A DNA stretch of 64,000 nt from the NCBI GenBank assembly GCA_039801565.1, contig JBDRUX010000001.1:51403-115402 (forward strand). Direction: 5' to 3'. The notes beneath the pieces were generated by a model. That model had not been told where the DNA came from and did not search any database. It saw only the letters and a list, made by a program, of their open reading frames with translations. Source of the DNA: a candidate division WOR-3 bacterium. GTDB taxonomy: Bacteria > Hydrothermota > Tepidihabitantia > Tepidihabitantales > JAOUPE01. The position numbers were made by a program, and so were the translations under genes. Shown piece after piece: positions 1 through 64,000 of the stretch. Position 1 is the stretch's first letter. Each line of letters begins with the position of its first letter.

Positions 1-19
1 TTCGAAATTCAAAATTCTT

Positions 20-970
20 ATGATTGGTTATCTTGGGGTTGATGTTGGGTCAATCTCAACCAAAGGGGTTATTATTGACCAGGAGTATAAGGTAATTGCT
101 AATACTTATCTGCGCACTCAAGGGAGACCAATTGAGGCAATAAAAGAACTCTTGAACTCCTTAGCCCGACAAGTAGACAATAAAATAAAAATTGCTGGTG
201 CTGGCACAACTGGTTCAGCCCGAAGATTAGCTGGAGTGATGCTCCAAGCCGATATAGTGAAAAATGAGATAATTGCCCATGCGGTTGCTGCCAGCCACTT
301 TTATCCACAAGCGAGAACGGTAATTGAGATTGGTGGCCAAGACTCTAAGATTATTATCTTAAGGGATGGCATCCCAGTAGACTTTGCAATGAATACGGTT
401 TGTGCTGCCGGCACTGGTTCATTTTTAGACCATCAGGCAACCCGGTTAGGAATTCCCATTGAAGAATTTGGCAAAAAGGCGTTGCAAGCAAAGAATCGCG
501 TGAACATTGCCGGTCGGTGCACGGTTTTTGCTGAGAGCGATATGATTCATAAGGCGCAATTAGGGATTGCCACCGAAGACATTATTAGTGGACTATGCGA
601 TGCAATTGTTCGGAATTATATGAATGCGGTAGCAAAAGGAAAAGAGATTAAGCCGTTAATTCTCTTTCAGGGCGGGGTAGCGGCAAATATTGGGGTGCGC
701 AAGGCATTTGAACGGGCATTGGAACAAGAAATAATTGTTCCAAAACATTTTTTAGTGATGGGTGCAATTGGTGCTGCAATCCTTGCCCGAGAACAGACTG
801 AAGGAAAGGTTAGTAAGTTTGCTGGTTTTGAAATTGCAACAATACCCTTCCAAACCCGAGCCTTTGAGTGTGAGGGTTGTCCCAACCATTGTGAGGTCGT
901 CGAGACTTTAAAAGAAGGTGTTGTCATTGACCGTTACAGCGGTCGCTGCGGCAGGTGGTCCGAAATTTAA
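20..970 (+). CDS. BadF/BadG/BcrA/BcrD-family ATPase (CoA-substrate-specific enzyme activase, HgdC-like) with a C-terminal Cys cluster
   Basis: N-terminus MIGYLGVDVGSISTKGVII is the actin-fold phosphate-1 motif of HgdC/BadF activases. A glycine-rich GTTGSARR motif is present. The C-terminal CEGCPNHC suggests a metal or Fe-S ligand. The ORF may start upstream of the window. Confidence 0.65.
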   Translation: MIGYLGVDVGSISTKGVIIDQEYKVIANTYLRTQGRPIEAIKELLNSLARQVDNKIKIAGAGTTGSARRLAGVMLQADIVKNEIIAHAVAASHFYPQARTVIEIGGQDSKIIILRDGIPVDFAMNTVCAAGTGSFLDHQATRLGIPIEEFGKKALQAKNRVNIAGRCTVFAESDMIHKAQLGIATEDIISGLCDAIVRNYMNAVAKGKEIKPLILFQGGVAANIGVRKAFERALEQEIIVPKHFLVMGAIGAAILAREQTEGKVSKFAGFEIATIPFQTRAFECEGCPNHCEVVETLKEGVVIDRYSGRCGRWSEI

Positions 971-980
971 ACTCTGAAAG

Positions 981-1886
981 GTGAGAATTATCGAAAATTT
1001 TAAAGATGATTTATCCAAAACCGTTGAGGATTTAAAACGATTTATTAAGACCGAAGTCGAAAGACAAAATAAAGATGGCGTTGTGATTGGAATATCAGGT
1101 GGCATTGATTCAGCAGTCTGTGCTTATTTAGCCGTAAATGCCTTAGGTAAAAATCAGGTATTGGGATTAATCTTACCGGAAAGGGATACTAATCCCCCAA
1201 GTCTCGAAGACGCGCTCTTGGTATGCCAAGCATTAGCAATTGATTATAAAAAGATTGATATGACAAAGGTATTAACTAAAATTGGTATTTATCGTTTAGT
1301 CTCGGCTTTAGGGGGATTGGTGCCATATCGCATAAAGGCAAACTATGCCAGGAAGCGGTTGCAAAAGTTACAAGAATTGACCGGAGGCAATGCCTATCAA
1401 CAAAATCTTTTAGGATTTAAACAACCCGAATTACGCAAAGCAACTGCTTATTATCGGGCTAAAAATCGTTTAAGATTGCTTTATCTTTATTATTATGCTG
1501 AACTAAAAAACTTATTAGTCGTCGGCACGACAAATCGCACCGAATATCTAATTGGTTTCTTTGTCAAATATGGCGATGGCGCAGCCGATATAATGCCTTT
1601 GCTAAATCTCTACAAAACGCAAGTTTGGGAATTGGCAAAATTTTTGAGTGTGCCAAAAAGAATTATTGAAAAAGTCCCATCTCCGGATTTAATTCCTGGG
1701 CTAAATGATGAAGAAATAATTGGTCTTAATTATTTGGAATTGGATTTAATTTTATTGGGCTATGATTCTGGTCAGAGTTCGGAAGCGATAAATAAATCTA
1801 CCGGAGTACCTATAGAAAAAGTAGAATATGTCTTAAAACTTATTCGAAACTCGGAATCGTTCCGCCAACATAATTTACATCCATAA
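981..1886 (+). CDS. nadE: NH3-dependent NAD+ synthetase
   Basis: PP-loop motif GISGGIDSAV sits near the N-terminus. Length (301 aa) and overall architecture are typical of NadE. Confidence 0.85.
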   Translation: MRIIENFKDDLSKTVEDLKRFIKTEVERQNKDGVVIGISGGIDSAVCAYLAVNALGKNQVLGLILPERDTNPPSLEDALLVCQALAIDYKKIDMTKVLTKIGIYRLVSALGGLVPYRIKANYARKRLQKLQELTGGNAYQQNLLGFKQPELRKATAYYRAKNRLRLLYLYYYAELKNLLVVGTTNRTEYLIGFFVKYGDGAADIMPLLNLYKTQVWELAKFLSVPKRIIEKVPSPDLIPGLNDEEIIGLNYLELDLILLGYDSGQSSEAINKSTGVPIEKVEYVLKLIRNSESFRQHNLHP

Positions 1887-1973
1887 AAGAAAAAGGCGGT
1901 CAAAAGACCGCCTTCAGTTTTATTTTATTCATTAGAGTTTACATAAGGTAGCAGTCCGACAAGAAATAATGAG

Positions 1974-3803
1974 TCATTTACTCTGATGACCGGTCAAACG
2001 GATTGATTTTATTTGACTTTTCCAATCCTTGCCACCTTGCTCTTTGGACAGTGTAAAGAGTACAATATTGGCATTGTTCACAGTCTGGCCAGGTTGAAAT
2101 GTTAGCATATCGTCCCATTGACCGTTGCCATTAGCGTCCCAATAACCGAGGCCTTCGCCCGGGTCACTATAACCATTATTGTTCACATCATCAAATGCCT
2201 CAACATATGCCTCAAGCGGTGCCGAAAGTGAATAGATAATTGTGTAGGCTCCGGTGGCGGGATTGACGCTAACTATACCGACGGGAATAATAGTATTTGT
2301 GTGTGAAGTATCAAGGAAGGCAATACAGTAGTTAGATAGAGAATGCCCAGGCCAAGTAACCACTCCGGAAACAGTAAGATTTTGTCCACCACCTTGCTGT
2401 TGTAATGTTGCATTTATTGTAGTTGTCTGACCAGCGTTGACTGTGACCGTATCAATCCAATCATAATATCCGCTCAAAGTCAGTTTTACTTCATAATTAC
2501 CTGGATTGATGGTAAATGTCACATTGGTGGTGTGACCGGTATTTGTGCCGTTAATCCAGACCGTAGCACCGGTTGGGGTTGAATTAACCACTAATGTTCC
2601 GGTATTTCCACCACCTCCGCCGCCACCAGTTGAACTTATGAACTTGGATAAAAATGCATGCCAGTTAGTGGAACGAAATTGACATTGGACATATTTGGTA
2701 GATTCAAATAACTCGGCTCGATACGGAAAGTGAATATTTAATCCGCCCCGCGTCAATCCGGTAACATTAGTCATCGTCATTGGTACTGCATCATTTATTC
2801 CATCAATAACCTCTTGTGCCGCATTTTTAATAAGGTTGATATTCTGAAGATTCGGTTCCTGTAACACCTTTTTGCAGAACTCACGCAAATCACAAAATGC
2901 TGGGTCATCCCATTGCGTGTAGTGAGTTGAGTTGAAGGCATCTAAAACTTCATTCCAATTATTGCCGGTCTCAGTTACTAACATATTACCAAGATTGGAA
3001 ATCCGAGAGGCGAGCGCAGTCATTTTGCTTAAATCAGTTACTGCCATATGCGCCTGTTTCTGCTTATTATTTGCCGTCGCATATACCGCCTCAACAATCT
3101 TCTTAGAAATCTCAAGCGGAGTTGTGTTTGGGTTAGCGGAAAGGTGCCCCAGCCATTGTTCTGAACCAAGAATACTCTGCATCGGCATCGTGAATTGACA
3201 GGCAACCATATAGTCAGCATTGTCTTTTAGTTCATAAGCGACCTCAACCATTGACATCAAGCAAGCGTGAAAGACAATAACATCAAAATGAAAGGTGTCT
3301 AGTGCCTGTTTCATATCCGGCATTGACATTAAATCACCAGCGCCATTCTGCTCATCCGAACACGCACCACGCCAGCCACCACCATGGTCATCAATTATCA
3401 ACATATAATGCTCAGCTGGATATTTCTCTTTACCGGCTTTGATGAAATTATGCAAGGTCGTTTTATCTGACATATCTTTAGTTCCCAAGTTCTCAATCAC
3501 AGTTGAACTGAGCGAATCTGGCATTTCGTTTTCAAACTTCTCAATATGGTAATACTTACAGTTGCCGCCGGTCTTTAAAGAACCAAGCATAACCATAATT
3601 TGAACCTTATCGGTTGAGCCAATCTTCTCCATCTCTTGGGCATCGGCTATGCAATAGGAATTTCCGTTCAATGAGACATCAAGGTTATTATTCCCGTCCA
3701 TATAGGCAAGTATTGTCCAAGTGGCTTTTTTCGTCTTATGGCAGGTGAGGGATAAAAAGCCCATAACCATTACAATTAGGAGAAGGAACTTCGATAGTTT
3801 CAT
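1974..3803 (-). CDS. Clostripain-like (C11) cysteine peptidase lipoprotein with Gly linker and PEGA-like beta domain
   Basis: Lipobox LSLTC follows the signal peptide. The DDHGGGW and FHACLM motifs match the C11 His/Cys dyad context. A poly-Gly linker leads into a PEGA-like segment (NGTNTG...PGNYEVKL). Confidence 0.6.
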   Translation of the reverse strand: MKLSKFLLLIVMVMGFLSLTCHKTKKATWTILAYMDGNNNLDVSLNGNSYCIADAQEMEKIGSTDKVQIMVMLGSLKTGGNCKYYHIEKFENEMPDSLSSTVIENLGTKDMSDKTTLHNFIKAGKEKYPAEHYMLIIDDHGGGWRGACSDEQNGAGDLMSMPDMKQALDTFHFDVIVFHACLMSMVEVAYELKDNADYMVACQFTMPMQSILGSEQWLGHLSANPNTTPLEISKKIVEAVYATANNKQKQAHMAVTDLSKMTALASRISNLGNMLVTETGNNWNEVLDAFNSTHYTQWDDPAFCDLREFCKKVLQEPNLQNINLIKNAAQEVIDGINDAVPMTMTNVTGLTRGGLNIHFPYRAELFESTKYVQCQFRSTNWHAFLSKFISSTGGGGGGGNTGTLVVNSTPTGATVWINGTNTGHTTNVTFTINPGNYEVKLTLSGYYDWIDTVTVNAGQTTTINATLQQQGGGQNLTVSGVVTWPGHSLSNYCIAFLDTSHTNTIIPVGIVSVNPATGAYTIIYSLSAPLEAYVEAFDDVNNNGYSDPGEGLGYWDANGNGQWDDMLTFQPGQTVNNANIVLFTLSKEQGGKDWKSQIKSIRLTGHQSK

Positions 3804-4080
3804 AGGTCCTCCGTTTCTAATAATAACTTAATAGTTCTGTTTATTCGAGGGACTATTCCTCTCCCTATCCTTTATCTTCCAAGAATGGGGAACAGCGAGG
3901 TGATTTGCCCCTCGTTCCGATTATAATCAAGAAAATTTATCGGGTCAAGCATTACTTTTCATTAAACTTAATTTATTTAAGGTGGCAATTTAATAATTTT
4001 AGCTACTGGCTGGATAGCCGAAGAGATAGATTATGAACGAAAAGGGTTGACAAAAGGCAAAGTCTTTATATCCTACTTGA

Positions 4081-4596
4081 GTGCCAAAGGTTTTGCTTTT
4101 TGGTAAGCCGAAATCGGGTAAGACGACTTTGGTGAAAAAGGTCTTAGCCGAACTGCCCAAAAATTCTTACGGCGGTTTTTGGACCGAGGAGATAAAAGAG
4201 CAAGAGGAGAGAGTCGGGTTTAAAGTTGTCACCACCGAAGGTGAGGAAGGTATCTTGGCACATAAAGACTATCGCAGTCCCTACCGAGTGTCAAAATATT
4301 ATGTCAATGTGACGGATTTTGAACGAGTAGCATTAAAAACACTCGACAATGCCGAAAAAAGCAAGGATTTAATTGTGATTGATGAGATTGGCAAAATGGA
4401 ATTATTTAGCCAAAAATTTGCCCAAGTGATTGAAAAGATTTTTGCCAACAAGCATAAGAAAGTCCTTGCTACCATCCCGATTAGCAATATCCCTTTGATT
4501 GAAAAACTTAAAAAACTATCTGACGCAACGGTGATGGAAGTGACACCAGCTAATCGTGATTTCTTGGCAACTAAAATCCTTAAACTAATTAAATAG
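4081..4596 (+). CDS. THEP1-type nucleoside-triphosphatase (P-loop NTPase)
   Basis: Walker A GKPKSGKTT at the N-terminus, a DEIGKME Walker B-like motif, and a length of about 170 aa fit the THEP1/MJ1559 family. GTG start. Confidence 0.55.
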   Translation: MPKVLLFGKPKSGKTTLVKKVLAELPKNSYGGFWTEEIKEQEERVGFKVVTTEGEEGILAHKDYRSPYRVSKYYVNVTDFERVALKTLDNAEKSKDLIVIDEIGKMELFSQKFAQVIEKIFANKHKKVLATIPISNIPLIEKLKKLSDATVMEVTPANRDFLATKILKLIK

Positions 4597-5949
4597 ATGG
4601 CGCGTTTCAAACAACCGGTTAATCCAGCCCGTACCTTAATTTTTGGTTATCTTATCATTATCCTCTGCGGAACCGCACTGCTAATGTTACCAATATCAGC
4701 TACCAATATTAAACCGGTGGAAGCTTTATTTACTGCTACCTCAGCGGTATGCGTCACTGGTCTAATCGTAAAAGATACGCCAACCGAGTTTACTCTATTT
4801 GGGAAGTTTATCATCTTGCTTTTAATTCAAATCGGTGGAATCGGTTATATGACATTATCCACTGCTTTTTTCTTTTTCCTAAGAAGGGGAATAAGTTTAA
4901 GAGATAGACTTTTGATGAAAGAATCAATAAGTTACCTTTCCTATGAGAACCTACGCCGGTTTGCCTTCACAATAATTAGAGTTACGATTGTGATTGAAGG
5001 TATTGGGACAATTTTACTTTTTGGCTATTTTGCTCGACTCGGCATGCCAATTGGATATGCTTTTGGTCATGCGGTCTTTCATTCGATTTCAGCATTTTGC
5101 AATGCCGGTTTCTCAACTTTTTCGAATAATCTTACCGGCTTTGCCAACAGTTTCTTTATCCCAATTGTCATTTCTTTACTTCTCATCAGTGGTGGGATTG
5201 GTTTCATTGTAATCAGCGATATTTATAAGACCTGGATAACAAAAAAGAATCTGCGGCTTTCGGTTCATTCCAAAGTTGTTCTAACAACTACTTTGATTCT
5301 AATTATCGGCGGAACGGCACTTTTGCTTTTATTAGAATGGAATAACTCATTAGCCCCTTATCCCTTGGCCCAGAAAGTTTTAGTTGCCTATTTTCAGGCG
5401 GTGACGCCAAGAACCGCTGGGTTTAGCACAATTCATCTTGGCGCTTTTAACCCAGCGGCGCTTTTATTACTAATATTTTTGATGTTTATCGGCGCTTCAC
5501 CCGGTGGAACCGGTGGCGGCATTAAAACCACCACCTTCAGTCTATTGCTATTGGAAATTAAGAACTTGTTACGAGGCAGGAGTGAAATTTTAATTTTTAA
5601 GAAAAAACTGTTACCAGGATTGACCGGACGGGCTTTTTTAGTTTTTACCCTATCTTTATCTTGGCTATTGACAGTAGGCTTTTTGCTCTTAATCTTAGAA
5701 GGTAAAAAAGGAGATTTATTGCGATTGGTTTTTGAATTGACATCAGCTTTTGGCACAGTTGGCTTATCATTGGGCTCAAAACTCCAAGCCCATGTCTCGG
5801 CATCTTATGATTTCTCAACGTTAGGAAAGCTAATTGTGATTGCAACGATGTTAGTGGGCCGAGTAGGAACTTTAACCGTTGGCACAGCCCTTATAAGACC
5901 CAAAAAACTTAACTACACTTACCCGGAAGGGACGGTATTAGTTGGCTAA
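4597..5949 (+). CDS. trkH: Trk/Ktr-type potassium uptake membrane subunit
   Basis: Multiple TM segments. Selectivity-filter-like GGIGY and GGTGGGIKTTTF motifs are characteristic of TrkH/KtrB. Confidence 0.85.
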   Translation: MARFKQPVNPARTLIFGYLIIILCGTALLMLPISATNIKPVEALFTATSAVCVTGLIVKDTPTEFTLFGKFIILLLIQIGGIGYMTLSTAFFFFLRRGISLRDRLLMKESISYLSYENLRRFAFTIIRVTIVIEGIGTILLFGYFARLGMPIGYAFGHAVFHSISAFCNAGFSTFSNNLTGFANSFFIPIVISLLLISGGIGFIVISDIYKTWITKKNLRLSVHSKVVLTTTLILIIGGTALLLLLEWNNSLAPYPLAQKVLVAYFQAVTPRTAGFSTIHLGAFNPAALLLLIFLMFIGASPGGTGGGIKTTTFSLLLLEIKNLLRGRSEILIFKKKLLPGLTGRAFLVFTLSLSWLLTVGFLLLILEGKKGDLLRLVFELTSAFGTVGLSLGSKLQAHVSASYDFSTLGKLIVIATMLVGRVGTLTVGTALIRPKKLNYTYPEGTVLVG

Positions 5950-6631
5950 GAAATTTGCCGTAATTGGCTTAGGCCGTTTTGGTTCGGCTACCGCCCAAGC
6001 TTTAGCCGAAAAGGGATTTGAAGTGATGGTAATTGATACCGATGAAAATAAGGTCTCAGCTTTAAGTGATATCGCATCACAAAGCTTAGTCTTAGACGCT
6101 ACCGATTCCAAAGCCCTCAAAGACGCCGGGATTGCTGATATTGATATTGCAATTGTCTCGGTTGGGCAAAAAATTGATTCCAGTATCCTAATAACCTTAT
6201 TGTTAAAGGAATTAGGGATAAAAGAAGTGATTGTCAAAGCGGTCAATTCTTTGCACGGTACAATCTTAAAGCGCATCGGCGCGGACCGGGTCATTTTCCC
6301 AGAACGAGAAGTGGCGGTTAAACTGGCGGAGAGCTTTGTCTCGCCCAAAATTTTCGATTACATTGAACTCTCACCAACTCACAGCGTAGTAGAAATCGCG
6401 GCGCCCAAACTATTCTTTGGTAAGACCTTAAAGCAACTGGCACTGCGCGAACGCTACAAAGTCCAAGTTATTGCCATCAAAAGGAAAATTCCATTCATAA
6501 CCGAAAAAGGATTGCCGGACTTCAAAGAAGAAGTGAATATTGCACCGAATGCCGATGACGAAATCAATGAAGGTGATATTTTAGTCCTATTGGGGCGTTA
6601 TGAAGACTTAGAAAAGATTGAACGGATGTGA
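5942..6631 (+). CDS. trkA: Trk/Ktr-type potassium uptake NAD-binding subunit
   Basis: Rossmann motif VIGLGRFG (TrkA-N) at the N-terminus and a TrkA-C-like C-terminus. Overlaps the trkH stop, indicating an operon. Confidence 0.85.
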   Translation: MAKKFAVIGLGRFGSATAQALAEKGFEVMVIDTDENKVSALSDIASQSLVLDATDSKALKDAGIADIDIAIVSVGQKIDSSILITLLLKELGIKEVIVKAVNSLHGTILKRIGADRVIFPEREVAVKLAESFVSPKIFDYIELSPTHSVVEIAAPKLFFGKTLKQLALRERYKVQVIAIKRKIPFITEKGLPDFKEEVNIAPNADDEINEGDILVLLGRYEDLEKIERM

Positions 6632-6908
6632 GACTTTCCCAATGAAAAAAACGCCAGCAAATCCAGAAGACTTATTGGAGACAGGCCAATTTTACCTTTT
6701 GAACCAAAAGTTTTCCGAGGCGATAAAGAAATTTAAGGAAGCCTTGAAACTGAAGCCTGATGACCCGAAAATCTATTTCCAATTAGGACTGGCTTATGAA
6801 GGTGCCTGCCAAATCAATGAAGCGAAAGAGATGTTTCGAAAAGTATTAGAATTGGATGCCGGGGCAAAAGAAGCCGCCGAACACTTGGAACGCCTGGCAG
6901 GAAAATAA
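6618..6908 (+). CDS. small TPR-repeat protein
   Basis: TPR-like helices (AIKKFKEALKLKPDDPKIYFQLGLAYEGACQINEAKEMFRKVLELD). Overlaps the trkA stop. Confidence 0.45.
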   Translation: MNGCETFPMKKTPANPEDLLETGQFYLLNQKFSEAIKKFKEALKLKPDDPKIYFQLGLAYEGACQINEAKEMFRKVLELDAGAKEAAEHLERLAGK

Positions 6909-6911
6909 TTA

Positions 6912-7040
6912 GTGTATTGTCCAAGGTGTAAAACAAAAATGGTTGAACAGAAGCGAAGTTTTCATAAGAAACGAAAATGGGTATGTCCAAAATGTGGCAA
7001 GGTACGGATGCAGTTACCAAAATTAGCTAAAGAACAATGA
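6912..7040 (+). CDS. 42-aa zinc-ribbon small protein (CxxC...CxxC)
   Basis: Hand translation from GTG gives VYCPRCKTKMVEQKRSFHKKRKWVCPKCGKVRMQLPKLAKEQ. It is below the ORF-track size cutoff. Two CxxC pairs are present. Confidence 0.3.
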   Translation: MYCPRCKTKMVEQKRSFHKKRKWVCPKCGKVRMQLPKLAKEQ

Positions 7041-7177
7041 TGAAGAGCGAAAGTTTAACTTTTAAAGATAAACCAAAGAGACCAGACTTGATTGGGGTTT
7101 GGTTATTATCTTTAGTAATCTTTACCCTGAATCAAGTTCAGGGTAATCCGCCCCAGGTGGCGAAAAAGGAGGGAATT

Positions 7178-8593
7178 ATGCGCGAACCAGCGGTTGCCGG
7201 GCAGTTTTATCCAGGTAGTAAAGAAACATTAGATAAAACTGTAACTAAACTACTTAATAGTGTGACCGTTCCTAAGATTACCGGGAAAATCATCGGGATT
7301 GTTGCACCCCATGCGGGTTATGAATATTCTGGGCAAGTTGCCGCGCATAGTTATAAATTGATTGCCAACTTAGACTATAAGACAGTAATCATAATTGGAC
7401 CAAGTCATCGGACATTTTTTGAAGGGACTGCAGTTTATAGCCAAGGGATATGGAAGACACCATTAGGCGAAGTGGCAATTGATTCGAAATTAGCCCAAGC
7501 CATAATTAATCATAATCCCAAATTGATTAAGGATTTGCCCCAGGCCCATAAATTGGAACACTCCTTAGAAGTCCAATTACCATTTTTACAAAAGACGCTA
7601 AAAGATTTTAAAATTGTACCCATTATGTTACTCGAACCAACTTTCCAAGATTGTGAGGCTTTAGCCGATGCGCTAAGTAGTGTGATTAAAGATAATTCAG
7701 CTCTTCTCTTAGCTTCCTCGGATTTATACCATGGCTACTCCTACAATGAGTGTGTAGCGACAGATAAACGGACCTTGGGCTTGATTGAAAAGATGGACGC
7801 CAAGGCACTATTTAATGCCCTAAAGACAGGAGAAGCACAAGCTTGTGGTGGAATGCCAATTGTGGTGGTAATCCTGGCATGCCAAAAATTGGGTGCCAAT
7901 AAAGCCAAGGTTTTAAAATCAACTAATTCCAATGAAGTAACCGGTGAAATTGGTGGTTATTGTGTTGGTTACGGCTCAGTGGTTTTTTACCAGTCACAAG
8001 CCCAAGAAGGCAAAAAACCAAGTATTGAAGAAATGAGCGGCACAATTGGTTTGAGTCCTGAAGAGAAGAAAGAGTTATTAAAGATTGCCCGCACCACCTT
8101 AGAAAAACACATCCGAAAAGAAAAAATTCCTGAGTTCAAACCGAGTTCAGAAAAATTAAAAGAAAAGCGTGGGGTATTTGTCACCTTAAAAAAACATGGC
8201 GAATTGCGGGGTTGTATTGGTTATGTCGAAGGTATTAAACCGACCTACGAAGCGGTAAAGGAGAATGCAATCAATGCCTCAACCAATGACCCAAGATTTT
8301 CACCGGTCCGACCCGAAGAATTAAAAGACATCGACATTGAAATAACCGTGATGACGCCACTGCAAAGAATCACCGACCCAAAAGTTATTGAAGTTGGTAA
8401 ACACGGAATTCTAATCAAACGGGGTTGGAATCAAGGCTTACTCTTGCCCCAAGTCGCCACGGAATATGGTTGGAATCGAGAGGAATTTTTAGCCCACACC
8501 TGTTTAAAAGCTGGTTTGCCGATTAATGCCTGGAAAGAAAAAGATACCGAAATCTATATCTTTTCCGGCGAGGTCTTTGGGGAAAAGGAATAA
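7178..8593 (+). CDS. AmmeMemoRadiSam system protein B (Memo-like) fused to an AMMECR1 domain (protein A)
   Basis: Memo-like N-terminus (MREPAVAGQFYPG, APHAGYEYSG). AMMECR1 C-terminus (RGCIGYVEG...LLLPQVA). An AAGGAGG Shine-Dalgarno (7166-7174) sits upstream of the internal ATG at 7178, so the 7037 start in the ORF track is probably a 5' over-extension. Confidence 0.75.
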   Translation: MREPAVAGQFYPGSKETLDKTVTKLLNSVTVPKITGKIIGIVAPHAGYEYSGQVAAHSYKLIANLDYKTVIIIGPSHRTFFEGTAVYSQGIWKTPLGEVAIDSKLAQAIINHNPKLIKDLPQAHKLEHSLEVQLPFLQKTLKDFKIVPIMLLEPTFQDCEALADALSSVIKDNSALLLASSDLYHGYSYNECVATDKRTLGLIEKMDAKALFNALKTGEAQACGGMPIVVVILACQKLGANKAKVLKSTNSNEVTGEIGGYCVGYGSVVFYQSQAQEGKKPSIEEMSGTIGLSPEEKKELLKIARTTLEKHIRKEKIPEFKPSSEKLKEKRGVFVTLKKHGELRGCIGYVEGIKPTYEAVKENAINASTNDPRFSPVRPEELKDIDIEITVMTPLQRITDPKVIEVGKHGILIKRGWNQGLLLPQVATEYGWNREEFLAHTCLKAGLPINAWKEKDTEIYIFSGEVFGEKE

Positions 8594-9130
8594 ATCCGGG
8601 ATATTGTCAAAAACTTTATGAAAGAGACCACAGAGAATCCGAATGGGATTAAGAAAGAAAAAGGGAACTCTGAAACAAGTTCAGAGTCGACTTCGTCGAA
8701 TCACAGAGATAAATTAAGTTCTTTGTGTTCGCCTCACGCAGTGAGATTCTTCTCAATATGCTTCTTCATCTTTTTCCTGTTTATTTGTGTTCATTCGTGG
8801 TTTTCCCCTTTTCGTTCGGTGGACGCTGCGTGTAGCTCGTAAGAGATTCGCTTTAAGGAACATAGTTCATCAAACGCGGATTGAAGGAAGGTCTAAAAAG
8901 ACTGAAATTCAAGGAACACAGAGGGGGAGCCCGATTTGGGTAAGTTCTTGAGCTTAAAAAGAATTCTCTGTGTTCTCTGTGGTTGATTTTGACAATACCA
9001 AATCTGATTTGAGGAAAAACCCCTCAACTCCCCATCTTTAAAAGAGATGGTTCAAAATTGTTTCCGCCTCAGGCGGATTCAATTTGGGGATTTAAAGGGA
9101 CAAAGCCCTTTGGTAGTTTTGCATCGCAAA

Positions 9131-9262
9131 GGTTAGTTAAAACTAACGTTTCCCAATGACCAGTTTTTCTTCTATCATATTGATTATCCAAGTAGTTAGT
9201 CGTAAGACAGCTTAGAGGGAGGGTATGGCGGGGTGGCAGTATCCGGGGCAGTGGCAGGGCTA
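9131..9262 (+). repeat. Copy E (short) of the dispersed repeat family: 16-bp palindrome GTTAGTTAAAACTAAC plus G-rich head TTAGAGGGAGGGTATGGC
   Basis: The palindrome (9131-9146) and head sequence are shared with copy A at 36753. The head matches copies B and D. Confidence 0.5.
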
Positions 9263-9477
9263 GCTTATAAAGCAACCCAATTAGTTGTTTTTGGTACATA
9301 TTCAGACTTTACCTTCGACTCTATCCGAATTACTACTTAGAGGAAAGTTTTCCGGCCTGGTTAGCGAATAGGTTCAAAGGCTGGCTGATAGGATAGAAGA
9401 CAAACAAAATAAGCAGTGAACTGGAAAATTAGATAGTCAATCGCCTGAGAAGATAATCTTCAGTCCCTTCCAGTGGA

Positions 9478-10884
9478 TTAACTGGGATAATCGGTAGGTG
9501 GATAAATCCCTGAAGGCGGTTTGCCAAATTCAGGAATTTCAATTTTTAACTGACGGAGTTTCCGATAAAGGTGGGTTCGGTCAATAGCTAAGACCGCCGC
9601 GGTCCTTTTCAAATTCCAATTGTTACGGGCTAACATCTTTAAGATGTAATCCCGTTCAAATTCTTCCCGGGCTTGTTTGAGCGTAACCAATTTTGATTTC
9701 ACTTGTGGCTCACCTATCTCCATAATTCTAATTAAATCTTCCGCATTGATTTTTGGATTTTTCACCATTATCACTGCCAGTTCCATAAGGTTGCGTAATT
9801 CCCGACAATTTCCGGGCCAGGGTTGATTCTTTAAAAACTCGATAGCATTATCGGTTAAAATCTTCTTCGGCACTCCGTGTTCTTCACAGAGTGTAGTCAG
9901 GAAATAATCGGCTAAGACTGGCACGTCTTCGGGTCGATTCCTTAATGGTGGAATATAGACATTAACCACATTGAGCCGATAGAATAAATCTTCCCGGAAG
10001 CGGTGTTCTTTAATTTCTTCCCATAGATTCTTGTTGGTGGCAGCAATTATCCGAACATCAACTTTATGGGTCTTAACACTGCCTAACCGTTGAAATTCCC
10101 CTTCCTGAATGAATTGGAGTAATTTGGCTTGGGCGGGTAGGCCCAAATCACCAATCTCATCTAAGAACAAGGTGCCGCCATCCGCCATTTCCAACTTGCC
10201 TTTTTTCTGGGTCTTGGCATCAGTAAAAGCCCCCCGTTCGTAACCAAAGAGTTCGCTTTCAATCAATTCCTTAGGTATTGCGGCACAATTGATTTTGTAA
10301 AAAGGTTGGTCCTTTCTTAAACTGCGGAGATGGATGGCTCGAGCCACCAAATCTTTACCAACCCCGCTTTCACCAACAATTACGACGCTCACTTTCTCGG
10401 GTCCAACATTTTCAATTAATTCAAAGATTTTTTTCATTGCCGAAGAAACCCCAACCATCTGGTAGCGTCTTAACAACTCTTCTTTAAGGAGCTGGACTTC
10501 TTTTTCGATTTGCTCCCGTTCCACTGCCCGTCGAATTAACAAAAGCAATCTATTTTTATCAAAATTGCTTTTTTCTAAGAAATCGTAGGCACCCTCTTTG
10601 GTGGCTGCGACCGCATCTTTGACGGTACCGAAACCAGATATGATAATTACGGGTAGCAGCGGATGGATTTTTTTAATTCTTTTCAGAACTTCGATGCCGT
10701 TGATATCGGGTAAAATTAGGTCGAGGAGGACAACATTCAGATTATTTTCTTGCACCAATTTAAGTGCCGACATACCATCTTCTGCCGTAATAACCGAATA
10801 GTGTCCTTCGGTCAATATATTAGTCAAAGTCTGACGGGCTCGCTCGTCATCATCAACAACTAAAACTCGAGGATTTATTATCAT
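9478..10884 (-). CDS. sigma-54-dependent two-component response regulator (NtrC family: REC + AAA+ + Fis-type HTH)
   Basis: REC domain (VLVVDDD...LDLILPD). Walker A GESGVGKDLVARAIH. GAFTDA variant of the GAFTGA loop. C-terminal HTH. Confidence 0.85.
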   Translation of the reverse strand: MIINPRVLVVDDDERARQTLTNILTEGHYSVITAEDGMSALKLVQENNLNVVLLDLILPDINGIEVLKRIKKIHPLLPVIIISGFGTVKDAVAATKEGAYDFLEKSNFDKNRLLLLIRRAVEREQIEKEVQLLKEELLRRYQMVGVSSAMKKIFELIENVGPEKVSVVIVGESGVGKDLVARAIHLRSLRKDQPFYKINCAAIPKELIESELFGYERGAFTDAKTQKKGKLEMADGGTLFLDEIGDLGLPAQAKLLQFIQEGEFQRLGSVKTHKVDVRIIAATNKNLWEEIKEHRFREDLFYRLNVVNVYIPPLRNRPEDVPVLADYFLTTLCEEHGVPKKILTDNAIEFLKNQPWPGNCRELRNLMELAVIMVKNPKINAEDLIRIMEIGEPQVKSKLVTLKQAREEFERDYILKMLARNNWNLKRTAAVLAIDRTHLYRKLRQLKIEIPEFGKPPSGIYPPTDYPS

Positions 10885-10886
10885 GA

Positions 10887-13346
10887 TTAGGCTGGTAAGT
10901 TGATAGTAACGGTTGTGCCAACCCCTTCTTTACTTTGAATCTCAATTGTGCCTTGATGTTTTTCGATAATCTGTTTAGCCAAAGTCAGACCAAGTCCGAT
11001 TCCAGTCGGTTTATCAAAAGTGAAATAAGGGTCAAATACCGATTGCAAATATTTTTCCGGGATTCCCTTGCCAGTATCTGATATCATAACCCTTACCCAG
11101 TTTTTAATTTTGCCTTCAAAGGTTTGGTGAAAAAGCGAAGTTATAACCAATGTTCCTTTGTTTGCCATTGCCTCTACTGCATTATTGATAATAACCTCAA
11201 GGGCATATTCAATTTCTTTTCGGTCAATCCGCACTAAGGGGAGTTTTTCACCTAATTCTAATTTTAATTTAATCCCAGAACCGATGGTTAACGAATATTT
11301 ATCAATAAGTTCTTTTAATATGCGATTAATATCTTCGGCTTGCAAATCGAGTGGAGCGAACCGAGTGAACCGGAGAAAACTATCGGTTAATTTACGCAGC
11401 CTGGCTATCTCTTCCCTGATATTATGGACCAGCTCTTTTGCCCGTTGTTTATCTTCTACTTGGCAGACTTCTGCCAATTGTTCGGTTGCCAGTTGGATAT
11501 TCATTAACGGCGTCCTCATACCGTGCGCCAACTTTTGAGCGACCGGTGCCCAAGTTTCGATTTGACCAAGATGGCGCAATTTCGTAATGTCTTCAATTCT
11601 TAAAGTATAGGTGTTGCGTCGTGGCAACTGATAAAAATTTAGCGATAAAATCTTCTCATCGGCTGCGTCTTTAATTGTAAATGTCTCGTTTTCGAATTGC
11701 TGAAAATCTTTTAGCTTATTGGAAAGTTCTGTAAGCCCAGCCTTTTGCAACTCTGCGAAAAGGTTGGCATTGTTTAAATTCTTGATGCCGAGCAGATTAC
11801 AAGCCGACACATTCGCGACTTTTATCTTTCCTTGGCGATTGAAGAGAATGTAGCCGATTTGGGTAATTTTGCTATAAAATTTCTTGGCAACCCTTTCCGA
11901 GTAAGTTAATAGCCACCACAAGATGTAAGAAATAATCAGCCCTAAAATGATGAGATTGAGTAAAATCGCGTTAAATAAATGTCCGGTCCTTTTAGCAATT
12001 GGGGTTGGTTCAAATCGGTAGAGAATAAACTCGGTTTCATCTTTAGCCGGTTGACTAATCAGGACCTTTTTGGTCTTCTGCTCCCGTACCAATTTAATAG
12101 CTCCTGAATTTAAGCCAACGCCTTGGTCTACAAGACTTTTGGCTAATGGCAATTGGGCGATAACTTTTAACTGATGATTGAAGATCACTAACTTATTATC
12201 TTCGGTAGTGGTGATGATTTCTTTTCGGCCATCGCCAATTAAATCGTAGACTCCCATCACATCGATACCACGATGGTTGTCATAGGTCAAGATTTCATCT
12301 AAATCCGAATTGAAGACTCGAATTTTACCATCTAAGTTACCGGTGATGATTTCATCGCAACCATCAAGGTTGATATCTGAACATGCCATTCCCCAAAAGT
12401 TTTCTCCGGTCTGGATAGATTTTTTTAACTTGCCATCGGGTGTCAAGATTAAAATTTTATCCGATTCATAGGATTCCCGTTTTGAAGATGTAGCTACAAT
12501 CACCTCCTTTCTACCATCTTTATCAATGTCTGAGGCGGCGATTTCGGTTTCACAGAAGTACTCACCGGTTTGTTGTTGCCATAATAATTTACCTTTGCAG
12601 TCCAAAACAATCACATAACTCGCAAGGTCAGTAGTATTATTTGCACTACTGCCATTAGCTGGGGAATAAGTTCCAACAATAATTTCGGGTTTTAGGTCAT
12701 CATTAATATCTTCAACGATTATTTTTACAACGATTGGACCAATCCAATAGTGCCACAGTTCTTTTCCGGTCTTTAGGTCATAAACGGCTAAACCGCGGGG
12801 TTGCAAATCAAAACCGCAGCCAACATTCAATAATAAATCCAAGTTTCCATCGTCATTGGCATCAATACAGTTTATTGCCGTAACCGAGCCATCCCATTTG
12901 CCATCCTGATTCTTATCGGTCATCTTTACGGTGGGCAAGCTCTTTATTAAATTGCCCGATTTGGTTGAACCGTAACAATTAACAATTTCGGTTGCACCTT
13001 TAGTATAACTGGCAAAGATTTCTTTTATACCATCTTGATTGATATCCAAGACGGAAAAAGTTTTAAAACGATTTGATAGAAAATAATAATCCCAACAGAC
13101 CCTTCCCTTTTGGTCTAAAAGTTGCATATTGTAATCGCTGATTTTTAATAATTCATCGGTTTTATCCTGATTGATATCTAAAGGAAAAATTTCGATACCG
13201 GTGAACTTTCGCTCCTCTTTTAAGCAAAATGGCAATTTCTCGGCTGGAATCGCCAAAGAAGTTAAAAATAAAATGGTGATAACCGCCTTCTTTCTCATAC
13301 ACTCATAGCTATTTTGTATAATACAATATCCATTAGTCTCTGTCAA
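10887..13346 (-). CDS. sensor histidine kinase with periplasmic FG-GAP-like beta-propeller sensor domain
   Basis: Signal/TM, then repeated DxNxDGxxEI motifs (DINQDGIKEI, DANDDGNLDL, DIDKDGRKEV, DINLDGCDEI). A TM segment and PAS follow. HisKA H-box (LAHGMRTPL) and HATPase_c (GIGLGL). Adjacent to the NtrC-like regulator on the same strand. Confidence 0.8.
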   Translation of the reverse strand: MTETNGYCIIQNSYECMRKKAVITILFLTSLAIPAEKLPFCLKEERKFTGIEIFPLDINQDKTDELLKISDYNMQLLDQKGRVCWDYYFLSNRFKTFSVLDINQDGIKEIFASYTKGATEIVNCYGSTKSGNLIKSLPTVKMTDKNQDGKWDGSVTAINCIDANDDGNLDLLLNVGCGFDLQPRGLAVYDLKTGKELWHYWIGPIVVKIIVEDINDDLKPEIIVGTYSPANGSSANNTTDLASYVIVLDCKGKLLWQQQTGEYFCETEIAASDIDKDGRKEVIVATSSKRESYESDKILILTPDGKLKKSIQTGENFWGMACSDINLDGCDEIITGNLDGKIRVFNSDLDEILTYDNHRGIDVMGVYDLIGDGRKEIITTTEDNKLVIFNHQLKVIAQLPLAKSLVDQGVGLNSGAIKLVREQKTKKVLISQPAKDETEFILYRFEPTPIAKRTGHLFNAILLNLIILGLIISYILWWLLTYSERVAKKFYSKITQIGYILFNRQGKIKVANVSACNLLGIKNLNNANLFAELQKAGLTELSNKLKDFQQFENETFTIKDAADEKILSLNFYQLPRRNTYTLRIEDITKLRHLGQIETWAPVAQKLAHGMRTPLMNIQLATEQLAEVCQVEDKQRAKELVHNIREEIARLRKLTDSFLRFTRFAPLDLQAEDINRILKELIDKYSLTIGSGIKLKLELGEKLPLVRIDRKEIEYALEVIINNAVEAMANKGTLVITSLFHQTFEGKIKNWVRVMISDTGKGIPEKYLQSVFDPYFTFDKPTGIGLGLTLAKQIIEKHQGTIEIQSKEGVGTTVTINLPA

Positions 13347-13355
13347 TAATTTTGT

Positions 13356-13391
13356 TAAAAAAGGTCCCTCAGAGTGTACATCTGAGGGACC
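13356..13391 (-). terminator. rho-independent terminator (11-bp perfect stem, 7-nt loop, U-tract)
   Basis: ggtccctcaga-gtgtaca-tctgagggacc, followed on the minus strand by a 6-nt T-run. It lies upstream of the HK start. Confidence 0.5.
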
Positions 13392-14340
13392 CTGCCTAAC
13401 CGACTTGACCCCAAAAACGGACTGGGGTGGGAAGGAAACTTCACCTTAGCACACAACGAGAGAGACCCGACCTCTCATATCTATTATTGCAAAATTTGTG
13501 CCAGAAGATTAAATTAAAGTTCGATTTTCTTTCTTATTGTAAAATAATAACTTAAATTAAGGGTCAATTAAACCACTCTTTTTAAAAGTCATTGATGTTG
13601 CATTTATGCAAATTTTGTTGTAAATAAGCAGCACAATTGATTTGGGTGTGGGTCATAATAGATTGCGGTTCTTGACCATTTAGTATGGAAGACACTTGAG
13701 GCATCGCTTCAATCCTTTGTCCACCATAAAGCCAATCTCTTCACTCAATCCTAAATATTACCTATACCGTCACCAATATTGGATCAAATAACAATCCTTT
13801 CTCAGTCTCAAAAAAACGAAACCATTCCAATTTCATAAACAATTATACACAATCGGCTCAATATTTTAACCATTTGGTTGGTAATATTCCGATAGCCACT
13901 ACAGTGGTTGCTTCTCGGAGTGCTATACGGGACTACCGAAGAAGCAAGGAGATTAGTGAATAGAAATTAACGAAGATGTTGCGATGTGATTTATCGCAAA
14001 ACAGCGGTTGTTCGGTAGCGTTGTTGGATTGGCCATTCGTGATGAGGTCAGTTGTGCCAGCATCTTTTGGTTTCTTTGTTTAAGATCGATTCTATCCGGC
14101 TCTTTTAAAAATTTCACTGAAGACGCACCACAAACTCTAAGGCACTTAAGAATTGTATTCAAAGATGAATTTTTTACCCTACCCTTTTCCTGAATTTAAA
14201 GACAAGCCAATACCTTTAGCCACCTCGGCTTGTGACAAATTTACCTTCTGACAGGTTTTAATTAAAAGCTTTACTATTGCTTGGGTTATAATTGTTTAAT
14301 TATTTTAAGGTTTTAAAAAGTATACTATTTAGTATATACC

Positions 14341-14556
14341 AAAAATCAAGCCGAAATTTCTTTTAACTAGTAGCCTCGTAGGTTGGTTCAGGGGTTAGCT
14401 GAGGACCAAGTTCGCAAGCGAGTTGGGAGGCAACTTGGGAAACGGGTTAGGGATTTGGTTAGGAAATTAGCTGGGGAGCTGGTTCGGAGGCGGCCCCGTG
14501 AGCTACCTCAGGGATTGGCTAGTAGGCAAGCTGGAAAGTAAAATCGTAGGCTGACT
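14341..14556 (+). repeat. Copy C of the dispersed 12-nt periodic repeat family
   Basis: Leader AAAAATCAAGCCGAAATTTCTTTTAAC (shared with copy A), then a degenerate 12-nt periodic array (agttgggaggca/acttgggaaacg/ggttagggattt/...) containing cgtagg words. Confidence 0.55.
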
Positions 14557-14662
14557 TTTTCCTAATAATAAAGATTTAAAAAAATAAGATTCTTTCGCAT
14601 CTCAATTTTGCCAATTTTGTTCATATTAAAATCTTAATTTTGCTCACTTTTTGCAATTTAAA

Positions 14663-15631
14663 TTAAAAAATATACCGCATCGCTTGTTTTAAAAGCGGAA
14701 CGCCGCGTATCTCTTTATCCATTTCGGGCAAGATTCCTAAGACATTGGGAAAGGTTAATTTTATCTCAGCCAAATATTTTTCTTGCATCGCAATGCGATT
14801 CAAAACAAATTCGGGAGCATTGTCTTTGACCAAACTCTTATCAATCACTCGATTCACAATCACCCCGCCGACCGGAATGCCGAATTCTTTAAACCAACCG
14901 ATGAACCTTTTAATCACCGCAATCGGTAAGGCTTCGGGTAAAGTGACAAAGAAGAATGCGGTTAATTGGTTATCGGTTAAGAGGTTGTGGACGCGTTCAA
15001 TCCGTTCTTTAAAATTTAAAAGATAAGTTAGTAAAGGGTCCTTTTCATCTTTTTGCGAAAAGGATAATTTCTTTCTTAATTCCGTAGCCTCTTTGCGGCT
15101 GGCGAGCATCTTTTCAACCCATAAGGTATAGACCTTTGACATACCAAGTAATCTTCGGGCATTAGCGGTTGGCGCAGTATCAAAAACGTAGCAATCGTAT
15201 TTATTCTCAAACATCAAATCTACCATCTTTTCAAACATCGCCGACTCTTCAAATGCCGGATTCATCGTAGCGGATTCAATAAAATCTTCGGTCTTTTGAC
15301 CTGAGATATCAGCATATTTTAAGAACCATTCAATCTTCTCTTTGATTTCACCTTTCTTTTTGCTAATAATCTCTTTGGTCTCAATCTCTAAGGCATAGAG
15401 ATTAGTATTGCTAACCTTGGTCTCTTTACCAAAGACATTTTGTTCTAACAAACCAGAAAGGCTGTGCACTGGATTAGTTGAAGCGAGTAAGACCTTCTTA
15501 CCAGTTTCGGAAAGATAGAGTGCGGTCATTCCTGCCAAGACAGTTTTACCGACACCGCCCTTACCACCAAAGAAAATATACTTTAAAGTTGGGTGACTGT
15601 TAATAAATTCTTTCATTTTTTTTGAAACCAC
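14663..15631 (-). CDS. ArsA/Get3-family anion-transporting ATPase (half-size), paralog 2
   Basis: Deviant Walker A FFGGKGGVGKT at the N-terminus. 322 aa. Confidence 0.75.
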   Translation of the reverse strand: MVSKKMKEFINSHPTLKYIFFGGKGGVGKTVLAGMTALYLSETGKKVLLASTNPVHSLSGLLEQNVFGKETKVSNTNLYALEIETKEIISKKKGEIKEKIEWFLKYADISGQKTEDFIESATMNPAFEESAMFEKMVDLMFENKYDCYVFDTAPTANARRLLGMSKVYTLWVEKMLASRKEATELRKKLSFSQKDEKDPLLTYLLNFKERIERVHNLLTDNQLTAFFFVTLPEALPIAVIKRFIGWFKEFGIPVGGVIVNRVIDKSLVKDNAPEFVLNRIAMQEKYLAEIKLTFPNVLGILPEMDKEIRGVPLLKQAMRYIF

Positions 15632-15643
15632 CGAGAAATAAAA

Positions 15644-15684
15644 AATTTTAAAACCGCGGATGGGCGCGGATTCACACGGATATA
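15644..15684. repeat. Left arm of a ~40-bp imperfect inverted repeat flanking the GxxExxY gene
   Basis: aaaattttaaaaccgcggatgggcgcggattcacacggatata. The reverse complement of 16132-16168 is ttaaaaattttaaccgcggattcacgcggattata. Confidence 0.5.
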
Positions 15685-15694
15685 ATTATTTTTG

Positions 15695-16126
15695 TCAATC
15701 AGTATGTAATCGCTTTTCATTCTTTTTATTTTTCCTTGATAAAACCAATCTTTTATATTCTAACTTGGGTTTGGCAAAATTAAGGATTACTCCAACTTCG
15801 ATACCTGTCGCTTTCAAATAATTTAGTATTTGTGCTTCGTGGATTTTTTCAATCTTATCGCAGGCTTTTACCTCGACAATTACTTTTTTATCAATAATTA
15901 TATCAGAAATGTAATTACCAACTTTTTTCCTTTTGTAAAAAACTTCAATCAATTTTTGATTTTCGACCGGAAGATTTCTACTTCGAAATTCTTCAAGCAA
16001 GGCATTCTCATATACTTTTTCCAAGAATCCACAACCTAAATAATTGTGAACCTCAAAAGCAGCATTAAGTATTTTATGAGTCAATTCGCTATGTAATAGG
16101 TCTTTTGGTAAATTAATATTTTCCAT
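15695..16126 (-). CDS. GxxExxY-family protein
   Basis: Motif GFLEKVY (G-x-x-E-x-x-Y) in the N-terminal helix. About 140 aa, as expected for this family, which is known from rRNA intervening sequences. Confidence 0.65.
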   Translation of the reverse strand: MENINLPKDLLHSELTHKILNAAFEVHNYLGCGFLEKVYENALLEEFRSRNLPVENQKLIEVFYKRKKVGNYISDIIIDKKVIVEVKACDKIEKIHEAQILNYLKATGIEVGVILNFAKPKLEYKRLVLSRKNKKNEKRLHTD

Positions 16127-16131
16127 CGGCG

Positions 16132-16168
16132 TATAATCCGCGTGAATCCGCGGTTAAAATTTTTAATC
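16132..16168. repeat. Right arm of the inverted repeat flanking the GxxExxY gene
   Basis: tataatccgcgtgaatccgcggttaaaatttttaa is the reverse-complement partner of 15644-15684. Confidence 0.5.
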
Positions 16169-17134
16169 ATACATTATCATTGCCATTTTTTCAATCATCG
16201 CTAAACCGGTGACATCGCGCTCTAATTCCGGCACCCAGCCCAATACTTTTTCACCGAATTTTTGCTTAATATCCGTCATCGGCTGGCGTTGGCTTGCGAT
16301 TCGATTCTTTAGATATTGCGGAATATTCTCTTTTTCTAACTCTTGCGGAATTACCCGATTGACCACAAAGCCGGTTATCGGCACACCATAACGCGAAAAT
16401 AGTCCTGCTGCCTTTTCGGTATCAATAACACTCATTGCCTCTGGTGTCAGCACAAAAAAGAAACCAGTTTTTTCTTTATCAGTAAAGATTGAAGAAGCGA
16501 GATTGATTCTTTTGCGGATATATTGCAACTCGGCAAGGATTTCGTCCTCTTCTTTTATCTCTTCACTTTTCATTTTCGCTACCACTGCTTCGTATCTTCG
16601 CATCTCTTCCCGTAATGAAGTAATCTTATTAATCCATTCATCATAGATTGAACTCATCGAGAGATAATAAAGGGCATGACCTAAAGGCACTAAGTCATAA
16701 ATATAATAATCAAAATTGGTGGTATTGACGATATCCACTACCGCATCAAAAATGGCACTTTCTTCCATTGCTGGTTCAGCTGAAGTGGCAGTAATATAAC
16801 TTTCAATCTCCTCAGGTACTTTTTCAAAGCCATAACGGTCAAGAATCTTTTTTCTTATCTCATCCTGATACTCTTGGATTCTTTTATCAGCATCAATCTC
16901 CTGAGCAAACAAATTGGGAATTATCTCTTGGGCACCTTTACCGAAAATATCCTTTTCAAAGATATCCGAAAGTGAAGCCTGGGGGTCAACCGAAAAGACC
17001 AAAACCTTTTTACCTTGCTTGGCTAACCAGAAGGCGGTTGCCGCAGAAAAAGTCGTTTTGCCCAAACCACCTTTGCCACCAAACATAATATATTTCATCT
17101 TCGGATTCTTTTGAAACACTTCTTTTAAGGTCAT
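16163..17134 (-). CDS. ArsA/Get3-family anion-transporting ATPase (half-size), paralog 1
   Basis: Deviant Walker A MFGGKGGLGKTT. 323 aa. Confidence 0.75.
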   Translation of the reverse strand: MTLKEVFQKNPKMKYIMFGGKGGLGKTTFSAATAFWLAKQGKKVLVFSVDPQASLSDIFEKDIFGKGAQEIIPNLFAQEIDADKRIQEYQDEIRKKILDRYGFEKVPEEIESYITATSAEPAMEESAIFDAVVDIVNTTNFDYYIYDLVPLGHALYYLSMSSIYDEWINKITSLREEMRRYEAVVAKMKSEEIKEEDEILAELQYIRKRINLASSIFTDKEKTGFFFVLTPEAMSVIDTEKAAGLFSRYGVPITGFVVNRVIPQELEKENIPQYLKNRIASQRQPMTDIKQKFGEKVLGWVPELERDVTGLAMIEKMAMIMYD

Positions 17135-17146
17135 AGCATTCAGTTT

Positions 17147-17707
17147 TTATCCTTCTTGAATTTTTATTGATGCCAAGGCTTTTTGGAAGGCGGTTTCGTA
17201 TTTGGTAAAGTCTTCAGGCAAGGCTCTAAAGAAAACCTCAATGACTTCACCGTCTTTGCCGATATAAAGTTCAATCACCTTATATTCTGCTTCTTTTATT
17301 ACCTCAATCGCATTAAAATTACCAATCTTCCTTTGTGTCTTAGCAACAATCCGAGTTTTGGTTACTTCTTCTAACTCCTCTTCACCGACGATATTACCTA
17401 AGGTCTTTGTCATCTTTTCAAACATTGATTCTATCTTTGCTGATTCTTTTAGCGTGTTCTCAACAAATTCTTCTACGGTCTGTTCTTCTTCCAATTGGTA
17501 TTTAACAACCATCCCCCAGTTATCATCCCTTTTGGCTGGTTCATAAAAACTGGTTGAGTCTTTGGGGTCGGTCTGCCAACCGGTAGGTAAGTTCATTGAA
17601 AATCCTAAATCTGGGATTATCACTCGGTTACTACCTTTTTGACAATCAAGTGATAACAGAAGAATAAAAGTTAAGCCACTAAATAAAATCTTAACAATTT
17701 TTACCAT
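17147..17707 (-). CDS. hypothetical acidic lipoprotein
   Basis: Signal peptide with lipobox LSLDC. Glu-rich. Tightly linked upstream of ArsA paralog 1. Confidence 0.4.
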   Translation of the reverse strand: MVKIVKILFSGLTFILLLSLDCQKGSNRVIIPDLGFSMNLPTGWQTDPKDSTSFYEPAKRDDNWGMVVKYQLEEEQTVEEFVENTLKESAKIESMFEKMTKTLGNIVGEEELEEVTKTRIVAKTQRKIGNFNAIEVIKEAEYKVIELYIGKDGEVIEVFFRALPEDFTKYETAFQKALASIKIQEG

Positions 17708-17762
17708 TCAGTTTTATTTTATCTGATTAAGAATCAAAGTCAATCGTTCGATTGGTTCGGAT

Positions 17763-18659
17763 TCAACCTAAGAAGACTAACAAGGCGCCACTGAAGGCAA
17801 TAATTATTGCGAAGAGACGAATTAGGGTTATTGGTTCTTTTAAAAGGATTGCCGCAAGGATGAAGACAAAGATATAGCTCGTTTGATTCAAAGGTGCGGC
17901 AATTGAAGCCTGGGTATATTTCATTCCGCCCAGCCAGACAACCAATGTGAAATAGGTTCCAACCAAACTGCCGCCGAGTGTATAGCCCAAACTTTTGGTT
18001 GTAAATAGAGAAGCGATAATTTGGTTACGATTAGGTAAAAATAAAGTAATAATTAAAAGGCTAAGAAAACCAGCAATCAGACGGATTTCGGTTGCCCATA
18101 ATAATGGTGTCTTAGTGAGTAGTGGTTTAATTAAAATAACACTGATTGCAGTTGCTACCGAGGCTAAAACACCACATAAGATTCCGATAAGCAATCCCTT
18201 TCTGGTTAAGTTTTTCGGTAGTTTTATCTGTGTGGTTGATGTTAAAGCAAAAAGGATTAAAATCACTCCCAAAATCTGTAATAAAGATAAGCGTTCATTG
18301 AGGAATAAGACCGAAAGGATAATAATTGAGGGACTGTACATATAACCGACAATTGCGGATAGTGAAGCACCAATTCGGTTTAGGCTCATAAAGAAAAAAG
18401 TGTCACCAATCGCCATCCCTAAGATACCACTAAGTAAAAAGATTGCGTATTCCTTTAAAGCAACCGGTCGCAATAATTGCTCACCGAAAATTGTCATTGT
18501 TGGCAGTAATAAGAGCATTGCCAGAAGGTTTTTGAAAAGGTTCAGTCCAATTGGGTGAACTGTCTCGCCACTCTTTTTAAATAGAATAACCGCAAACGCC
18601 CAGGCAAGCGCACTGAGCAGAGCTAAAGTCTGTCCTAAATAAGGGAAATTGACTGGCAT
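17763..18659 (-). CDS. EamA/DMT-family transporter
   Basis: About 10 predicted TM helices and a two-EamA-repeat-like architecture. 298 aa. Confidence 0.65.
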   Translation of the reverse strand: MPVNFPYLGQTLALLSALAWAFAVILFKKSGETVHPIGLNLFKNLLAMLLLLPTMTIFGEQLLRPVALKEYAIFLLSGILGMAIGDTFFFMSLNRIGASLSAIVGYMYSPSIIILSVLFLNERLSLLQILGVILILFALTSTTQIKLPKNLTRKGLLIGILCGVLASVATAISVILIKPLLTKTPLLWATEIRLIAGFLSLLIITLFLPNRNQIIASLFTTKSLGYTLGGSLVGTYFTLVVWLGGMKYTQASIAAPLNQTSYIFVFILAAILLKEPITLIRLFAIIIAFSGALLVFLG

Positions 18660-18696
18660 AATTAGAAGAAATGATTATTTAGAAGTGATTGGGTGA

Positions 18697-18960
18697 TTAA
18701 GCTAAGGTATCGGTGAAATCCTTTTCCCTTAACATCCGACGCTTCCAAGTCGCAATCTGCGGCACACAATAAGGAAGTATCCTTAATGAATAATAAGGGG
18801 GTAGGATTGGAATCCCTAACATATCACCCATTGTGATTAGGATGAATAGATGCTCCATACTACCGCGGGTCTTTAAGGCAAACCGGGCGGTGTCATGGGC
18901 TGCCATACCGTAAACAAATTCTCTTATCGTCTTAAAAATTCCTTTTTTCTTTTCGCTCAT
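18697..18960 (-). CDS. small protein encoded immediately downstream of cstA (possible YbdD/YjiX-like partner)
   Basis: 87 aa, 5-nt gap from cstA. The synteny is analogous to the small DUF466 partner proteins of CstA-family transporters. Sequence similarity is not verified. Confidence 0.3.
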   Translation of the reverse strand: MSEKKKGIFKTIREFVYGMAAHDTARFALKTRGSMEHLFILITMGDMLGIPILPPYYSLRILPYCVPQIATWKRRMLREKDFTDTLA

Positions 18961-18965
18961 TTTAT

Positions 18966-20630
18966 TTACTCCTTTTGCTCTTCACCGGTCAATCTTTTAT
19001 ATTTTAAGAATGCCTTTAATCCGTCATAAGCCAGAATAATTGCCGCAACGAATAAGACCAGTCCAATTATCCCAGCAAAATAATTACCGATAATTGAACT
19101 GGTGGACAATCCTTTTCCGGTTACATCCAATCTCGTTATCGCCTGGCGTAAAACTGAAATACTTGTATAAATTAAAGCACTCATTGTTGTCACATACATA
19201 AATATCATTGGGTAAAAGGTAAAACCGGTGGGTTTCTTTTGGCTAACCAGCCAGACCGAGGCAATCAGTAAGGCAAGGCTTGCCATCAATTGATTGGCTG
19301 AACCGAAAAGAACCCAGATATAATTAAAAGTCCCGGTATAGACCAGGACAAAAGATAAGATTAAGGCAATCAAAGTCCCCAAGATCGGATTTCTTAAAGC
19401 GGGTATCTTTTTGCCCAAAAGTTCATTGGTCGCAATCCGCATAAAACGAACTACCAGATGTAAAATCGTGATTGCCAAAACAACAATCATCACCGGTCCA
19501 TAAGCGTTACCCCAAGTCTTAGGCAAACCGATATAACTAAATATTTCACCCATCCCTTGCCCGAATAGGGTATGCCAGGCACCTTTAGCGGTAGTGACAC
19601 TGACGATTATCAAGGCGATTAAGGCGAGTATCATCTCAAGAAACATCGCACCGGCAGTGACAACCCGAGTATCGGTATCCTTTTCCAATTGCCGAGAAGT
19701 GCCTGTGGAAGAAACATTACTATGCCAACCTGAAATCGCGCCGCAGGCAATCGTCACAAATAGCATTGGCCAAAGCGGCAGCCCATCAGCATTAAAACTG
19801 GTGAAGGCCGGGGCTTTGAAATTAGGATGACCGATGATTATTCCTAAGATTGTGCCAATCATCCCGAATAGGATAATATAAAAACCGAGATAATTGACCG
19901 GTTGGACAAAGACCCAGATTGGTAAGACCGAGCCCAAAAAAGAGAAAAGCAAGGCAAAAATTAACCAGAGCATCTTATTTGCTTCTGGACTGGCTAAGGC
20001 GATTTGGATATGACTGCCGAAAAATAACGCAACATAAAAGATAACAAGCCCGATAATCGTAACCAGAATTAGATTGAATCTAACATAATAGATTAGAAAA
20101 CCGACAATCACACCAGCGATGCCAAGAAAGATTAGCGAAAAGGGGATATTGGGGTTATTAGCCATAAAAGTGGCTACCACATTGGCAAAGGCAGCAGCAA
20201 TTAGTAAGAGATAGAAATAGATAAAAGAGAGTAAAATGATTCGGGTGCGGGGCGAGATTAGAGAGTAAGATATTCCGCCAAAGGTCTTGCCGTCGTTACG
20301 CATTGAGACGATTGCGCTCGTATAATCCTGAATCCAACCGATGAAAAATGTCCCTAAAAGAATCCAGATTAATCCGGGTAGCCAGCCCCATTTGATAGCG
20401 ATGATTGGACCAAGCACCGGTGCTGCCCCAGCGATTGATTTGAACTGATAACCGAAAAGGATATTCTTTGAGGTTGGCATAAAATCAACCCCATCAGCAT
20501 AAAGTCGGGCTGGAGTCGCTCGTTTCGGGTCGGTCTGGATTACTTTTTTGTCATAATATTTGGCATAAATTTGGAACCCAAGATAATATACTATTATACC
20601 AAGGATAATCACAACTACTGAATTCATCAT
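18966..20630 (-). CDS. cstA: carbon starvation protein A family peptide/pyruvate transporter
   Basis: N-terminus (FGYQFKSIAGAAPVLGPIIA) and multi-TM architecture are typical of CstA. Confidence 0.85.
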   Translation of the reverse strand: MMNSVVVIILGIIVYYLGFQIYAKYYDKKVIQTDPKRATPARLYADGVDFMPTSKNILFGYQFKSIAGAAPVLGPIIAIKWGWLPGLIWILLGTFFIGWIQDYTSAIVSMRNDGKTFGGISYSLISPRTRIILLSFIYFYLLLIAAAFANVVATFMANNPNIPFSLIFLGIAGVIVGFLIYYVRFNLILVTIIGLVIFYVALFFGSHIQIALASPEANKMLWLIFALLFSFLGSVLPIWVFVQPVNYLGFYIILFGMIGTILGIIIGHPNFKAPAFTSFNADGLPLWPMLFVTIACGAISGWHSNVSSTGTSRQLEKDTDTRVVTAGAMFLEMILALIALIIVSVTTAKGAWHTLFGQGMGEIFSYIGLPKTWGNAYGPVMIVVLAITILHLVVRFMRIATNELLGKKIPALRNPILGTLIALILSFVLVYTGTFNYIWVLFGSANQLMASLALLIASVWLVSQKKPTGFTFYPMIFMYVTTMSALIYTSISVLRQAITRLDVTGKGLSTSSIIGNYFAGIIGLVLFVAAIILAYDGLKAFLKYKRLTGEEQKE

Positions 20631-21494
20631 TTAGAATTCTATAAATTTTTGTCCAAAAGTCAATCCACCCGAGTAAATCAAGTTGCTATTTTTCTTATCT
20701 TCACAATGAGAAAGGTCATCTTAAAATGAAGATTTGTATTTTGTGCGTGGTCAATAATTGAGTATCCAAGGTGATTAATCATCTTTTGAGGACCGCTCTT
20801 TGACAATTTGGTTTGTGTCTAATAAACCACTGCAACTCGTTAAAAAACTCCAACATCTTAACTTTCAATCAAAGGAGCAAAGCCCCTTTAAAACTCCAAT
20901 TCTTTTCTTAAATCCGAGGAGATGAGGGGTTTCCCCTCATCCACAAACTTGAAAGTTATCATTAGAATCAAAAGCAATATCGCCTATGACTTTCTTTACC
21001 TTCACATTGGGATGGAGTTACTTAAATATTGAGTAATCACCGAAGAAAATTGCTGAGTCTTGGATTCGTTACCTGAAACTACTTCGACGGCGATAGGAAA
21101 TGAGGAGGCTTTTACGCTAACCAAAATGAATCCCTTCATCACTATGAGCTCAATATGATTGGTTTTGGTTAGGGCAAAGATTTAAGTGACGAAGCTGTGG
21201 AAGAGTCGAAAGATTTTATCGTCTTTGCGGAGGTTCTTTTCGATAAAGAAAGTATTAGGTATGGGCAGGGGTTTTGAAATGTCTCACAGAAAATGAGAAA
21301 AAAGTGACAGACAAATCGGCGAAGCCGATTTAGAAAGAGAAAAAGAAAATTCCTTAAGAATTCGTTTCTTCTTTTAAACTTATTATACTCATTTAAATTT
21401 CCACGACTAATAGGGGACTACCAGAGCTAGTGGCTTATTTTATAATCTTTCATAAAGTTTTTGACAGTACCTTTAATTTGATAAAATCCGGCAA

Positions 21495-21545
21495 GCTTAA
21501 TACAAACGAAATCCCCTGCTTCCCGCCCGGAGCGGAAAGCAGGGG
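21495..21545 (-). terminator. putative rho-independent terminator after the Pro-rich repeat gene
   Basis: Stem cccctgctt / aagcagggg with a 15-nt loop, followed on the minus strand by a U-rich stretch. Confidence 0.4.
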
Positions 21546-21616
21546 TAAAGGATGGCTCCTGCTTATGCCTTCGATTTATTCATTAGCGAAAAGCAGATAG
21601 TGCGCCAACTTTAGCT

Positions 21617-21919
21617 TCAAGTGCTAATAGTCGGTGGAACCGGTTTCGGTGGCTGAGGAATACCATCCGGTGGCACCGGCTTCGGTGGTTGCGGAATACC
21701 ATCAGCAAAAATCAGAGGAGGTACGGGTTTAGGAGGTTGGGGAATACCATCGGTGTAAAGCCCCGGTGGAACCGGTTTCGGTGGCTGAGGAATACCATCC
21801 GGTGGCACCGGCTTCGGTGGTTGCGGAATACCATCAGCAATCACTGCGAAGACAGTGATCAGGAGCACAATCCATAAAAGCGCGGTAGTATGTCGCACAG
21901 AGCCTCCTTTCTTGGGCAT
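21617..21919 (-). CDS. small membrane-anchored protein with five tandem DGIPQPPKPVPP repeats
   Basis: N-terminal TM (ALLWIVLLITVFAVIA). A 36-nt tandem coding repeat, present 5 times. Confidence 0.55.
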   Translation of the reverse strand: MPKKGGSVRHTTALLWIVLLITVFAVIADGIPQPPKPVPPDGIPQPPKPVPPGLYTDGIPQPPKPVPPLIFADGIPQPPKPVPPDGIPQPPKPVPPTIST

Positions 21920-22085
21920 ACGCCCATTATTATTAATATCATTTCTAATTCCACCCGGTACTAATTTATAAGATGTTAATATTACAATTCTTAAAAAAAT
22001 AATGCAAATTTTTTAATTCTAACAATGAAAATAAAATTGTCGCACCGCTCAAAAAGTTTTATAAGTTTTGTATTATCAGTTAATT

Positions 22086-25000
22086 TTAAGAACTCTGGAA
22101 GTCTTCTTTATTGATATTATAACGTCGGAGCAATCGTTGAATTTGTCGCCGATGGGTGGAGAGCATTTGAGCAGCACGACTCACATTGCCTTGGGTGGCT
22201 TTGAGTGCTTCAATTACTTGTTCCCTCTCCAAACTTTTCTTTTGACCTTTCTCAATTTTCATCGTCTTTGCAAAATTAACAATTTTCGGACCGAGATTTT
22301 CTAAACTGATTTTTCGCTTTTGCGCCATTATCACTGCTCGTTCGATTACATTTTGCAGTTCTCGGACATTACCTGGCCAGGGATATTCGGTAAGAATTTG
22401 GGGAATGTTATCTTCAAAACCCAGAATCGGCTTATTGAGTTGTTTCGCATACCGTTTTAAAAAATATCCGGCTAATAGCATAATATCGCTTTTCCGCTCT
22501 CTTAACGGTGGCACCTGAATTGTTACAACATTCAAGCGATAATAAAGGTCTTCGCGAAACCGATTAGCTTTAACTTCTTCTTCAAGATTTTTGTTAGTGG
22601 CACAAATCAGTCGCACATCTACTCTTCTCGGTTCAGTTTCTCCCACCCGTCGAATAATCTTGTCCTCCAAGACCTCTAAAAGTTTTGCTTGGATACTTAA
22701 TGAGGTATTGGCAATCTCATCCATAAAAATTGTACCATGTTCAGCAATTTCGAATAAGCCTTCTTTGTCCCGAATCGCTCCGGTAAAAGCACCTTTGCAA
22801 TGCCCAAATAGTTCGGATTCAAATAGTGTTTCAGGCAATGTGCCGCAGTTGATTGAAACAAATTTGTTGGCACGTCGGTTACTATTGGCATGAATTAATC
22901 GAGCTAATACCCCTTTACCTGAACCAGTCTCACCTAATAATAGCACAGTACAATCAGTTGGAGCTATCTGTTCGATTATCGAATAGACATCCTTTATCGC
23001 TTTAGAACGTCCTAAAAAATAGCCAGTTACCGCATCGGTCAAAATATCCTCCCGCAGCGCGGAAAAATCCTCTTGCATCTTCTTGAAAGCAAAAGAGCGG
23101 TCAATAGTGGCAGCAAGAAGATTGGCTACCGAGATGAGTAAATTTTTGTCTTCTTCGACAAACACATTGGGATTGATTCGGGAATCAAGATAAATTGTCC
23201 CGATAACTTTATCATCAATCCGCAATGGTACACAGACTAAAGAACGAATTTTATTTAATACCACACTATTAGAATTAACAAACCTTGGGTCCGATAAAGC
23301 ATCAGCGCAAATTATCGGTTCCGCACGTTTTTTAACCTGACGAATCACAGTTCGCGAAATTGTATGTGCATCTTCTAAAGTGGTGTGGTCAACATTACGC
23401 GCCGCCACCGGGAATAACTTATCCCCTTGAATTAAGAAAAGAAGACCGCGCTCGGCCTGGGTTACATCAATGATTAAATCTAATAACCGGTCAGCAAAAT
23501 CCTCTTTCTCTAAGTCAAGATTAATTAATTCACTTAATTCATAGAAGACTTTTAAATATTCGCCACGCTCCCGCCCTTTTAATTTATGGGTTGCTTCAAG
23601 TTGACTAATATGATTTAACATATATCTCACCCTTTCTTGTTCAACTTTCGCTCCTAAACTTGTAAAAATTGTCTCAGCCTCTTTTAAATCATCCAATACC
23701 CGGGTAAGTTCCTGTTCCGATAATGGCTTGTAAGTAATTGGTAGGGGCTCGCCTTGGTTATAAGTTTTAGGTGCAGTAAGAAGTAACAGGCTTGCCTGGG
23801 CTTGGTAATAAAGCGATTTTGCCATTTCATATTTTGCACCTAAGCTCCGAAGAATCTCAATACTTCGATTCAATTCTTCTTTCCCATCATCCGTAAAACC
23901 AAGGGCATGTTTAGCTAATCCTCGCCACCGTAATAAAAGGGAGTATAGTCTCGGATTAGCATTATATGCTTGACCTTCTGCTGCTGGTAAAGTTAATAAA
24001 TTCTGAGCTCGTTCACAGGTGGTTAAACACTTAGACCAATCGGCTTCAGCCGCCCGTATCCCAGCTGCAGTTAAAAGCATTTCAATCAATTTCTGTTTAT
24101 TTCCTTTCGCATAAATTCTTTGCACATTAAGGGCAAGGGCAAGAGATTTAATTGCTGAATCTACTTGATCGCGCATCAAGTGTAATTTCGCCCAAGCTAA
24201 GTAAATTTGACCCAAAATTTGTTGATTTTTGTTCTGTTTGGTCAAATTTTCTGCTTCTTTAAGCAAAGGTTCAGCATCAATGAAGTCGCCTTTTTTCGTA
24301 AATAGATTAGCCAGATTAATTAGTCCGATGACCAACCCATTATCGTCCCTAATATTTTGCCGAATTTCGATATCCTTTTGGTAATAAGCGGTTGCTTTTT
24401 GCCAGTCCCCCATCTCTTCTAAGATAATACCTAGGTTACACAATGTATCACCCAATCCGGCTGAATCACCAATTTTTTCGCAGAGTTCTTTTGCTTCTTT
24501 AAAATATTCTAAGGCTTGATGCCAATCGCCAGTTTCAAAATCAACCAAACCAAGACCCTGAATGGTACGAATCCGAAAGTAAACATCGCTCAATTCCCAA
24601 AGTGGTGAGGATAGGATGGAAGAATAAGTTTCTTTTGCCTTATTTAATTCCCCTTTCTGCCAGTAGATTGTCGCTAAGAACTGACCAATTTTTCCCCGGA
24701 GATTGGACTTGGAAGAAATCCAGTTTGATTCTACTTCTTCTCGCGCAGGGGCTGGTTTCTCATATAATGCAAGACCACGATTCGCATATTCTAAGGCCAA
24801 ATCAATCTCCCCTTTATACCAGGCAAGGGCACTCATTCCATAAAGAGTTCGTGCCTTTAGGTCAACCAACGATTCGGAATTTTTTAAATCAATCGTTTTT
24901 AAGGCTAAAGAATAAAACTCCTCGGCTTTCTTAAAATCACCTTTAGCGGTTAACGACCAGCCGATGTCATTCCAAAGGGTTATTGTTCCAACTGCGTCTT

Positions 25001-27428
25001 TTTCTTTAAGGGTGGTGAGTGCTTGTTTGAAATAACTGATTGATTCATCTACTTTACCTTGTTTCTGATAGATTAGTCCTAATCGGCGCAAAACACTGGC
25101 TAATAGCGAAACATAGTTGGGTTCTCTTCTTAAGGTATTGTCGGAAAAGAGAATACCCAGTCCTTGAGTATAAATGTCAATGGCATCGGCAAAGCGTCCC
25201 GTGATTTCCCGCAAGCGCCCAACAGCTTCAATTAACTCAATCCGTTCTCGGGCTGATACAAAGTTGGATGATAAGGCAAGCGCAGTTTCATAAAAACCAA
25301 GTGCCAATTCTGTCAGATTTAATCTTTTTGCTTTGGCTCCTGCCTCACGACAATAGTTAAAAGCTCGATCTTTTATCCCAGCCTGGGTGTAGTGGTGAGC
25401 TAAATCAAAAAGGTAACGATCTTGTTCCCGCGGGTAAAGCAATTCGATTGCCAGGGCAACTGAGCGATGATAATCCCGTCTTTCTTGCACACTAATTCCT
25501 TCGGTAATAATCGCTTCTAAGGTCTTGGAGGATAAGACAAAACCATCCGAATCGGGTAGGGGGCGCAGTAAATTAATCGCCCGTAACCTTGAAAAAATTG
25601 AATAGAGGAGATGTTCCTCATAACCTAAAACCGCACGAACAAAATCAACTGTGAAAGGAGTTCCAGTAATCGCTCCCACCTTTAAAACTTCTAATTCTTC
25701 TCGAGTGAGAGTACTCAGTCGTTCTTTAATCAGCGAGTAGACAGTGTCTGGTAATTTGAAATCGCCTGATGTCAATCGGTTACGGTCTAATCTCCAACGA
25801 CCGTATTCCAATTGAATGACCTTGCTGGCCAAAAGGGAATAAAGCGATTCAATCACAAATAGTGGATTACCGCCGGTACTGGCAAAAAGCCAGGTGCTCA
25901 ACTCGGCGCTTGATGGATGAGGACCAAGAATTGCTTCCACTAAAAGTTGAGTCTCCTCTTGAGTTAGTGGACCAAGCGTAATGTGTTGAAAAAATTCTTT
26001 TCCCAAAAATTCTTTACTGAGTTCTAAAATTCTCCGCTCATTCAAACTGCTCACCACCACAAAAATTTTCTCCTTCTCAATGCTAAATCCTAAGAATCGG
26101 AGAAATTCGAGACTCATTGAATCAAATAATTCAAAATTATCAATCAGCAATAAAAGGCTGTGTTCAACCTTTGATGAATTAGCTAACGCTTTGAGCTTTT
26201 TTATTATTTCTTCAAATAATTCATATTTTGTTGCCTCGTCTTCCTGCTTTGCTACAATGTTTTTGATATCTTTACCATCATAAATTGATAAATTAGCTAA
26301 AATGTCTTCAATTAAAGATGGGGGGCGAGCACCTAATGCAGTATGAGCCGATTGTAAAATTGAAACACCTTCTAATTTAGCGAGAAATTTAAATTCTTGT
26401 AAAAGCCTACTTTTACCCACGCCGCGTTCCCCGGTGATAAAAACTAATTGTCCATTTGAACCTTTGGCTGATTCTAACCGGTTTCTAAGAACGTTTAACT
26501 CATTTTCTCGGCCAATAAAACTCGAAGCTTGAAGAGAAAAAACACCTTCTCCGCTTCGCCGAATGCCAATAGTCGGTATTTTTTCCTTTAAAGATTCTGG
26601 TATTATATCACTTATCGTCTCGATAACTTCTAAGGCAGAAATTGGACGCCGAAAAGCATCCCGTGCGAGTAAACGCATACAAAGGTTAGAAAACTTCTCG
26701 GGGATTTTGCTATCAATCTCACTTGGTGGCGCGAAGTTGGAATAATATTGAGTCCGTAGCCAATTCCGTAAATCTGTTTCGGTTGACGGTCCCCGACCGG
26801 TTAGGATTTCATAAATTACCATACCTAATGAGTATAGGTCAGCCCGACCATCCGCTTCGGTTCCCTTAAAAATTTCTGGTGCAATGTAACCAAGTGTTCC
26901 GCGTGGTATCTGATTGGAAGAAGAGAAATAATTAGCAAACCCAAAATCTAATAATTTGGCTCTTGCCTTGTTACCGGTGTCAGAGTCGATCGCCGTATTG
27001 ACCAGGATATTCTGAGGTTTCAAATCACAATGAATTAATCCCTGGCTGTGAATAGTATCTAAGGCATACAATATCTCAATCAACACTAATAATAAATCTT
27101 CGGAATATCCTTTAAAAAATTTGTTAATCGGCGCACCTGGAAAATATTCCATTGTAAAGAATGGCTTTCTTTCAGTTATCCCAAAATCGAAAGGTGCGAC
27201 AATATTCGGATGATTAAAGCGACTGAGCATGAAAAATTCTTGATTTAATTGATTCTCAATTTCTTTTGTCGCAGGTTCTCGGGAGATTTTTAGGGCTACG
27301 ATGCGGGCACCAACCAAATCCTTTGTTTTGTAAACCTCAGTTATTTCACCACCACCCAGATAATCTAAAACCTGATAACGGCCGGCAATTAAACTGCCGG
27401 TTTTAAAAGCACCCTCTTTTTGATTCAT
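22086..27428 (-). CDS. Giant multidomain regulator: Ser/Thr protein kinase + STAND/AAA ATPase + TPR array + GAF + sigma-54 activator (AAA+) + Fis-type HTH
   Basis: Kinase motifs HCDLKPQN, DFG and APE. A P-loop GERGVGKS follows the kinase. About 600 aa of TPR-like repeats. A GAF-like region. An EBP core with GETGSGKGVLARLIH and intact GAFTGA. A C-terminal HTH (NVSRAAQMLS). Confidence 0.8.
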   Translation of the reverse strand: MNQKEGAFKTGSLIAGRYQVLDYLGGGEITEVYKTKDLVGARIVALKISREPATKEIENQLNQEFFMLSRFNHPNIVAPFDFGITERKPFFTMEYFPGAPINKFFKGYSEDLLLVLIEILYALDTIHSQGLIHCDLKPQNILVNTAIDSDTGNKARAKLLDFGFANYFSSSNQIPRGTLGYIAPEIFKGTEADGRADLYSLGMVIYEILTGRGPSTETDLRNWLRTQYYSNFAPPSEIDSKIPEKFSNLCMRLLARDAFRRPISALEVIETISDIIPESLKEKIPTIGIRRSGEGVFSLQASSFIGRENELNVLRNRLESAKGSNGQLVFITGERGVGKSRLLQEFKFLAKLEGVSILQSAHTALGARPPSLIEDILANLSIYDGKDIKNIVAKQEDEATKYELFEEIIKKLKALANSSKVEHSLLLLIDNFELFDSMSLEFLRFLGFSIEKEKIFVVVSSLNERRILELSKEFLGKEFFQHITLGPLTQEETQLLVEAILGPHPSSAELSTWLFASTGGNPLFVIESLYSLLASKVIQLEYGRWRLDRNRLTSGDFKLPDTVYSLIKERLSTLTREELEVLKVGAITGTPFTVDFVRAVLGYEEHLLYSIFSRLRAINLLRPLPDSDGFVLSSKTLEAIITEGISVQERRDYHRSVALAIELLYPREQDRYLFDLAHHYTQAGIKDRAFNYCREAGAKAKRLNLTELALGFYETALALSSNFVSARERIELIEAVGRLREITGRFADAIDIYTQGLGILFSDNTLRREPNYVSLLASVLRRLGLIYQKQGKVDESISYFKQALTTLKEKDAVGTITLWNDIGWSLTAKGDFKKAEEFYSLALKTIDLKNSESLVDLKARTLYGMSALAWYKGEIDLALEYANRGLALYEKPAPAREEVESNWISSKSNLRGKIGQFLATIYWQKGELNKAKETYSSILSSPLWELSDVYFRIRTIQGLGLVDFETGDWHQALEYFKEAKELCEKIGDSAGLGDTLCNLGIILEEMGDWQKATAYYQKDIEIRQNIRDDNGLVIGLINLANLFTKKGDFIDAEPLLKEAENLTKQNKNQQILGQIYLAWAKLHLMRDQVDSAIKSLALALNVQRIYAKGNKQKLIEMLLTAAGIRAAEADWSKCLTTCERAQNLLTLPAAEGQAYNANPRLYSLLLRWRGLAKHALGFTDDGKEELNRSIEILRSLGAKYEMAKSLYYQAQASLLLLTAPKTYNQGEPLPITYKPLSEQELTRVLDDLKEAETIFTSLGAKVEQERVRYMLNHISQLEATHKLKGRERGEYLKVFYELSELINLDLEKEDFADRLLDLIIDVTQAERGLLFLIQGDKLFPVAARNVDHTTLEDAHTISRTVIRQVKKRAEPIICADALSDPRFVNSNSVVLNKIRSLVCVPLRIDDKVIGTIYLDSRINPNVFVEEDKNLLISVANLLAATIDRSFAFKKMQEDFSALREDILTDAVTGYFLGRSKAIKDVYSIIEQIAPTDCTVLLLGETGSGKGVLARLIHANSNRRANKFVSINCGTLPETLFESELFGHCKGAFTGAIRDKEGLFEIAEHGTIFMDEIANTSLSIQAKLLEVLEDKIIRRVGETEPRRVDVRLICATNKNLEEEVKANRFREDLYYRLNVVTIQVPPLRERKSDIMLLAGYFLKRYAKQLNKPILGFEDNIPQILTEYPWPGNVRELQNVIERAVIMAQKRKISLENLGPKIVNFAKTMKIEKGQKKSLEREQVIEALKATQGNVSRAAQMLSTHRRQIQRLLRRYNINKEDFQSS

Positions 27429-27436
27429 TCAATAAA

Positions 27437-27464
27437 ATTATACTAAAAATTTTATATTTGTCAA
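27437..27464 (-). promoter_or_regulatory. sigma-70-like promoter (TTGACA-N16-TATAAT) placing the TSS at or next to the start codon of the giant regulator
   Basis: Minus-strand reading: ttgacaaatataaaatttttagtataat. The ATG is at 27428. A 7-bp inverted repeat TGCGACA-N6-TGTCGCA lies at 27473-27492, just upstream. Confidence 0.45.
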
Positions 27465-27557
27465 CAATAAAGTGCGACAGATGTTTGTCGCATTTAGAAA
27501 TGCTATGTTTTATCAATTTAAATAGTTAAAATAATCTATGTAGGGGAGAATATAGAA

Positions 27558-27631
27558 TGGGCCGTGCAGGACTCGAACCTGCGGCCACCGGATTAAAAAT
27601 CAGGTGCTCTACCAGCCTGAGCTAACGGCCC
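27558..27631 (-). tRNA. tRNA-Lys (anticodon UUU)
   Basis: Reverse complement GGGCCGTTAGCTCAGGCTGGTAGAGCACCTGATTTTTAATCCGGTGGCCGCAGGTTCGAGTCCTGCACGGCCCA. The 7-bp acceptor stem, D arm and T arm (GCAGG/CCTGC) pair correctly. Anticodon loop TT-TTT-AA. One T-C mismatch occurs in the anticodon stem. Confidence 0.8.
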
Positions 27632-27721
27632 ATTGAGATTTTTTATATAGATTTTACTCAGGTTAAAACTTGCACTCATTTTACTGAAAAGTTATTTTAT
27701 TGTCAATAATAAACATCCCCC

Positions 27722-28969
27722 TTAACTTTTTGTTAATGCCTGGTCTAAATCTTTAATAATATCATTAACATTTTCAATACCTACCGAGAGTCGTACCAAA
27801 TCGTCGGTAATCCCCGCAGCGATGCGATCTTTAGGGCTAAGGTGAAAGTGGGTCATTGAGGCTGGGTGTTCGATAAGGGTCTCGACACCCCCTAAGCTTA
27901 CTGCAAGAGTGCAGAGTTGAACGTTATTCATTAGGGATTTGGCAGCTTTAAAACCACCTTTTAGACCAAAGCTTATCATCCCGCCGCCTGCCTTCATTTG
28001 TTTTTTTGCAACCGAATGATGGGGATGGCTTTTAAGCCAGGGGTAGCGAACCCATTTCACCTTGGGATGGTCTTGAAGATAATTAGCGACTTTTAAAGCG
28101 TTAAAAGAATGACGCTCCATCCTTAATGCCAAGGTTTTGATTCCACGATGCACTAAGAAGGCTTGCAGAGGGTCAATAATGCCACCGGTGTCATTTAAGA
28201 CGGTTCGTAACTTATCGAATAGGCCTTGGTCTTTTACGACAATCATTCCAGCCACAACATCAGCGTGGCCGTTAAGATATTTGGTCATACTGTGAATTAC
28301 AATGTCAGCACCTAATTCTAAGGGTTTTTGGATGATTGGAGAACAGAATGTATTATCCACTACCAAAATAATTTTATTGGAGGAGTTTGAGGCTAATCGA
28401 GCGATTGCTGAAATATCGGAAATCGCTAAGGTCGGGTTAGCAGGTGTCTCGAGGAAGATGAGTCTGGTGTTTGACTTTATAGCATTTTGACACTCTTTTA
28501 AAGAAGAGGTGTCTACGGGTGATATCTCAACACCGAATTTGGTTAGGATATTTTTTAAAAGACTTGTAGTGGCACCATAGAGGACGTTACCGCAAATTAC
28601 GTGGTCGCCTTGGCTTAGCAGTGTCTGAAAAACTGTGTTGATTGCAGCCATACCGCTGGCACAAGCTAATGCGCCGACCCCATTTTCTAAACTGGCAACA
28701 CAGTCTTCAAGGGTCTTGATCGTTGGGTTGCCGAGTCGGGTATAGATATAACCTTTTTGGGTACCTTGAAAGATTTTTACCCCTTGGTTAACATTTTTGA
28801 ATCGAAAGGTTGATACTTGATAGATAGGTGGCACTACCGCACCATATGCGTCCTGCATCCCACCGGCGTGAACAGTTAAAGTATCAATAGCGAGCTTGGA
28901 AATTTTGTTGCAATTTGGTTTATGGTGTTTGATTGTACGGATTTTGTTGGTTTTAGGCTTTTTTTTCAT
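27722..28969 (-). CDS. Cys/Met-metabolism PLP-dependent enzyme (methionine gamma-lyase / cystathionine gamma-synthase family)
   Basis: Trans-sulfuration family features: IDTLTVHAGG, GMAAINT, and a PLP-lysine context (VIHSMTKYLNGH). The Lys-rich N-terminal extension suggests the true start may be internal. Confidence 0.8.
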   Translation of the reverse strand: MKKKPKTNKIRTIKHHKPNCNKISKLAIDTLTVHAGGMQDAYGAVVPPIYQVSTFRFKNVNQGVKIFQGTQKGYIYTRLGNPTIKTLEDCVASLENGVGALACASGMAAINTVFQTLLSQGDHVICGNVLYGATTSLLKNILTKFGVEISPVDTSSLKECQNAIKSNTRLIFLETPANPTLAISDISAIARLASNSSNKIILVVDNTFCSPIIQKPLELGADIVIHSMTKYLNGHADVVAGMIVVKDQGLFDKLRTVLNDTGGIIDPLQAFLVHRGIKTLALRMERHSFNALKVANYLQDHPKVKWVRYPWLKSHPHHSVAKKQMKAGGGMISFGLKGGFKAAKSLMNNVQLCTLAVSLGGVETLIEHPASMTHFHLSPKDRIAAGITDDLVRLSVGIENVNDIIKDLDQALTKS

Positions 28970-29046
28970 CTGAGAATTATAAAGGTTAAATTTTATTGAG
29001 TCAAGGTCTGGATTTAGCTGTTAAATATTGGTCATTTGTTGTTGGA

Positions 29047-30924
29047 CTAAAAACTAATTCGGATGGTTTGGTTCGGTTTAATTTTTTTTATTAATATAGT
29101 ATAACTTTGATTACCTTCATCATAATACCAATTTAATGATTGCTCATCGGGAGATTTGAAAAAGTTCAAGTGGTTCGAGGTAAAAACTTGAAGGGCGATA
29201 TCGGTGGATATACTACCGCTGTGATTGGTTAGGATTAAATTGAACCGTGGAGTATCCGATGATAGGTTCAAGGGTTCAAGAGATTTAAGAGATTCAAGGG
29301 TAAGTTCTAAGTTTAAGAGGTTATGCCACCATTGGACAAATTCCTGTCCAGTAGTAAGCCAAGTCTTCTTATTTTTAATGTAATCAATCAGTTCGGCGAT
29401 AATCGGATAATAGGTTGGGTTGGCCAGAATCTGAGTATGATAGACGAGAAGGTAGTAACTGCCCAAGTCATAGAGGCGTTCGAACTCTTCTTTCAACTCC
29501 TGTAGAACTGCCTGAGGATTTTGCATCGAATCTCGAAAAAAGATATCGTAATCGTCGCGGTTTGGCTTAGCAATAATCATAAAATCATTATAATTGCTTC
29601 TTGAAATCTTGGGGGCCAAGTAATTTCCTTCGGCTATCGCTTCTAATAAATATTTCAGACCAATTTTATTAAGGGCTCGAATCGTATTAAAATCGTAACT
29701 GCCATAGGGTGGTCGAAACCCAACAATTTTTTGACGGCTGATTTTTTCTAAACACCGCTTGGCTTGGGCTAATTTTTTTAATTGCAACTCGTAAGATAGA
29801 CCTGCTGGCTCGGTGTGGTGGTCGCCGTGCAATCCAATTTCGCCATTTTGCACCATCATTTTCACAAAAGAGGCTCTGGATTTAGCTAAACTGGCAAGAA
29901 GAAAAAAAGAACCCTTAACATTTTTAGCTTCGAGGATTTTTATTACATTTTGGACATTGTCAAAATCTTGTTCGATGTCGCCACAGATGATTGCGCAAGC
30001 TCGATAATCAAAGGGCCAGGGTTTTATTTGGACTAATGGGTTTTTCGTTACCCATAGTAATGCATTGGTGAACAGTTTTTGTGCAAAAATTTGACTTTGG
30101 TTATCGCCAGTAATCAAATTTTTGTTGAAGCCAAACCAGACGAACCTTCCATTGGCATAGTAACCGTGACATAGGGCGACACTATTTTTAAAATCCTTGG
30201 CTGTACCACCAAAATCAATCGGCGGATTACACCAGTATCCATCGGGAATAGTCCGGGTTTCGATTATTCGGGCTCGAATCCGTCCAAAACCGGTTGTACC
30301 AATTTTAGCACCTAAAGGAAGTCCGATGCTTAAAGGTGAATTGGATTTGATAGTTAAGGGAAAATATTCCGGATGAATTTCAGTGATTTTAGTAATACCG
30401 ATGATACGATTGAGAAGGGAAATTTTTCGAACCCTACCTTTTTCATCCATTGCTCCACAATCACCAAACGCTATCAATCCGCCGCCACGCTCTAAGAATT
30501 CGGTTATAGACTCAATTGCCGCCTCGGAAAGTTGAGAAATTCCCGGTAAGATTAAAACAGTGAAATCATTAAGTCTTTGGTTAAGGGCAAAAACATTTAA
30601 TGTGCTAACTTGAACATTCTGGTTAGAGGAAAAATCGAGCCAGTCGGATAGATTAGCCATTGCGTTCGTATCTTCAACATTCGGAAGTAAAATACCAATC
30701 CGGGCTGTAATTGATGGTAAATTAACTTTTGGCATAGCCGGTAGAATGGTTTGGTTTTGCTCGGAGAGAGTATCGGTTTTCGTTTCTGGGATTTTTCTGC
30801 CACCGGCAAAAATGGCATTGAGCTCGCCGCGAACAAGTAAAAGCGTAAAGTAATATGCCAAAAAACTGCAGGATAGAATAAAAGCACCTAAGATAAAAAT
30901 GGTTAATAAGTTAATTTTTCGCAT
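29047..30924 (-). CDS. membrane-anchored polysaccharide deacetylase family protein (PgaB-like)
   Basis: N-terminal TM. A CE4/NodB-like segment (CGDIEQDF ... GLHGDHH). Last gene of the pga-like operon. Confidence 0.5.
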   Translation of the reverse strand: MRKINLLTIFILGAFILSCSFLAYYFTLLLVRGELNAIFAGGRKIPETKTDTLSEQNQTILPAMPKVNLPSITARIGILLPNVEDTNAMANLSDWLDFSSNQNVQVSTLNVFALNQRLNDFTVLILPGISQLSEAAIESITEFLERGGGLIAFGDCGAMDEKGRVRKISLLNRIIGITKITEIHPEYFPLTIKSNSPLSIGLPLGAKIGTTGFGRIRARIIETRTIPDGYWCNPPIDFGGTAKDFKNSVALCHGYYANGRFVWFGFNKNLITGDNQSQIFAQKLFTNALLWVTKNPLVQIKPWPFDYRACAIICGDIEQDFDNVQNVIKILEAKNVKGSFFLLASLAKSRASFVKMMVQNGEIGLHGDHHTEPAGLSYELQLKKLAQAKRCLEKISRQKIVGFRPPYGSYDFNTIRALNKIGLKYLLEAIAEGNYLAPKISRSNYNDFMIIAKPNRDDYDIFFRDSMQNPQAVLQELKEEFERLYDLGSYYLLVYHTQILANPTYYPIIAELIDYIKNKKTWLTTGQEFVQWWHNLLNLELTLESLKSLEPLNLSSDTPRFNLILTNHSGSISTDIALQVFTSNHLNFFKSPDEQSLNWYYDEGNQSYTILIKKIKPNQTIRISF

Positions 30925-30944
30925 CGGTTATCTTATTAATATTT

Positions 30945-31238
30945 TCATTTCCACTCGGGACGAGATTCTTTTGGCTCTTTTGGCTGGTAACGGCGAAGGA
31001 GCGAGGGTGATTTGGGTTCTGTCGGTGGAGGCTGAGCAATTTCGGTCGTTGGTGCTTCATTAACTCTTGGTTTCGTTTCTTCAACCGGAGTTGGCTCAAT
31101 TCTTACTTCGGCAATTGGTTGTTTTGGACTTGCCCGTTTTCTCATCTTATAGACAATGTAGGCTAAAATCCCTAAAAATAAGGTGAGAACCGTAACTGCC
31201 AAAATGATTGTTGATAAAATTGTAATGACGACATTCAT
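30945..31238 (-). CDS. small single-TM protein with Pro-rich tail (possible PgaD-like accessory)
   Basis: N-terminal TM helix. Lies between the GT2 and deacetylase genes with short gaps. Confidence 0.3.
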   Translation of the reverse strand: MNVVITILSTIILAVTVLTLFLGILAYIVYKMRKRASPKQPIAEVRIEPTPVEETKPRVNEAPTTEIAQPPPTEPKSPSLLRRYQPKEPKESRPEWK

Positions 31239-31260
31239 ACCAGCTCCTTCTTAACAGTTT

Positions 31261-32640
31261 TCATAACACCTTCACGCCATTAATTCGACCATTCCGCTCT
31301 AACTTATCCCAACTCATACCAAGACTTAAGAATTCTTCAACCGTAGCCAAGACTTTGATAATATCAATAATTAAGATAAAGAATAAGCGATAGGGCACAG
31401 CACAAAGGACAAGATTCGTTGCTTCTTTTTCACAGGCAACACAAAACAGAGCTGCCATCATATCTAAGGCTAAGAGTTGTAACCACCAAAAGACAATTAA
31501 AGGTGAAAAACCAAAGCTTAAGGCGATGACAATGAAGAATAGGTGGGCAAAAATATTCATCGCGGGCCAAAGGATTGCTTCATAAATCATTTGCCAAAAT
31601 ACTAAGGTCGCGGCAAAATTAATTTTAGGGTTGAAAAGAATATTTTTATGTTTTCGAATTGATTGGATGATGCCACGGGTCCAGCGATAACGTTGTTTGA
31701 CCAAATCAAGCCAATTTTCAGGCACTTCGGTAAAGGCACAAGCCTCGGGTTCGTATTGGACCTGAAAGCCCGCCCTTAAGATTTTTAAAGTGACATCACA
31801 GTCCTCGGCAGAGGTATCCGAGGAGTAATGTCCAACCACATCTAAGACAGAACGGCGGAAAAAACCAATCGGTCCTGGAACAATATTCACTAAGCCAAAT
31901 AATCCCTGGGCGCGTCGCGGCATATTTAGTCCTTCAACATATTCTAAACCTTGTAGCACCGAGACCAATTTTTGCCGGTTTACCGCTTTAACATTTCCAG
32001 CTACTGCTCCGACTTTTGGGTTTTGAAAGTGACGAATCCCTTGCCGCAGCGCTTCGGGATTAACCAAACTGTCACCATCCACGCAGACAATGAATTCACC
32101 CTGAGCGGAGTCTAAACCATAGTTAAGTGCCTTTGCCTTGCCACCATTGGGTTTTGAAAGCACCAAAACTTTGGGTTTAGTGGGAAGGGTGGAAGTAATC
32201 CGCTCCAGTCGCTCTTTAGTATCATCAGTTGAACCATCATCAATTATGATTATCTCATAATTTGGATAATCAAGATTTAAAAGAGAATGAACGACAGATT
32301 CAATCACTTTGCCTTCATTGTAGACCGGTACTAAAATCGAAACCAACGGTAAATCATCAATTTTCTCTTTCGGCAAAATTTCCGGTGGTAGGCTACTGGT
32401 GTGGTGAAGATAAGCGAAAATCAAAATGAAAAAATAGCGAAGAAGCAACATAATCAAAAAGGCAAGTAGCACAACTGTCAAAGCAAGAATAAAGGTTGTG
32501 CCAAAAGCCAGAGCTGACCGTTGGTGAAAATGATAAGTGAGAAAGCCAAAAAGCAGACATAAGACTAAAAGCAAAATAAACCACAAACCATATCTGGTTT
32601 TGTTCATTTCGCTTCGTCTAAGCAAAGTTTTTGATTGCAT
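31261..32640 (-). CDS. family-2 processive beta-glycosyltransferase (PgaC/IcaA/NodC-like)
   Basis: DDGSTD and DGD motifs. QRYRWTRG (QxxRW) motif. Flanking TM helices. Confidence 0.8.
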   Translation of the reverse strand: MQSKTLLRRSEMNKTRYGLWFILLLVLCLLFGFLTYHFHQRSALAFGTTFILALTVVLLAFLIMLLLRYFFILIFAYLHHTSSLPPEILPKEKIDDLPLVSILVPVYNEGKVIESVVHSLLNLDYPNYEIIIIDDGSTDDTKERLERITSTLPTKPKVLVLSKPNGGKAKALNYGLDSAQGEFIVCVDGDSLVNPEALRQGIRHFQNPKVGAVAGNVKAVNRQKLVSVLQGLEYVEGLNMPRRAQGLFGLVNIVPGPIGFFRRSVLDVVGHYSSDTSAEDCDVTLKILRAGFQVQYEPEACAFTEVPENWLDLVKQRYRWTRGIIQSIRKHKNILFNPKINFAATLVFWQMIYEAILWPAMNIFAHLFFIVIALSFGFSPLIVFWWLQLLALDMMAALFCVACEKEATNLVLCAVPYRLFFILIIDIIKVLATVEEFLSLGMSWDKLERNGRINGVKVL

Positions 32641-32641
32641 A

Positions 32642-34498
32642 TTAAAGACCCAATTTTAAATAGGCGGTTAATGATTGATACCAATAAGCCGGTGCTGCGG
32701 TCACCGATGCTGCTGGTAGGGTCCGGCGGGTATCCGAATAGGAGAATTGAATGCCAAGTACCAATTTGGTTTTGGGCGGATTAAGTGCGAAATTAGCAAC
32801 GATCGCCCGTGCCCAAGTTGCTAAGTTGGTCACTTTCGCAATTTCCAAACTTACATAATATGACAGTGGTGACTGTGAACCATTAGCCAATTCAATCCAT
32901 AGGGAATGTGTTTGATAAAAATCTGGCGACCAGTAATAATGCGAGGTGTCGGAATAGGTAATTAAATTGTAACGATAACCAAGTGTCAAGATATGAAACA
33001 TTTTGTAAAAGATTTTAGCTTGCGGGTTTTGCAGTTGATTTAAATCCGAATAACTGCCATAAAGATAACTGGCAAATAGACCATAATTCTTCTCAAATTG
33101 GTAATAACCTTGAATCAAAAAATTATCGGTGGTAATACCTTGAATCAAGGAACGGGTTGTTAAGACATCGTTTATGATGTCATAATGGTCATAACTGAAG
33201 TTAAAATTGCTATTTGGATAAGGTGTATAATCAAACTTTATCCCGTAAGAATGGGTATTATCCAAACAATCATAAAAGTTATAGGTATACCTAACCACTC
33301 CCCACACTGACTCGGAGAATTTTTCTATTAGCCGAATCGAATAAGAATAAGCGCTGATGTAATCCTCCTGTTGTTTGAATTCGCAATAAGCAAATCCTGG
33401 CTCAAGAGCGGTCTTGGTACTCAAATTTAATTGCAAATTGGCACTGAATCGTTTTAAACTAAAATCTTCGTTATCCCATAGCGAATTGCCTGAAGCTTGA
33501 AATTGGGGACCGCCGATGATTTTGGCTTTTAACTCTTTTTGTCTTTTTAAAGCGGTAAGATTTTTGGGGTCTTTTTCCAAAATCTTTTCATAAATCGCTA
33601 AAGCCCCAGTATTGTTCCCCTGCCAATAATAAGTTTCGGCCAATCCGGTTAGGACCTTAAGGTCAGTAGTGTCGAGTTTTAAATATTGGTGAATTGCGGA
33701 ATCGTAGGCACCACTCCAGCTTAAGACCCGAGCCAATTCCAAAGCCGATTTTTGGTCGTTAGGATTAAGGGTTAACAGTTGGCGATAGGCGATGATTGAC
33801 TTTTCATACTTGCCCGCCCAACTTAACATCGCAGCATATTCACCCCAGGCAGTCGTATCAAGCGGATTTTTACGCAAATAGACCTCGTACAGTGATTCGG
33901 CTAAAGGATAGGCCTCTTGACCAACTAAAGTTCTGGCTCGGTTTAAAAGGTCGTTCGAAGTTGGATTCTGATTTAAGTATGATTCCACTCCTCGTTTATT
34001 TTCTTTACTTTCTTTTACCCATCTCACTTTTTTCCTATTAGCGGCGAAATCGGTTGCTGATTCTGTCTGTCCACTAGTTAAAGTCTGATACTCTTTGTAC
34101 AACTGTGTCAACTTAAGTCTTGCTTCGTTATCTTTTGGATAGCGCAAAGAATAATTAGTATACTGCGCAATCAAAGATTCCAATTTTTCCTTTTTTCTTC
34201 TTGTTACTTCTTGTAATAATTGGTCAATTGTTGGGTCAGCCACGAGCGCTTTTGCCTTTTTTAATGCCATAATTGCCTTTGATTCATCCTCAATCATCGA
34301 AAAACATTGTCCAAGTAGTTTCCAAGCCGGTCCGTTTTGGGGATTCATCTGCAATTCTTTCTCTAAAAGGAAAATTGCCTCGGAATAAAGCCTTTGGTCG
34401 AATTTGTTTTTTGCCTTATAGAAATAATCAAAATAAGCAAAAACGAAAAATGGAAAAAGGAGTAGAAAAATTGCGTTGGTTTTGAATCGTTTCAGCAT
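32642..34498 (-). CDS. TPR-containing outer-membrane export protein (PgaA-like: N-terminal TPR, C-terminal predicted beta-barrel)
   Basis: Signal peptide. TPR helices over about 300 aa. The C-terminal half is rich in alternating aromatic/hydrophobic Y/F/W residues, typical of an OM barrel. Confidence 0.5.
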   Translation of the reverse strand: MLKRFKTNAIFLLLFPFFVFAYFDYFYKAKNKFDQRLYSEAIFLLEKELQMNPQNGPAWKLLGQCFSMIEDESKAIMALKKAKALVADPTIDQLLQEVTRRKKEKLESLIAQYTNYSLRYPKDNEARLKLTQLYKEYQTLTSGQTESATDFAANRKKVRWVKESKENKRGVESYLNQNPTSNDLLNRARTLVGQEAYPLAESLYEVYLRKNPLDTTAWGEYAAMLSWAGKYEKSIIAYRQLLTLNPNDQKSALELARVLSWSGAYDSAIHQYLKLDTTDLKVLTGLAETYYWQGNNTGALAIYEKILEKDPKNLTALKRQKELKAKIIGGPQFQASGNSLWDNEDFSLKRFSANLQLNLSTKTALEPGFAYCEFKQQEDYISAYSYSIRLIEKFSESVWGVVRYTYNFYDCLDNTHSYGIKFDYTPYPNSNFNFSYDHYDIINDVLTTRSLIQGITTDNFLIQGYYQFEKNYGLFASYLYGSYSDLNQLQNPQAKIFYKMFHILTLGYRYNLITYSDTSHYYWSPDFYQTHSLWIELANGSQSPLSYYVSLEIAKVTNLATWARAIVANFALNPPKTKLVLGIQFSYSDTRRTLPAASVTAAPAYWYQSLTAYLKLGL

Positions 34499-34503
34499 AA
34501 AAT

Positions 34504-35862
34504 TTATCCGGTTCTAATAATGGTTTCAATATCGTTACTGTTTCGAATATCGTCGGGATAGGCATAGGCGATTACTTGGATGTCAATCCCCGGCAAGTTA
34601 GGTGATTCAGCGAGCATCGTCTTTACGATTTTTTCTCTAATCTCGGGAACCATTGTTTGCATTTCCGATTTTGTCACCTTATGGAGTAAGACAATAATCT
34701 TATCGGAGTATCTACCAACCGGCACTGGCTTATTTATTACTTGTTTGACCGCTTTGGCGAGGTTTTGGGAAAGAAGTAACCTTTTGGCGCGACTCTCAAC
34801 CCCACCAGTTATTGTCACCAACATTATGGAGAAAGGGTGCTTCTTCTCAAGCACACCATTGACAATTTGCAACAATCCATCAAAATTGAAGAATCCAGTA
34901 AAATCATCACGGTCTAAGTCTCGAATTGGATATTCCGGAATTGCTTCTTCTATTACGATCGGTGGGATTCTATCGGTTTCGATAGTTGGACTAATACTTT
35001 TTTCTGGCTGGGGTGGTGGTTCTTTTGGTATAATCTCCGTTATTGCTTCTTTTTCGGTTGGTATGACCGCAGTTTCAATTGTCTTGCTCGGTTCGGCGAC
35101 TTCGGGCTTGATAGCGATTTCGGCTGATTCTCCCTTTTCAACCAAGGTTGGTTGTGGTGTAATTTCCGGTTGAGGTGTTGGTTCGAACCGACTCAAACCA
35201 ATTCCAATTCGGATTTGATAGGAATCGGTATGAGTCAATGGATAATGCCCTAATCTTGCCTGTAAGGATAAAACCCGCGAGTTATCCGCTAACGGTTGGG
35301 TCAACTTTAAAGTAGCGGTAACTATCGAAGTTAAAAAATCAAAGATTTGTTGAGCCAAAGCATTGACTGGTTCACCTAAGGTGATTATAGTTGTTACCTT
35401 AAATTCTTCCCAGGCATAAATTAATTCGGTAATTTTTTCTTTTAGGATAGCAATGTCTTCAAATTGTAATAAGGGAGCAAATGAATCAAAAATTAATCTT
35501 TCCGGTCTCTCTTGCTCAATAATTTGATTGATTTCATTTATTGTTTTACTTAACAATTCATTAGTTAATGAAGAACTTTTTTGATTTAAGTTAAAGATTA
35601 AAAGTTCGTTATGTTCTAAGGGTTTTGCCAGTTCAAATTGTAAGGCTTCAGCGCGCAAAAGAAGGTCTTCAGCCCTTTCGTCAGTAAAAAAGACCACCTT
35701 TCCTCTTGTCCGTAATCCAGTAAGAGCAAATTGAAGGCAAAAGGTGGTCTTACCAGAATTTACCGGGCCGGTTAATAGATAAGTTCTGCCTTTATAGAAT
35801 CCTTGCCACAGATTGTCAATTATGTCAAAGCCCGTGGCAATCTTCGGGAACAACATCAACAC
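34504..35862 (-). CDS. KaiC/RecA-like ATPase fused via a Pro-rich linker to a degenerate GGDEF domain
   Basis: Walker A GPVNSGKTT in a KaiC-like domain. C-terminal GGDEF-fold signature (DFTGFFNFDGLL ... GRYSDKIIVLL, where YSDKI replaces GGDEF). First gene of the pga-like operon. Confidence 0.55.
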   Translation of the reverse strand: MLMLFPKIATGFDIIDNLWQGFYKGRTYLLTGPVNSGKTTFCLQFALTGLRTRGKVVFFTDERAEDLLLRAEALQFELAKPLEHNELLIFNLNQKSSSLTNELLSKTINEINQIIEQERPERLIFDSFAPLLQFEDIAILKEKITELIYAWEEFKVTTIITLGEPVNALAQQIFDFLTSIVTATLKLTQPLADNSRVLSLQARLGHYPLTHTDSYQIRIGIGLSRFEPTPQPEITPQPTLVEKGESAEIAIKPEVAEPSKTIETAVIPTEKEAITEIIPKEPPPQPEKSISPTIETDRIPPIVIEEAIPEYPIRDLDRDDFTGFFNFDGLLQIVNGVLEKKHPFSIMLVTITGGVESRAKRLLLSQNLAKAVKQVINKPVPVGRYSDKIIVLLHKVTKSEMQTMVPEIREKIVKTMLAESPNLPGIDIQVIAYAYPDDIRNSNDIETIIRTG

Positions 35863-36104
35863 CTCCTTACCGCTTCGCTTTTATTCGTTTAAGGCGGATA
35901 AGATTATTTAGCGTTTGGTCATATACCTTTCTGGCTGCCAAATAGCATCCGCCTCCTTGCTAACGACCTTAAAGTTTAGGCCTTAGCTAAAATATAATAA
36001 CATAAATTTAACTTTTTGTCAAGCCTGCAATTTGCGAAGCGGTTAAGTCGGTAGGTTTAATTGCGAATTAACCCCTCAATTTATAACGGCTATTAGCTAA
36101 CTTT

Positions 36105-36629
36105 TTAATAATTAAGTCGCCAGAGCACGAAATTAAGAATCGCAGCGAAACTTACCCATAAGAGATAGGGAAACAGTAACAATCCAGCGGTCTTAGATAT
36201 TGGATAAAAGAACAAGACTGTAACTAATATTAAAACCCAAAGGATTATGATTTCGATGAAGGCAATAAAAGGAGAACGAAGTCCAAAGAATAAGATAGAC
36301 CATAAGATATTAAAAACCAATTGAATACCAAAAACGATTAAAGCTGGTTTAAGTTGTGGGAAACTCATTCCCTTTTGCCAAACCAAAAATACCGCTATGC
36401 CCATTAGCAGAAATAGACCTGTCCAGACCGGACCAAAAAGCCAGTTTGGCGGATTAAAAATAGGTTTCTTAAGCGATGCGTACCAGGTTGGAATCGAACG
36501 GGTAGTGAAAATTGAACCAATAACCCCTGCTAACTGGCAAATGATTATACTTCCGACCAACTTCAATATGGTAATTGATTTCATTAGCCTAATGATAATT
36601 AAAATGTTGCTTTCGTCAATAACAATCAA
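36105..36629 (-). CDS. tspO: TspO/MBR family tryptophan-rich sensory protein
   Basis: Five TM helices and a Trp-rich sequence (PNWLFGPVWTGLF, WQKG). Confidence 0.8.
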   Translation of the reverse strand: MIVIDESNILIIIRLMKSITILKLVGSIIICQLAGVIGSIFTTRSIPTWYASLKKPIFNPPNWLFGPVWTGLFLLMGIAVFLVWQKGMSFPQLKPALIVFGIQLVFNILWSILFFGLRSPFIAFIEIIILWVLILVTVLFFYPISKTAGLLLFPYLLWVSFAAILNFVLWRLNY

Positions 36630-36752
36630 TTACAAACTTAGGTGACCAAACTCCGAAGTCGGCTTTAAGGCTATCTGATTGGCTATTAAAGTCAATTTGG
36701 CTTGCGTTAAGTTTCTTCGCCATTGCTTCAGTAACAATCAACATCACAAAAG

Positions 36753-37050
36753 GTTAGTTAAAACTAACACCAAAATCGAGCCGAATTTCTTTTAACCTTT
36801 TGATATTTAAATATCTTATATTTAAGATTGCTTTGGGAGGGGGTATGGCCTCGGGGCAACCCCGTAGGCTACCCCCTAAGTCTTCCTATAGGTTGCTTGG
36901 GGAGTTACTTCGGCAGCTGATTGGCAGGTAGGTTCGGGAGCGACTTCGCAGGCAACTCCCGAAGCGGGTTAGAGAACAATCTGGCAAGCACCCTCGGGAG
37001 TTGGTTTGGGGGCTACCCCCGTAGGCTACATAGGAGTCTGCTCGTAGGCC
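36753..37050 (+). repeat. Copy A (full length) of the dispersed repeat family: palindrome, leader, promoter-like AT stretch, G-rich head, then 12-nt periodic array
   Basis: GTTAGTTAAAACTAAC (36753-36768). CAAAATCGAGCCGAATTTCTTTTAAC. TTGATA-N17-TAAGAT. TTTGGGAGGGGGTATGGC. About 200 nt with 12-nt periodicity, co-linear with copy B (ccccgtaggctaccccctaag, ggttcgggagcgacttcg). Confidence 0.6.
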
Positions 37051-37363
37051 AGCAATAGAATCTTTTAGAATTCATCAATCCTGGTTTTTAATGGCTCCTG
37101 ACGGATGACTAATATTATCAGAGAAAAATGAAGTTTTAACATTTAGGTAGCGGGTATTATCGGGGAAGATATTAGAGAATGCGAAGCGACTCTTCAGGTG
37201 CAGAGTTTAAATTTTATGCGTTAGCAGATAGTATTTAGGAGTGGATTTGGTCCGCCTTTGAGAGAAAAGAAAAAAGCGAAACATCCGCTGACAATTTTCA
37301 TTTATGAGAGAGATTCCTAAAATTTACCCTTGACGAGTTGTTTTTTCTAATTAATATTATAAA

Positions 37364-38578
37364 GTGAAGAATGCAATCGCTTTCATCTTAGCCGGTGGTC
37401 AGGGCGAACGGCTCTATCCTCTAACCAAAGACCGGGCAAAACCAGCGGTACCATTTGGGGGCATTTATCGAATCATTGACTTCACCCTGTCGAATTGCGT
37501 TAATTCGAATCTGAAACGAATTTATGTTCTAACCCAATACAAATCATTCGCTCTTGACCGTCACATCAGTCTTGGCTGGAATATCTTCAATCCGGAGCTT
37601 GGTGAGTTTTTACATTGTTTGCCACCGCAGTTCCGAATGAAAGATGATTGGTATTTAGGAACCGCTGATTCAGTTTATCAAAATCTCTATTCCCTCAAAT
37701 CGGCTAATCCCGAATATGTCTTTGTTCTTTCTGGTGACCACATCTATAAGATGGATTATCGCAAGATGTTAAAATTTCATCGGACTAAAGAGGCTTCGGT
37801 AACGATTGGATTGTATGAAGTGCCGATTGAACAGGCTTCACGGTTTGGGGTCTTAGAGGTTGACTCCGAACTGCGCATCGTTGGTTTTGAGGAAAAACCC
37901 CAAAAACCAAAGCCTAATCCTAATGACCCATCCAAGGCACTGATTTCGATGGGTGTTTATCTTTTCAATACCGAGGCATTGGTCGCAGCACTGATGGTTG
38001 ATGCTGAAGACCCCAACTCTTCCCATGATTTTGGTCGAGATGTCTTACCAAAGATGTTTGAAGGTTATAAGGTTTATGGTTATCCGTTTGAGGATGAAAA
38101 CCGCGGACCAATAAAATACTGGCGGGATGTCGGTACGATTGATGATTATTATCTGGCAAATATGGATTTAGTGGAGGTTGCACCAATCTTTAACCTTTAT
38201 GATAAGCGCTGGCCAATTCGAACTTACCAACCGCAATTGCCACCGGCCAAAACTGTATTCTTTGACTATCGGTCGGGTCGAGTCGGCGAAATTTTGCAAT
38301 CAATTATTGCTCCAGGAGCGATAATCAGCGGCGGTAAGGTTTGTCGTTCAATTATATCGCATCAAGTGCATATTCATTCTTATACCGATATTGCCGATTC
38401 AATCCTTTTGGAAGGGGTTGAGGTCGGTCGTTATGCTAAGATTCGGCGCGCCATCATTGATAAATGGGTGAAGATTCCGGAAAGAATGGAAATTGGTTAT
38501 AATCTCGACGAAGACCGAAAACGATTCTTTGTCACTGATTCGGGAATTGTGGTCATTCCTAAAGATACTAAATTTTAA
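37364..38578 (+). CDS. glgC: glucose-1-phosphate adenylyltransferase
   Basis: N-terminal AFILAGGQGERLYPLT, KPAVPFGG and a LbH C-terminus. GTG start. Confidence 0.9.
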   Translation: MKNAIAFILAGGQGERLYPLTKDRAKPAVPFGGIYRIIDFTLSNCVNSNLKRIYVLTQYKSFALDRHISLGWNIFNPELGEFLHCLPPQFRMKDDWYLGTADSVYQNLYSLKSANPEYVFVLSGDHIYKMDYRKMLKFHRTKEASVTIGLYEVPIEQASRFGVLEVDSELRIVGFEEKPQKPKPNPNDPSKALISMGVYLFNTEALVAALMVDAEDPNSSHDFGRDVLPKMFEGYKVYGYPFEDENRGPIKYWRDVGTIDDYYLANMDLVEVAPIFNLYDKRWPIRTYQPQLPPAKTVFFDYRSGRVGEILQSIIAPGAIISGGKVCRSIISHQVHIHSYTDIADSILLEGVEVGRYAKIRRAIIDKWVKIPERMEIGYNLDEDRKRFFVTDSGIVVIPKDTKF

Positions 38579-38634
38579 CCTAATGCCTTCACAAGAATCC
38601 AAGATTAAAAATCAAAACGCTAAGGAGAAATAAA

Positions 38635-40218
38635 TTGCCCGGAGCGGGAATCGAACCTTACCTTTCAGCATTATTAAAACCTGATACCTACGGCGAAAAT
38701 GTTAAAGCGGTTCGATTAATTCAAACTCATACTTCCTGGGTCTTTCTTACTGGTGATTTTGCCTATAAGATTAAAAAACCGGTCTTTTTTGGTTTTCTTG
38801 ATTACACAACCTTAGAAGCAAGAAAATTTTTCTGTGAAGAGGAGTATCGGTTGAACCGACGGCTTTCGCCCGAGATCTATTTAGCGGTGCTGCCCGTAGC
38901 TAAAAAAAGTGACGGGAAAATAGTTTTAAGTGAAGATGGTGAGATTATTGACTATGCGGTTAAAATGAGAGAGTTACCCCAAGACCGATTGATGACCGAA
39001 CTTCTAAAGCAAGACAATATCCCCTACTCAACAATTGATGAAATTGCCAAGATTGTTGCTAACTTTCATCAGACCGCTGAGACCGGTCATCGGATTAATC
39101 AATTCGGCAGTATCGAGACGATTAAGTTTAACTGGGATGAGAACTTTGCCCAAACTGAAGAATTTATCAATCGAACCATTAGTCGCCGGACATTTCACTT
39201 GATTAAACGGGCAGTATACAAATTTATGTGGGATAACCAAGACCGATTCGCGCAGCGAATTGAGACGGGTAAAATTCGTCAGTGTCATGGCGACCTCCAT
39301 TCCAAAAACATATTTTTGACCGACAAGGTTTATATCTTTGACGCCATTGAGTTCAATCAAAGATTCGCCTGTTGCGACACTGCTTCCGAGGTAGCTTTTT
39401 TTGTGATGGATTTAGATTATTACGATAAACATCATCTGGCTAATTTTTTTATTGACCGCTATCTACAATATACCAAAGATTATGATTTATTGGCGTTATT
39501 AGATTTTTATAAATGTTATCGGGCTTATGTGCGGGGCAAGGTGACAAGTTTTAACCTTAAGGATAAAGGGATTAGCGCTGATGATAAATTAGTTGCTCAG
39601 AAGACGGCTCAAAAATATTTTCGGTTGGCAGCAAATTATGCCCAAAATCTATTCAGTTCACCAAAGTTAATTGTGATGATTGGACTGCCCGGGGTTGGCA
39701 AGACCCATTTTGCTCAAACCTTGGCTCCGAAAATAAATGCTTACCATTTGCGAACCGATATTATCCGTAAGGAGTTAAGCAATTTACCGCTTGACCAACA
39801 TCACTATACTGGTTATGGCAAAGGAATTTACACCGGTGACATCTCAGCCCGAACTTATGATGAGATGTTTAGTCGGGCACGCCGCTATCTTTCTTACGGC
39901 AAGTCCTGTATATTGGACGCCACATTTTCGATGGAGGCATCTCGCCAAGCTGCGCAAAAAATTGGACAAGAATTTAATGCTAACTTTCTAATGATTGAAT
40001 GTTATTGCCCCAAAAAAATGGTCTTAAAACGGATGCGTAAGCGGGAGCGTAGTTTCGATTTCTCGGATGCCAATCCCGAAGTATATGAAGCAATGCGCAA
40101 ACATTTTGATCCAGTGGCAAGGACTAAAAATGTTATTAAGGTTAATACGGCAAAACCATTAAAACCATATATCAAAAAGATTGTTGCGAAGTTGCGGGAG
40201 GACAAAAGAAATCGGTAA
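38635..40218 (+). CDS. bifunctional phosphotransferase-family (APH/choline-kinase-like) protein fused to a P-loop kinase (AAA_33-like)
   Basis: Brenner-like HGDLHSKN and DxxE motifs in the N-terminal half. Walker A GLPGVGKTH in the C-terminal half. Confidence 0.55.
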   Translation: MPGAGIEPYLSALLKPDTYGENVKAVRLIQTHTSWVFLTGDFAYKIKKPVFFGFLDYTTLEARKFFCEEEYRLNRRLSPEIYLAVLPVAKKSDGKIVLSEDGEIIDYAVKMRELPQDRLMTELLKQDNIPYSTIDEIAKIVANFHQTAETGHRINQFGSIETIKFNWDENFAQTEEFINRTISRRTFHLIKRAVYKFMWDNQDRFAQRIETGKIRQCHGDLHSKNIFLTDKVYIFDAIEFNQRFACCDTASEVAFFVMDLDYYDKHHLANFFIDRYLQYTKDYDLLALLDFYKCYRAYVRGKVTSFNLKDKGISADDKLVAQKTAQKYFRLAANYAQNLFSSPKLIVMIGLPGVGKTHFAQTLAPKINAYHLRTDIIRKELSNLPLDQHHYTGYGKGIYTGDISARTYDEMFSRARRYLSYGKSCILDATFSMEASRQAAQKIGQEFNANFLMIECYCPKKMVLKRMRKRERSFDFSDANPEVYEAMRKHFDPVARTKNVIKVNTAKPLKPYIKKIVAKLREDKRNR

Positions 40219-40966
40219 GGGTCATTATTTCATCTCCGATGCCCATATCAGTAATAATGATTGGCACAATACCAATTTATTGCTCTCATTTTTTGAATCG
40301 ATAAGCAACAAGGCAAAAAGTCTCTTCATTCTCGGCGACCTGTTTGAACTGTGTTTTCGTTATCGGCAGAGAATCCCCGAAACCAACCGCCAAATCTTAA
40401 AACGCTTAAAAGAATTACGAGCGACAGGTATCCCAGTATATTATCTTTTGGGTAATCACGATTATTGGGTACGCGATTTTGTGAGAAACGATGACGAGTT
40501 GAGCGAATTTTTACCAACCGAGCAGACCAACGAAAGCGATGACGGAATTTTAGCCAAAACTTTTCAAATTGCGAATTTAGATGGCAAGAAAGCTTATGTT
40601 GGACATGGCGACGAAATTGACCATTCGATTCTCACGGTATTAAGTCGCACCATCTTAAGAAGTCAATCCAATCCCTTTGTCTATTGTCTACTCCATCCCA
40701 AACTTGGTTTAGCTTATGCCCGTTGGATTGAGAGCGTGGCGCGGAATTTAGCGGATTCAATGGGTGTGGTCGGTAAATTTGAGTCCTTTGCTCAAAAGAA
40801 GATTGTACGCGAAGGCTATGATATAGTTATTTTAGGTCATACCCACAAACCAAGATTTCAAAAAATCGGGGCTGGTTATTATTTAAATACCGGCAATTGG
40901 ATTGATGATTACAACTATGTTGTTATTGAAGATTCCCAACCCCGATTAGAAAAATTCAAACCTTAA
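40181..40966 (+). CDS. calcineurin-like metallophosphoesterase (LpxH-like)
   Basis: Motifs ISDAHI, ILGDLFE, GNHDYW and GHTH. The annotated start overlaps the upstream gene, so the true start is probably slightly downstream. Confidence 0.6.
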   Translation: MLRSCGRTKEIGKGHYFISDAHISNNDWHNTNLLLSFFESISNKAKSLFILGDLFELCFRYRQRIPETNRQILKRLKELRATGIPVYYLLGNHDYWVRDFVRNDDELSEFLPTEQTNESDDGILAKTFQIANLDGKKAYVGHGDEIDHSILTVLSRTILRSQSNPFVYCLLHPKLGLAYARWIESVARNLADSMGVVGKFESFAQKKIVREGYDIVILGHTHKPRFQKIGAGYYLNTGNWIDDYNYVVIEDSQPRLEKFKP

Positions 40967-41016
40967 AACTCCGATTTTCTTGACTCAAACAGTGTAATTC
41001 TATAGAGTATTAAAGA

Positions 41017-43986
41017 ATGAACCAAAAATTGCTAATTATTATTTTAATAACAAATTTGAATGCGATTCAATTGGATGCGAGATTCCTTTCAAAAGCAAAT
41101 CGAGTTATTGAAAATTTTGACGATGGGCAGATTGAACTTTTATCTTATCCGGGTGAGGATATTCAACCTGATGCCTGGATTTTGGATTCGACCAATACCT
41201 ATAATAATTCACTCTATTCGCTCAAATTATACGGCAATACCTGGAAGATTGAGATGATTGATTCGATTGAACTTGATACTAATGATGTTTGGCAGGTAGC
41301 CGGATTTATTGAACAACTTGGCGAAATTCAAGGATTTGGTTTAATGGATTCGGTTAATACTTTATTTTACTCTTTTGCCGGGACCGAACAGTTAAATGTT
41401 CAAAATTGGGTTACCGTTTATCAAGGCGCTTTCCCCTTAAACACCTGGAATATTTACCAACTACCGGTGGGCGAAGATTGGCTCAACTGGTTTGGTTATC
41501 TGCCAATAATTACCGGCATCGTCTTTATCAATGACCGTGACTCTGATACCAGTGCGGTTGCCTATTTTGATGAGATAATTGATATTACTGATGACTTACC
41601 AATCGCACCAAAAGTTGTGATATGGGATTCGATTGGTGAAATCTTGATAAATCGTCAAGGAGTCAAGAGTGTCACTGTTCATTTTTATTCCAAGGTGATT
41701 GACCCGGATAGTTATAGCCATCAATATTTCTGGTATTTTGGTGACGATTCGACCAGCAATGATTCCAATCCGATTCATACTTACATTATCGAAGATGACC
41801 ACGAATATACGGTATTATTAGAAGTCTGCGACAGCACTGGATTATGGGGTAGAGCGACTTGTCAGGTTAGGATTGACCCAGGACCGACCACCTTTCCGAT
41901 CACGATGAATTTTGTTGGTGATATTATGTTGGCAAGAAGATATGAACTGCCTGGTGGCATCATTGATACGCTTGGGGTAGAGGGTATTTTTGAACCAACT
42001 TTACCATATTTGAACAGCGCCGATATCACTGTAGCCAATCTTGAGTCGCCGCTCACCAACCGAGGAACCCGCCATCCAACCAAACCGATTGTATTCCGAG
42101 GTAGGCCAAGTAATGTGGCTGGTTTGGTCTATGCTGGGATTGATATTGTCTCATTGGCAAATAACCATATCATTGATTATGGCTTAGAAGGATTGCAACA
42201 GACCCAAAGTGTCTTGGCCGAAAATAATATTTTATATTCTGGTGCTGGAGCAAATTCTTATGAGGCATATCTACCTTTATTTAAATTAAAATCCGGGGTC
42301 AATATTGGATTTTTAGCCTATAGTGACCGGACTGGTCAATATGATAACTATCAACCCTATTTGAATGCTGGCTTTAATAAACCAGGCTTTGCCAATCTTG
42401 ATACCTTTTATCTTGTCCGCAATATCAGTAATATCCGAGAAGATGCGGATTTGATTGTAGTTGAGATGCATTCGGGCAGTGAGTACTCATTAGTGCCTCA
42501 ACCATTGAACCCTTTAAGTGATGAATTCTATTCCCCAACATTTTTAATCCCTTGCACCAGTGACATCCGGGTTCGACGCTTGGCAATTGATGCTGGGGCG
42601 GATTTGGTTGTCTGTCATCACCCCCATATCATCCAAGGCTTTGAAGTCTATAACGGTAAATTGATTGCTCACTCTTTAGGCAATTTCTGCTTTGACTTAG
42701 ATTATCCCGAGACCTATCCTTCAATGATTCTTTCGGCTAAAATTAATGGAACCGGATTTTATGAATACTCAGTAATTCCGGTCTATATTGACGATTATAT
42801 TCCGGTCCGTGCCCAAGGTGAATTGGGTATTCATATCCTTGACTATCTGGCAAGACGGTCAAAAGAATTAAAGACCTATTTGATTGTTGACCGGGATAGT
42901 GTTATGGCAAAGATTGTCCTTGACACCTTAACCCTAAACCCAGTTGTCAATTCTTATGACCAAGAATTACAATTGAAAGAAGAGAATGGGTATTGGGTGT
43001 CACAACCAATTAGGCTACCGCGAAATGGCAGTATCGCGAAGATTCTTGCCATTATGCCAGAAAGAGATTGGCAATTCCGTTTGGGTAGGGACTTGACTTG
43101 GTTTTGGTGCGGAAATTTTGAAGATGAAGGCTCGTCGCTTTGGTTAATTAATCAAACCGATGAGTTTTATGATACGGTTGCCTATCAAGGTCAAAGGTCA
43201 TTATGCCAAAGACGGCAAGCTGGTTCAAATCCAATTGTCACAAACCTTGAAGACCGGATTATCTGTTATTCGGATTCTACTGCTTATACGCTTTATGGTA
43301 ACATCAAGACCCAAAATAGCGACAGTGCTTTGATTCAAGTTCGATTTTATCGGTCAAGGACTTCGGGTTATAATGGAGCGGTTAACCTTGATACAACAAT
43401 AAATGGGACGAACAATTGGGAATTTTATTACAATGAATTTGTTCCAAATACTGAAACCCAATTCTTTGATATTATATTACAAAGCAGTGCACCGGATTCG
43501 GGTATTGGCTACACTTGGTTTGACAATGTTGGGATAATTGAATGGGAAGCTTGGCAGGAATTTGATAGCACACAGATATCAACCCCGAACGATTTTTATT
43601 GGCTTCAAATTAGAACCGACGAAGCGATTGACAGCGCAAGAATATCCTATCAAGAAATAGATTACAACCCACAGGTTGAAATTACGGATAATAAAAAGAC
43701 TAAGATTAGCTTTAAATCGTTACAATGTTTTCCCAATCCATTTAAGAACAAGATAAAGATTAGTTGGCAGATAAAAGAATTCGGAATTCAAAATTCAAAA
43801 TTCGAAATTAAAATTTATGACGCAATGGGTAGGTTAGTCTTAAGTCACAAGTTACCAGCTACGGCCAATTATTTTGTCTGGGATGGCAAAGATAGTTACG
43901 GAAAAGAGTTAGGTCCAGGAATCTATTTCTGCCGATTCCAGGCTGGCAACTATCAGCAATCGAGAAAACTTATCTTACTCAAATAA
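41017..43986 (+). CDS. secreted CapA/PGA_cap-family metallophosphatase with PKD-like domain and T9SS C-terminal sorting domain
   Basis: PKD-like YFWYFGDDSTSNDSNPIHTY. CapA motifs VGDIMLARR, NLESPLT, ANNHIIDYG and VVCHHPHIIQG. C-terminal CFPNPFKNKIKISW...IYDAMGRLV...GIYFCRF...KLILLK is typical of Por/T9SS CTDs. Confidence 0.65.
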   Translation: MNQKLLIIILITNLNAIQLDARFLSKANRVIENFDDGQIELLSYPGEDIQPDAWILDSTNTYNNSLYSLKLYGNTWKIEMIDSIELDTNDVWQVAGFIEQLGEIQGFGLMDSVNTLFYSFAGTEQLNVQNWVTVYQGAFPLNTWNIYQLPVGEDWLNWFGYLPIITGIVFINDRDSDTSAVAYFDEIIDITDDLPIAPKVVIWDSIGEILINRQGVKSVTVHFYSKVIDPDSYSHQYFWYFGDDSTSNDSNPIHTYIIEDDHEYTVLLEVCDSTGLWGRATCQVRIDPGPTTFPITMNFVGDIMLARRYELPGGIIDTLGVEGIFEPTLPYLNSADITVANLESPLTNRGTRHPTKPIVFRGRPSNVAGLVYAGIDIVSLANNHIIDYGLEGLQQTQSVLAENNILYSGAGANSYEAYLPLFKLKSGVNIGFLAYSDRTGQYDNYQPYLNAGFNKPGFANLDTFYLVRNISNIREDADLIVVEMHSGSEYSLVPQPLNPLSDEFYSPTFLIPCTSDIRVRRLAIDAGADLVVCHHPHIIQGFEVYNGKLIAHSLGNFCFDLDYPETYPSMILSAKINGTGFYEYSVIPVYIDDYIPVRAQGELGIHILDYLARRSKELKTYLIVDRDSVMAKIVLDTLTLNPVVNSYDQELQLKEENGYWVSQPIRLPRNGSIAKILAIMPERDWQFRLGRDLTWFWCGNFEDEGSSLWLINQTDEFYDTVAYQGQRSLCQRRQAGSNPIVTNLEDRIICYSDSTAYTLYGNIKTQNSDSALIQVRFYRSRTSGYNGAVNLDTTINGTNNWEFYYNEFVPNTETQFFDIILQSSAPDSGIGYTWFDNVGIIEWEAWQEFDSTQISTPNDFYWLQIRTDEAIDSARISYQEIDYNPQVEITDNKKTKISFKSLQCFPNPFKNKIKISWQIKEFGIQNSKFEIKIYDAMGRLVLSHKLPATANYFVWDGKDSYGKELGPGIYFCRFQAGNYQQSRKLILLK

Positions 43987-44190
43987 CCAAATTTTCTTCT
44001 TTCAGATTTTTCGATTCGAGTTGAACCCCTCTCCACTAATTACCCAATAGCAATGGGCTTTTTCCCAAAAGAAGTTTGGGTCGTTTTGTTTCTGAAATTT
44101 TGCTAATTCTTTTATTTAAGAAATAGGGTTCATTCGTTAATAATCATTTAACCTATTGATTTTTCATATCTAATGTTCTCTTGACATATC

Positions 44191-44430
44191 ATAGGGGGCT
44201 AGCCCTGGGCTACCTTATGGCTATCTCGTAGGTAGTATAGGGAGCGGTATTCGGGGTAGGTCTCGGGCTTGTCTCATGGGTAGTCTAGATATTTGGCACA
44301 GGGAAAGTGTCGAAGGCGAGTTTGGCGGTTGATTCGGAAGGTGGTTGAGAAGTGGGTTTGTCTCTAGGCAGGTATATTGGCGGGAGGACCGGCTTGGAAG
44401 GTAGCGGATAGGTTGACTCGTAATCGGAAA
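44191..44430 (+). repeat. Copy D (diverged) of the dispersed 12-nt periodic repeat family
   Basis: Head ATAGGGGGCTAGCCCTGGGCTACC, then tcgtaggtagtatagggagcgg and a G-rich array with 12-nt periodicity. Lies between the convergent CapA-like gene and dnaA. Confidence 0.45.
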
Positions 44431-44922
44431 GGGAATCTCTAAAAGGTAAACTGATAGGGTTGGAACGAAGCAGGTCGAAAAAAGAAGCTGGCTAGGGAGC
44501 CGCTTGTTACAAAAAGACCGATTAGTTCGAAAAGTACAGATGTCCTGAAAAGTAAGATACCAACAGAACTTTATTAGTTTATTACTTCTGTCGAAGAGAA
44601 TATAATTGGATAATCCTTTGGTAAGAAAGAAAAAATTTTTCCAAAGCACTGATATGGTTCTTTTACGGTTGGTTCAATGGCGAGTTGAGTATTTGTAAAA
44701 GTTAATCATAATCTTGTAGCAAAAATTCTATTATTTTAAATACTAATAAATAATAGGTTGTTGTTATTGTAATGTGAATTGTGAATATAATTTAATTATT
44801 ATAACATCGAATTGTTTAACTGATTGATTTTTAGTGACATACATCTCGACATATTTATTATTAGTACCGGTGGGGTGGTTTAAGGTAGTGGAAATCTTGT
44901 GAATGAACCCAAAAGGAAAGAT

Positions 44923-46383
44923 TTAAACCAGATATCCATAATTTATCCACTGAGTTATCTTTTTGATTTTATCATCAAAATCTGGTCTACGGCGCCTTTC
45001 TTGTTCGATTTTTTGACAGGCGTGAAGAACTGTAGTATGGTCACGGCCGCCAAAGTAGTCGCCGATGTCTTTAAGAGTGTAATTGAGAATTTGGCGCATC
45101 AAATACATTGCGACCTGCCTTGCTTCGACCTCAACTTTAGTTTTTTGGCGCGTCCTGATTTTACTCGGACTTATATTATATTCATTAGCGGTAGCTTGGA
45201 CTATTTGGTCGGCGGTAATTTTAACGGTTGGGGGTATAATTGCTTTCAACACTGCCTCTACTTGTCCCTTAGTAATTGGTTCGGACCGAATGGAACTCAT
45301 TGCTATCAGTCGGATTAATACACCTTCTAATAGCCTAATATTGGTAGTTACTCGCGAGGCAATTAGATAAGCTATGTCTTGACTTATCGGAAAACCTTCC
45401 TCTTCAGCTTTTCTTTTAATTATTGCTATTCTCGTTTCTAACTCCGGCGGTTGAATATCCACAACTAACCCGGCTTGTAATCTTGAGGCTAACCTTTCTT
45501 CGATAGTTGGAATCTCGTAGGGTGGACGGTCTGAAGTGAATGCCACTTGCTTACCAGCTTGATGTAAATAATTAAACAAATGGAAAATTTCTTCTTGTAA
45601 CCGTTCCTTACCTTTTAGATAATGAATATCATCAATTAACAATATATCACAGGACCGGTACCGTTGTTTAAAAGACAGGGTATTACCTCGGCCAATTGCT
45701 TGGATTAATTCGATGAAAAGATTTTCTGCGGGGGTATAGAGTATTTTCAAAAGAGGGTTAATTTTTTTAGCATGGTTACCTATTGCCTGAAGCAAATGGG
45801 TCTTACCTAACCCTACGCCTCCATATATAAACAGGGGATTATAACTTCGTGCCGGAGATTCAGCCACTGCTTTTGCCGAGGCATACGCTAAGCGGTTGCT
45901 TTCACCCACGATAAAATTACTAAATGTATATCGTTCATTAATATTATCCAACCCCTGAACCTTATACTTAAACGCTTCAATCTCATCTTTAAACTCTTGG
46001 GTCACTTCATTAGCTGCCACAAAACAAACCTTTATTGGTTGGTCCGAAACTTTTTTAACAGCAAGCTCAATCATTTTTAGATAGTACTGGCTGATCCAAT
46101 CAATAAAAAAATGGTTTGGGGTTTGCACGGTTAAGATATTATTTTTCATAGAGATGCCTTTAGTGGGTAGTAGCCAAGTTGTAAAACCTTCCTTGTTGGT
46201 CAATTCAGAACTTAATACGTTAAGGACCTTATCCCAGAAAAGACGGGCTATATCGTATTCGGACACTGTCCCGGACCCATCATTAACAGAATTAGCTTTA
46301 AGCTCCGTACTTGAAAACCCAAATTCGTAACTGGAATTTGGAGTATTTTCCATTTTTCCTGGCTGATTCAAAATAGTATCCAT
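44923..46383 (-). CDS. dnaA: chromosomal replication initiator protein DnaA
   Basis: AAA+ Walker A GGVGLGKTHLL, LLIDDIH, and the C-terminal DNA-binding signature DIGDYFGGRDHTTVLHA. Confidence 0.9.
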   Translation of the reverse strand: MDTILNQPGKMENTPNSSYEFGFSSTELKANSVNDGSGTVSEYDIARLFWDKVLNVLSSELTNKEGFTTWLLPTKGISMKNNILTVQTPNHFFIDWISQYYLKMIELAVKKVSDQPIKVCFVAANEVTQEFKDEIEAFKYKVQGLDNINERYTFSNFIVGESNRLAYASAKAVAESPARSYNPLFIYGGVGLGKTHLLQAIGNHAKKINPLLKILYTPAENLFIELIQAIGRGNTLSFKQRYRSCDILLIDDIHYLKGKERLQEEIFHLFNYLHQAGKQVAFTSDRPPYEIPTIEERLASRLQAGLVVDIQPPELETRIAIIKRKAEEEGFPISQDIAYLIASRVTTNIRLLEGVLIRLIAMSSIRSEPITKGQVEAVLKAIIPPTVKITADQIVQATANEYNISPSKIRTRQKTKVEVEARQVAMYLMRQILNYTLKDIGDYFGGRDHTTVLHACQKIEQERRRRPDFDDKIKKITQWINYGYLV

Positions 46384-46455
46384 TTTCTTATCCTTACCAC
46401 GGGTTGATATTACAAAAATTAATTTTAGAAAAAATCATTGCTCGGCGCACGGACG

Positions 46456-46540
46456 ATATCCACACAGATATCCACAAAGTTCGAATATTTAAGTTTCTGA
46501 TAATTCGAGACTTAATCATCAGAACCAGAAATTTCCACAA
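46456..46540. promoter_or_regulatory. cluster of three DnaA-box-like 9-mers (ATATCCACA x2, TTTCCACAA) immediately upstream of dnaA; oriC / dnaA promoter candidate
   Basis: Boxes at 46456-46464, 46468-46476 and 46532-46540 match the TTATCCACA consensus at 8/9 or 7/9 positions. An AT-rich stretch follows at about 46560-46640. Confidence 0.45.
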
Positions 46541-47972
46541 ATCGTTTTTCATTGTCTTTCTTTGTATGATATAATATTTAAAAAAAGCTATTAGTCAAGT
46601 TACAATATTGAAACTAATTTTTCAATGTTACGCCGGTGGGGTTAAAAATGTCATACCTCTTTGCAATGTTAAACAATCCCTAAAGAGGTATTCAAATTTT
46701 CTCTTTCTTCTACGGCGCGCGGGGATGGTGTTTTAAGGATAACAATCCTAAATTCGGTTAGTGCCTGACCTATTTGCGCTGGCTCAGCCTCGGATACTTT
46801 TGATAATTAAATCAGTATAAAGGGTCTCGAACGTGCCGTATTTTCTACCGTTTTTAGAGCAAGCGTATTTTCCCAGTGGTTAAGAAATTCTGGCGACAAG
46901 ATGTTTTTCGGAGTTGGTCATTAAAGAAGAAGTAAATTTAATTTTTTCATCAATAGCTGGTATCTAATAATGATTTTAAGGAAAAACATCTTTCCGAACT
47001 AATTTGCCGAATTTTCCAGTTTCAAGTCTTTTTGGGATATCGTTTCTGTTTGATACTTTAGGGTATGAGGATGGTGGGTAGTGTTTTATGAGAGATGGTG
47101 ACGGCCTATTTTTAAAAATTAAGCTAAATGGCAATAATTGATTATTGGGTTCGTTCCTTAATTACTTAAATTTCTTTTCTAATTTCGATGGTGGTTTTAT
47201 TGCAAAGTGGTTTGTGCGTTTTTAATATCGGTCAATATTGCGCTTCTATTCCTTAGTCGATATGCTGTTTTGCTGGCTTTTGCATTTACCTTTTAAACAA
47301 CTTCGTTAACTACCACGAGACAAACCTTAGCGCTCGGTCAGAAATTTTTAATAGCATTCTTAAAATAGTGGCAAACCAAGGAACGAAAATTAGAAATTGC
47401 CGGTGGGGCGATACTTTAATCCAGCCGGTTTCTTAATCCAGTTTTTAAGAATAAAATTAAGTGGAAAGCCACTCAAGAGGACATTGCTGAGATAGATTGG
47501 CCCTTGTGAGAAATCGAATGATAACTGATTTGTGGTTACAGAAGGTATTATTGGAACTTAAGTTATTAATTTAGTTAGGGTCATCAATAATACTCCCTGT
47601 TTTACATAAGCTTAAAAAATTTAATTATTAAACCATAAGACACAGAATCGAAACGGCAGTTTACTTTTCGGCTATTGGTTTTTATGCCCCAGGTGAGCCA
47701 AAAGCCAACAAAAATTTTTGACAACAAAGTGAACAAATGTTTCACGTGAAACATTTAATGAATTAAAGTTAAGATTCTTCTGTCTTGTAGTCTTGATATG
47801 GGCTTATCTCCAATTTAGTTGGGGATTTTTAGAATAAAGTATTCCGTATCTGAAGTCAATAAACTCGCTGTTTGATATACTTATAATTGTTTATCTCTTC
47901 TAATCCACTGGGGTTAATTCAGATACTCGCTATCAGCCTGGGCACAATGATACTTAATATTTACGGATCCTA

Positions 47973-48440
47973 TTAATCCCTCGATTGAAATCCGCTACCA
48001 CTATTTAATATCTTCTCGCTCCGACCTGCGTCCATCCAAACCACCTGTTCCGTCTTGTAATCTAATACCGCGGTCAAATACTTATGTCTATGCCAAATCG
48101 CAATCTCATCAATAGCCAAAATCCTTAAACCCCTATAGTCCACTTCGCCAAATTCCTCTTGCAATGCCTACTTGTATCAATCTCTTTCACTGTTTTCCAA
48201 CTAATCCTAAATGCTCTGCAACCTCTTTAGCGCTCATATGCTTACATAAAGCGGGAATGCACCCGGAGATAAACTTTGGAAGTAGCAAGATTCAAATTCC
48301 TAATTGCTCGGTTGGTATGAGAATGAATTTCCATCTACCTTGGGCGGATTTCGGACAAAGGGTACAAAGTGGAGTAAAGCGGCGATCCGAAGTAAAATTG
48401 ATGATTGCCTTTAAACAATTTTTTCTACTGACTGCCCAAT
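47973..48440 (-). pseudogene. frameshifted remnant of an ISL3-family transposase
   Basis: The minus-strand translation gives SAKEVAEHLGL..WKTVKEID followed, in another frame, by YRGLRILAIDEIAIWHRHKYLTAVLDYKTEQVVWMDAGRSEKIL. These match the ISL3 motifs (W-x-TV ... IDE-x-A ... H-x-Y-x-T-v-v-D ... GR). Stops occur in all frames around it. Confidence 0.45.
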
Positions 48441-49607
48441 AATTTTACGGAGGTAATAAGGGAAGTATGTTTTGATATTTGCAACAGGTAATTTGGTTGC
48501 CTCACTTTAATTATAGACGCATATTTGTAATCTCAGATAATTACATCACCTTTAATTTCCAACTTTTTGGATAATAACCAAATTTATAAGCTCTTCTTAA
48601 TTAAGTATGAAAACAATGTGTTAGACGAGATGGGTTTTAAAATTTGGGATATTTTCGCCGTAAGTGTTTTTAATTTAATTACTTATATATTCTTCAAACT
48701 TAACTGCTTGTTCTAACTTCCTTGCGTGCTCCGTGAGACGAACTCGCGGATTTTCTCGACAGTAATCAATTGGATATAAATAAGTGGCAGCGCGGGAGAC
48801 GCTTGTAATTGTAGTAATCACTCCAACGTCCCATAGCCGCTAAAGCCTTGTAGCAACTCCCTAAATCTTCTACAGTTAAACCTTCGTCACAATGAGTCCG
48901 ATGCAATCTTTCCGATCGACTATTAGACTCAGGATGCGCTACACGAGTCTTAACATCAATTGAGCCTTGAGCCCGTTAAGTTAACGTTCCGCCCGCAGCG
49001 TCAAGGTGAAATTCCGATGCTCAGGAACCCGACTATAAAATTATTCCATAATATCTACCAAGCAATACCAACGCGGTAAAATAAAAAAGATACATCAACT
49101 TTATATCCAAAACTTAATCCAAGTGGTTTGACTAAAGCAGTCTTACTAAACTTTGCTTTGCGGTCTCTCTTCGGCATAAGAGGTTATACTCATTTAAAAT
49201 CCGATAATGTCGAAGATAAACTACATCGTTTTCATCTACCGGCTACTATACCGTCTACTAAGGTCGGTCGTTTATTATGACTTGTGGTGTTGGAAAGTAT
49301 TGGTCGGCTTATTGTTTGTCTCAAAAGCAACAATAAATCCACTCTTATCCGTCGCACAAATTTGAGCATTGCAAGTCCGTTTTATCATCCTATTACCCAT
49401 CAATATAAACCGATAATCCTAATCAACTAACAAAACCTGGATCTTCGCCAGCAGTAACTGTTCCTATTCATTCTTGACCAATTTTCTTTCGCCGCTCTTG
49501 AATCTTGCCTACATCCGCAATCCTCTGTTCTGACTTTACCAGCGAAACATCAATCTGAATCTTTATCCTATTTTAGGAAAGACCTCTGCGGAGATAAGAC
49601 CAAGAAA

Positions 49608-49892
49608 CTAATTTACAGATTTCTTATATTCGGCAAGCCAAAGCTTTGCCTTACCTTTAAGGACTTTTAAGATTTTATCGAGGTCTTTTTGCTCAATTAA
49701 GATTACGCCGGGTAAAATTCTTTGATGCGGGATTTGGGCTAAAATTCCAGCTCTTGAATACCGGTACTTACCAAACTGAGAGAAGTCGGTATAACCATAG
49801 AGCTTACGGCGGATTTTTATGGCTTGGGTTGGGGTTAAGTTGCTTTTCATTTTAAAGGCGACAAGCAATAAATTAGCATTTACTTTTTTCAT
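49608..49892 (-). CDS. hypothetical protein
   Basis: 94-aa ORF with no recognisable motifs. Sits at the edge of the gene-poor region. Confidence 0.3.
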   Translation of the reverse strand: MKKVNANLLLVAFKMKSNLTPTQAIKIRRKLYGYTDFSQFGKYRYSRAGILAQIPHQRILPGVILIEQKDLDKILKVLKGKAKLWLAEYKKSVN

Positions 49893-50105
49893 ATAAGAAG
49901 TATAGTTAACGTTTTTGGTTTGTCAAGGCGGAATTTGAAATCTTGCTTCAAAATTTGTCCTAAATTAGATGAGCCGGGTTAATGGTTACTACATTTTTGC
50001 ACAGTCTCGATTAAGACGAGAACTGTCGAACCTTAGAATAGGTGGGAATGATAAAGAGCAAAAATTCAAAACCACATTTTTTTTCAGAGTTCTCATATAT
50101 AAGCA

Positions 50106-50133
50106 TTGACAACGATTTTGCTAAGCGTATAAT
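50106..50133 (+). promoter_or_regulatory. sigma-70 consensus promoter TTGACA-N16-TATAAT, 10 nt upstream of the cupin ATG (near-leaderless)
   Basis: ttgacaacgattttgctaagcgtataat. The ATG is at 50143. Confidence 0.5.
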
Positions 50134-50142
50134 ACCATTACG

Positions 50143-50466
50143 ATGGAAAAAATTAATTTCGATTCCTTAGCCCAGAGTATCAAAAAACCTTGGTCGCCGA
50201 TTGAAATTGTCCGGATGAATGGTTATCATTTACTTCTCTCAAGGTTTGAGGGAACTTATCGTTTTCATAAGCACGATGCCGAAGAATTATTTTTTGTTTT
50301 AAAGGGACAAATTACGATTGAATTAGAAAAAGATGAAAAAGTTAGTTTAAAAGAAGGCGAAGGTTTATTATTACCAAAAGGTTTGGCGCATCGTTCAATT
50401 GCTTCTGAGCCGGCTTTAGTTATGATGTTTGAACGCACCAATCTCAAGACGATTTTTGTGCCTTAA
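50143..50466 (+). CDS. cupin-domain protein
   Basis: 107 aa. Two-His-containing cupin-like motifs (HKHDAEELFFVLKG ... LPKGLAHRS). Confidence 0.6.
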   Translation: MEKINFDSLAQSIKKPWSPIEIVRMNGYHLLLSRFEGTYRFHKHDAEELFFVLKGQITIELEKDEKVSLKEGEGLLLPKGLAHRSIASEPALVMMFERTNLKTIFVP

Positions 50467-50711
50467 TAAAATGAATGCACAATTAACGACCGCAAGCAAT
50501 AAATTTTCCTTGACAAAGTCCTAAACCGAGTTATGATTTTATGTAATTCTAATGGTTGCGAAGCAATGGACTTGGGGTTTGGCAGCGATTTTACCGAAGG
50601 CGATAAAATTTTAGGAATTGCTCTTTTCCTTTATTTTTGTGAACAGACTGATTCGCCACAAACCTAATGGCGAATCGGTTAAAACTTGAAAACAAAAAGA
50701 AGGAGGAACAA

Positions 50712-53700
50712 ATGGATTTCAGCAGTAATAAACAAAAGAGGTTAGGCAAGAAGACCTGCTTTTCGATTTTTACCTATATGCTAATCCTATTAGCACTCGT
50801 AAGCACCGGACTCCAAGCTGGTTCAATTACCGAAAAGTTCAATTTTGCAAAAAGTGAAATAGGATTCAAGAAGATTGGCGAATTCGATTTGCCGGTAATA
50901 CGGGATTGGCTTTATACCGCGGAGGTTGGTAAGCCAATGATTCCTTATCTAATTTTTCAGGTTTTAGTTCCACCAACGGCAGAAGTTACTGAGGTAAAGG
51001 TCTTGTCATTTAAGAAAGTTGAAGTTGAAGGCAAATATTATATTCATCCCAGTCAACCACCAGTGCCAATTTCTTACAAAGGCGAGATTCCTTTTGTGCC
51101 ACCTGATGAAGCAACTTATAATTCAACTGAAGAGTATCCAGCCCGGTTGGTTGATTTTGTGCCGACTGGTTCAAAAAGTGGCTACCGGATTGCTGGGGTT
51201 GAGGTTTATCCTTTACATTATGTGCCTAAGGAACGGAGGCTTTTCTTATACACCGAACTGGTCTTAGAAATTATTTATGAAGAAGGTAAGGTTGCACCGC
51301 AACTTTTAACCGAATCCCAGAAGAGACTTTTTGGTCAAGAAGTGCGAAGTTTAATAATCAACAAAAAGGATTTAAAACGTTTTGAACCACCGACGAAACT
51401 GATTGACCAAGGTAACGAGATTGATTACTTGATTATAACCAGTAGCACCTTGGAATCGAATTTCCAGCCCTTAGCCGAATGGAAGACTAAAAAAGGCTGG
51501 AACACCAAAATTCGAAATACTAACTGGATAAATACTAATTATTCCGGCCGGGACTTACAAGAAAAAATCCGAAATTACATTCGAACCTGTTTCGCCGATT
51601 CAGGTTTGAAGTTTGTGCTTCTGGCAGGTGATAATTCGATAATCCCAAAACGAGGAACATATGCCTGGGTTTCACCTCATATTGACAGTTTCATACCTTG
51701 CGATTTGTATTTTGCTGATTTAGATTGGAGTTGGGATGGTAACCAAAACAATGTTTTTGGCGATACTTGGACAATAGGCGGTAGGCGAGACACGGTTGAC
51801 CTTTATTATGATGTTTACATCGGAAGGGCATCAGTAGAAACAGCGAGCGAAATTTCCAATTTCTTGAATAAATTATTTACCTATGAGAAGAATCCAAATA
51901 CTGATTACATCAAAAGAATCCTTTTACCTTGGGGGGTACTATGGTCAGGTTATGATAGCAAACAATCGCAAGATTCGATAGCGAAATATACACCGGCTGG
52001 TTGGACTGACCGCTATATCAATGATACAAGAGTGGTTAATGAAGTTAGGGATTCGTTAAATAATGGTTTTCAATTCTGCCATTTGGTTGGGCATGGCAAT
52101 GATGTTGGGGTTTATTGGACAAGCACCGGACCAGCAATGTATCATACCGGCCATCCCGGAACACAGACCAATGTTAATAAGTATCTTATTGCTAATTCGA
52201 TTGCTTGCTATCCAGGTAATTTTGAATACTCGGATTGTCTTGCTGAATCTATGGTGAATGTCCAGAATTGTGCGGTGGCGGTGATTATGAATTCAAGATA
52301 TGGTTGGGGAACGCCGCCTAACATTGGTCCTTCAGAACTTCTTGATTTTCAATTTTATTATTTCTTTTTTAATTATGATACCTTCCGAATCGGTATCACC
52401 CATGCCGAATCGAAAGAATTTTATCGGAACTCAGCTCTTAACCAACAGGTTTGGCGTTGGTGTTATTACGAGTTAAATCTCTTTGGTTGTCCGGAGATGC
52501 CGATGTGGCAGGATGTTCCTTTGACAATGACTCTTGCCTTTGACGATACAATAAACACTGGTAGCCAAACTTTTACTGTAACCGTCACTGACCCGAGTGA
52601 TGCGCCGGTTGTGAATGCTTTAGTTTGTCTTTGGAAAGGAAATGAAGTTTATGTGCGGGGGTATACTAATGCCAGCGGTATCGTTAACTTTACAATAAAT
52701 CCTACCACTGTTGGTCAAATGTTTGTTACCGTCTCGGCTTTTAATCATTACCCGAAAGAGGATACTTGTTACATTATTGAGCAGAACGAGGATGTCGGCG
52801 TTACGACTATTATTACACCAACCGGCAATATTGACTCGAGTGCGGTCTCCTCAATTATACCTCAAGCAACAATTCATAACTATAGCATTTCCGATACGCT
52901 AAGTTTCCCAGTAATTTTCTATATCTATGACAGTGGCTGGAATTTAGTATGGGCGGATACTCAGCAGATATTAGACCTTGGTCCTAACCGCGATACGACA
53001 ATAAATTTTGCTGCTTTAGGCATTGAATTGTCACGTGGCATTTATAACACTAAATGCACAACCGCCCTGGTTGGTGATATTAACCCATCCAATGACTGGC
53101 AGGATAGTTCATTTACGGTTATTGTCCACGATGCTGGGATGATTGATATTGTGACGCCAACCGGACTTATTAAGAAAAATAGTGTTATCACACCTCAAGT
53201 AACAGTGCGGAATTTTGGCAGTGTTAGAGATTCTTTTGATGTGATATTAACGATTGGAGCGACTTATGTTGATACCGTCTTCACAACCCTTGACCCTAAC
53301 AACCAAACAACACTTAGTTTTAATCCTTGGACCGCAACTGCAATTGGGACATTTCAAGTTCGCTGCACCACCGCTTTAATTGGCGATTTAGTCACAGTCA
53401 ATGATACTTTATCGGATTCGGTAATAGTCTACGATGATGATGTCGGTGTGGTGGCAATTTTGGAGCCAGTTGGTCCGACCGATTCGACTGCGACGATTGT
53501 GCCCCGCTGTAGTGTTTACAATTATGGTTCATCACCAGCTACTTTTTCGGTTACTTTTAGAATCTTAGAAGCGGGTTATAGCAATACGCAAACCGTTACC
53601 GCATTAGCCCCCAATACCGGCACAGCGATTCCTTTTGCGCCCTGGTTGGTCGGGCCAAGGGGCAATTATACGACAAGATGTTCAACCGGAATGAGTCCCG

Positions 53701-56700
53701 ACACCAATGCATTGAACGACACTTTATCCGGTTCGTTTACGATTCGGGTGCATGATGTTGGTGTTACGGAAATTCTTGCCCCAATTGGTGTCGTTGCCTT
53801 AAATAGTTCAATTACACCCCAAGCAGTAGTTAGAAATTTTGGTACCGAGACCGATACCTTTGATGTTTCGCTTGTTGTTCTAACATCGCCGTCGAGTTCT
53901 TGGACGGAAACTGGAATAATTTTAGATTCTGGTGCGGTTGATACGGTCAGTTTTGCCCCGAACTGGACCGCAAGTCCTTTAGGAACATTTGAAGTCCGTT
54001 GTTCGACATCTTTAACTAATGATTTAGTCGTTGCTAATAATCTGAAGATTGATACGGTCATTGTTACGGATTTTGATGTTGGCGTAGTAGCGATTCTTGC
54101 TCCGGTAGACACATTAGATTCGACTGCTACCCTTGTTCCACAATGTAGTGTTTATAATTATGGTTCATCAGCGGTAACTTTCCCGGTGACTTTCCGAATC
54201 TTAGAAGCGGGTTATACCGCTACCGAGACAGTAATTGGCCTGCCACCAAATACTGGGACAACGGTTTCCTTTGCGCCTTGGACAGTAGGACCGCGCGGTT
54301 CTTATACAACCCGATGTTCAACCGAACTTATGCCAGATTTTAATCCAGTAAACGACACTTTATCTGGTTCATTTGTGATTCGAGTGCACGATGTTGGGGT
54401 GACTGAGATACTAGCACCAGTGGATACCGTGATTCTTAATCACGCTTATAATCCGAAAGCGGTTGTCACTAACTTTGGGTCGGTGCGTGAGACTTTTAAT
54501 GTCTCATTGGTTATTCTTCCGACAATACCACCACCAAATTCGTTTACGCAATCCGTCACATTACCGGCAGGTGAAACCGATACGGTAGACTTTAATTTAG
54601 CACTCTGGGTGGCAACACCACTTGGAACTCATCAGGTCCGCTGTTCTACGGATTTGGCTAACGATTTAGTCCCCAATAACAATCTAATAATTGATTCGGT
54701 GACGGTTTCCGATGCGGATGTTGGAGTGACGGCAATCGTCTTTCCTACCGGCAATGTTGATTCGACAGCAACAATAACACCACTGGTTAGTTTTTATAAC
54801 TATGGTACTAATCCAGCGTCATTCCCAGCAATTCTTACTTTCACCGGGCCAGCTAATTATGTTGATACTCAAATTGTCAATTTGGCCGGTAATAGTGGCT
54901 TGACGATACCGTTTGACCCTTGGACTGTTGGACCGCGTGGCACTTATCAGGTGAAATGCACTACTGCCCTTGCCTTTGACACCGCAGCAGTAAATGATAC
55001 GATGTCAGGTTTCTTTTCCATTATTGTTCATGATGTCGCGACAATTGAAATTATTGCGCCGAAGGGAGTGATGCCGTTGAATCGAAGTGTCACTGCCCAA
55101 GCGGTAGTACGAAATAATGGAACCCAAGCTGAGAGTGTTGATGTTTCGATGATTGTTTTGACACCAGTGCCGACTACTTGGACGGTGACGATAGATAATT
55201 TAGGGGCTGGTGTGACCGATACGGTTGATTTTGGGTTATGGACGGCAACACCACTTGGCACCCATCAGGTTCGTTGTTCGACCGATTTGGCTAATGATTT
55301 AGTTCCAAGTAATAATCTAATAATTGATTCGGTGACGGTTTCCGATGCGGATGTTGGAGTGACCGAAATCTTGTATCCAACTGGAACAATTGATTCAACG
55401 GTATCATTGATTCCAGAAGCGGTTGTCTTCAATTATGGTTCGCAAGCTATATCCTTCCCAGTTATTATGAGAATTTTACCACCAGCAACTTATGTTAATA
55501 TTCAGTGGGTGAATAATCTTCCACCCAACACCGCTGATACAGTTCAATTTGCGCCTTGGACAATCGGACCGCGGGGAACTTATACTGTTCGATGTTCTAC
55601 CGCTTTAAATATTGATACCAGTGCGGTAAACGACACAGTCTCACGACAATTTGAAATCATTGTTCACGATGTTGGAACTACTGAAATTCTTGCCCCCAAG
55701 GGTATTGTTCCTTTAGGTAGTCCGGTTACACCTCGTGCAGTGGTGAGAAATTTTGGGACTGAGACCGATACCTTTGATGTCTCGCTTACCGTTCTGACCG
55801 TGCCACCAAGTTCTTGGACCCAAACCGGGATAGTCTTGAACCCAGGTGAAGTTGATACCGTCAGTTTCGCACCAAACTGGACAGCAGGTCCGGTTGGAAT
55901 TTTCCAGGTTCGCTGCTCAACTTCGATGGTGCAGGATTCGGTATTGGCTAATAATCTTCAAATTGACACGGTTCAGGTGGTCGCATTTGATGTTGGTGTA
56001 AATGCCATTGTTGCACCAGTTGGAACCATTGATTCTTCTACTACTCCAACGGTTGTGCCTCAGGCAAGCATAACGAATTATGCAACTATACCGGTTAGTT
56101 TCCCCGCAATTTTCCGTATCACCCGTGGTGCTTATATTTGGGCTGATACCCAGACTATTAATCTAAATGCTGGACAAACTACTACGGTTAGTTTTGACCC
56201 TTGGACAGTTGGGCAAACCGGTATTTACACAACACGCTGCACAACTGGTTTGATTGGTGATGTCGACCCAACTAATAATCACACTGACAGTACTTTCCGA
56301 GTTGTAACCCCGGGTGGTGATGTGGGAGTGACCGCATTGATTCTTAACCCATCTGGACCGAATGTTGATTCCGGCACAACCATTCAAATTTCTGCCCGTG
56401 TTAAAAACTTCGGTACCGAGGTCTCCACTTTCCAGGTGAAGACAAAGATTGGTACTTTTTATCTCGACAGCCTACCGACACCACTTACCTTAAATCCTGG
56501 CGATTCCGCAACGGTAAGTTTTAGCAATTGGGTTGCAGTCCGGCGTGGCCAACACATTGTGCGATGTAGCACCGAATTAGATGGCGACATTGACCATTCT
56601 AATGACCGTCAGACAAGAAATATTACAGTCTTGGTTCGCGATGTGCGAACCTATTCAATTTTGGCACCAACCGGCAATATTGATTCAACCGCTAATCCAA

Positions 56701-59168
56701 TCACACCACAGGCAATAGTTGAAAATTCAGGCAATGTTTTAGTAGATAGCTTCCCGGTAATATTCACTATAACTGGACCAGCCACCTGGACGAATACTCA
56801 GATGGTTAGGAATTTGCCGGCTGGACAACAGCGGACAGTAGACTTTGCACCTTGGACAATTGGTCCGGTTGGTGCTTATACAACGGCTTGTAGCACCGCT
56901 TATGCCCTTGATATGAACCCGTCTAATGACCGGCGTACCTCACAATTCTGGATTCAAAGGGTTGATATCAGCGTTGACTCCATTGTCTCACCATTAGGTG
57001 TGGTAGATTCCAATTCGGTTGTGCCAGTCCAAGCCTGGGTATCAAACCAAGGCACCTCAAACAAAACCTTCTTGGCTATTTTCCGAATCGGCACCTTTTA
57101 TACTGATACTGTAATCATAACCCTTAATTCACTTGCCGATTCGTTAGTCACCTTTGACACTTGGCGTATCTCACAACCAAAAGGGATTTATCCAGTCCAA
57201 TGCACGACAGTGATTGCCAATGATGCCAATCCCAATAATAACCAAGATACAGGTTCGGTGCAAGTGCGCGTCAAAGATGTCGCAATAGATTCAATCATTT
57301 CGCCAAGCCCAGTTATTCCACCCGGCATAATGAATCCAATTGCCCGAGTCATCAATAATGGCAGTGATTCACTTGATTTTTATGTCTATTTCCGAATTCG
57401 TAGTGCCAGTGGTACGGTTTATTTCGATTCCGCTTATGTTCCACTCTTGGCACCGGATTCGAGTTACGACGCCACTTTTCCGGCTTGGGATGCAGTGCCT
57501 GGTATTTATATTGCTCGTTGTTCCTTAGCAATAGCTGGTGATATGGTTCGAAGCAATGACACCTTATCAATTACTTTTAATGTTGCGACTCGGGATGTGG
57601 GTGTCTCAAGAATTGTCTTTCCAGGAAGACGGACTTTATTAGGACCAATTCAACCGCGCGTTGTTGTGAAAAACTATTCCAGTACTATCGAATCATTCTG
57701 GACTTGGTTCAGCATCACTGATACAGCGAGTGGTAGTAATGTCTATTTTGATTCGGCATTTTGTGCCGACTTAGGTCCTTGGATGGAACAAATTCTTGAC
57801 TTCCCAATCTGGACCGCTAACCTTGGCGGTTATCGGCTTGTTTCGTATACGGCTTTAGTTGGTGATGATAGCACAGCTAATGATACAGTTACTGCCTACT
57901 GTCAGGTTGATTCAATTATTTTGCCAAAATGGGCACAAAAAATGGATATGCCACTTGGACCAAGAGGCAGACCAGTGAAACGGGGTGGTTGTATTACCTT
58001 TGGTGGTAATAACCTCTTATTCGCCCTCAAAGGTGCCGGTACCAACGAATTCTACTCCTACAATATTACCTCGGACACTTGGGTAACCTTGGAAACGATA
58101 CCCTATGCCTTAAATAAGAAAAAGAAAGTAAAGGGTGGCTCTGCAATTTGTTATGATGGCAATAACACAATATTTGCCCTCAAGGGCAATAACACTCTTG
58201 AATTCTGGGCTTATTCAATTCCTTACTCTACCTGGATCCAATTAACTGATGTCCCAGCTGGGAGCAAACGAGCTAAAGGCGGCTCGGGTCTTGCTTTCGT
58301 CCCAGGTCCAACTGGTGGTTTAATCTATTGTCTGAAAGGTAGTAAGACCTTTGAGTTTTATGCCTATTCCATTGCCACTAATACTTGGATTTTCCTGCGC
58401 AATGCGCCAGCCGGCTATCGGGGCAAACCATTTGACAAAGGTAGTTGTCTCACCTATGACCCAAGTACCAATCAAATCTTTGCCTTAAAAGGCTATGAAA
58501 ACGAATTCTTCGCCTATGATATCATTGCTGATTCTTGGACAATTAAAGCATCGCTACCAATATATGGCTTTGCTGGACAAAAACGAGCCAAAGAAGGTGC
58601 AGCACTGGTTGCCGATGGTTCTGGTCTTATCTATGCCTTCAAAGGCAATAATTCACAAGAATTCTGGGTCTATCACATTGCCGGTGACTGGTGGGAACAG
58701 GTTGACCCGATTCCGATTGGACCAAACAATCGCAAAGTCAACCAAGGTGGCGCTCTCGCCTATGTTCCGAGCATTGGCAAAATTTATGCTCTAAAAGGAA
58801 ATCGAACTCGAGAACTTTGGGCTTATGACCCCAATGCATTATCACTTTTGAACTCGTTGAACGATTTGAACTCTTCATCGGGCACTATGGAAACAGAAAC
58901 CCGTCCGCTTGAGTTAATTAACTTCAAAGTAACCCCGAACCCGAACAAAGGAAATTTCATATTAAAATACAATGTAGATAAGATTCGTCCGATTACAGTT
59001 AAACTTTACAATGCCTTGGGTGAACGAGTCTTTGAACAAACTAAGCAAGTTACGAATAAATCAGGAACGATTACGATTGACACTGAAAAACTGGCGATCG
59101 GCATCTACATTATGCGGATAGAGTTCGATGGCGTAAGGTATAGCGAAAAGGTTCTAATTCAGAGGTAA
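50712..59168 (+). CDS. Giant T9SS-secreted gingipain-family (peptidase C25) protein with ~15 CARDB-like repeats, a Kelch-like beta-propeller and a T9SS C-terminal sorting domain
   Basis: AAGGAGG sits 6 nt upstream of the ATG at 50712, so the track's 50667 start is likely over-extended. Signal peptide. C25 catalytic contexts (LLAGDNSIIP, HLVGHGND, NSIACYPGNF). Repeats of about 100 aa (DVGVTEILAP...TPQAVVRNFG...VRCST). About 8 blades of the (K)GG-x-[LA]-x~10-IYALKG-x4-EFWAY-x5-W type. CTD VTPNPNKGNF...KLYNALGERV...GIYIMRI...KVLIQR. Confidence 0.8.
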   Translation: MDFSSNKQKRLGKKTCFSIFTYMLILLALVSTGLQAGSITEKFNFAKSEIGFKKIGEFDLPVIRDWLYTAEVGKPMIPYLIFQVLVPPTAEVTEVKVLSFKKVEVEGKYYIHPSQPPVPISYKGEIPFVPPDEATYNSTEEYPARLVDFVPTGSKSGYRIAGVEVYPLHYVPKERRLFLYTELVLEIIYEEGKVAPQLLTESQKRLFGQEVRSLIINKKDLKRFEPPTKLIDQGNEIDYLIITSSTLESNFQPLAEWKTKKGWNTKIRNTNWINTNYSGRDLQEKIRNYIRTCFADSGLKFVLLAGDNSIIPKRGTYAWVSPHIDSFIPCDLYFADLDWSWDGNQNNVFGDTWTIGGRRDTVDLYYDVYIGRASVETASEISNFLNKLFTYEKNPNTDYIKRILLPWGVLWSGYDSKQSQDSIAKYTPAGWTDRYINDTRVVNEVRDSLNNGFQFCHLVGHGNDVGVYWTSTGPAMYHTGHPGTQTNVNKYLIANSIACYPGNFEYSDCLAESMVNVQNCAVAVIMNSRYGWGTPPNIGPSELLDFQFYYFFFNYDTFRIGITHAESKEFYRNSALNQQVWRWCYYELNLFGCPEMPMWQDVPLTMTLAFDDTINTGSQTFTVTVTDPSDAPVVNALVCLWKGNEVYVRGYTNASGIVNFTINPTTVGQMFVTVSAFNHYPKEDTCYIIEQNEDVGVTTIITPTGNIDSSAVSSIIPQATIHNYSISDTLSFPVIFYIYDSGWNLVWADTQQILDLGPNRDTTINFAALGIELSRGIYNTKCTTALVGDINPSNDWQDSSFTVIVHDAGMIDIVTPTGLIKKNSVITPQVTVRNFGSVRDSFDVILTIGATYVDTVFTTLDPNNQTTLSFNPWTATAIGTFQVRCTTALIGDLVTVNDTLSDSVIVYDDDVGVVAILEPVGPTDSTATIVPRCSVYNYGSSPATFSVTFRILEAGYSNTQTVTALAPNTGTAIPFAPWLVGPRGNYTTRCSTGMSPDTNALNDTLSGSFTIRVHDVGVTEILAPIGVVALNSSITPQAVVRNFGTETDTFDVSLVVLTSPSSSWTETGIILDSGAVDTVSFAPNWTASPLGTFEVRCSTSLTNDLVVANNLKIDTVIVTDFDVGVVAILAPVDTLDSTATLVPQCSVYNYGSSAVTFPVTFRILEAGYTATETVIGLPPNTGTTVSFAPWTVGPRGSYTTRCSTELMPDFNPVNDTLSGSFVIRVHDVGVTEILAPVDTVILNHAYNPKAVVTNFGSVRETFNVSLVILPTIPPPNSFTQSVTLPAGETDTVDFNLALWVATPLGTHQVRCSTDLANDLVPNNNLIIDSVTVSDADVGVTAIVFPTGNVDSTATITPLVSFYNYGTNPASFPAILTFTGPANYVDTQIVNLAGNSGLTIPFDPWTVGPRGTYQVKCTTALAFDTAAVNDTMSGFFSIIVHDVATIEIIAPKGVMPLNRSVTAQAVVRNNGTQAESVDVSMIVLTPVPTTWTVTIDNLGAGVTDTVDFGLWTATPLGTHQVRCSTDLANDLVPSNNLIIDSVTVSDADVGVTEILYPTGTIDSTVSLIPEAVVFNYGSQAISFPVIMRILPPATYVNIQWVNNLPPNTADTVQFAPWTIGPRGTYTVRCSTALNIDTSAVNDTVSRQFEIIVHDVGTTEILAPKGIVPLGSPVTPRAVVRNFGTETDTFDVSLTVLTVPPSSWTQTGIVLNPGEVDTVSFAPNWTAGPVGIFQVRCSTSMVQDSVLANNLQIDTVQVVAFDVGVNAIVAPVGTIDSSTTPTVVPQASITNYATIPVSFPAIFRITRGAYIWADTQTINLNAGQTTTVSFDPWTVGQTGIYTTRCTTGLIGDVDPTNNHTDSTFRVVTPGGDVGVTALILNPSGPNVDSGTTIQISARVKNFGTEVSTFQVKTKIGTFYLDSLPTPLTLNPGDSATVSFSNWVAVRRGQHIVRCSTELDGDIDHSNDRQTRNITVLVRDVRTYSILAPTGNIDSTANPITPQAIVENSGNVLVDSFPVIFTITGPATWTNTQMVRNLPAGQQRTVDFAPWTIGPVGAYTTACSTAYALDMNPSNDRRTSQFWIQRVDISVDSIVSPLGVVDSNSVVPVQAWVSNQGTSNKTFLAIFRIGTFYTDTVIITLNSLADSLVTFDTWRISQPKGIYPVQCTTVIANDANPNNNQDTGSVQVRVKDVAIDSIISPSPVIPPGIMNPIARVINNGSDSLDFYVYFRIRSASGTVYFDSAYVPLLAPDSSYDATFPAWDAVPGIYIARCSLAIAGDMVRSNDTLSITFNVATRDVGVSRIVFPGRRTLLGPIQPRVVVKNYSSTIESFWTWFSITDTASGSNVYFDSAFCADLGPWMEQILDFPIWTANLGGYRLVSYTALVGDDSTANDTVTAYCQVDSIILPKWAQKMDMPLGPRGRPVKRGGCITFGGNNLLFALKGAGTNEFYSYNITSDTWVTLETIPYALNKKKKVKGGSAICYDGNNTIFALKGNNTLEFWAYSIPYSTWIQLTDVPAGSKRAKGGSGLAFVPGPTGGLIYCLKGSKTFEFYAYSIATNTWIFLRNAPAGYRGKPFDKGSCLTYDPSTNQIFALKGYENEFFAYDIIADSWTIKASLPIYGFAGQKRAKEGAALVADGSGLIYAFKGNNSQEFWVYHIAGDWWEQVDPIPIGPNNRKVNQGGALAYVPSIGKIYALKGNRTRELWAYDPNALSLLNSLNDLNSSSGTMETETRPLELINFKVTPNPNKGNFILKYNVDKIRPITVKLYNALGERVFEQTKQVTNKSGTITIDTEKLAIGIYIMRIEFDGVRYSEKVLIQR

Positions 59169-59185
59169 AACTTTAGCCAACTTGT

Positions 59186-59219
59186 AGCCCGCACCTTTTG
59201 GTGCGGGCTTTCCCTTTTG
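59186..59219 (+). terminator. rho-independent terminator after the giant C25 gene
   Basis: agcccgcacc-tttt-ggtgcgggct followed by ttcccttttgg. Confidence 0.55.
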
Positions 59220-59291
59220 GTAAATAACTTGACTTTGGTTCTTTATGAGGGTAAATTGTTGGCAATGCAAGCGAAACAATCGGTCCATTAT

Positions 59292-61202
59292 ATGCCTGAT
59301 AAAAAATTATGGTGTGCTGTAGCCATTTTAATTTTGGTAGCGAAAAATCCAATTTACTCCGCTAAGACGAAGCAACTCAACAATCCAGTGAATTGGGATA
59401 CAACAAGAATTTATTCAGGGTCCGGAACATTACAAAAAATTTCAGTGGGTAATAAATTAAAAGGAGTAAACGATGATACCTTTCGGATAGCTACCGGTCA
59501 ATCAACACTCAGACGAAATGCTTTAATCCTCACTGATACTTCCAGTGCACCACCAATGAAATGGCGAGCCGATTCTATTTTCTCAGGAATGGATAATAAT
59601 GGCATATTGAGTGTTGCAATTGGTGATGTTGATGGTGATGGAACAAATGAGGTTATTTTTGGTCAAGCTGGGGGTAACCTGAAAAGAGTTAAATGGATTG
59701 CAAATTCCTGGAATGTAACTCAGATTGATTCTCAAGGTGGTCAGGTGTATGACATTGCGATTGGCGATGCCGATAATAATGGAATCCAAGATATAATTTT
59801 TGCTCGTTACAATTATGTTTTTAGAAGTTATTGGGCTGGCAGTTCTTGGCAGACCAATCAAATCTGGTCTGGGGATGGTAATCGTTGCCACGGCGTTGCA
59901 ATTGGTGATTTTGATACTTCTTCCTCAGGAAATGAGGTTGTTGCGGTTACTTATAATGGCAAGGCGGTGCGAATTAGATGGAATGGTTCAAGCTGGGAAA
60001 ATTATGTAATGTATGATAATTCCAGTTGTCGGTTTTATGAACCAGCGATTGGTGATTTTGATATTTTAAATCTTGGACAAGAGGTTGCTTTCGGGAATGC
60101 TTTGCCAACCCCAAGTTATGGGTCAGTTATTGAACTTTTTGGCTCAGGTACAAACTGGTCAGTTAGAGCGATTTATAATCCGATAGGTAGTGAAGCTTGT
60201 TACAATCTTGCGATTGGCGATATCTTTGATGAGCATGAAGGTCTGGAAGTTATTGCTATTGGTATTAGAAGCGGCGACGATTCAATTCGAGTTATTTATG
60301 GAAGCGGTTCAAGTTGGACAAATCAAGCAATTATAGGTTTTTCTCAGATATTAGGTGACAATGGCATTGCCGTTAGTGATATTAATAAATACCGAAATCA
60401 TAATCAGGAAATTGTCTTTGCCCGAAATACAATCCTTTACGAAGCTGAACAGAGAATTCCTCCCGGACCAACTATAACTAATATCTCCCATAACCCAAGA
60501 ATTCCTTTGTCATCAGAAAGTGTTACAGTAAGAGCAAAAATTCTCGACACATTGACCTTAACTGCTGATAGCCTTTATTATGCAATAAATAGTCCAAACA
60601 ATTGGCAATCAATTTATCATTCCAATCTTGACTCATTTTATTATTACACAATTCCCACTCAAGATACCGGTGCAATAATTTATTATTTTATAACCGCCAA
60701 AAATAATGGCGGTGGCAGAAGCCAAAGCCTAATCTTTTCCTATCAAGTTGCTTACGAACATAGTATCTATCAGATTCAATATACTTCTGGTTCTTCTGAT
60801 ACTTCACCGGATAATAACAAATATGTTTTTACTAAAGGAATTGTAACTGGGATATTTGGACGATTTTTCAATATTGAAGAGAAGCCCGGAGGTGCCTGGC
60901 ACGGTATTCATATTCGAAGACCAGCGTTTAGTGATACCACACCCAATTTAGTTATTGGCGATAGTGTTGAAGTTCTCGGTCGCGTGCAGGAATTAGCCAA
61001 TCAGACTGTAATCAATGTCTTTTATGATAGTGGCGGTCGAGTGCAAAGAATTGAGCCAGCACGACCATTACCCTGCACCACCCTAACCACAATTAGCCAA
61101 ATCGCTGAATCGTTAGAAGGCACATTGGTGAGGATTGATACTCTGCGTTTCAAAATTACCGGAATATTTCAACCCAACACAGTTTATTGGGTATATAATT
61201 AG
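59292..61202 (+). CDS. FG-GAP-repeat beta-propeller protein; probable N-terminal part of a split T9SS cargo gene
   Basis: Signal peptide MPDKKLWCAVAILILVA. The track's 59217 start overlaps the upstream terminator. FG-GAP motifs IGDVDGDGTNEVIFG, IGDADNNGIQDIIF and IGDFDTSSSGNEVV. No T9SS CTD. The stop at 61200 comes 2 nt after the downstream frame opens. Confidence 0.55.
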   Translation: MPDKKLWCAVAILILVAKNPIYSAKTKQLNNPVNWDTTRIYSGSGTLQKISVGNKLKGVNDDTFRIATGQSTLRRNALILTDTSSAPPMKWRADSIFSGMDNNGILSVAIGDVDGDGTNEVIFGQAGGNLKRVKWIANSWNVTQIDSQGGQVYDIAIGDADNNGIQDIIFARYNYVFRSYWAGSSWQTNQIWSGDGNRCHGVAIGDFDTSSSGNEVVAVTYNGKAVRIRWNGSSWENYVMYDNSSCRFYEPAIGDFDILNLGQEVAFGNALPTPSYGSVIELFGSGTNWSVRAIYNPIGSEACYNLAIGDIFDEHEGLEVIAIGIRSGDDSIRVIYGSGSSWTNQAIIGFSQILGDNGIAVSDINKYRNHNQEIVFARNTILYEAEQRIPPGPTITNISHNPRIPLSSESVTVRAKILDTLTLTADSLYYAINSPNNWQSIYHSNLDSFYYYTIPTQDTGAIIYYFITAKNNGGGRSQSLIFSYQVAYEHSIYQIQYTSGSSDTSPDNNKYVFTKGIVTGIFGRFFNIEEKPGGAWHGIHIRRPAFSDTTPNLVIGDSVEVLGRVQELANQTVINVFYDSGGRVQRIEPARPLPCTTLTTISQIAESLEGTLVRIDTLRFKITGIFQPNTVYWVYN

Positions 61203-61324
61203 CCGAAACCGAATCAATTCCAGTATTCATTCGCAGTGAAACCAATATACCCAATGAATCAATCCCAAATGGCTTTTTCCTTCTGACTGGCTGTTTAAAT
61301 CAATATATTCAGGATTATCAAATT

Positions 61325-63214
61325 ATGCCAAGAATAATAGAAGATTTTAGTCTCTTGCTAGTTGATTTTGGTCCAACTGAAATTTTATCTCCGCCGGATA
61401 CCGTCAATTATGGTGATAGTATCTTCCCAAAGGTTATAATCCGTAACTACCAAATGACGCCGGTGACGAACCTATCAGTCTGGCTTCGGATTGGTAACAC
61501 TTATACCAACGAGCGATTCTTCCCAAAACTGGCATCCCAGCCTTATGACACTATTGAATTTAATCTATGGTTAGGCAGTCCAGGGTGGCAGGAGATTAAG
61601 ACTTGGACGAGATTGCGCAACGACTTAAATCCCAATAACGACACGCTCTTAGATTCAGTTTATGTCCGTCCGCCGGCTTTACCACCTGATGTTGGCGTAA
61701 CCGAAATCATCCTAATGAATGATACCGTTTCAATTGGTGATACTTTCATTCCAAAGGCAATAGTAAAGAATTTCAGCCCAACACCGGCTGTTAATTTCTT
61801 TGTCCATTTTAAGATTGGCAATGTTTTCTCCGATTCGGTCTTTATACTAAATTTTGGTCCTTATCAGATTGATACAATCCAATTCCAACCTTGGGTTGCT
61901 CAACTCGGTATTTATCAACTAACCGCCTATACTAATCTTTACCTTGACCCTAATCCAAATAATGACACTGCCTATGGTTCGTTATTGGTTAGAACTATCA
62001 CTGGTGGTTGGCAGGAGCGAAGTAGTATGCCAATTGGTAGTGGGAAAAGAGTCAAGCAAGGCGGTGCTTTGGTTTATACCCGCCACGATACAATTTATGC
62101 CCTCAAAGGCAATAACACTCTTGAATTTTATGCCTATAATACAACTACCGATTCCTGGGTGAAAAAAGAATCGTTGCCGATGCTTGGCACAAAGCCAAAA
62201 CGGGTGAAAAAAGGCGCGGCATTAACCTATGACAGATGGAATAATAAAATCTATGCCTTAAAAGGTAATAATACCCGTGAGTTCTGGCAATACGACCTAT
62301 TAAAAGATAGCTGGATTTATTTAGGCGAAGTCCCTTCGGCAAATGGCAAGGGAATAAAAGGCGGGTCAGCACTCGCTTGTGCTAAAATTGGTCAGAATAT
62401 TTACATCTACTTTATGAAGGGCACAAAAACTTCCGAGTTCTACGCCTATGATGCCACTCCCGATACTTGGATTAAAAGTTTGAAACCGATTCCGATTCTG
62501 CCGAGCGGCAAACCAATGAAAGATGGCAGTTGTATGGTCAAAGGTGATAGTGTCCTATTTTGTCTAAAAGGTGGCTATAATGACTTCTATGCCTATAGTA
62601 TTGGTTCGGATACCTGGTATCTAAAGAAGTCACTACCGATAATGGGTGCCAGCCAGCGAAAAAAGAAAGTAAAAGATGGTGCTGGTTTATGTTATGACGA
62701 TGCTCATAATGTTGTTTATTGCCTCAAAGGCGGCAATACCCAGGAATTTTGGGCTTATTATCCAGATTTGGACACCTGGATGGAATTAGAGACAATTCCA
62801 AAAGGATCTTCTAACAAACGAGTAAAAAGTGGTGGTGCTTTAACTTTTGCTGATGGTTTAATTTTCGCTTTAAAAGGTAATAATACTCGTGAATTATGGT
62901 GTTATACGCCGAACTCAATCAAACTTCAAAACCCAATTCGCTTATCTGCGGTGTGCGCGAATCAAACTGCAATACCCAGGGGCATTACAATCCAAAGCAA
63001 AAGCAATACAATAAATATTAAATTCGGTCTAAATATTCCATTAATTGATTACAGTTTATACGATGTTTTAGGCAGGGTGGTTAAAAGCGAAAAAATTAAG
63101 ATAAAAAATAATATCTTATCAATTAATATGAAAGGTATGCCTTCCGGCATTTATATTCTCAAATTGAATTATAATAGGACCACAATTACCCAAAAAATCA
63201 TCTTAAATCATTAA
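61325..63214 (+). CDS. CARDB-like repeats + Kelch-like propeller + T9SS CTD; probable C-terminal part of the same split gene (lacks its own signal peptide)
   Basis: Three CARDB-like repeats (DFGPTEILSPPDTVNYGDSIFPKVIIRNY). Seven IYALKGNNTxEF blades. CTD IDYSLYDVLGRVV...GIYILKL...KIILNH. The reading frame is open back to 61199. Confidence 0.55.
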   Translation: MPRIIEDFSLLLVDFGPTEILSPPDTVNYGDSIFPKVIIRNYQMTPVTNLSVWLRIGNTYTNERFFPKLASQPYDTIEFNLWLGSPGWQEIKTWTRLRNDLNPNNDTLLDSVYVRPPALPPDVGVTEIILMNDTVSIGDTFIPKAIVKNFSPTPAVNFFVHFKIGNVFSDSVFILNFGPYQIDTIQFQPWVAQLGIYQLTAYTNLYLDPNPNNDTAYGSLLVRTITGGWQERSSMPIGSGKRVKQGGALVYTRHDTIYALKGNNTLEFYAYNTTTDSWVKKESLPMLGTKPKRVKKGAALTYDRWNNKIYALKGNNTREFWQYDLLKDSWIYLGEVPSANGKGIKGGSALACAKIGQNIYIYFMKGTKTSEFYAYDATPDTWIKSLKPIPILPSGKPMKDGSCMVKGDSVLFCLKGGYNDFYAYSIGSDTWYLKKSLPIMGASQRKKKVKDGAGLCYDDAHNVVYCLKGGNTQEFWAYYPDLDTWMELETIPKGSSNKRVKSGGALTFADGLIFALKGNNTRELWCYTPNSIKLQNPIRLSAVCANQTAIPRGITIQSKSNTINIKFGLNIPLIDYSLYDVLGRVVKSEKIKIKNNILSINMKGMPSGIYILKLNYNRTTITQKIILNH

Positions 63215-63333
63215 GAAGACCAGCAGAAAAGAATCTGTAAAATAGTCAAAAACTTGAAATATATTTCAACCTAAAAATGACCGATTTTTTCGTCTATCGT
63301 GTTGGTCTTCCGTCGGTTACACCAATTTTCCCT

Positions 63334-63635
63334 TAGGGAGGGGGTACCGTATAGGGGGTGACCCCGTAGGCTACCCCCTAAGCTATCCCGTAGGTTGCTT
63401 GGGGAGTTGCCTCGGGAGTTCCTTCTGGAGCTGGTTGGTAGGCAGGTTCGGGAGCGACTTCGTAAGCAACTTCCGAAGCAGGTTAGGAGGCTACTTGGGG
63501 AGCAACCAGGGGAGCTACCCCGTAGGCTGCCCAGTAGGCTACCTCGTAAGCAAGCCGGTAGGCTGGCATCTTTCCCAATTTCGAAATTCGAAATTCTTTA
63601 AGAAAACCCCGTAGGCTACCTCGTGGGCTGGGGTT
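63334..63635 (+). repeat. Copy B (full length) of the dispersed repeat family: G-rich head plus ~15 units of a 12-nt periodic array
   Basis: Head TTAGGGAGGGGGTACCG. The ccccgtaggctaccccctaag word is shared with copy A. Units ggttgcttgggg / agttgcctcggg / agttccttctgg / agctggttggta / ggcaggttcggg ... with consensus rGCnrsyTnGGr. The ORF-track ORFs at 63395 and 63399 are translations of this array. Confidence 0.6.
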
Positions 63636-63679
63636 AGAAAAACAAATCCAACTAACAATTTCTAAATAACAGCTTTCGA

Positions 63680-64000
63680 TTACCTCGCGAGAATTATTTT
63701 TCTTGTTACTCCATAACCTTTTGTTTTAAATCTTAGAAAATAAATTCCCGAAGTCAGTGGATTATTATTGGAATCGGTGCCATCCCAAATCAAGGAATAT
63801 TCCCCTGGATTCTCAATATTCTCTTTCAGAACCTTAATCAATTTACCGCCAGTATCATAAACCTTAAGACTTATCATCGCACGTCGAGCGATTTGGTATC
63901 TAATCACCGTCCGCTTGGAAAAAGGATTAGGTTGGCTAACTTCTAATTTCGGCTCAAGGGTAAAGTCAAATCTACCTTCTTCTATACCCGACGGAAAATC
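63680..64000 (-). CDS. 3' end (T9SS C-terminal sorting domain) of a secreted protein whose body lies beyond the window end
   Basis: The minus-strand translation continues past 63907 (…LEVSQPNPFSKRTVIRYQIARRAMISLKVYDTGGKLIKVL...SGIYFLRF...RKIILAR), which is the Por/T9SS CTD pattern. Partial. Confidence 0.6.
   Translation of the reverse strand, partial: DFPSGIEEGRFDFTLEPKLEVSQPNPFSKRTVIRYQIARRAMISLKVYDTGGKLIKVLKENIENPGEYSLIWDGTDSNNNPLTSGIYFLRFKTKGYGVTRKIILAR

Follow-up and report, generated by a model that had tools for sequence, protein, structure and literature searches.

The 3.2 kb of DNA beyond the start of dnaA in this WOR-3 genome raises two questions: whether the chromosome begins its replication there and of what the sequence consists. 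The first-pass annotation had proposed an oriC at this site, with DnaA boxes followed by a gene desert of decayed mobile DNA. The interval (positions 46384 to 49607) was studied within a 64,000-nt stretch, referred to here as the window. Because it holds three conserved DnaA boxes, a parS site, and what is left of three transposable elements (Table 1), we regard it as an ordinary piece of origin-proximal DNA, not as an element of a new kind. On balance, it is probably the core of the WOR-3 ori domain, with IS wreckage at its far end and with unwinding likelier downstream of dnaA.

Table 1. Predicted features around dnaA, in window coordinates
Feature	Position	Strand	Remark
Element rich in G and poor in C, periodicity of 12 nt weak ("repeat copy D")	44190-44520	+	Beyond dnaA 3' side
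Possible dnaN relic (DnaN residues about 198-234)	44520-44639	-	Weak tblastn/HMM signal
AT-richest 100 bp of the window, candidate DUE	44703-44802		84% AT (sliding AT content)
Trinucleotide array ACAATAACAACAAC (dnaA sense)	44757-44770	-	Homologue of (ACA)4-5 in relatives
Tandem pair of DnaA-box-like sites, ATATTCACA (2 mismatches) and CAATTCACA (3 mismatches)	44773-44788	-	Directly 5' of array
Two more weak box-like sites, TCATTCACA and ATTTCCACT	44887-44906	-	Just past dnaA stop codon
dnaA, 486 aa	44923-46383	-	Pfam DnaA_N, Bac_DnaA, Bac_DnaA_C
Tandem DnaA boxes TGTGGATAT-n3-TGTGGATAT	46456-46476	-	dnaA 5' leader
Third DnaA box TGTGGAAAT	46531-46539	-	63 nt start-to-start from pair
dnaA promoter TTGACT-16 nt-TATTAT	46571-46598	-	Consensus scan
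Spacer between dnaA promoter and parS, about 1.1 kb	46621-47737		No detectable constraint
parS TGTTTCACGTGAAACA	47738-47753		Centre of perfect 22-bp palindrome 47735-47756
ISL3-family transposase remnant	47976-48444	-	Model positions about 82-164 of 370
IS481-family (rve) transposase C-terminus remnant	48769-48975	-	The RVAHPESNSRSERLHRT... fragment
IS1182/IS5-like (DUF772 + DDE_Tnp_1) transposase remnant	49299-49487	-	tblastn E 0.001-0.006
orf94, intact small gene, family unknown	49608-49892	-	Marks desert edge

Gene content and decay of the interval

The interval is as poor in genes as first described: in a six-frame ORF listing no ORF exceeds 92 aa, and each frame contains 53 to 79 stops. 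It ends at orf94, which has its own strong promoter (TTGACA-16-TATACT in a consensus scan). Sequence comparison divides the desert into two halves, a proximal 1.6 kb that matches a non-coding gap of 0.4 to 1.7 kb in sister lineages and a distal 1.6 kb of IS debris. A search of the desert for hypF or other ancestral neighbours found none.

Transposase homology was found in the distal half for ISL3 and IS481. The ISL3 remnant, a frameshifted piece whose 3' end is missing, matched Pfam DDE_Tnp_ISL3 (E 3e-4) and NCBIfam ISL3 model NF033550 (E 4e-9); the homology reported earlier is confirmed, but the remnant is readable in two frames and not in three. Its stitched pseudo-protein gave a single match in a large database. 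The minus-strand fragment noticed near positions 48800 to 48950 proved to be real and IS481-like, with matches to rve_3 (E 1e-5) and to NCBIfam IS481 model NF033577 (E 1.6e-6). The NCBIfam scores of both remnants lie far below the full-length cut-offs because no more than fragments survive. A six-frame Pfam search of the desert returned just these two transposase fragments. The IS1182/IS5-like remnant was detected by tblastn with the L061 transposase as the query, which follows an orf94 homologue there; in both L060 and L061 such a homologue, 74% identical, lies directly upstream of an IS1182/IS5-like transposase. The 1.6 kb of dead ISL3-, IS481-, and IS1182/IS5-like fragments abuts this gene, which is a transposase companion elsewhere. 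Compared with these three known families, transposase homology is recognisable here, but only in fragments of 60 to 150 codons with stops and frameshifts; no intact ORF, no convincing terminal inverted repeats, and no intact copy were found in the window.

Divergence from L057, a strain of 97.7% identity and the only usable close one (L001 is essentially the same strain), was higher in the desert (41 substitutions in 2987 nt) than in the flanks (13 in 3693 nt; Fisher p 3e-6). This is a 4-fold difference in substitution density, and it is accompanied by indels of lengths that are not multiples of three, among them strain-specific 1-nt indels in the ISL3 remnant at 48110 and 48262. In dnaA, all 5 substitutions fall in third codon positions, which indicates purifying selection between the strains. 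Genome and metagenome scans for further close relatives yielded merely DnaA proteins of about 50% identity. Insertion followed by decay is shown for positions 47973 to 49607, with three IS families, non-3n indels, and a 4-fold higher substitution density. IS debris can be recognised in roughly one half of the desert, and a mobile-element origin is not supported for the desert as a whole.

The proximal half includes the spacer between the dnaA promoter and parS. A six-frame protein search of 46.6 to 47.97 kb, together with Rfam, gave no Pfam, NCBIfam, or Rfam match and no fold signal for it, and its k-mers recur in sister loci only as AT-rich low-complexity words. Divergence from L057 over positions 46621 to 47972 is 1.7%, and the indels there measure 1, 4, and 14 nt. 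A functional gene or structured RNA concealed in the desert, for example, one with an unusual code or a large ncRNA, is very improbable. The 1.1 kb without an assignment leaves room for such a feature, and nothing positive points to one. Rfam at gathering thresholds found one distant tRNA only in the whole window, and at E<=1 it found no RNA family in 43.9 to 50.2 kb; the lowest fold z-score among 242 sliding windows covering both strands of 43987 to 50142 was -2.8, nothing beyond chance. The neighbouring genes use the standard genetic code, and the two transposase fragments and the elevated strain divergence with non-3n indels likewise argue against a hidden gene.

DnaA boxes and parS upstream of dnaA

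All three DnaA boxes that had been reported upstream of dnaA are present, the third starting at 46531 and not at 46532. On the plus strand, the tandem pair reads ATATCCACA at 46456 to 46464 and at 46468 to 46476, each with 1 mismatch to TTATCCACA, and the third box reads ATTTCCACA at 46531 to 46539, with 2 mismatches; only the former two come as close as 1 mismatch to the consensus. The three lie within 84 bp, and all fit TTWTNCACA at <=1 mismatch. Box-like 9-mers are not enriched across the window (20 found versus 18 expected), and because this count is at chance level, the case for the boxes rests on position and conservation and not on number. Their position and orientation are conserved: L062 and L063 have the three boxes at exactly the same 63/12-nt spacing, and the tandem pair with 12-nt spacing is found in these two loci of the closer clade and in eight distant relatives. 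L066 has just two boxes, 63 nt apart, and no 12-nt tandem pair.

The AT-rich stretch noted next to the boxes is also present (46531 to 46630; 79% AT, rank 7 in the window by sliding AT content). The dnaA promoter aligns with TTGACA...TATAGT of relatives, with the tandem boxes conserved alongside it in the eight distant relatives, and the boxes and AT-rich patch together are homologous to a promoter/operator region of roughly 140 bp (range, 110 to 170 bp) in relatives. Judged from these alignments, the boxes and patch are the predicted dnaA promoter and leader and alone do not define oriC. The alternative that oriC is the box cluster with its AT-rich patch at 46440 to 46630, and that all of the 3.2 kb beyond is decayed inserted DNA, agrees with a rule of at least three DnaA boxes per cluster (PMC7561715). 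The leader boxes are also the top-scoring box window of the 64 kb, and the patch adjoins them. This score, however, is barely ahead (6 versus 5 elsewhere), the patch coincides with the -35 and -10 elements and the leader of dnaA, a richer AT tract in a lineage-wide module lies downstream of the gene, and sister lineages have counterparts of the parS-bearing proximal half of the desert. We therefore regard an oriC at 46440 to 46630 as quite unlikely. The boxes fit autoregulation of dnaA or a role as one of the two arms of a bipartite origin around dnaA.

The sequence at 47738 to 47753 matches the chromosomal parS consensus TGTTNCACGTGAAACA (PMC7022226) at 16 of 16 positions and is the sole match in the window even with 3 mismatches allowed; roughly 2e-5 exact matches would be expected in 64 kb from base composition. 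It had been overlooked in the first-pass annotation. The site lies 1.35 kb upstream of dnaA, and exact parS sites are found upstream of dnaA in 17 related loci. Identical 20- to 22-bp copies are located 0.3 to 0.9 kb upstream in L062 to L066 and 4 to 9 kb upstream in 13 more distant loci. Across the sub-clade the distance between parS and dnaA is 0.3 to 1.4 kb. Apart from parS and the DnaA boxes, the upstream gaps have no non-trivial k-mers in common. By sequence and conserved origin-proximal location, this is a textbook chromosomal parS and a predicted ParB site, although a search for a ParB domain among the proteins of the window found none. Chromosomal parS sites lie within the ori domain in nearly all tabulated species (PMC7022226); parS marks this domain and not oriC itself. 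The combination of parS and DnaA boxes places the locus in the ori domain.

An AT-rich module downstream of dnaA

The AT-richest DNA of the window lies on the other side of dnaA and overlaps a module that is conserved in alignments of relatives. These carry an (ACA)4-5 array 135 to 175 nt past the dnaA stop codon; all of the 25 related loci compared have an (ACA)n array, usually as the sole such array of the locus. Sites ATATTCACA and CAATTCACA are homologous to AATCCACC-nn-ATCCACA in the relatives, and nhmmer searches with the relatives' spacer profiles had their best matches at the expected places, with weak E values of 1.6 (array; not significant by itself) and 0.086. The module aligns across clades, including loci without dnaN. 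In most relatives, where dnaN comes just after it, it admits a reading as a sigma-70 promoter of dnaN that contains DnaA operators; in five loci without a following dnaN it is kept, and the -35 hexamer has degenerated.

Boxes lie on both sides of dnaA, three boxes upstream with a 79% AT patch that doubles as a promoter and four weak boxes downstream with the AT-richest 100 bp. The box-like sites, the (ACA)n array, and the AT-richest DNA form a lineage-wide module, and this is the better DUE candidate; the unwinding site is most likely outside the interval, more probably at 44703 to 44802, just downstream of dnaA.

Basal unwinding has been described as involving one or two DnaA boxes (<=2 and <=4 mismatches) within 16 bp of DnaA-trios (PMC8287927). 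Here, ATATTCACA and CAATTCACA fall within these mismatch limits, and the array begins 2 nt later. DnaA-trios are at least three repeats of 3'-NAN-5' (consensus, 3'-GAT-5') on the strand that runs 3' to 5' away from the boxes (PMC8287927; for the strand assignment, see PMC10201434 and PMC7561715). The strand opposite (ACA)n reads (TGT)n and has no adenine, and NAN runs start no closer than 16 nt past the second box, where the DNA is AT-rich and chance alone would produce them. The array as DnaA-trios in the published sense is ruled out on both strand and sequence (PMC8287927, PMC7561715, PMC10201434). Since it is fixed 3' of two tandem boxes and is kept where dnaN is gone, it might tentatively be read as a lineage-specific counterpart of the trios with another trinucleotide or strand preference, an idea that we consider doubtful.

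The first-pass annotation had stated that dnaN is not adjacent to dnaA; no dnaN exists anywhere in the window, and comparison with relatives indicates that its loss is old and common to the sub-clade, not a local accident. A possible relic, whose strand and place are those expected of dnaN, gave a tblastn E value of 3e-4 in a 936-nt database and of 0.13 in 6 kb. Its HMM score ranked 3rd to 4th in a whole-window scan and was equalled by 5 of 400 shuffles, so that an in-situ dnaN pseudogene is not established. Repeat copy D, reported beside dnaA, is G-rich with a weak 12-nt periodicity and resembles three clearer copies in the window, but blastn against them gave no long match, which confirms this repeat only in part.

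GC skew within 64 kb, analysed cumulatively, at four-fold sites, and by step regression, showed no origin-type switch, in an extent of DNA where the power of such a test is low. The best step after correction for coding strand, at 46 to 48 kb, was negative (t -2.7), no positive step was found, and the cumulative minimum of the window lies near 28 kb. Skew tracks gene strand, four-fold-site skew tracks codon usage, and one 8.5-kb repeat gene dominates the right flank. Since the skew follows gene strand and codon usage, it does not locate an origin at the 64-kb scale.

The missing skew switch is in keeping with another explanation, in which no origin lies here, the boxes are operators of dnaA (formerly of dnaN), oriC is elsewhere, for instance with a relocated dnaN, and parS marks a broad ori domain. 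Strong boxes are few, both box modules overlap promoter-like hexamers, and none of the classical origin neighbours (dnaN, parAB, rpmH, gyrB, and mnmG) occurs in the window. Four genes at 37.4 to 44.0 kb would also be head-on to a fork leaving the dnaA site. This explanation is nonetheless unlikely, given the persistence of the downstream module in the five dnaN-less loci with a degenerated -35 hexamer, the short parS-dnaA distance throughout the sub-clade, and the divergence of gene orientations, in L062, L063, and L066, at the gap upstream of dnaA. The original oriC proposal is retained in part: conserved box spacing and parS in 17 loci make the region origin-proximal, but its boxes and AT patch belong to a promoter and leader, the better DUE candidate is downstream, and a skew switch is absent.

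The WOR-3 origin region and known systems

In the arrangement that we favour, the dnaA promoter is followed by a leader of about 180 nt that carries the three boxes at fixed spacing, and DnaA bound to them would repress dnaA transcription; the same boxes might also serve as an arm of an origin flanking dnaA. ParB would load at parS, leading to organisation and segregation of the origin region, and unwinding would take place just downstream of dnaA, at 44703 to 44802. In E. coli and B. subtilis, dnaA is autoregulated via DnaA boxes in its promoter region. Near-consensus boxes at a conserved position are found here too, between promoter and start codon, but the WOR-3 boxes sit in the transcribed leader, which suggests repression of a roadblock type.

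As in the chromosomal parS/ParB systems of B. subtilis, Hyphomonas, and Thermus, the same exact 16-bp palindrome is intergenic, near dnaA, and conserved in relatives, with one or few copies per origin region; in contrast, the predicted WOR-3 site is not beside parAB within the window. Bipartite origins that flank dnaA (Firmicutes and Helicobacter; oriC1/oriC2 of C. difficile) likewise have boxes clustered around the promoter of dnaA. In the incAB/incC origin of B. subtilis, the basal unwinding system consists of two boxes, DnaA-trios, and an AT-rich tract. The WOR-3 locus also has two tandem boxes in TTATCCACA orientation downstream of dnaA, an array after 2 to 3 nt, and then AT-rich DNA. It differs in that the top strand of the array reads (ACA)n, with the expected trio strand, (TGT)n, lacking the defining central adenine, in its far fewer boxes, and in the loss of dnaN from the sub-clade.

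These results provide a reasoned map of the origin region for the uncultured phylum WOR-3/Stahlbacteria, with operator boxes, parS, and a candidate unwinding module. They show that dnaA has long been separated from dnaN in one sub-clade and also that IS elements have piled up and died beside parS, leaving it undisturbed. The parS site and the box spacing may serve as landmarks for anchoring WOR-3 MAGs at the origin. Wider interest is confined to the trinucleotide array, conserved and non-canonical, that occupies the place of the DnaA-trios: if it is indeed their counterpart, single-strand recognition by DnaA would not be universally centred on 3'-GAT-5'.

Gene content of the dnaA region

The nearest named DnaA proteins are those of candidate division WOR-3/Stahlbacteria (~50% identity), and a closer DnaA clade with 56 to 60% identity, represented here by three members (loci L062 to L066), was found by protein search. 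L001 and two Logan contigs come from essentially the same strain as the window, and L057 (GCA_039801525.1; 97.7% identity over 16.7 kb) served as the within-species comparator. dnaA is on the minus strand, and the gene-free interval at 46384-49607 therefore lies upstream of it. The first-pass annotation had noted that dnaN is not adjacent to dnaA; dnaN was in fact not found anywhere in the 64-kb window, nor were the dnaA neighbours of distant relatives. The separation of dnaA and dnaN is an old trait of the sub-clade.

Features of the dnaA locus (window positions)
Feature	Position	Strand	Remarks
Downstream module copy, ATATTCACA-ATTCACA-TT-ACAATAACAACAAC	44757-44788		recognisable match to relatives' block
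dnaA	44923-46383	minus	
Proximal half of interval	46384-47972		1.6 kb
DnaA boxes ATATCCACA	46456 and 46468		upstream of dnaA
DnaA box ATTTCCACA	46531		upstream of dnaA
dnaA promoter, TTGACT-16-TATTAT	46598-46571		homologous to distant relatives' promoter
parS palindrome	47735-47756		22 bp, perfect
Distal half of interval	47973-49607	minus	transposon debris
DUF772/DDE_Tnp_1-transposase-like fragment	49299-49487	minus	
orf94	49608-49892		small gene; no known family; near-consensus promoter

As had been annotated, the interval contains no ORF over ~95 aa (longest, 92 aa) and has stops in every frame (53 to 79 per frame). The same annotation regarded all of it as decayed mobile-element sequence, which is correct for the distal half, where the debris lies entirely on the minus strand and includes an ISL3 fragment (model positions 82 to 164 of 370; E 4e-9), spread over two frames and not the three or more claimed, and an IS481 C-terminal fragment (E 1.6e-6). 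The proximal half, in contrast, is an ancestral spacer with a canonical parS, and in size it resembles the stretches without genes that precede dnaA in L062 (1333 nt) and L063/L065 (1690 nt); L066 has a shorter one of 421 nt. Compared to L057, the interval differs by 41 substitutions over 2987 nt and by indels of 1, 4, and 14 nt, versus 13 substitutions over 3693 nt of the flanks (Fisher p 3e-6), and dnaA has five differences, all at third-codon positions; this pattern is consistent with the above reading. Rfam, fold z-scores, and six-frame Pfam suggested no hidden structured RNA or gene in the interval. Mobile elements have inserted and decayed in this origin-proximal region.

In Logan SRR27730018 (contigs L002 and L059), the assembly stops precisely at the start codon of dnaA and restarts at 46948, and L001 carries an N at 46982. 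The break (46384-46947) and the N suggest that the population is heterogeneous in the proximal spacer or that this spacer is difficult to assemble.

The intact orf94 at the interval edge is 100% conserved between strains. Since its homologues (74% identity) in two unrelated metagenome contigs (L060, 1079-1360; L061, 9-290) are immediately followed by an IS1182/IS5-like transposase (DUF772/DDE_Tnp_1), orf94 may be an IS-associated accessory gene.

Elsewhere in the window, an intergenic element family (14375-14550, 36828-37060, 63335-63645, and a weaker copy D at 44190-44520) consists of degenerate 12-nt units such as CCCGTAGGCTAC, with lag-12 identities of 0.51, 0.42, 0.51, and 0.37, respectively. 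All four copies are G-rich on the plus strand and have a single orientation on either side of dnaA. Copies B and C share 77% identity over 155 nt, and as plus-strand sequences they fold better than shuffled controls (z -3.4 and -4.5), but copy D does not (z -0.8); none of the elements has an Rfam match. A Peptidase_C25/T9SS-tail protein of 2833 aa with internal repeats of ~636 nt is encoded at 50667-59168; its gene is the most divergent between strains (7.8% versus L057 in the 5' part; 4.9% versus the otherwise near-identical L001), and a C25 peptidase is likewise found upstream of dnaA in L062 to L065. A perfect 77-nt direct repeat (21632-21840; copies 132 nt apart) within a 36/48-nt tandem array overlaps a 100-aa minus-strand ORF without a family match.

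parS and DnaA boxes upstream of dnaA

The palindrome, first noticed as a self-match, has the core TGTTTCACGTGAAACA, which is the canonical chromosomal parS sequence (consensus TGTTNCACGTGAAACA; PMC7022226); the window contains no second match at up to three mismatches. Identical 20- to 22-bp copies are located 0.3 to 0.9 kb upstream of dnaA in L062 to L066, and 13 more distant loci have exact copies 4 to 9 kb upstream. When AT-rich low-complexity words were set aside, the only words of ≥10 nt common to the upstream gaps of the window, L062, L063, and L066 were parS and the DnaA boxes. Among tabulated species, chromosomal parS sites are almost always in the ori domain (PMC7022226), and of all the evidence in the window, parS argues most strongly for an origin-proximal locus. 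Distant relatives, including L007 (5330-5380) and L010 (5360-5415), carry adjacent parS pairs, one site 16/16 and the other with the 14-bp core, ~4.3 kb upstream of dnaA; the intergenic region that contains them is conserved and separates a ubiA-like gene from a gene for a 430-aa membrane protein.

The three annotated DnaA boxes are present. Similar 9-mers are not enriched in the whole window (20 observed versus 18 expected), and the 400-bp segment with the three boxes scores only marginally higher than others (6 versus 5). All three boxes occur in L062 and L063 with the start-to-start spacings of the window (63 and 12 nt), and L066 has two, 63 nt apart; because the arrangement is nucleotide-exact in the closer clade, the boxes are predicted to be functional sites. 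In eight distant relatives, a hypF-like gene is followed by dnaA after only 110 to 170 bp, and the spacer contains a promoter (TTGACA...TATAGT) and a tandem TGTGGATAA-n3-TGTGGATAA directly ahead of the dnaA start codon. In the window, all three boxes are downstream of the dnaA promoter, within the leader. They are predicted to be dnaA leader operators, a placement consistent with DnaA autoregulation, and may also be one arm of an origin that flanks dnaA.

Conserved module downstream of dnaA

Most relatives have dnaN 190 to 230 bp beyond dnaA. The spacer contains weak TCAACA-type boxes and then AATCCACC-nn-ATCCACA-TTG-(ACA)4-5; next come AT-rich DNA and the ribosome-binding site of dnaN. The window copy lies within the AT-richest 100 bp of the window (44703-44802; 84% AT). 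An (ACA)≥3 array, usually unique within 10 to 21 kb, occurs 135 to 175 nt past the stop codon of dnaA in 25/25 loci (module loci: L003 to L010, L025 to L038, and L062 to L066), and most also have an inverted (TGT)n arm. The array is kept in five loci without dnaN despite degeneration of the -35 hexamer that overlaps it, and this retention argues that the block is more than a dnaN promoter. The stretch at 44520-44639 may be a relic of dnaN, but its signal is statistically insecure.

The lineage-wide order of two tandem DnaA boxes, a trinucleotide array, and AT-rich DNA resembles the basal unwinding system of Bacillus subtilis. However, the DnaA-trio sequence is 3'-GAT-5', read on the bottom strand (PMC8287927, PMC10201434, PMC7561715), whereas the bottom strand of the window module is (TGT)n, without adenine, and a canonical basal unwinding system was rejected on this ground. 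With moderate confidence, the module is predicted to be the most likely unwinding region, and the likeliest DNA-unwinding element is across dnaA from the gene-free interval.

Position relative to the origin

Cumulative GC skew of the 64-kb window has its minimum near 28 kb. With coding strand corrected, no origin-type upward step was found within the window, the step at 46 to 48 kb is downward (t -2.7), and four-fold-site skew tracks codon usage. Because an 8.5-kb repeat gene dominates the right flank, we regard GC skew as uninformative at this scale, yet it gives the origin claim no support. None of the usual origin-neighbour genes are in the window, and four genes at 37.4 to 44.0 kb would be head-on to a fork leaving the dnaA locus. 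In L062, L063, and L066, gene orientation diverges at the dnaA-upstream gap.

The features annotated from the sequence were confirmed, and about half of their interpretation stands. The oriC candidate proposed upstream of dnaA is retained as an origin-proximal region, but its boxes are predicted leader operators and the likeliest unwinding element lies beyond the opposite end of dnaA. The components of the locus are all of known kinds, and only the conserved trinucleotide array, which is non-canonical, is of wider interest.

Follow-up and report, generated by a model that had tools for sequence, protein, structure and literature searches.

The gingipains RgpB and Kgp of Porphyromonas gingivalis (MEROPS family C25) have a C25 propeptide, a catalytic domain with a His/Cys dyad, an Ig-like domain that follows the catalytic domain, and a type A C-terminal domain (CTD) for the T9SS. 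Gingipains also carry haemagglutinin/adhesin (cleaved adhesin) domains. PorU, the T9SS sortase, belongs to the same peptidase family and has the C25 catalytic fold in a different architecture. A further relevant fold is that of the CARDB domain (PF07705), represented by structures 3idu, 2kl6, and 2l0d. In candidate division WOR-3, proteins that PGAP names “C25 family cysteine peptidase” combine a C25 domain, CARDB units, a Kelch region, and a Por_Secre_tail domain, and a typical member has 7 units and about 1820 aa. According to one report (PMC4411801), few bins are as rich in extracellular peptidases as those of WOR-3. A literature search on WOR-3 together with T9SS, gingipain, or the C25/CARDB/Kelch combination found nothing relevant.

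The gene described here is located in a window of 64,000 nucleotides, the whole stretch of WOR-3 DNA that was analysed. With a probability of roughly 0.8, it encodes a secreted C25 protease with an old stalk of 16 CARDB-fold units, a Kelch propeller, and a T9SS CTD, and a 50-nt exact repeat within the stalk is the product of gene conversion. The protein has in common with gingipains the C25 propeptide, the aligned His/Cys dyad, the Ig-like domain after the catalytic domain, and the type A CTD. Unlike them, it has a sequence of only distant similarity to theirs (E 3e-10 to 1cvr); it does not evidently keep the Asp of the RgpB S1 pocket; it has 16 CARDB-fold units and a Kelch propeller at the place of the adhesin domains; and its host is a WOR-3 bacterium and not a member of Bacteroidota. 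The C25 domain, CARDB units, Kelch region, and Por_Secre_tail domain of the WOR-3 family are all present, in a protein with 16 units in place of the typical 7. It is an already annotated, ordinary member of a known protein kind.

The longest open reading frame of the locus spans 50667–59168 on the + strand and encodes 2833 aa, and residue numbers throughout count from 50667. The true start is likely the ATG at 50712, because a Shine-Dalgarno sequence (AAGGAGG, 50699–50705, +, by direct reading) lies 6–7 nt upstream and because translation from that ATG yields the 2818 aa of NCBI protein MEO0113925.1. This entry, from a WOR-3 MAG contig of 126.6 kb, is identical to the 2818-aa product residue for residue and is named “C25 family cysteine peptidase” of candidate division WOR-3. 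The gene at 50712–59168 (+), delimited by the open reading frame, Pfam matches, homologs, and the NCBI protein, therefore starts where the initial annotation had placed it; the length of 2833 aa given there is that of the longest frame, and the likely product has 2818 aa. Upstream, at 50510–50537 (+), is a promoter-like site (TTGACA, 16-nt spacer, TATGAT; 11 of 12 positions) recognised by consensus match only, and such sites are no more frequent in the region than expected by chance or in shuffled sequence. Downstream, a strong hairpin resembling an intrinsic terminator begins 18 nt past the stop codon (59186–59209, 10-bp stem with 8 G-C pairs) and continues into a T-rich tail to 59219 (feature 59186–59219, +). 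With the promoter-like site on its 5′ side and the terminator-like hairpin just 3′ of its stop, the gene looks monocistronic.

The protease head begins with a putative signal peptide at 50712–50822. Past Met16, the translation reads as a basic n-region (MDFSSNKQKRLGKK), a hydrophobic core, and a candidate cleavage site LQA|GS. It is followed by the C25 propeptide (aa 84–231, 50916–51359), which matches PF08126 (Propeptide_C25) with a score of 28.4 bits (cut-off 22) and the RgpB pro-domain 4ief_A with E 7e-4. The peptidase C25 catalytic domain (aa 254–612, 51426–52502) matches PF01364 over profile positions 1–373 of 374, with E 5.6e-49 and a score of 167.8 bits (cut-off 23). In a HMMER alignment to RgpB (1cvr), His476 (VGHGN, 52092–52094) and Cys514 (SIACYPGNF, 52206–52208) fall on chain positions 211 and 244, the catalytic His and Cys of RgpB. 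The catalytic unit proposed in the initial annotation is accordingly present over nearly the whole profile, with both dyad residues aligned. The domain appears to be of gingipain type with an intact dyad, and peptidase activity is predicted. The residue aligned by HMMER to Asp163 of the RgpB S1 pocket is not Asp, in a part of the alignment that is unreliable. An Ig-like domain probably follows at aa 632–705 (52560–52781), where CarboxypepD_reg, Big_1, and MG4 give Pfam matches below threshold. These domains, like the gene itself and the parts described below, are encoded on the + strand.

PorU was considered as an identity for the protein and rejected. The catalytic fold is shared and the NCBIfam PorU models give weak matches, but the protein is not the T9SS sortase because these models score far under their cut-offs (45.5 against 420 and 18 against 450).

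Between the head and the C-terminal domains lies an array of 16 CARDB-fold units of 103–113 aa each (aa 709–2415, 52791–57911), delimited by HMM segmentation. Units U1–U8 start at 52791, 53130, 53439, 53754, 54075, 54390, 54717, and 55032, and units U9–U16 at 55350, 55668, 55989, 56319, 56640, 56964, 57276, and 57594. An HMM made from the delimited units detects exactly 16 in the protein. Two subtypes, A (…YNYG) and B (…VRNFG), alternate from U1 to U13, with a conserved Cys and Trp; U14–U16 are divergent. Because A and B units alternate, similarities at the DNA level recur with a period of ~636 nt.

Pfam CARDB matches the whole protein with 58.3 bits against 22.7, and when the units are scanned singly 3 of 16 match at E ≤ 1. 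For this reason the assignment rests on the unit profile and the fold. The profile matches the CARDB structures 2l0d, 3idu, and 2kl6 with E-values from 2e-5 to 8e-4. An AlphaFold model of U9, built with the 16 paralogs as alignment, has a pLDDT of 93.7 and superposes best on the CARDB domain of 3idu (TM-score 0.80, rmsd 2.5 Å). Relative to PF07705, the units thus keep the fold, but they are divergent in sequence and fall into two alternating subtypes. CARDB-like repeats of ~100 aa had been recognised correctly from the sequence, with a count of about 15 that is now corrected to 16.

C-terminal to the stalk is a Kelch-type β-propeller (57933–58826), identified by Pfam, structure modelling, Foldseek, and motif period. 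The Pfam matches, Kelch_6 (33.6 bits against 25.3) and Beta-prop_ATRN-LZTR1, span aa 2445–2685. Six hYAhKG blade motifs recur with an exact period of 51 aa, at aa 2451, 2502, 2553, 2604, 2655, and 2706. The structure model has 24 strands, with a pLDDT of only 65, and its top Foldseek matches are muskelin and the designed protein SAKe6BE-L3, both of which are six-bladed Kelch propellers. The propeller of the initial annotation is real, but its eight blades are not borne out: the six motifs and 24 strands describe a six-bladed fold.

At the extreme C-terminus, aa 2757–2831 of 2833 (58935–59159) form a T9SS type A sorting domain, as had been proposed. PF18962 (Por_Secre_tail) and TIGR04183 score 40.5 and 39.9 bits, above their cut-offs of 27 and 23, and the structure model is a seven-strand sandwich. 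No genes of the T9SS machinery (SprA, PorV, PorU, GldKLMN) are present within the 64-kb window. Two other genes of the window, at 41017–43986 and 61325–63214, also encode the CTD, which argues indirectly for a working T9SS. The window further encodes a clostripain-family peptidase (1974–3803) and a CstA peptide transporter (18966–20630). Together, the CTD proteins, the clostripain-family peptidase, and CstA would fit a proteolytic lifestyle. Scanning the window for Rfam families and tRNAs yields a tRNA-Lys at 27557–27632 and nothing else.

The initial annotation had described several repeat units as nearly identical in DNA and had taken this as a sign of recent duplication within the gene. Comparison of all units supports neither statement. 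Identity between units is 38–71% for DNA and 23–74% for protein. Two DNA stretches of 300 nt, 72% and 68% identical, and one of 191 nt, 80% identical, are the longest similar ones, the last being the best local stretch among the units. Tandem Repeats Finder, applied to 50–60 kb, reports four short rows with 6–12-nt periods and no array of ~106-aa units. By the Nei-Gojobori method, dS between units is at least 1.04 in every pair; its median is 2.1, and 33 pairs are saturated. Even the closest pairs are well separated at synonymous sites (U3/U5, dN 0.18 and dS 1.5; U4/U10, 0.20 and 1.4; U6/U8, 0.31 and 1.0). One pair of short sequences said to differ at only a few positions does so, at 4 of 29, all of them synonymous third positions. 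These values indicate that the stalk repeats are old domain duplications, well diverged in DNA.

Homolog searches place the array in a larger family of about 55 WOR-3 MAG proteins (P0001–P0055) with the same architecture. The nearest, P0001 (NCBI WOR-3 MAG, locus L001), is 97% identical, with 2816 aa and 16 units; P0002 (locus L002) is 62% identical, with 2815 aa and also 16 units; and P0003 (locus L003) is 60% identical, with 2488 aa and 13 units. About 50 further homologs from WOR-3 MAGs have lower identity and lengths of 1612–2268 aa. Unit number across the family ranges from 5 to 16 with a mode of 7: 5 units in five proteins, 6 in 14, 7 in 28, 8, 9, 11, and 13 in one protein each, and 16 in two. 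The protein of the window thus shares the maximum with two relatives. A search for related loci in genome contigs returned relatives at 40–56% identity only. As far as these proteins tell, unit number has changed in the family only over long evolutionary time.

The phylogeny of individual units bears on the age of the array. A neighbour-joining tree with 200 bootstraps was calculated from the units of three lineages (the window, W or U, and lineages B and C). Units U11–U16 are one-to-one-to-one orthologs in the three lineages with bootstrap values of 90–100%, which speaks against recent duplication. Further pairings are U1 with C2 (100%), U8 with C5 (96%), U9 with C6 (88%), and U7 with B7 (86%). 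Some central units group by lineage and not by position, namely W4 with W10 (79%) and B4 with B6 (68%). Because P0002 also has 16 units and U11–U16 are orthologous across lineages, the 16-unit array is judged to be older than the split at 62% identity, with old exchange or turnover confined to its centre. With synonymous sites saturated or nearly so, and with a 16-unit ortholog at 62% identity, recent intragenic duplication is supported by neither the dS values nor the orthologs: the repeats are old and diverged at synonymous sites, the result that the initial annotation itself had named as one that would refute it.

The window and L001 are independent assemblies, and their genes are 96.8% identical (3.2% divergent), with 16 units that follow one another in the same order in both. 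Units U3–U16 are about 99.5% identical between the two, and strain-to-strain dS jumps ten-fold in the head, with the jump ending near the U2/U3 boundary. Collapse or expansion during assembly, which had been raised as a risk, is unlikely because standard short reads are longer than the sole exact repeat (50 nt) and because the two assemblies agree on 16 units. The suggested instability of copy number finds no support either, with 16 units in the window, L001, and P0002 and differences only among distant relatives.

Exact sharing of sequence between two unit regions, the observation from which these ideas had started, does exist. The 38-mer singled out in the initial annotation has two exact occurrences, at 54693–54730 and 55326–55363 (expected 0), and lies inside an exact repeat of 50 nt. 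Copy 1 (54681–54730) crosses the U6/U7 junction and encodes NLIIDSVTVSDADVGVT; copy 2 (55314–55363) crosses the U8/U9 junction, 633 nt (211 codons) 3′ of copy 1. The tract runs from the final strand of a B unit into the first strand of the A unit that follows. In the 25 codons directly 5′ of the tract, 23 of 25 amino acids are the same, with 10 synonymous differences and a dS of 1.0. The tract itself has 0 differences, which has a permutation p of 7e-5 inside the 80%-identical patch. The likeness of U6 and U8 is local, since whole-unit trees never pair them (0% bootstrap). In L001 a single substitution shortens the exact part of the tract to 42 nt. Nothing comparable is present in L002 and L003, whose longest exact repeats are 24 nt and <18 nt, and the 38-mer has no exact match in the metagenome and genome collections searched. 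The tract is most likely a short, fairly recent gene conversion at a unit junction. Judged by these comparisons, it is the sole real trace of recent intragenic recombination in the gene.

Other explanations have been weighed against gene conversion and an old array. The identity of the tract could stem from chance and codon bias acting on the conserved peptide NLIIDSVTVSDADVGVT, or from selection on the nucleotide sequence itself, as by an embedded RNA or DNA signal. Amino-acid constraint at the junction is real, because the positional ortholog B6/B7 has 1 replacement in 17 codons, and a weak promoter-like site (55287–55316) adjoins copy 2. Chance identity over 17 codons for the same amino acids is unlikely, at roughly 1e-4 per pair, but it is not negligible across 120 unit pairs. 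However, the two copies of the junction differ by 1 nt over the 17 codons, against 8–29 nt in all other paralogous and orthologous junction pairs, including those whose peptide is the same or similar. Given the same amino acid, codons of this gene coincide by chance with a probability of about 0.39 from its codon usage. The tract is confined to one lineage, and shuffled sequence has at least as many promoter-like sites. Chance with amino-acid constraint would thus be a weaker explanation of the tract than gene conversion, and the alternative as a whole, nucleotide selection included, appears unlikely. The initial proposal, that the repeats are recent intragenic duplications in an array made unstable by homologous recombination and perhaps mis-assembled, draws on the same tract, a direct repeat in frame across which recombination would delete exactly one B-A double unit, and on the 5–16 units of the family, with 13 in P0003. 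Yet dS is at least 1.0 and DNA identity at most 71% in all unit pairs, the same 16 units recur in a 3.2%-divergent strain and in the 62%-identical ortholog, bootstrap values strongly support positional orthologs for most units, and both assemblies have one unit order around a repeat of less than read length. This proposal is considered very improbable.

A different possibility is that the stalk would serve as a scaffold for recombination, gaining and losing in-frame double units of 211 codons through junction tracts and swapping whole heads between strains. In principle, reciprocal recombination across the tract could shorten or lengthen the gene by exactly 211 codons and keep the frame, and the idea of head swapping derives from the ten-fold jump in strain-to-strain dS that ends near the U2/U3 boundary. 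The swapped head would comprise the propeptide, the protease, the Ig-like domain, and U1–U2, and its breakpoint would lie near 53400. Alleles with a 211-codon gain or loss are absent from the two strains represented in all collections searched. We regard this possibility as unlikely. A mechanism of diversity generation or phase variation was also considered, and none of the analyses made here gave a sign of one. If it were true, gain and loss of double units would tune the distance of the protease head from the cell.

The preferred reading, of an old array with a short conversion tract, suggests how the protein may have arisen and may be deployed. Its parts follow one another as putative signal peptide, C25 propeptide, catalytic domain, Ig-like domain, 16 CARDB-fold units, Kelch propeller, and T9SS CTD. 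The units probably go back to ancient duplication events, in which a double A-B unit (~636 nt) was copied, and would then have diverged to 38–71% DNA identity, with synonymous sites saturated and the fold kept under purifying selection. Terminal units would have remained strictly orthologous between lineages, and a few central units would have undergone old exchange or turnover within a lineage. If the protein is handled like T9SS cargo of Bacteroidota, its export would proceed through Sec and next through the T9SS, with loss of the CTD and attachment of the newly formed C-terminus to the cell surface. This would place the propeller close to the cell and the protease head at the tip of the 16-unit stalk, tens of nanometres out.

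For the gene itself, the outcome is that a long repeat gene appears correctly assembled and its repeats are old, and no special caution for repeat instability is called for. Its importance beyond annotation is little. With 16 units where 7 is the mode, its stalk is the longest seen in the family, a modest curiosity in a predicted T9SS cargo outside Bacteroidota. The large, uncharacterised family of WOR-3 surface proteases to which it belongs may bear on protein degradation in sediments.

Divergence between the window and locus L001, which comes from the independent assembly of a second strain, is distributed unevenly along the protease gene (50712-59168, + strand). Across the 5′ 2.7 kb of the gene, from the signal peptide through unit U2 of the CARDB-fold repeat stalk, dS is 0.25-0.34, and it is 0.023-0.029 throughout the remainder. 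The step in divergence lies within 50625-53400, with its onset at about the start codon and its end at about the boundary between U2 and U3. Embedded in the catalytic domain is a patch that is more divergent still, at amino acids 300-365 (counted from Met16, the ATG at 50712), where dS reaches 1.26 and dN 0.25. Over most of the flanking DNA the two strains differ by only 1-12 substitutions per 500 nt, or ~0.2-2.4%, with the exception of 42625-43600. From this pattern of divergence, the gene reads as a strain mosaic in which the head of the protease looks like an import by homologous recombination.

The exceptional interval, 42625-43600, is the 3′ part of a PGA_cap/PKD/T9SS-CTD gene (41017-43986), where divergence between the window and L001 is raised as well. 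It carries 35 substitutions per 1 kb, compared with 1-5 per 500 nt in the adjoining DNA, and is, after the protease head, a second surface-protein segment with local strain divergence.

The contig of L001 terminates 167 nt past the stop codon of the protease gene (L001 16554-16721). The break in the second strain's assembly is located just 3′ of the gene and outside of the repeat array. Tandem DNA repeats with near-identical copies are far better exemplified by a 100-aa ORF at 21617-21919 (− strand) than by the repeats inside the protease gene, which the initial annotation had singled out as near-identical. The ORF encodes a hydrophobic segment at the N-terminus and carries DGIPQPPKPVPP six times. 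At the DNA level it contains a 77-nt exact direct repeat (21632-21708 and 21764-21840) with a period of 132 nt. Also on the − strand, at 22086-27428, is the gene of a 1780-aa fusion protein composed of a Ser/Thr protein kinase, a STAND/AAA_16 ATPase, TPR repeats, a GAF domain, a sigma-54 activator, and an HTH_8 domain.

Adjoining dnaA (44923-46383, − strand) is a region of ~3.7 kb (46400-50100) in which the longest ORF is at most 94 aa and the GC content is 0.35-0.38. One of its ORFs (47973-48164, − strand) looks like a possible transposase fragment. The region is also found in strain L001, with a 21-column indel at ~47625-48124, and 46400-50100 has no Rfam match. It may combine an origin region with decayed genes.

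Downstream of the protease gene are an FG-GAP repeat protein (59217-61202) and, at 61325-63214, another protein that has a Kelch propeller and carries a T9SS CTD. At L003, the locus of a more distant ortholog, an FG-GAP protein likewise lies downstream of the protease (L003 7748-11572). The FG-GAP neighbor common to the window and L003 suggests that surface proteins are clustered here and that the cluster is conserved in part.

What the first reader, a model, noticed from the sequence alone, without database searches (positions are those of the whole stretch)
59292..63214. T9SS cargo gene split into two ORFs at a 2-nt frame junction
The upstream ORF has a signal peptide and FG-GAP blades but no CTD. 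The downstream ORF starts without a signal peptide yet carries CARDB repeats, Kelch-like blades and a CTD. The downstream frame is open from 61199, and the upstream frame stops at 61200-61202 (gta tat aat tag / ta tat aat tag cc). A single-base indel near 61197-61201 would fuse them into one protein of about 1300 aa whose architecture mirrors the C-terminal two-thirds of the giant protease. This is either a fresh pseudogene, a sequencing error in an AT run, or slippage-dependent expression.
Basis: seen in the sequence. Interest (0 to 1): 0.5.

Follow-up and report, generated by a model that had tools for sequence, protein, structure and literature searches.

The report
Frameshift-split secreted surface protein gene
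Two adjacent reading frames in this WOR-3 bacterial genome are the halves of one ~1,300-residue secreted surface-protein gene broken by a missing base, which is an ordinary recent pseudogene or a consensus error, not a special expression mechanism.

Summary
ORF1 (59292-61202) ends at TAG 61200-61202. The ORF2 frame is open from 61199, and its first start codon is ATG 61325. Re-using or adding one base at 61199 gives a 1,307-aa protein.

All six orthologous loci from other WOR-3 metagenomes cross this point in one frame, and their complete proteins are 1,274-1,313 aa. All six read AAY/AGT TTT GCC GAA where the window reads AAT TA GCC GAA, so the window has lost one base and carries a T>A change.

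The break lies inside a conserved tandem OB-fold module (Pfam DUF5689). It models at pLDDT 96.8.

There is no slippery heptamer, no unusual downstream RNA structure and no repeat tract, and no ortholog shares the shift. Programmed frameshifting and phase variation are therefore rejected.

dN/dS against the closest ortholog is the same upstream (0.16) and downstream (0.15), so the lesion is very recent or an artefact. No other gene in the window is broken, and the site is not a homopolymer. I favour a real recent mutation (about 0.6) over an assembly error (about 0.33).

As sequenced, the signal peptide and the T9SS sorting domain sit on different polypeptides, so the cargo would not be secreted. 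This is an ordinary finding of low interest.

The parts
59186..59209 (+). Intrinsic terminator of the upstream C25 protease gene, which marks the finding gene as a separate transcription unit
   Evidence: 10-bp stem with 8 GC pairs followed by a T-run
59229..59257 (+). Promoter-like site upstream of the gene (TTGACT-17-TAAATT)
   Evidence: Consensus scan only, 9 of 12 positions. It overlaps the TTG 59217 reading, which favours ATG 59292 as the start.
59292..61202 (+). ORF1, the N-terminal 636 codons of the broken gene plus the premature TAG. It encodes a signal peptide, an FG-GAP beta-propeller, an Ig-like spacer, OB1 and the first part of OB2.
59292..59360 (+). Signal-peptide-like N-terminus (MPDKK-LWCAVAILILVA-KNPIYSA)
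   Evidence: Kyte-Doolittle maximum of 3.29 over CAVAILILVA and a positively charged n-region. Orthologs have equivalent hydrophobic N-termini. No dedicated signal-peptide predictor was run.
59589..60447 (+). FG-GAP/VCBS-type beta-propeller region (approximate limits)
   Evidence: PF13517 at 31.4 bits against a cutoff of 26.9, and repeated GDxDxDG motifs
60756..61361 (+). Tandem OB-fold module (DUF5689-like), fused residues 489-690. It is encoded across the frame break, in the ORF1 frame up to 61199 and in the ORF2 frame from 61199.
   Evidence: AF2 gives pLDDT 96.8. Foldseek matches HIN/RPA/Teb1 tandem OB folds.
61196..61202 (+). Frame junction TAATTAG. TAA 61196-98 closes the ORF2 frame upstream and TAG 61200-02 closes ORF1. 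The inferred 1-nt loss lies at 61198-61200, where orthologs read AAT TTT GCC.
61199..63214 (+). ORF2 frame, the C-terminal 671 codons of the broken gene. It encodes the rest of OB2, two CARDB-like repeats, a Kelch-like propeller and the T9SS sorting domain.
61325..61327 (+). First ATG of ORF2. This is an internal, non-conserved Met inside the conserved YQ[IV]xPR motif of OB2, not an ancestral start.
   Evidence: Orthologs have M, I or V at this column. Only a weak AGGA lies 10 nt upstream.
61346..61994 (+). Two CARDB-like Ig repeats (approximate limits)
   Evidence: 30-36% identity to the CARDB repeats of the neighbouring protease. Orthologs give only weak, sub-threshold PF07705 hits.
62000..62909 (+). 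Kelch-like beta-propeller (approximate limits)
   Evidence: Kelch-family Pfam hits, all below the curated cutoffs. 36% identity to the propeller of the protease.
63005..63211 (+). T9SS type A C-terminal sorting domain
   Evidence: PF18962 at 33.4 bits against 27, and TIGR04183 at 36.3 bits against 23

Best explanation
ORF1 and ORF2 are one ancestral gene for a ~1,307-aa type IX secretion (T9SS) cargo protein of a candidate division WOR-3 bacterium. Its order of domains is signal peptide, FG-GAP beta-propeller, Ig-like spacer, tandem OB-fold (DUF5689-like) module, two CARDB-like repeats, Kelch-like propeller and type A sorting domain.

In this genome the gene has lost one base at 61198-61200. 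Orthologs read AAT TTT GCC and the window reads AAT TA GCC. The loss shifts the frame after the second strand of the second OB barrel and creates an immediate TAG. I take this to be a real, very recent, non-programmed inactivating mutation.

The consequences are inferred. The ORF1 product would be exported by Sec but has a truncated OB domain and no sorting domain, so the T9SS cannot export it. Any ORF2 product made from the fortuitous internal ATG has no signal peptide, stays in the cytoplasm and cannot use its sorting domain. The surface protein is therefore lost.

Shown: a single ancestral gene, the position and nature of the lesion, the split through a folded domain, and the absence of recoding signals. 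Inferred: that the base is truly missing in the cells and not only in the consensus, the fate of the fragments, and any DNA-binding role of the OB module.
For: Orthologs are single genes. P0001 is 1,313 aa at 82% identity and 100% coverage, and P0002, P0003 and P0006 are 1,274-1,306 aa with 97-99% coverage. tblastn crosses the junction in one frame in L001-L006 and is split only in the window.

All six orthologs have the codons AAY/AGT TTT GCC GAA at the site.

The break is inside a domain. PF18942 reaches its threshold only when the halves are joined. The AF2 model of the repaired 202 aa has pLDDT 96.8 and pTM 0.92, with the junction at the end of strand 143-148 of the second barrel. In the best 150 of 619 distant homologs, 96 aligned stretches cross the junction position.

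The ORF2 ATG is a variable internal residue of a conserved motif.

The lesion is recent. dN/dS against L001 is 0.162 upstream and 0.150 downstream, and the gene has no second lesion.

Evidence that favours a real mutation over an error:
- Every other gene in the window gives full-length Pfam matches, including intact 8.5-kb and 5.3-kb ORFs.
- The window is 100% identical over 4,561 bp to an independent Logan assembly contig. Its indels against a 98%-identical strain within the protease gene are frame-preserving.
- The site has no run longer than TT, and the difference from the orthologs needs a substitution as well as a deletion.
- Gene decay occurs nearby, as an ISL3 transposase remnant.
- Another ortholog (L005) carries an independent premature TAG.
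Against: No reads were available, so a consensus or polishing error at a strain-variable position cannot be excluded. One lesion in an otherwise fully constrained 3.9-kb gene is what an artefact would also look like. No second assembly covering this exact site was found. The ancestral codon in this lineage is unknown (TTA or TAT are both possible), so the argument that this is not a simple homopolymer error is only suggestive.
Confidence: 0.6

Rival explanations
1. Sequencing, assembly or polishing artefact. The gene is intact in the cells and the consensus dropped one base, for example at a strain-polymorphic codition such as a TTT/TAT/TTA codon in a metagenome-assembled genome.
For: The gene has a single lesion and no relaxation of constraint downstream (dN/dS 0.15 against 0.16). 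The source is a MAG, since the exact DnaA protein is NCBI MEO0113920.1 from a WOR-3 MAG. Strain variation of about 2% exists in this population. No independent assembly of the site was found.
Against: No other frame break occurs in about 55 kb of coding sequence in the window. The window is 100% identical to an independent contig where they overlap. The site has no homopolymer longer than 2 nt, and the difference from all orthologs is a deletion plus a substitution.
Confidence: 0.33
2. Programmed recoding. A -1 ribosomal frameshift at AAU-UAG, or transcriptional slippage, produces the full-length protein from the split gene.
For: The two frames abut with a 1-nt overlap, and the 0-frame stop lies directly at the shift site. 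A stop at that position could in principle pause ribosomes.
Against: There is no X XXY YYZ heptamer. After a -1 slip, tRNA-Asn on AAU would re-pair with UAA at only one of three positions (sequence). There is no A or T run for transcriptional slippage. The downstream RNA fold is unremarkable (z = -0.44). The 12-bp hairpin that encloses the site is not conserved in L001. None of six orthologs has the shift. All 20 proteins from the first homolog search that contain the complete 202-residue module have it uninterrupted.
Confidence: 0.02
3. Functional gene fission or phase variation. The two ORFs are expressed separately and both are used, or the break is a reversible on/off switch for a surface antigen.
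For: The genome makes little use of Shine-Dalgarno sites, so re-initiation at ATG 61325 (AGGA 10 nt upstream) cannot be excluded. Surface proteins are common targets of phase variation (general knowledge). A second ortholog, in L005, is also interrupted.
Against: The break cuts a single OB barrel. ORF2 lacks a signal peptide, so its sorting domain is useless, and ORF1 lacks a sorting domain. There is no simple-sequence repeat at the site. Removing one unit of the local (TA)3 would create a TAA (sequence). No database protein ends or starts at this point.
Confidence: 0.04

Closest known systems
T9SS type A sorting-domain cargo proteins (TIGR04183 / PF18962), for example the Porphyromonas gingivalis gingipains
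   Same: Like these proteins, the repaired gene has an N-terminal Sec signal, modular beta-rich passenger domains and a C-terminal ~70-residue sorting domain above both curated cutoffs. It lies directly downstream of a gingipain-family (Peptidase_C25) giant protease, and its last ~600 residues are 36% identical to the end of that protease.
   Different: The gene has no protease domain of its own. Its passenger is an FG-GAP propeller plus a tandem OB module that is not found in the protease. As sequenced, the signal peptide and the sorting domain are on different polypeptides. The organism is WOR-3, not Bacteroidota. T9SS machinery genes were not examined.
DUF5689 (PF18942) surface proteins: B. 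thetaiotaomicron DdbD and R. anatipestifer RA0C_RS04920
   Same: The repaired junction segment matches PF18942 above its cutoff. Its model resembles HIN-type tandem OB DNA-binding domains, including p202 (4jbm), the structure to which DdbD was compared (bioRxiv 10.1101/2025.03.18.642099). RA0C_RS04920 is needed for natural transformation (PMC8459023).
   Different: Only the C-terminal half of the Pfam profile (101-216 of 217) is matched. Here the module is embedded in a 1,300-aa T9SS cargo and is not a partner of a TonB-dependent transporter. DNA binding is untested for this protein and is only proposed for DdbD.
Ordinary frameshift pseudogenes, as flagged 'frameshifted' by genome annotation pipelines
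   Same: The break is a single 1-nt frame change inside an otherwise conserved gene. Its two halves match adjacent parts of the same full-length homologs.
   Different: Nothing differs in kind. The only notable point is how recent it is, with no further decay.
Programmed frameshift genes (dnaX and IS3-type -1, prfB +1)
   Same: Both have two overlapping frames that together encode one protein, with a stop codon at the shift site.
   Different: The window has no slippery motif, no stimulatory structure and no conservation of the shift in orthologs.

Membership tests
T9SS type A cargo (TIGR04183 / PF18962) | C-terminal sorting domain scoring above the curated cutoff | tested here: met
   TIGR04183 scores 36.3 bits against a cutoff of 23 and PF18962 scores 33.4 against 27, at the end of ORF2
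T9SS type A cargo (TIGR04183 / PF18962) | Sec signal peptide on the same polypeptide as the sorting domain | tested here: not met
   As sequenced, the signal-peptide-like N-terminus is on ORF1 and the sorting domain is on ORF2.
T9SS type A cargo (TIGR04183 / PF18962) | T9SS machinery (SprA/PorV/PorU and others) encoded in the genome | not tested
   No machinery gene was seen in the 64-kb window. Three other genes in the window carry the sorting domain: 41017-43986, 50667-59168 and 63680-63907 on the minus strand.
DUF5689 (PF18942) | Pfam match at or above the gathering score | tested here: met
   The repaired 202-aa segment scores 31.8 bits against 28.6, covering profile positions 101-216 of 217 and spanning the junction. 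Neither ORF alone gives a hit.
Tandem OB-fold (HIN/RPA-like) nucleic-acid-binding modules | Two five-stranded OB barrels in tandem | tested here: met
   The AF2 model has pLDDT 96.8. Foldseek matches Teb1 AB, the HIN domains of MNDA, p202, IFI16 and AIM2, and RPA70, with E from 7e-5 to 1e-3. TM-scores are 0.35-0.40 for the pair and about 0.57 for single barrels.
Tandem OB-fold (HIN/RPA-like) nucleic-acid-binding modules | Binds DNA | not testable with these tools
   Inference from the fold and from the DdbD literature only
Programmed -1 ribosomal frameshift | Slippery heptamer X XXY YYZ at the frame overlap | tested here: not met
   The only permissible shift site is ...UAU AAU UAG, and re-pairing there is poor
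Programmed -1 ribosomal frameshift | Downstream stimulatory RNA structure | tested here: not met
   The fold of 61185-61320 has z = -0.44, and the hairpin that encloses the site is not conserved in L001
Programmed -1 ribosomal frameshift | Frameshift conserved in orthologs | tested here: not met
   None of six orthologous loci is shifted
Phase-variable contingency locus | Homopolymer or simple-sequence repeat tract at the shift site | tested here: not met
   TRF finds no array near 61200. The longest single-base run at the site is 2 nt (TT or AA), and (TA)3 is the only short repeat.
Peptidase C25 (gingipain family) | C25 catalytic domain | tested here: not met
   Neither ORF1 nor ORF2 has a PF01364 hit. 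Only the upstream neighbour has it, at 167.8 bits.

The most novel reading that the evidence does not exclude
The frameshift is real and is one instance of recurrent, possibly selected, loss of a surface-displayed tandem-OB (putatively DNA-binding) T9SS cargo that is conserved next to a giant gingipain-like protease in WOR-3 bacteria. Two of the seven orthologous loci examined carry independent, very recent disruptions: the frameshift here and a TGG>TAG change in L005. A neighbouring cargo gene in L005 has a TGG>TGA change. Natural populations might therefore be shedding or switching these exposed proteins under phage, predator or other surface-directed selection.
Probability: 0.1. Interest if true: 0.35.

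Novelty: already known. Interest (0 to 1): 0.12.

Why it matters
The main value is for annotation. The two ORFs should be recorded as one frameshifted gene or pseudogene, not as two hypothetical proteins, and the organism should not be credited with this surface protein unless reads show the gene is intact.

There is a modest by-product. This family is always placed downstream of a giant C25 protease. It is a candidate extracellular nucleic-acid-binding surface protein in an uncultivated phylum.

Tried and rejected
- Exact-product look-ups for ORF2 and for the protease, using two possible starts, found nothing. No independent assembly of the junction could therefore be examined. Only DnaA gave hits.
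- The first AF2 run, with 10 sequences, failed at pLDDT 33. It succeeded after the alignment was deepened with hits from the representative search.
- The search for homologous proteins with the 202-aa junction segment returned no hits, although homologs plainly exist. I treat this as a limitation of the word index, not as evidence.
- A sequence search of the PDB gave nothing meaningful.
- The genome-contig scan returned only one relative and not the source genome.
- Stop-codon readthrough of the TAG is rejected, because the 0-frame continuation (PKPNQFQYSF...) does not match the orthologs and stops after 27 codons.
- A 2-nt deletion as the repair is rejected, because it would remove the conserved Phe column.
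- The protease ORF and ORF1 are in the same frame and separated by one stop. I considered them as a possible larger fusion and rejected this. The protease ends with a complete sorting domain, a strong terminator follows, and orthologs have separate genes.
- Literature searches for T9SS in WOR-3 found nothing.
Full report
**Observation**

The upstream frame reads ...NTVYWVYN and stops at TAG 61200-61202. The other frame has TAA at 61196-61198 and is then open from 61199 (LAETESIPVFIRSE...) to 63214, with its first possible start at ATG 61325. A frame change can join the two only within 1-2 nt. An open frame of 671 codons has a chance probability of about 1e-19 at this composition.

Pfam and NCBIfam support the domain content. 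ORF1 has FG-GAP repeats and no sorting domain. ORF2 has Kelch-type propeller hits, all below the Pfam cutoffs, and a T9SS type A sorting domain above both curated cutoffs. ORF1 starting at ATG 59292 has a typical charged n-region followed by a hydrophobic region. ORF2 starts MPRIIEDF..., which is not signal-peptide-like.

A strong terminator at 59186-59209 and a promoter-like site at 59229-59257 precede ATG 59292. The gene is therefore its own transcription unit, and the longer TTG 59217 reading is unlikely.

**One gene, not two**

A search with the fused 1,307-aa sequence found full-length single proteins. P0001 is 1,313 aa at 82% identity and 100% coverage. P0002, P0003 and P0006 are 1,274-1,306 aa at 63-67% identity and 97-99% coverage. 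The hits that a source names are from candidate division WOR-3.

In the alignment, these proteins read YWxYN-F-AETESIxVFIRSE straight across the junction, with invariant columns on both sides. At the DNA level, tblastn with a 280-aa junction segment gives one HSP in one frame in each of six orthologous loci (L001-L006). It gives two HSPs in two frames only in the window.

All six orthologs carry AAY/AGT TTT GCC GAA, where the window has AAT TA GCC GAA. The window has therefore lost one base and has a T>A difference in the Phe codon. The intermediate could have been TTA or TAT.

The Met that starts ORF2 sits in the conserved motif YQ[IV]xPR, where orthologs have M, I or V. It is an incidental internal codon.

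**The break cuts a folded domain**

Neither ORF alone matches DUF5689. The repaired segment does, at 28.6 bits in a 522-aa context and 31.8 bits as a 202-aa segment, against a cutoff of 28.6. The match spans the junction.

A HMMER scan of 1.84 billion representatives found 619 homologs of the 202-aa segment. In 96 of the best 150, the aligned stretch runs across the junction position.

With a 53-sequence alignment, AlphaFold2 models the repaired segment at pLDDT 96.8 and pTM 0.92 as two beta-barrels. The junction, at segment residue 148/149, falls at the end of a strand of the second barrel.

Foldseek matches tandem OB-fold nucleic-acid-binding modules: Teb1 AB, the HIN domains of MNDA, p202, IFI16 and AIM2, RPA70 and CST subunits. 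E-values run from 7e-5 to 1e-3. TM-scores are modest for the pair (0.35-0.40) and about 0.57 for single barrels.

This agrees with the literature on DUF5689. DdbD of B. thetaiotaomicron was proposed as a surface DNA-binding protein resembling p202 (bioRxiv 10.1101/2025.03.18.642099). A DUF5689 protein is required for natural transformation in Riemerella (PMC8459023). DNA binding by the WOR-3 protein is only an inference.

**Not programmed, not a switch**

The only position where a ribosome could change frame is with AAU in the P site and UAG in the A site. There is no X XXY YYZ motif, and tRNA-Asn would re-pair badly after a -1 slip (sequence).

No A or T run exists for transcriptional slippage, and no tandem repeat lies at the site. 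The downstream RNA is unremarkable (z = -0.44). The 12-bp hairpin that happens to enclose the site is not conserved in the closest ortholog. No ortholog shares the shift.

Reading through the TAG in frame gives unrelated sequence and a stop after 27 codons.

**Real mutation or artefact**

dN/dS between the window and L001 is 0.162 upstream and 0.150 downstream. The downstream half has therefore been under the same purifying selection for essentially all of the divergence. The lesion is very recent or not real.

Several points favour a real lesion.
- All other substantial ORFs in the window give full-length Pfam matches, including 2,833-aa and 1,780-aa proteins. A scan for abutting frames found no other split domain.
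- The window is 100% identical to an independent Logan contig over 4,561 bp.
- It differs from a 98%-identical strain (GCA_965649045.1). Within the protease gene those indels preserve the frame.
- The site is not a homopolymer.

Two points keep the artefact reading open. It is a single lesion in a MAG from a strain-diverse population, and I could not find any second assembly of the site.

I put a real recent mutation at about 0.6 and an artefact at about 0.33.

**Consequences (inferred)**

T9SS cargo must first cross the inner membrane through Sec and is then recognised through its C-terminal domain. As sequenced, ORF1 has the signal but no sorting domain and ends in half an OB barrel. ORF2 has the sorting domain but no signal. 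The surface protein would not be made.

**Comparison with the protease**

ORF2 aligns to residues 2240-2833 of the neighbouring 2,833-aa C25 protease at 36% identity, covering CARDB-like repeats, the Kelch-like propeller and the sorting domain. ORF1 has no similarity to the protease.

The pair of protease followed by this gene is conserved in L001, L002, L004 and L005.

**Verdict**

This is an ordinary frameshift-disrupted gene, or a one-base consensus error, in a WOR-3 MAG. It has no special mechanism and is of low interest.

Noticed in passing
L005:11559-11561 and L005:17866-17868: In the 251-kb metagenome contig Ga0315274_10000025, the ortholog of this gene has an in-frame TAG replacing the conserved Trp of PDLDTW-ELE, and the sequence downstream is still conserved through the sorting domain. 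A nearby paralogous CARDB/sorting-domain gene has an in-frame TGA replacing the conserved Trp of a CARDB motif. Both are TGG to stop (G>A) changes.
   Followed up: partly
window 50667-59168 (+): A 2,833-aa gingipain-family protein carries the C25 propeptide and catalytic domain, a long array of CARDB-like repeats, a Kelch-like propeller and a T9SS sorting domain. Its ortholog lies directly upstream of the finding gene's ortholog in four related loci.
   Followed up: partly
window 44923-50142: dnaA (44923-46383, minus strand) is followed by about 3.7 kb with no ORF of 100 aa or more. This stretch contains a 63-aa fragment matching the start of an ISL3 transposase domain (47976-48164, minus strand, below threshold). 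It is probably the origin region plus decayed mobile-element remnants.
   Followed up: partly
window 63330-63640, 36859-36972 (possibly 14383-14541): A GC-rich intergenic repeat has an imperfect 12-nt period and the motif CCGTAGGCTRCC, with 6 copies found against 0.07 expected. Positions 63361-63486 are 86-90% identical to 36859-36972. A similar-looking stretch at 14383-14541 was seen only through its translation.
   Followed up: partly
window 22086-27428 (-): A 1,780-aa single ORF combines a Ser/Thr protein kinase, a STAND/AAA_16 NTPase, TPR repeats, a GAF domain, a sigma-54 activator AAA+ domain and a Fis-type HTH. This is an unusually long signalling fusion.
   Followed up: no
window 9478-13346 (-): A histidine kinase with an FG-GAP beta-propeller sensor region (10887-13346) is followed 2 nt later by a sigma-54-dependent response regulator (9478-10884).
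   Followed up: no
window 21617-21919 (-): A 100-aa ORF has a hydrophobic N-terminus and six copies of a proline-rich unit, DGIPQPPKPVPP.
   Followed up: no
window 61185-61196 / 61245-61256: A 12-bp inverted repeat (TATTGGGTATAT / ATATACCCAATG) encloses the frameshift site. It is not complementary in the closest ortholog L001, and the region's fold energy is not unusual.
   Followed up: yes
window 63680-63907 (-): This is the C-terminal FlgD-Ig/T9SS-type sorting domain of a convergent gene that runs off the end of the window. Together with 41017-43986, the window holds four genes with such domains.
   Followed up: no
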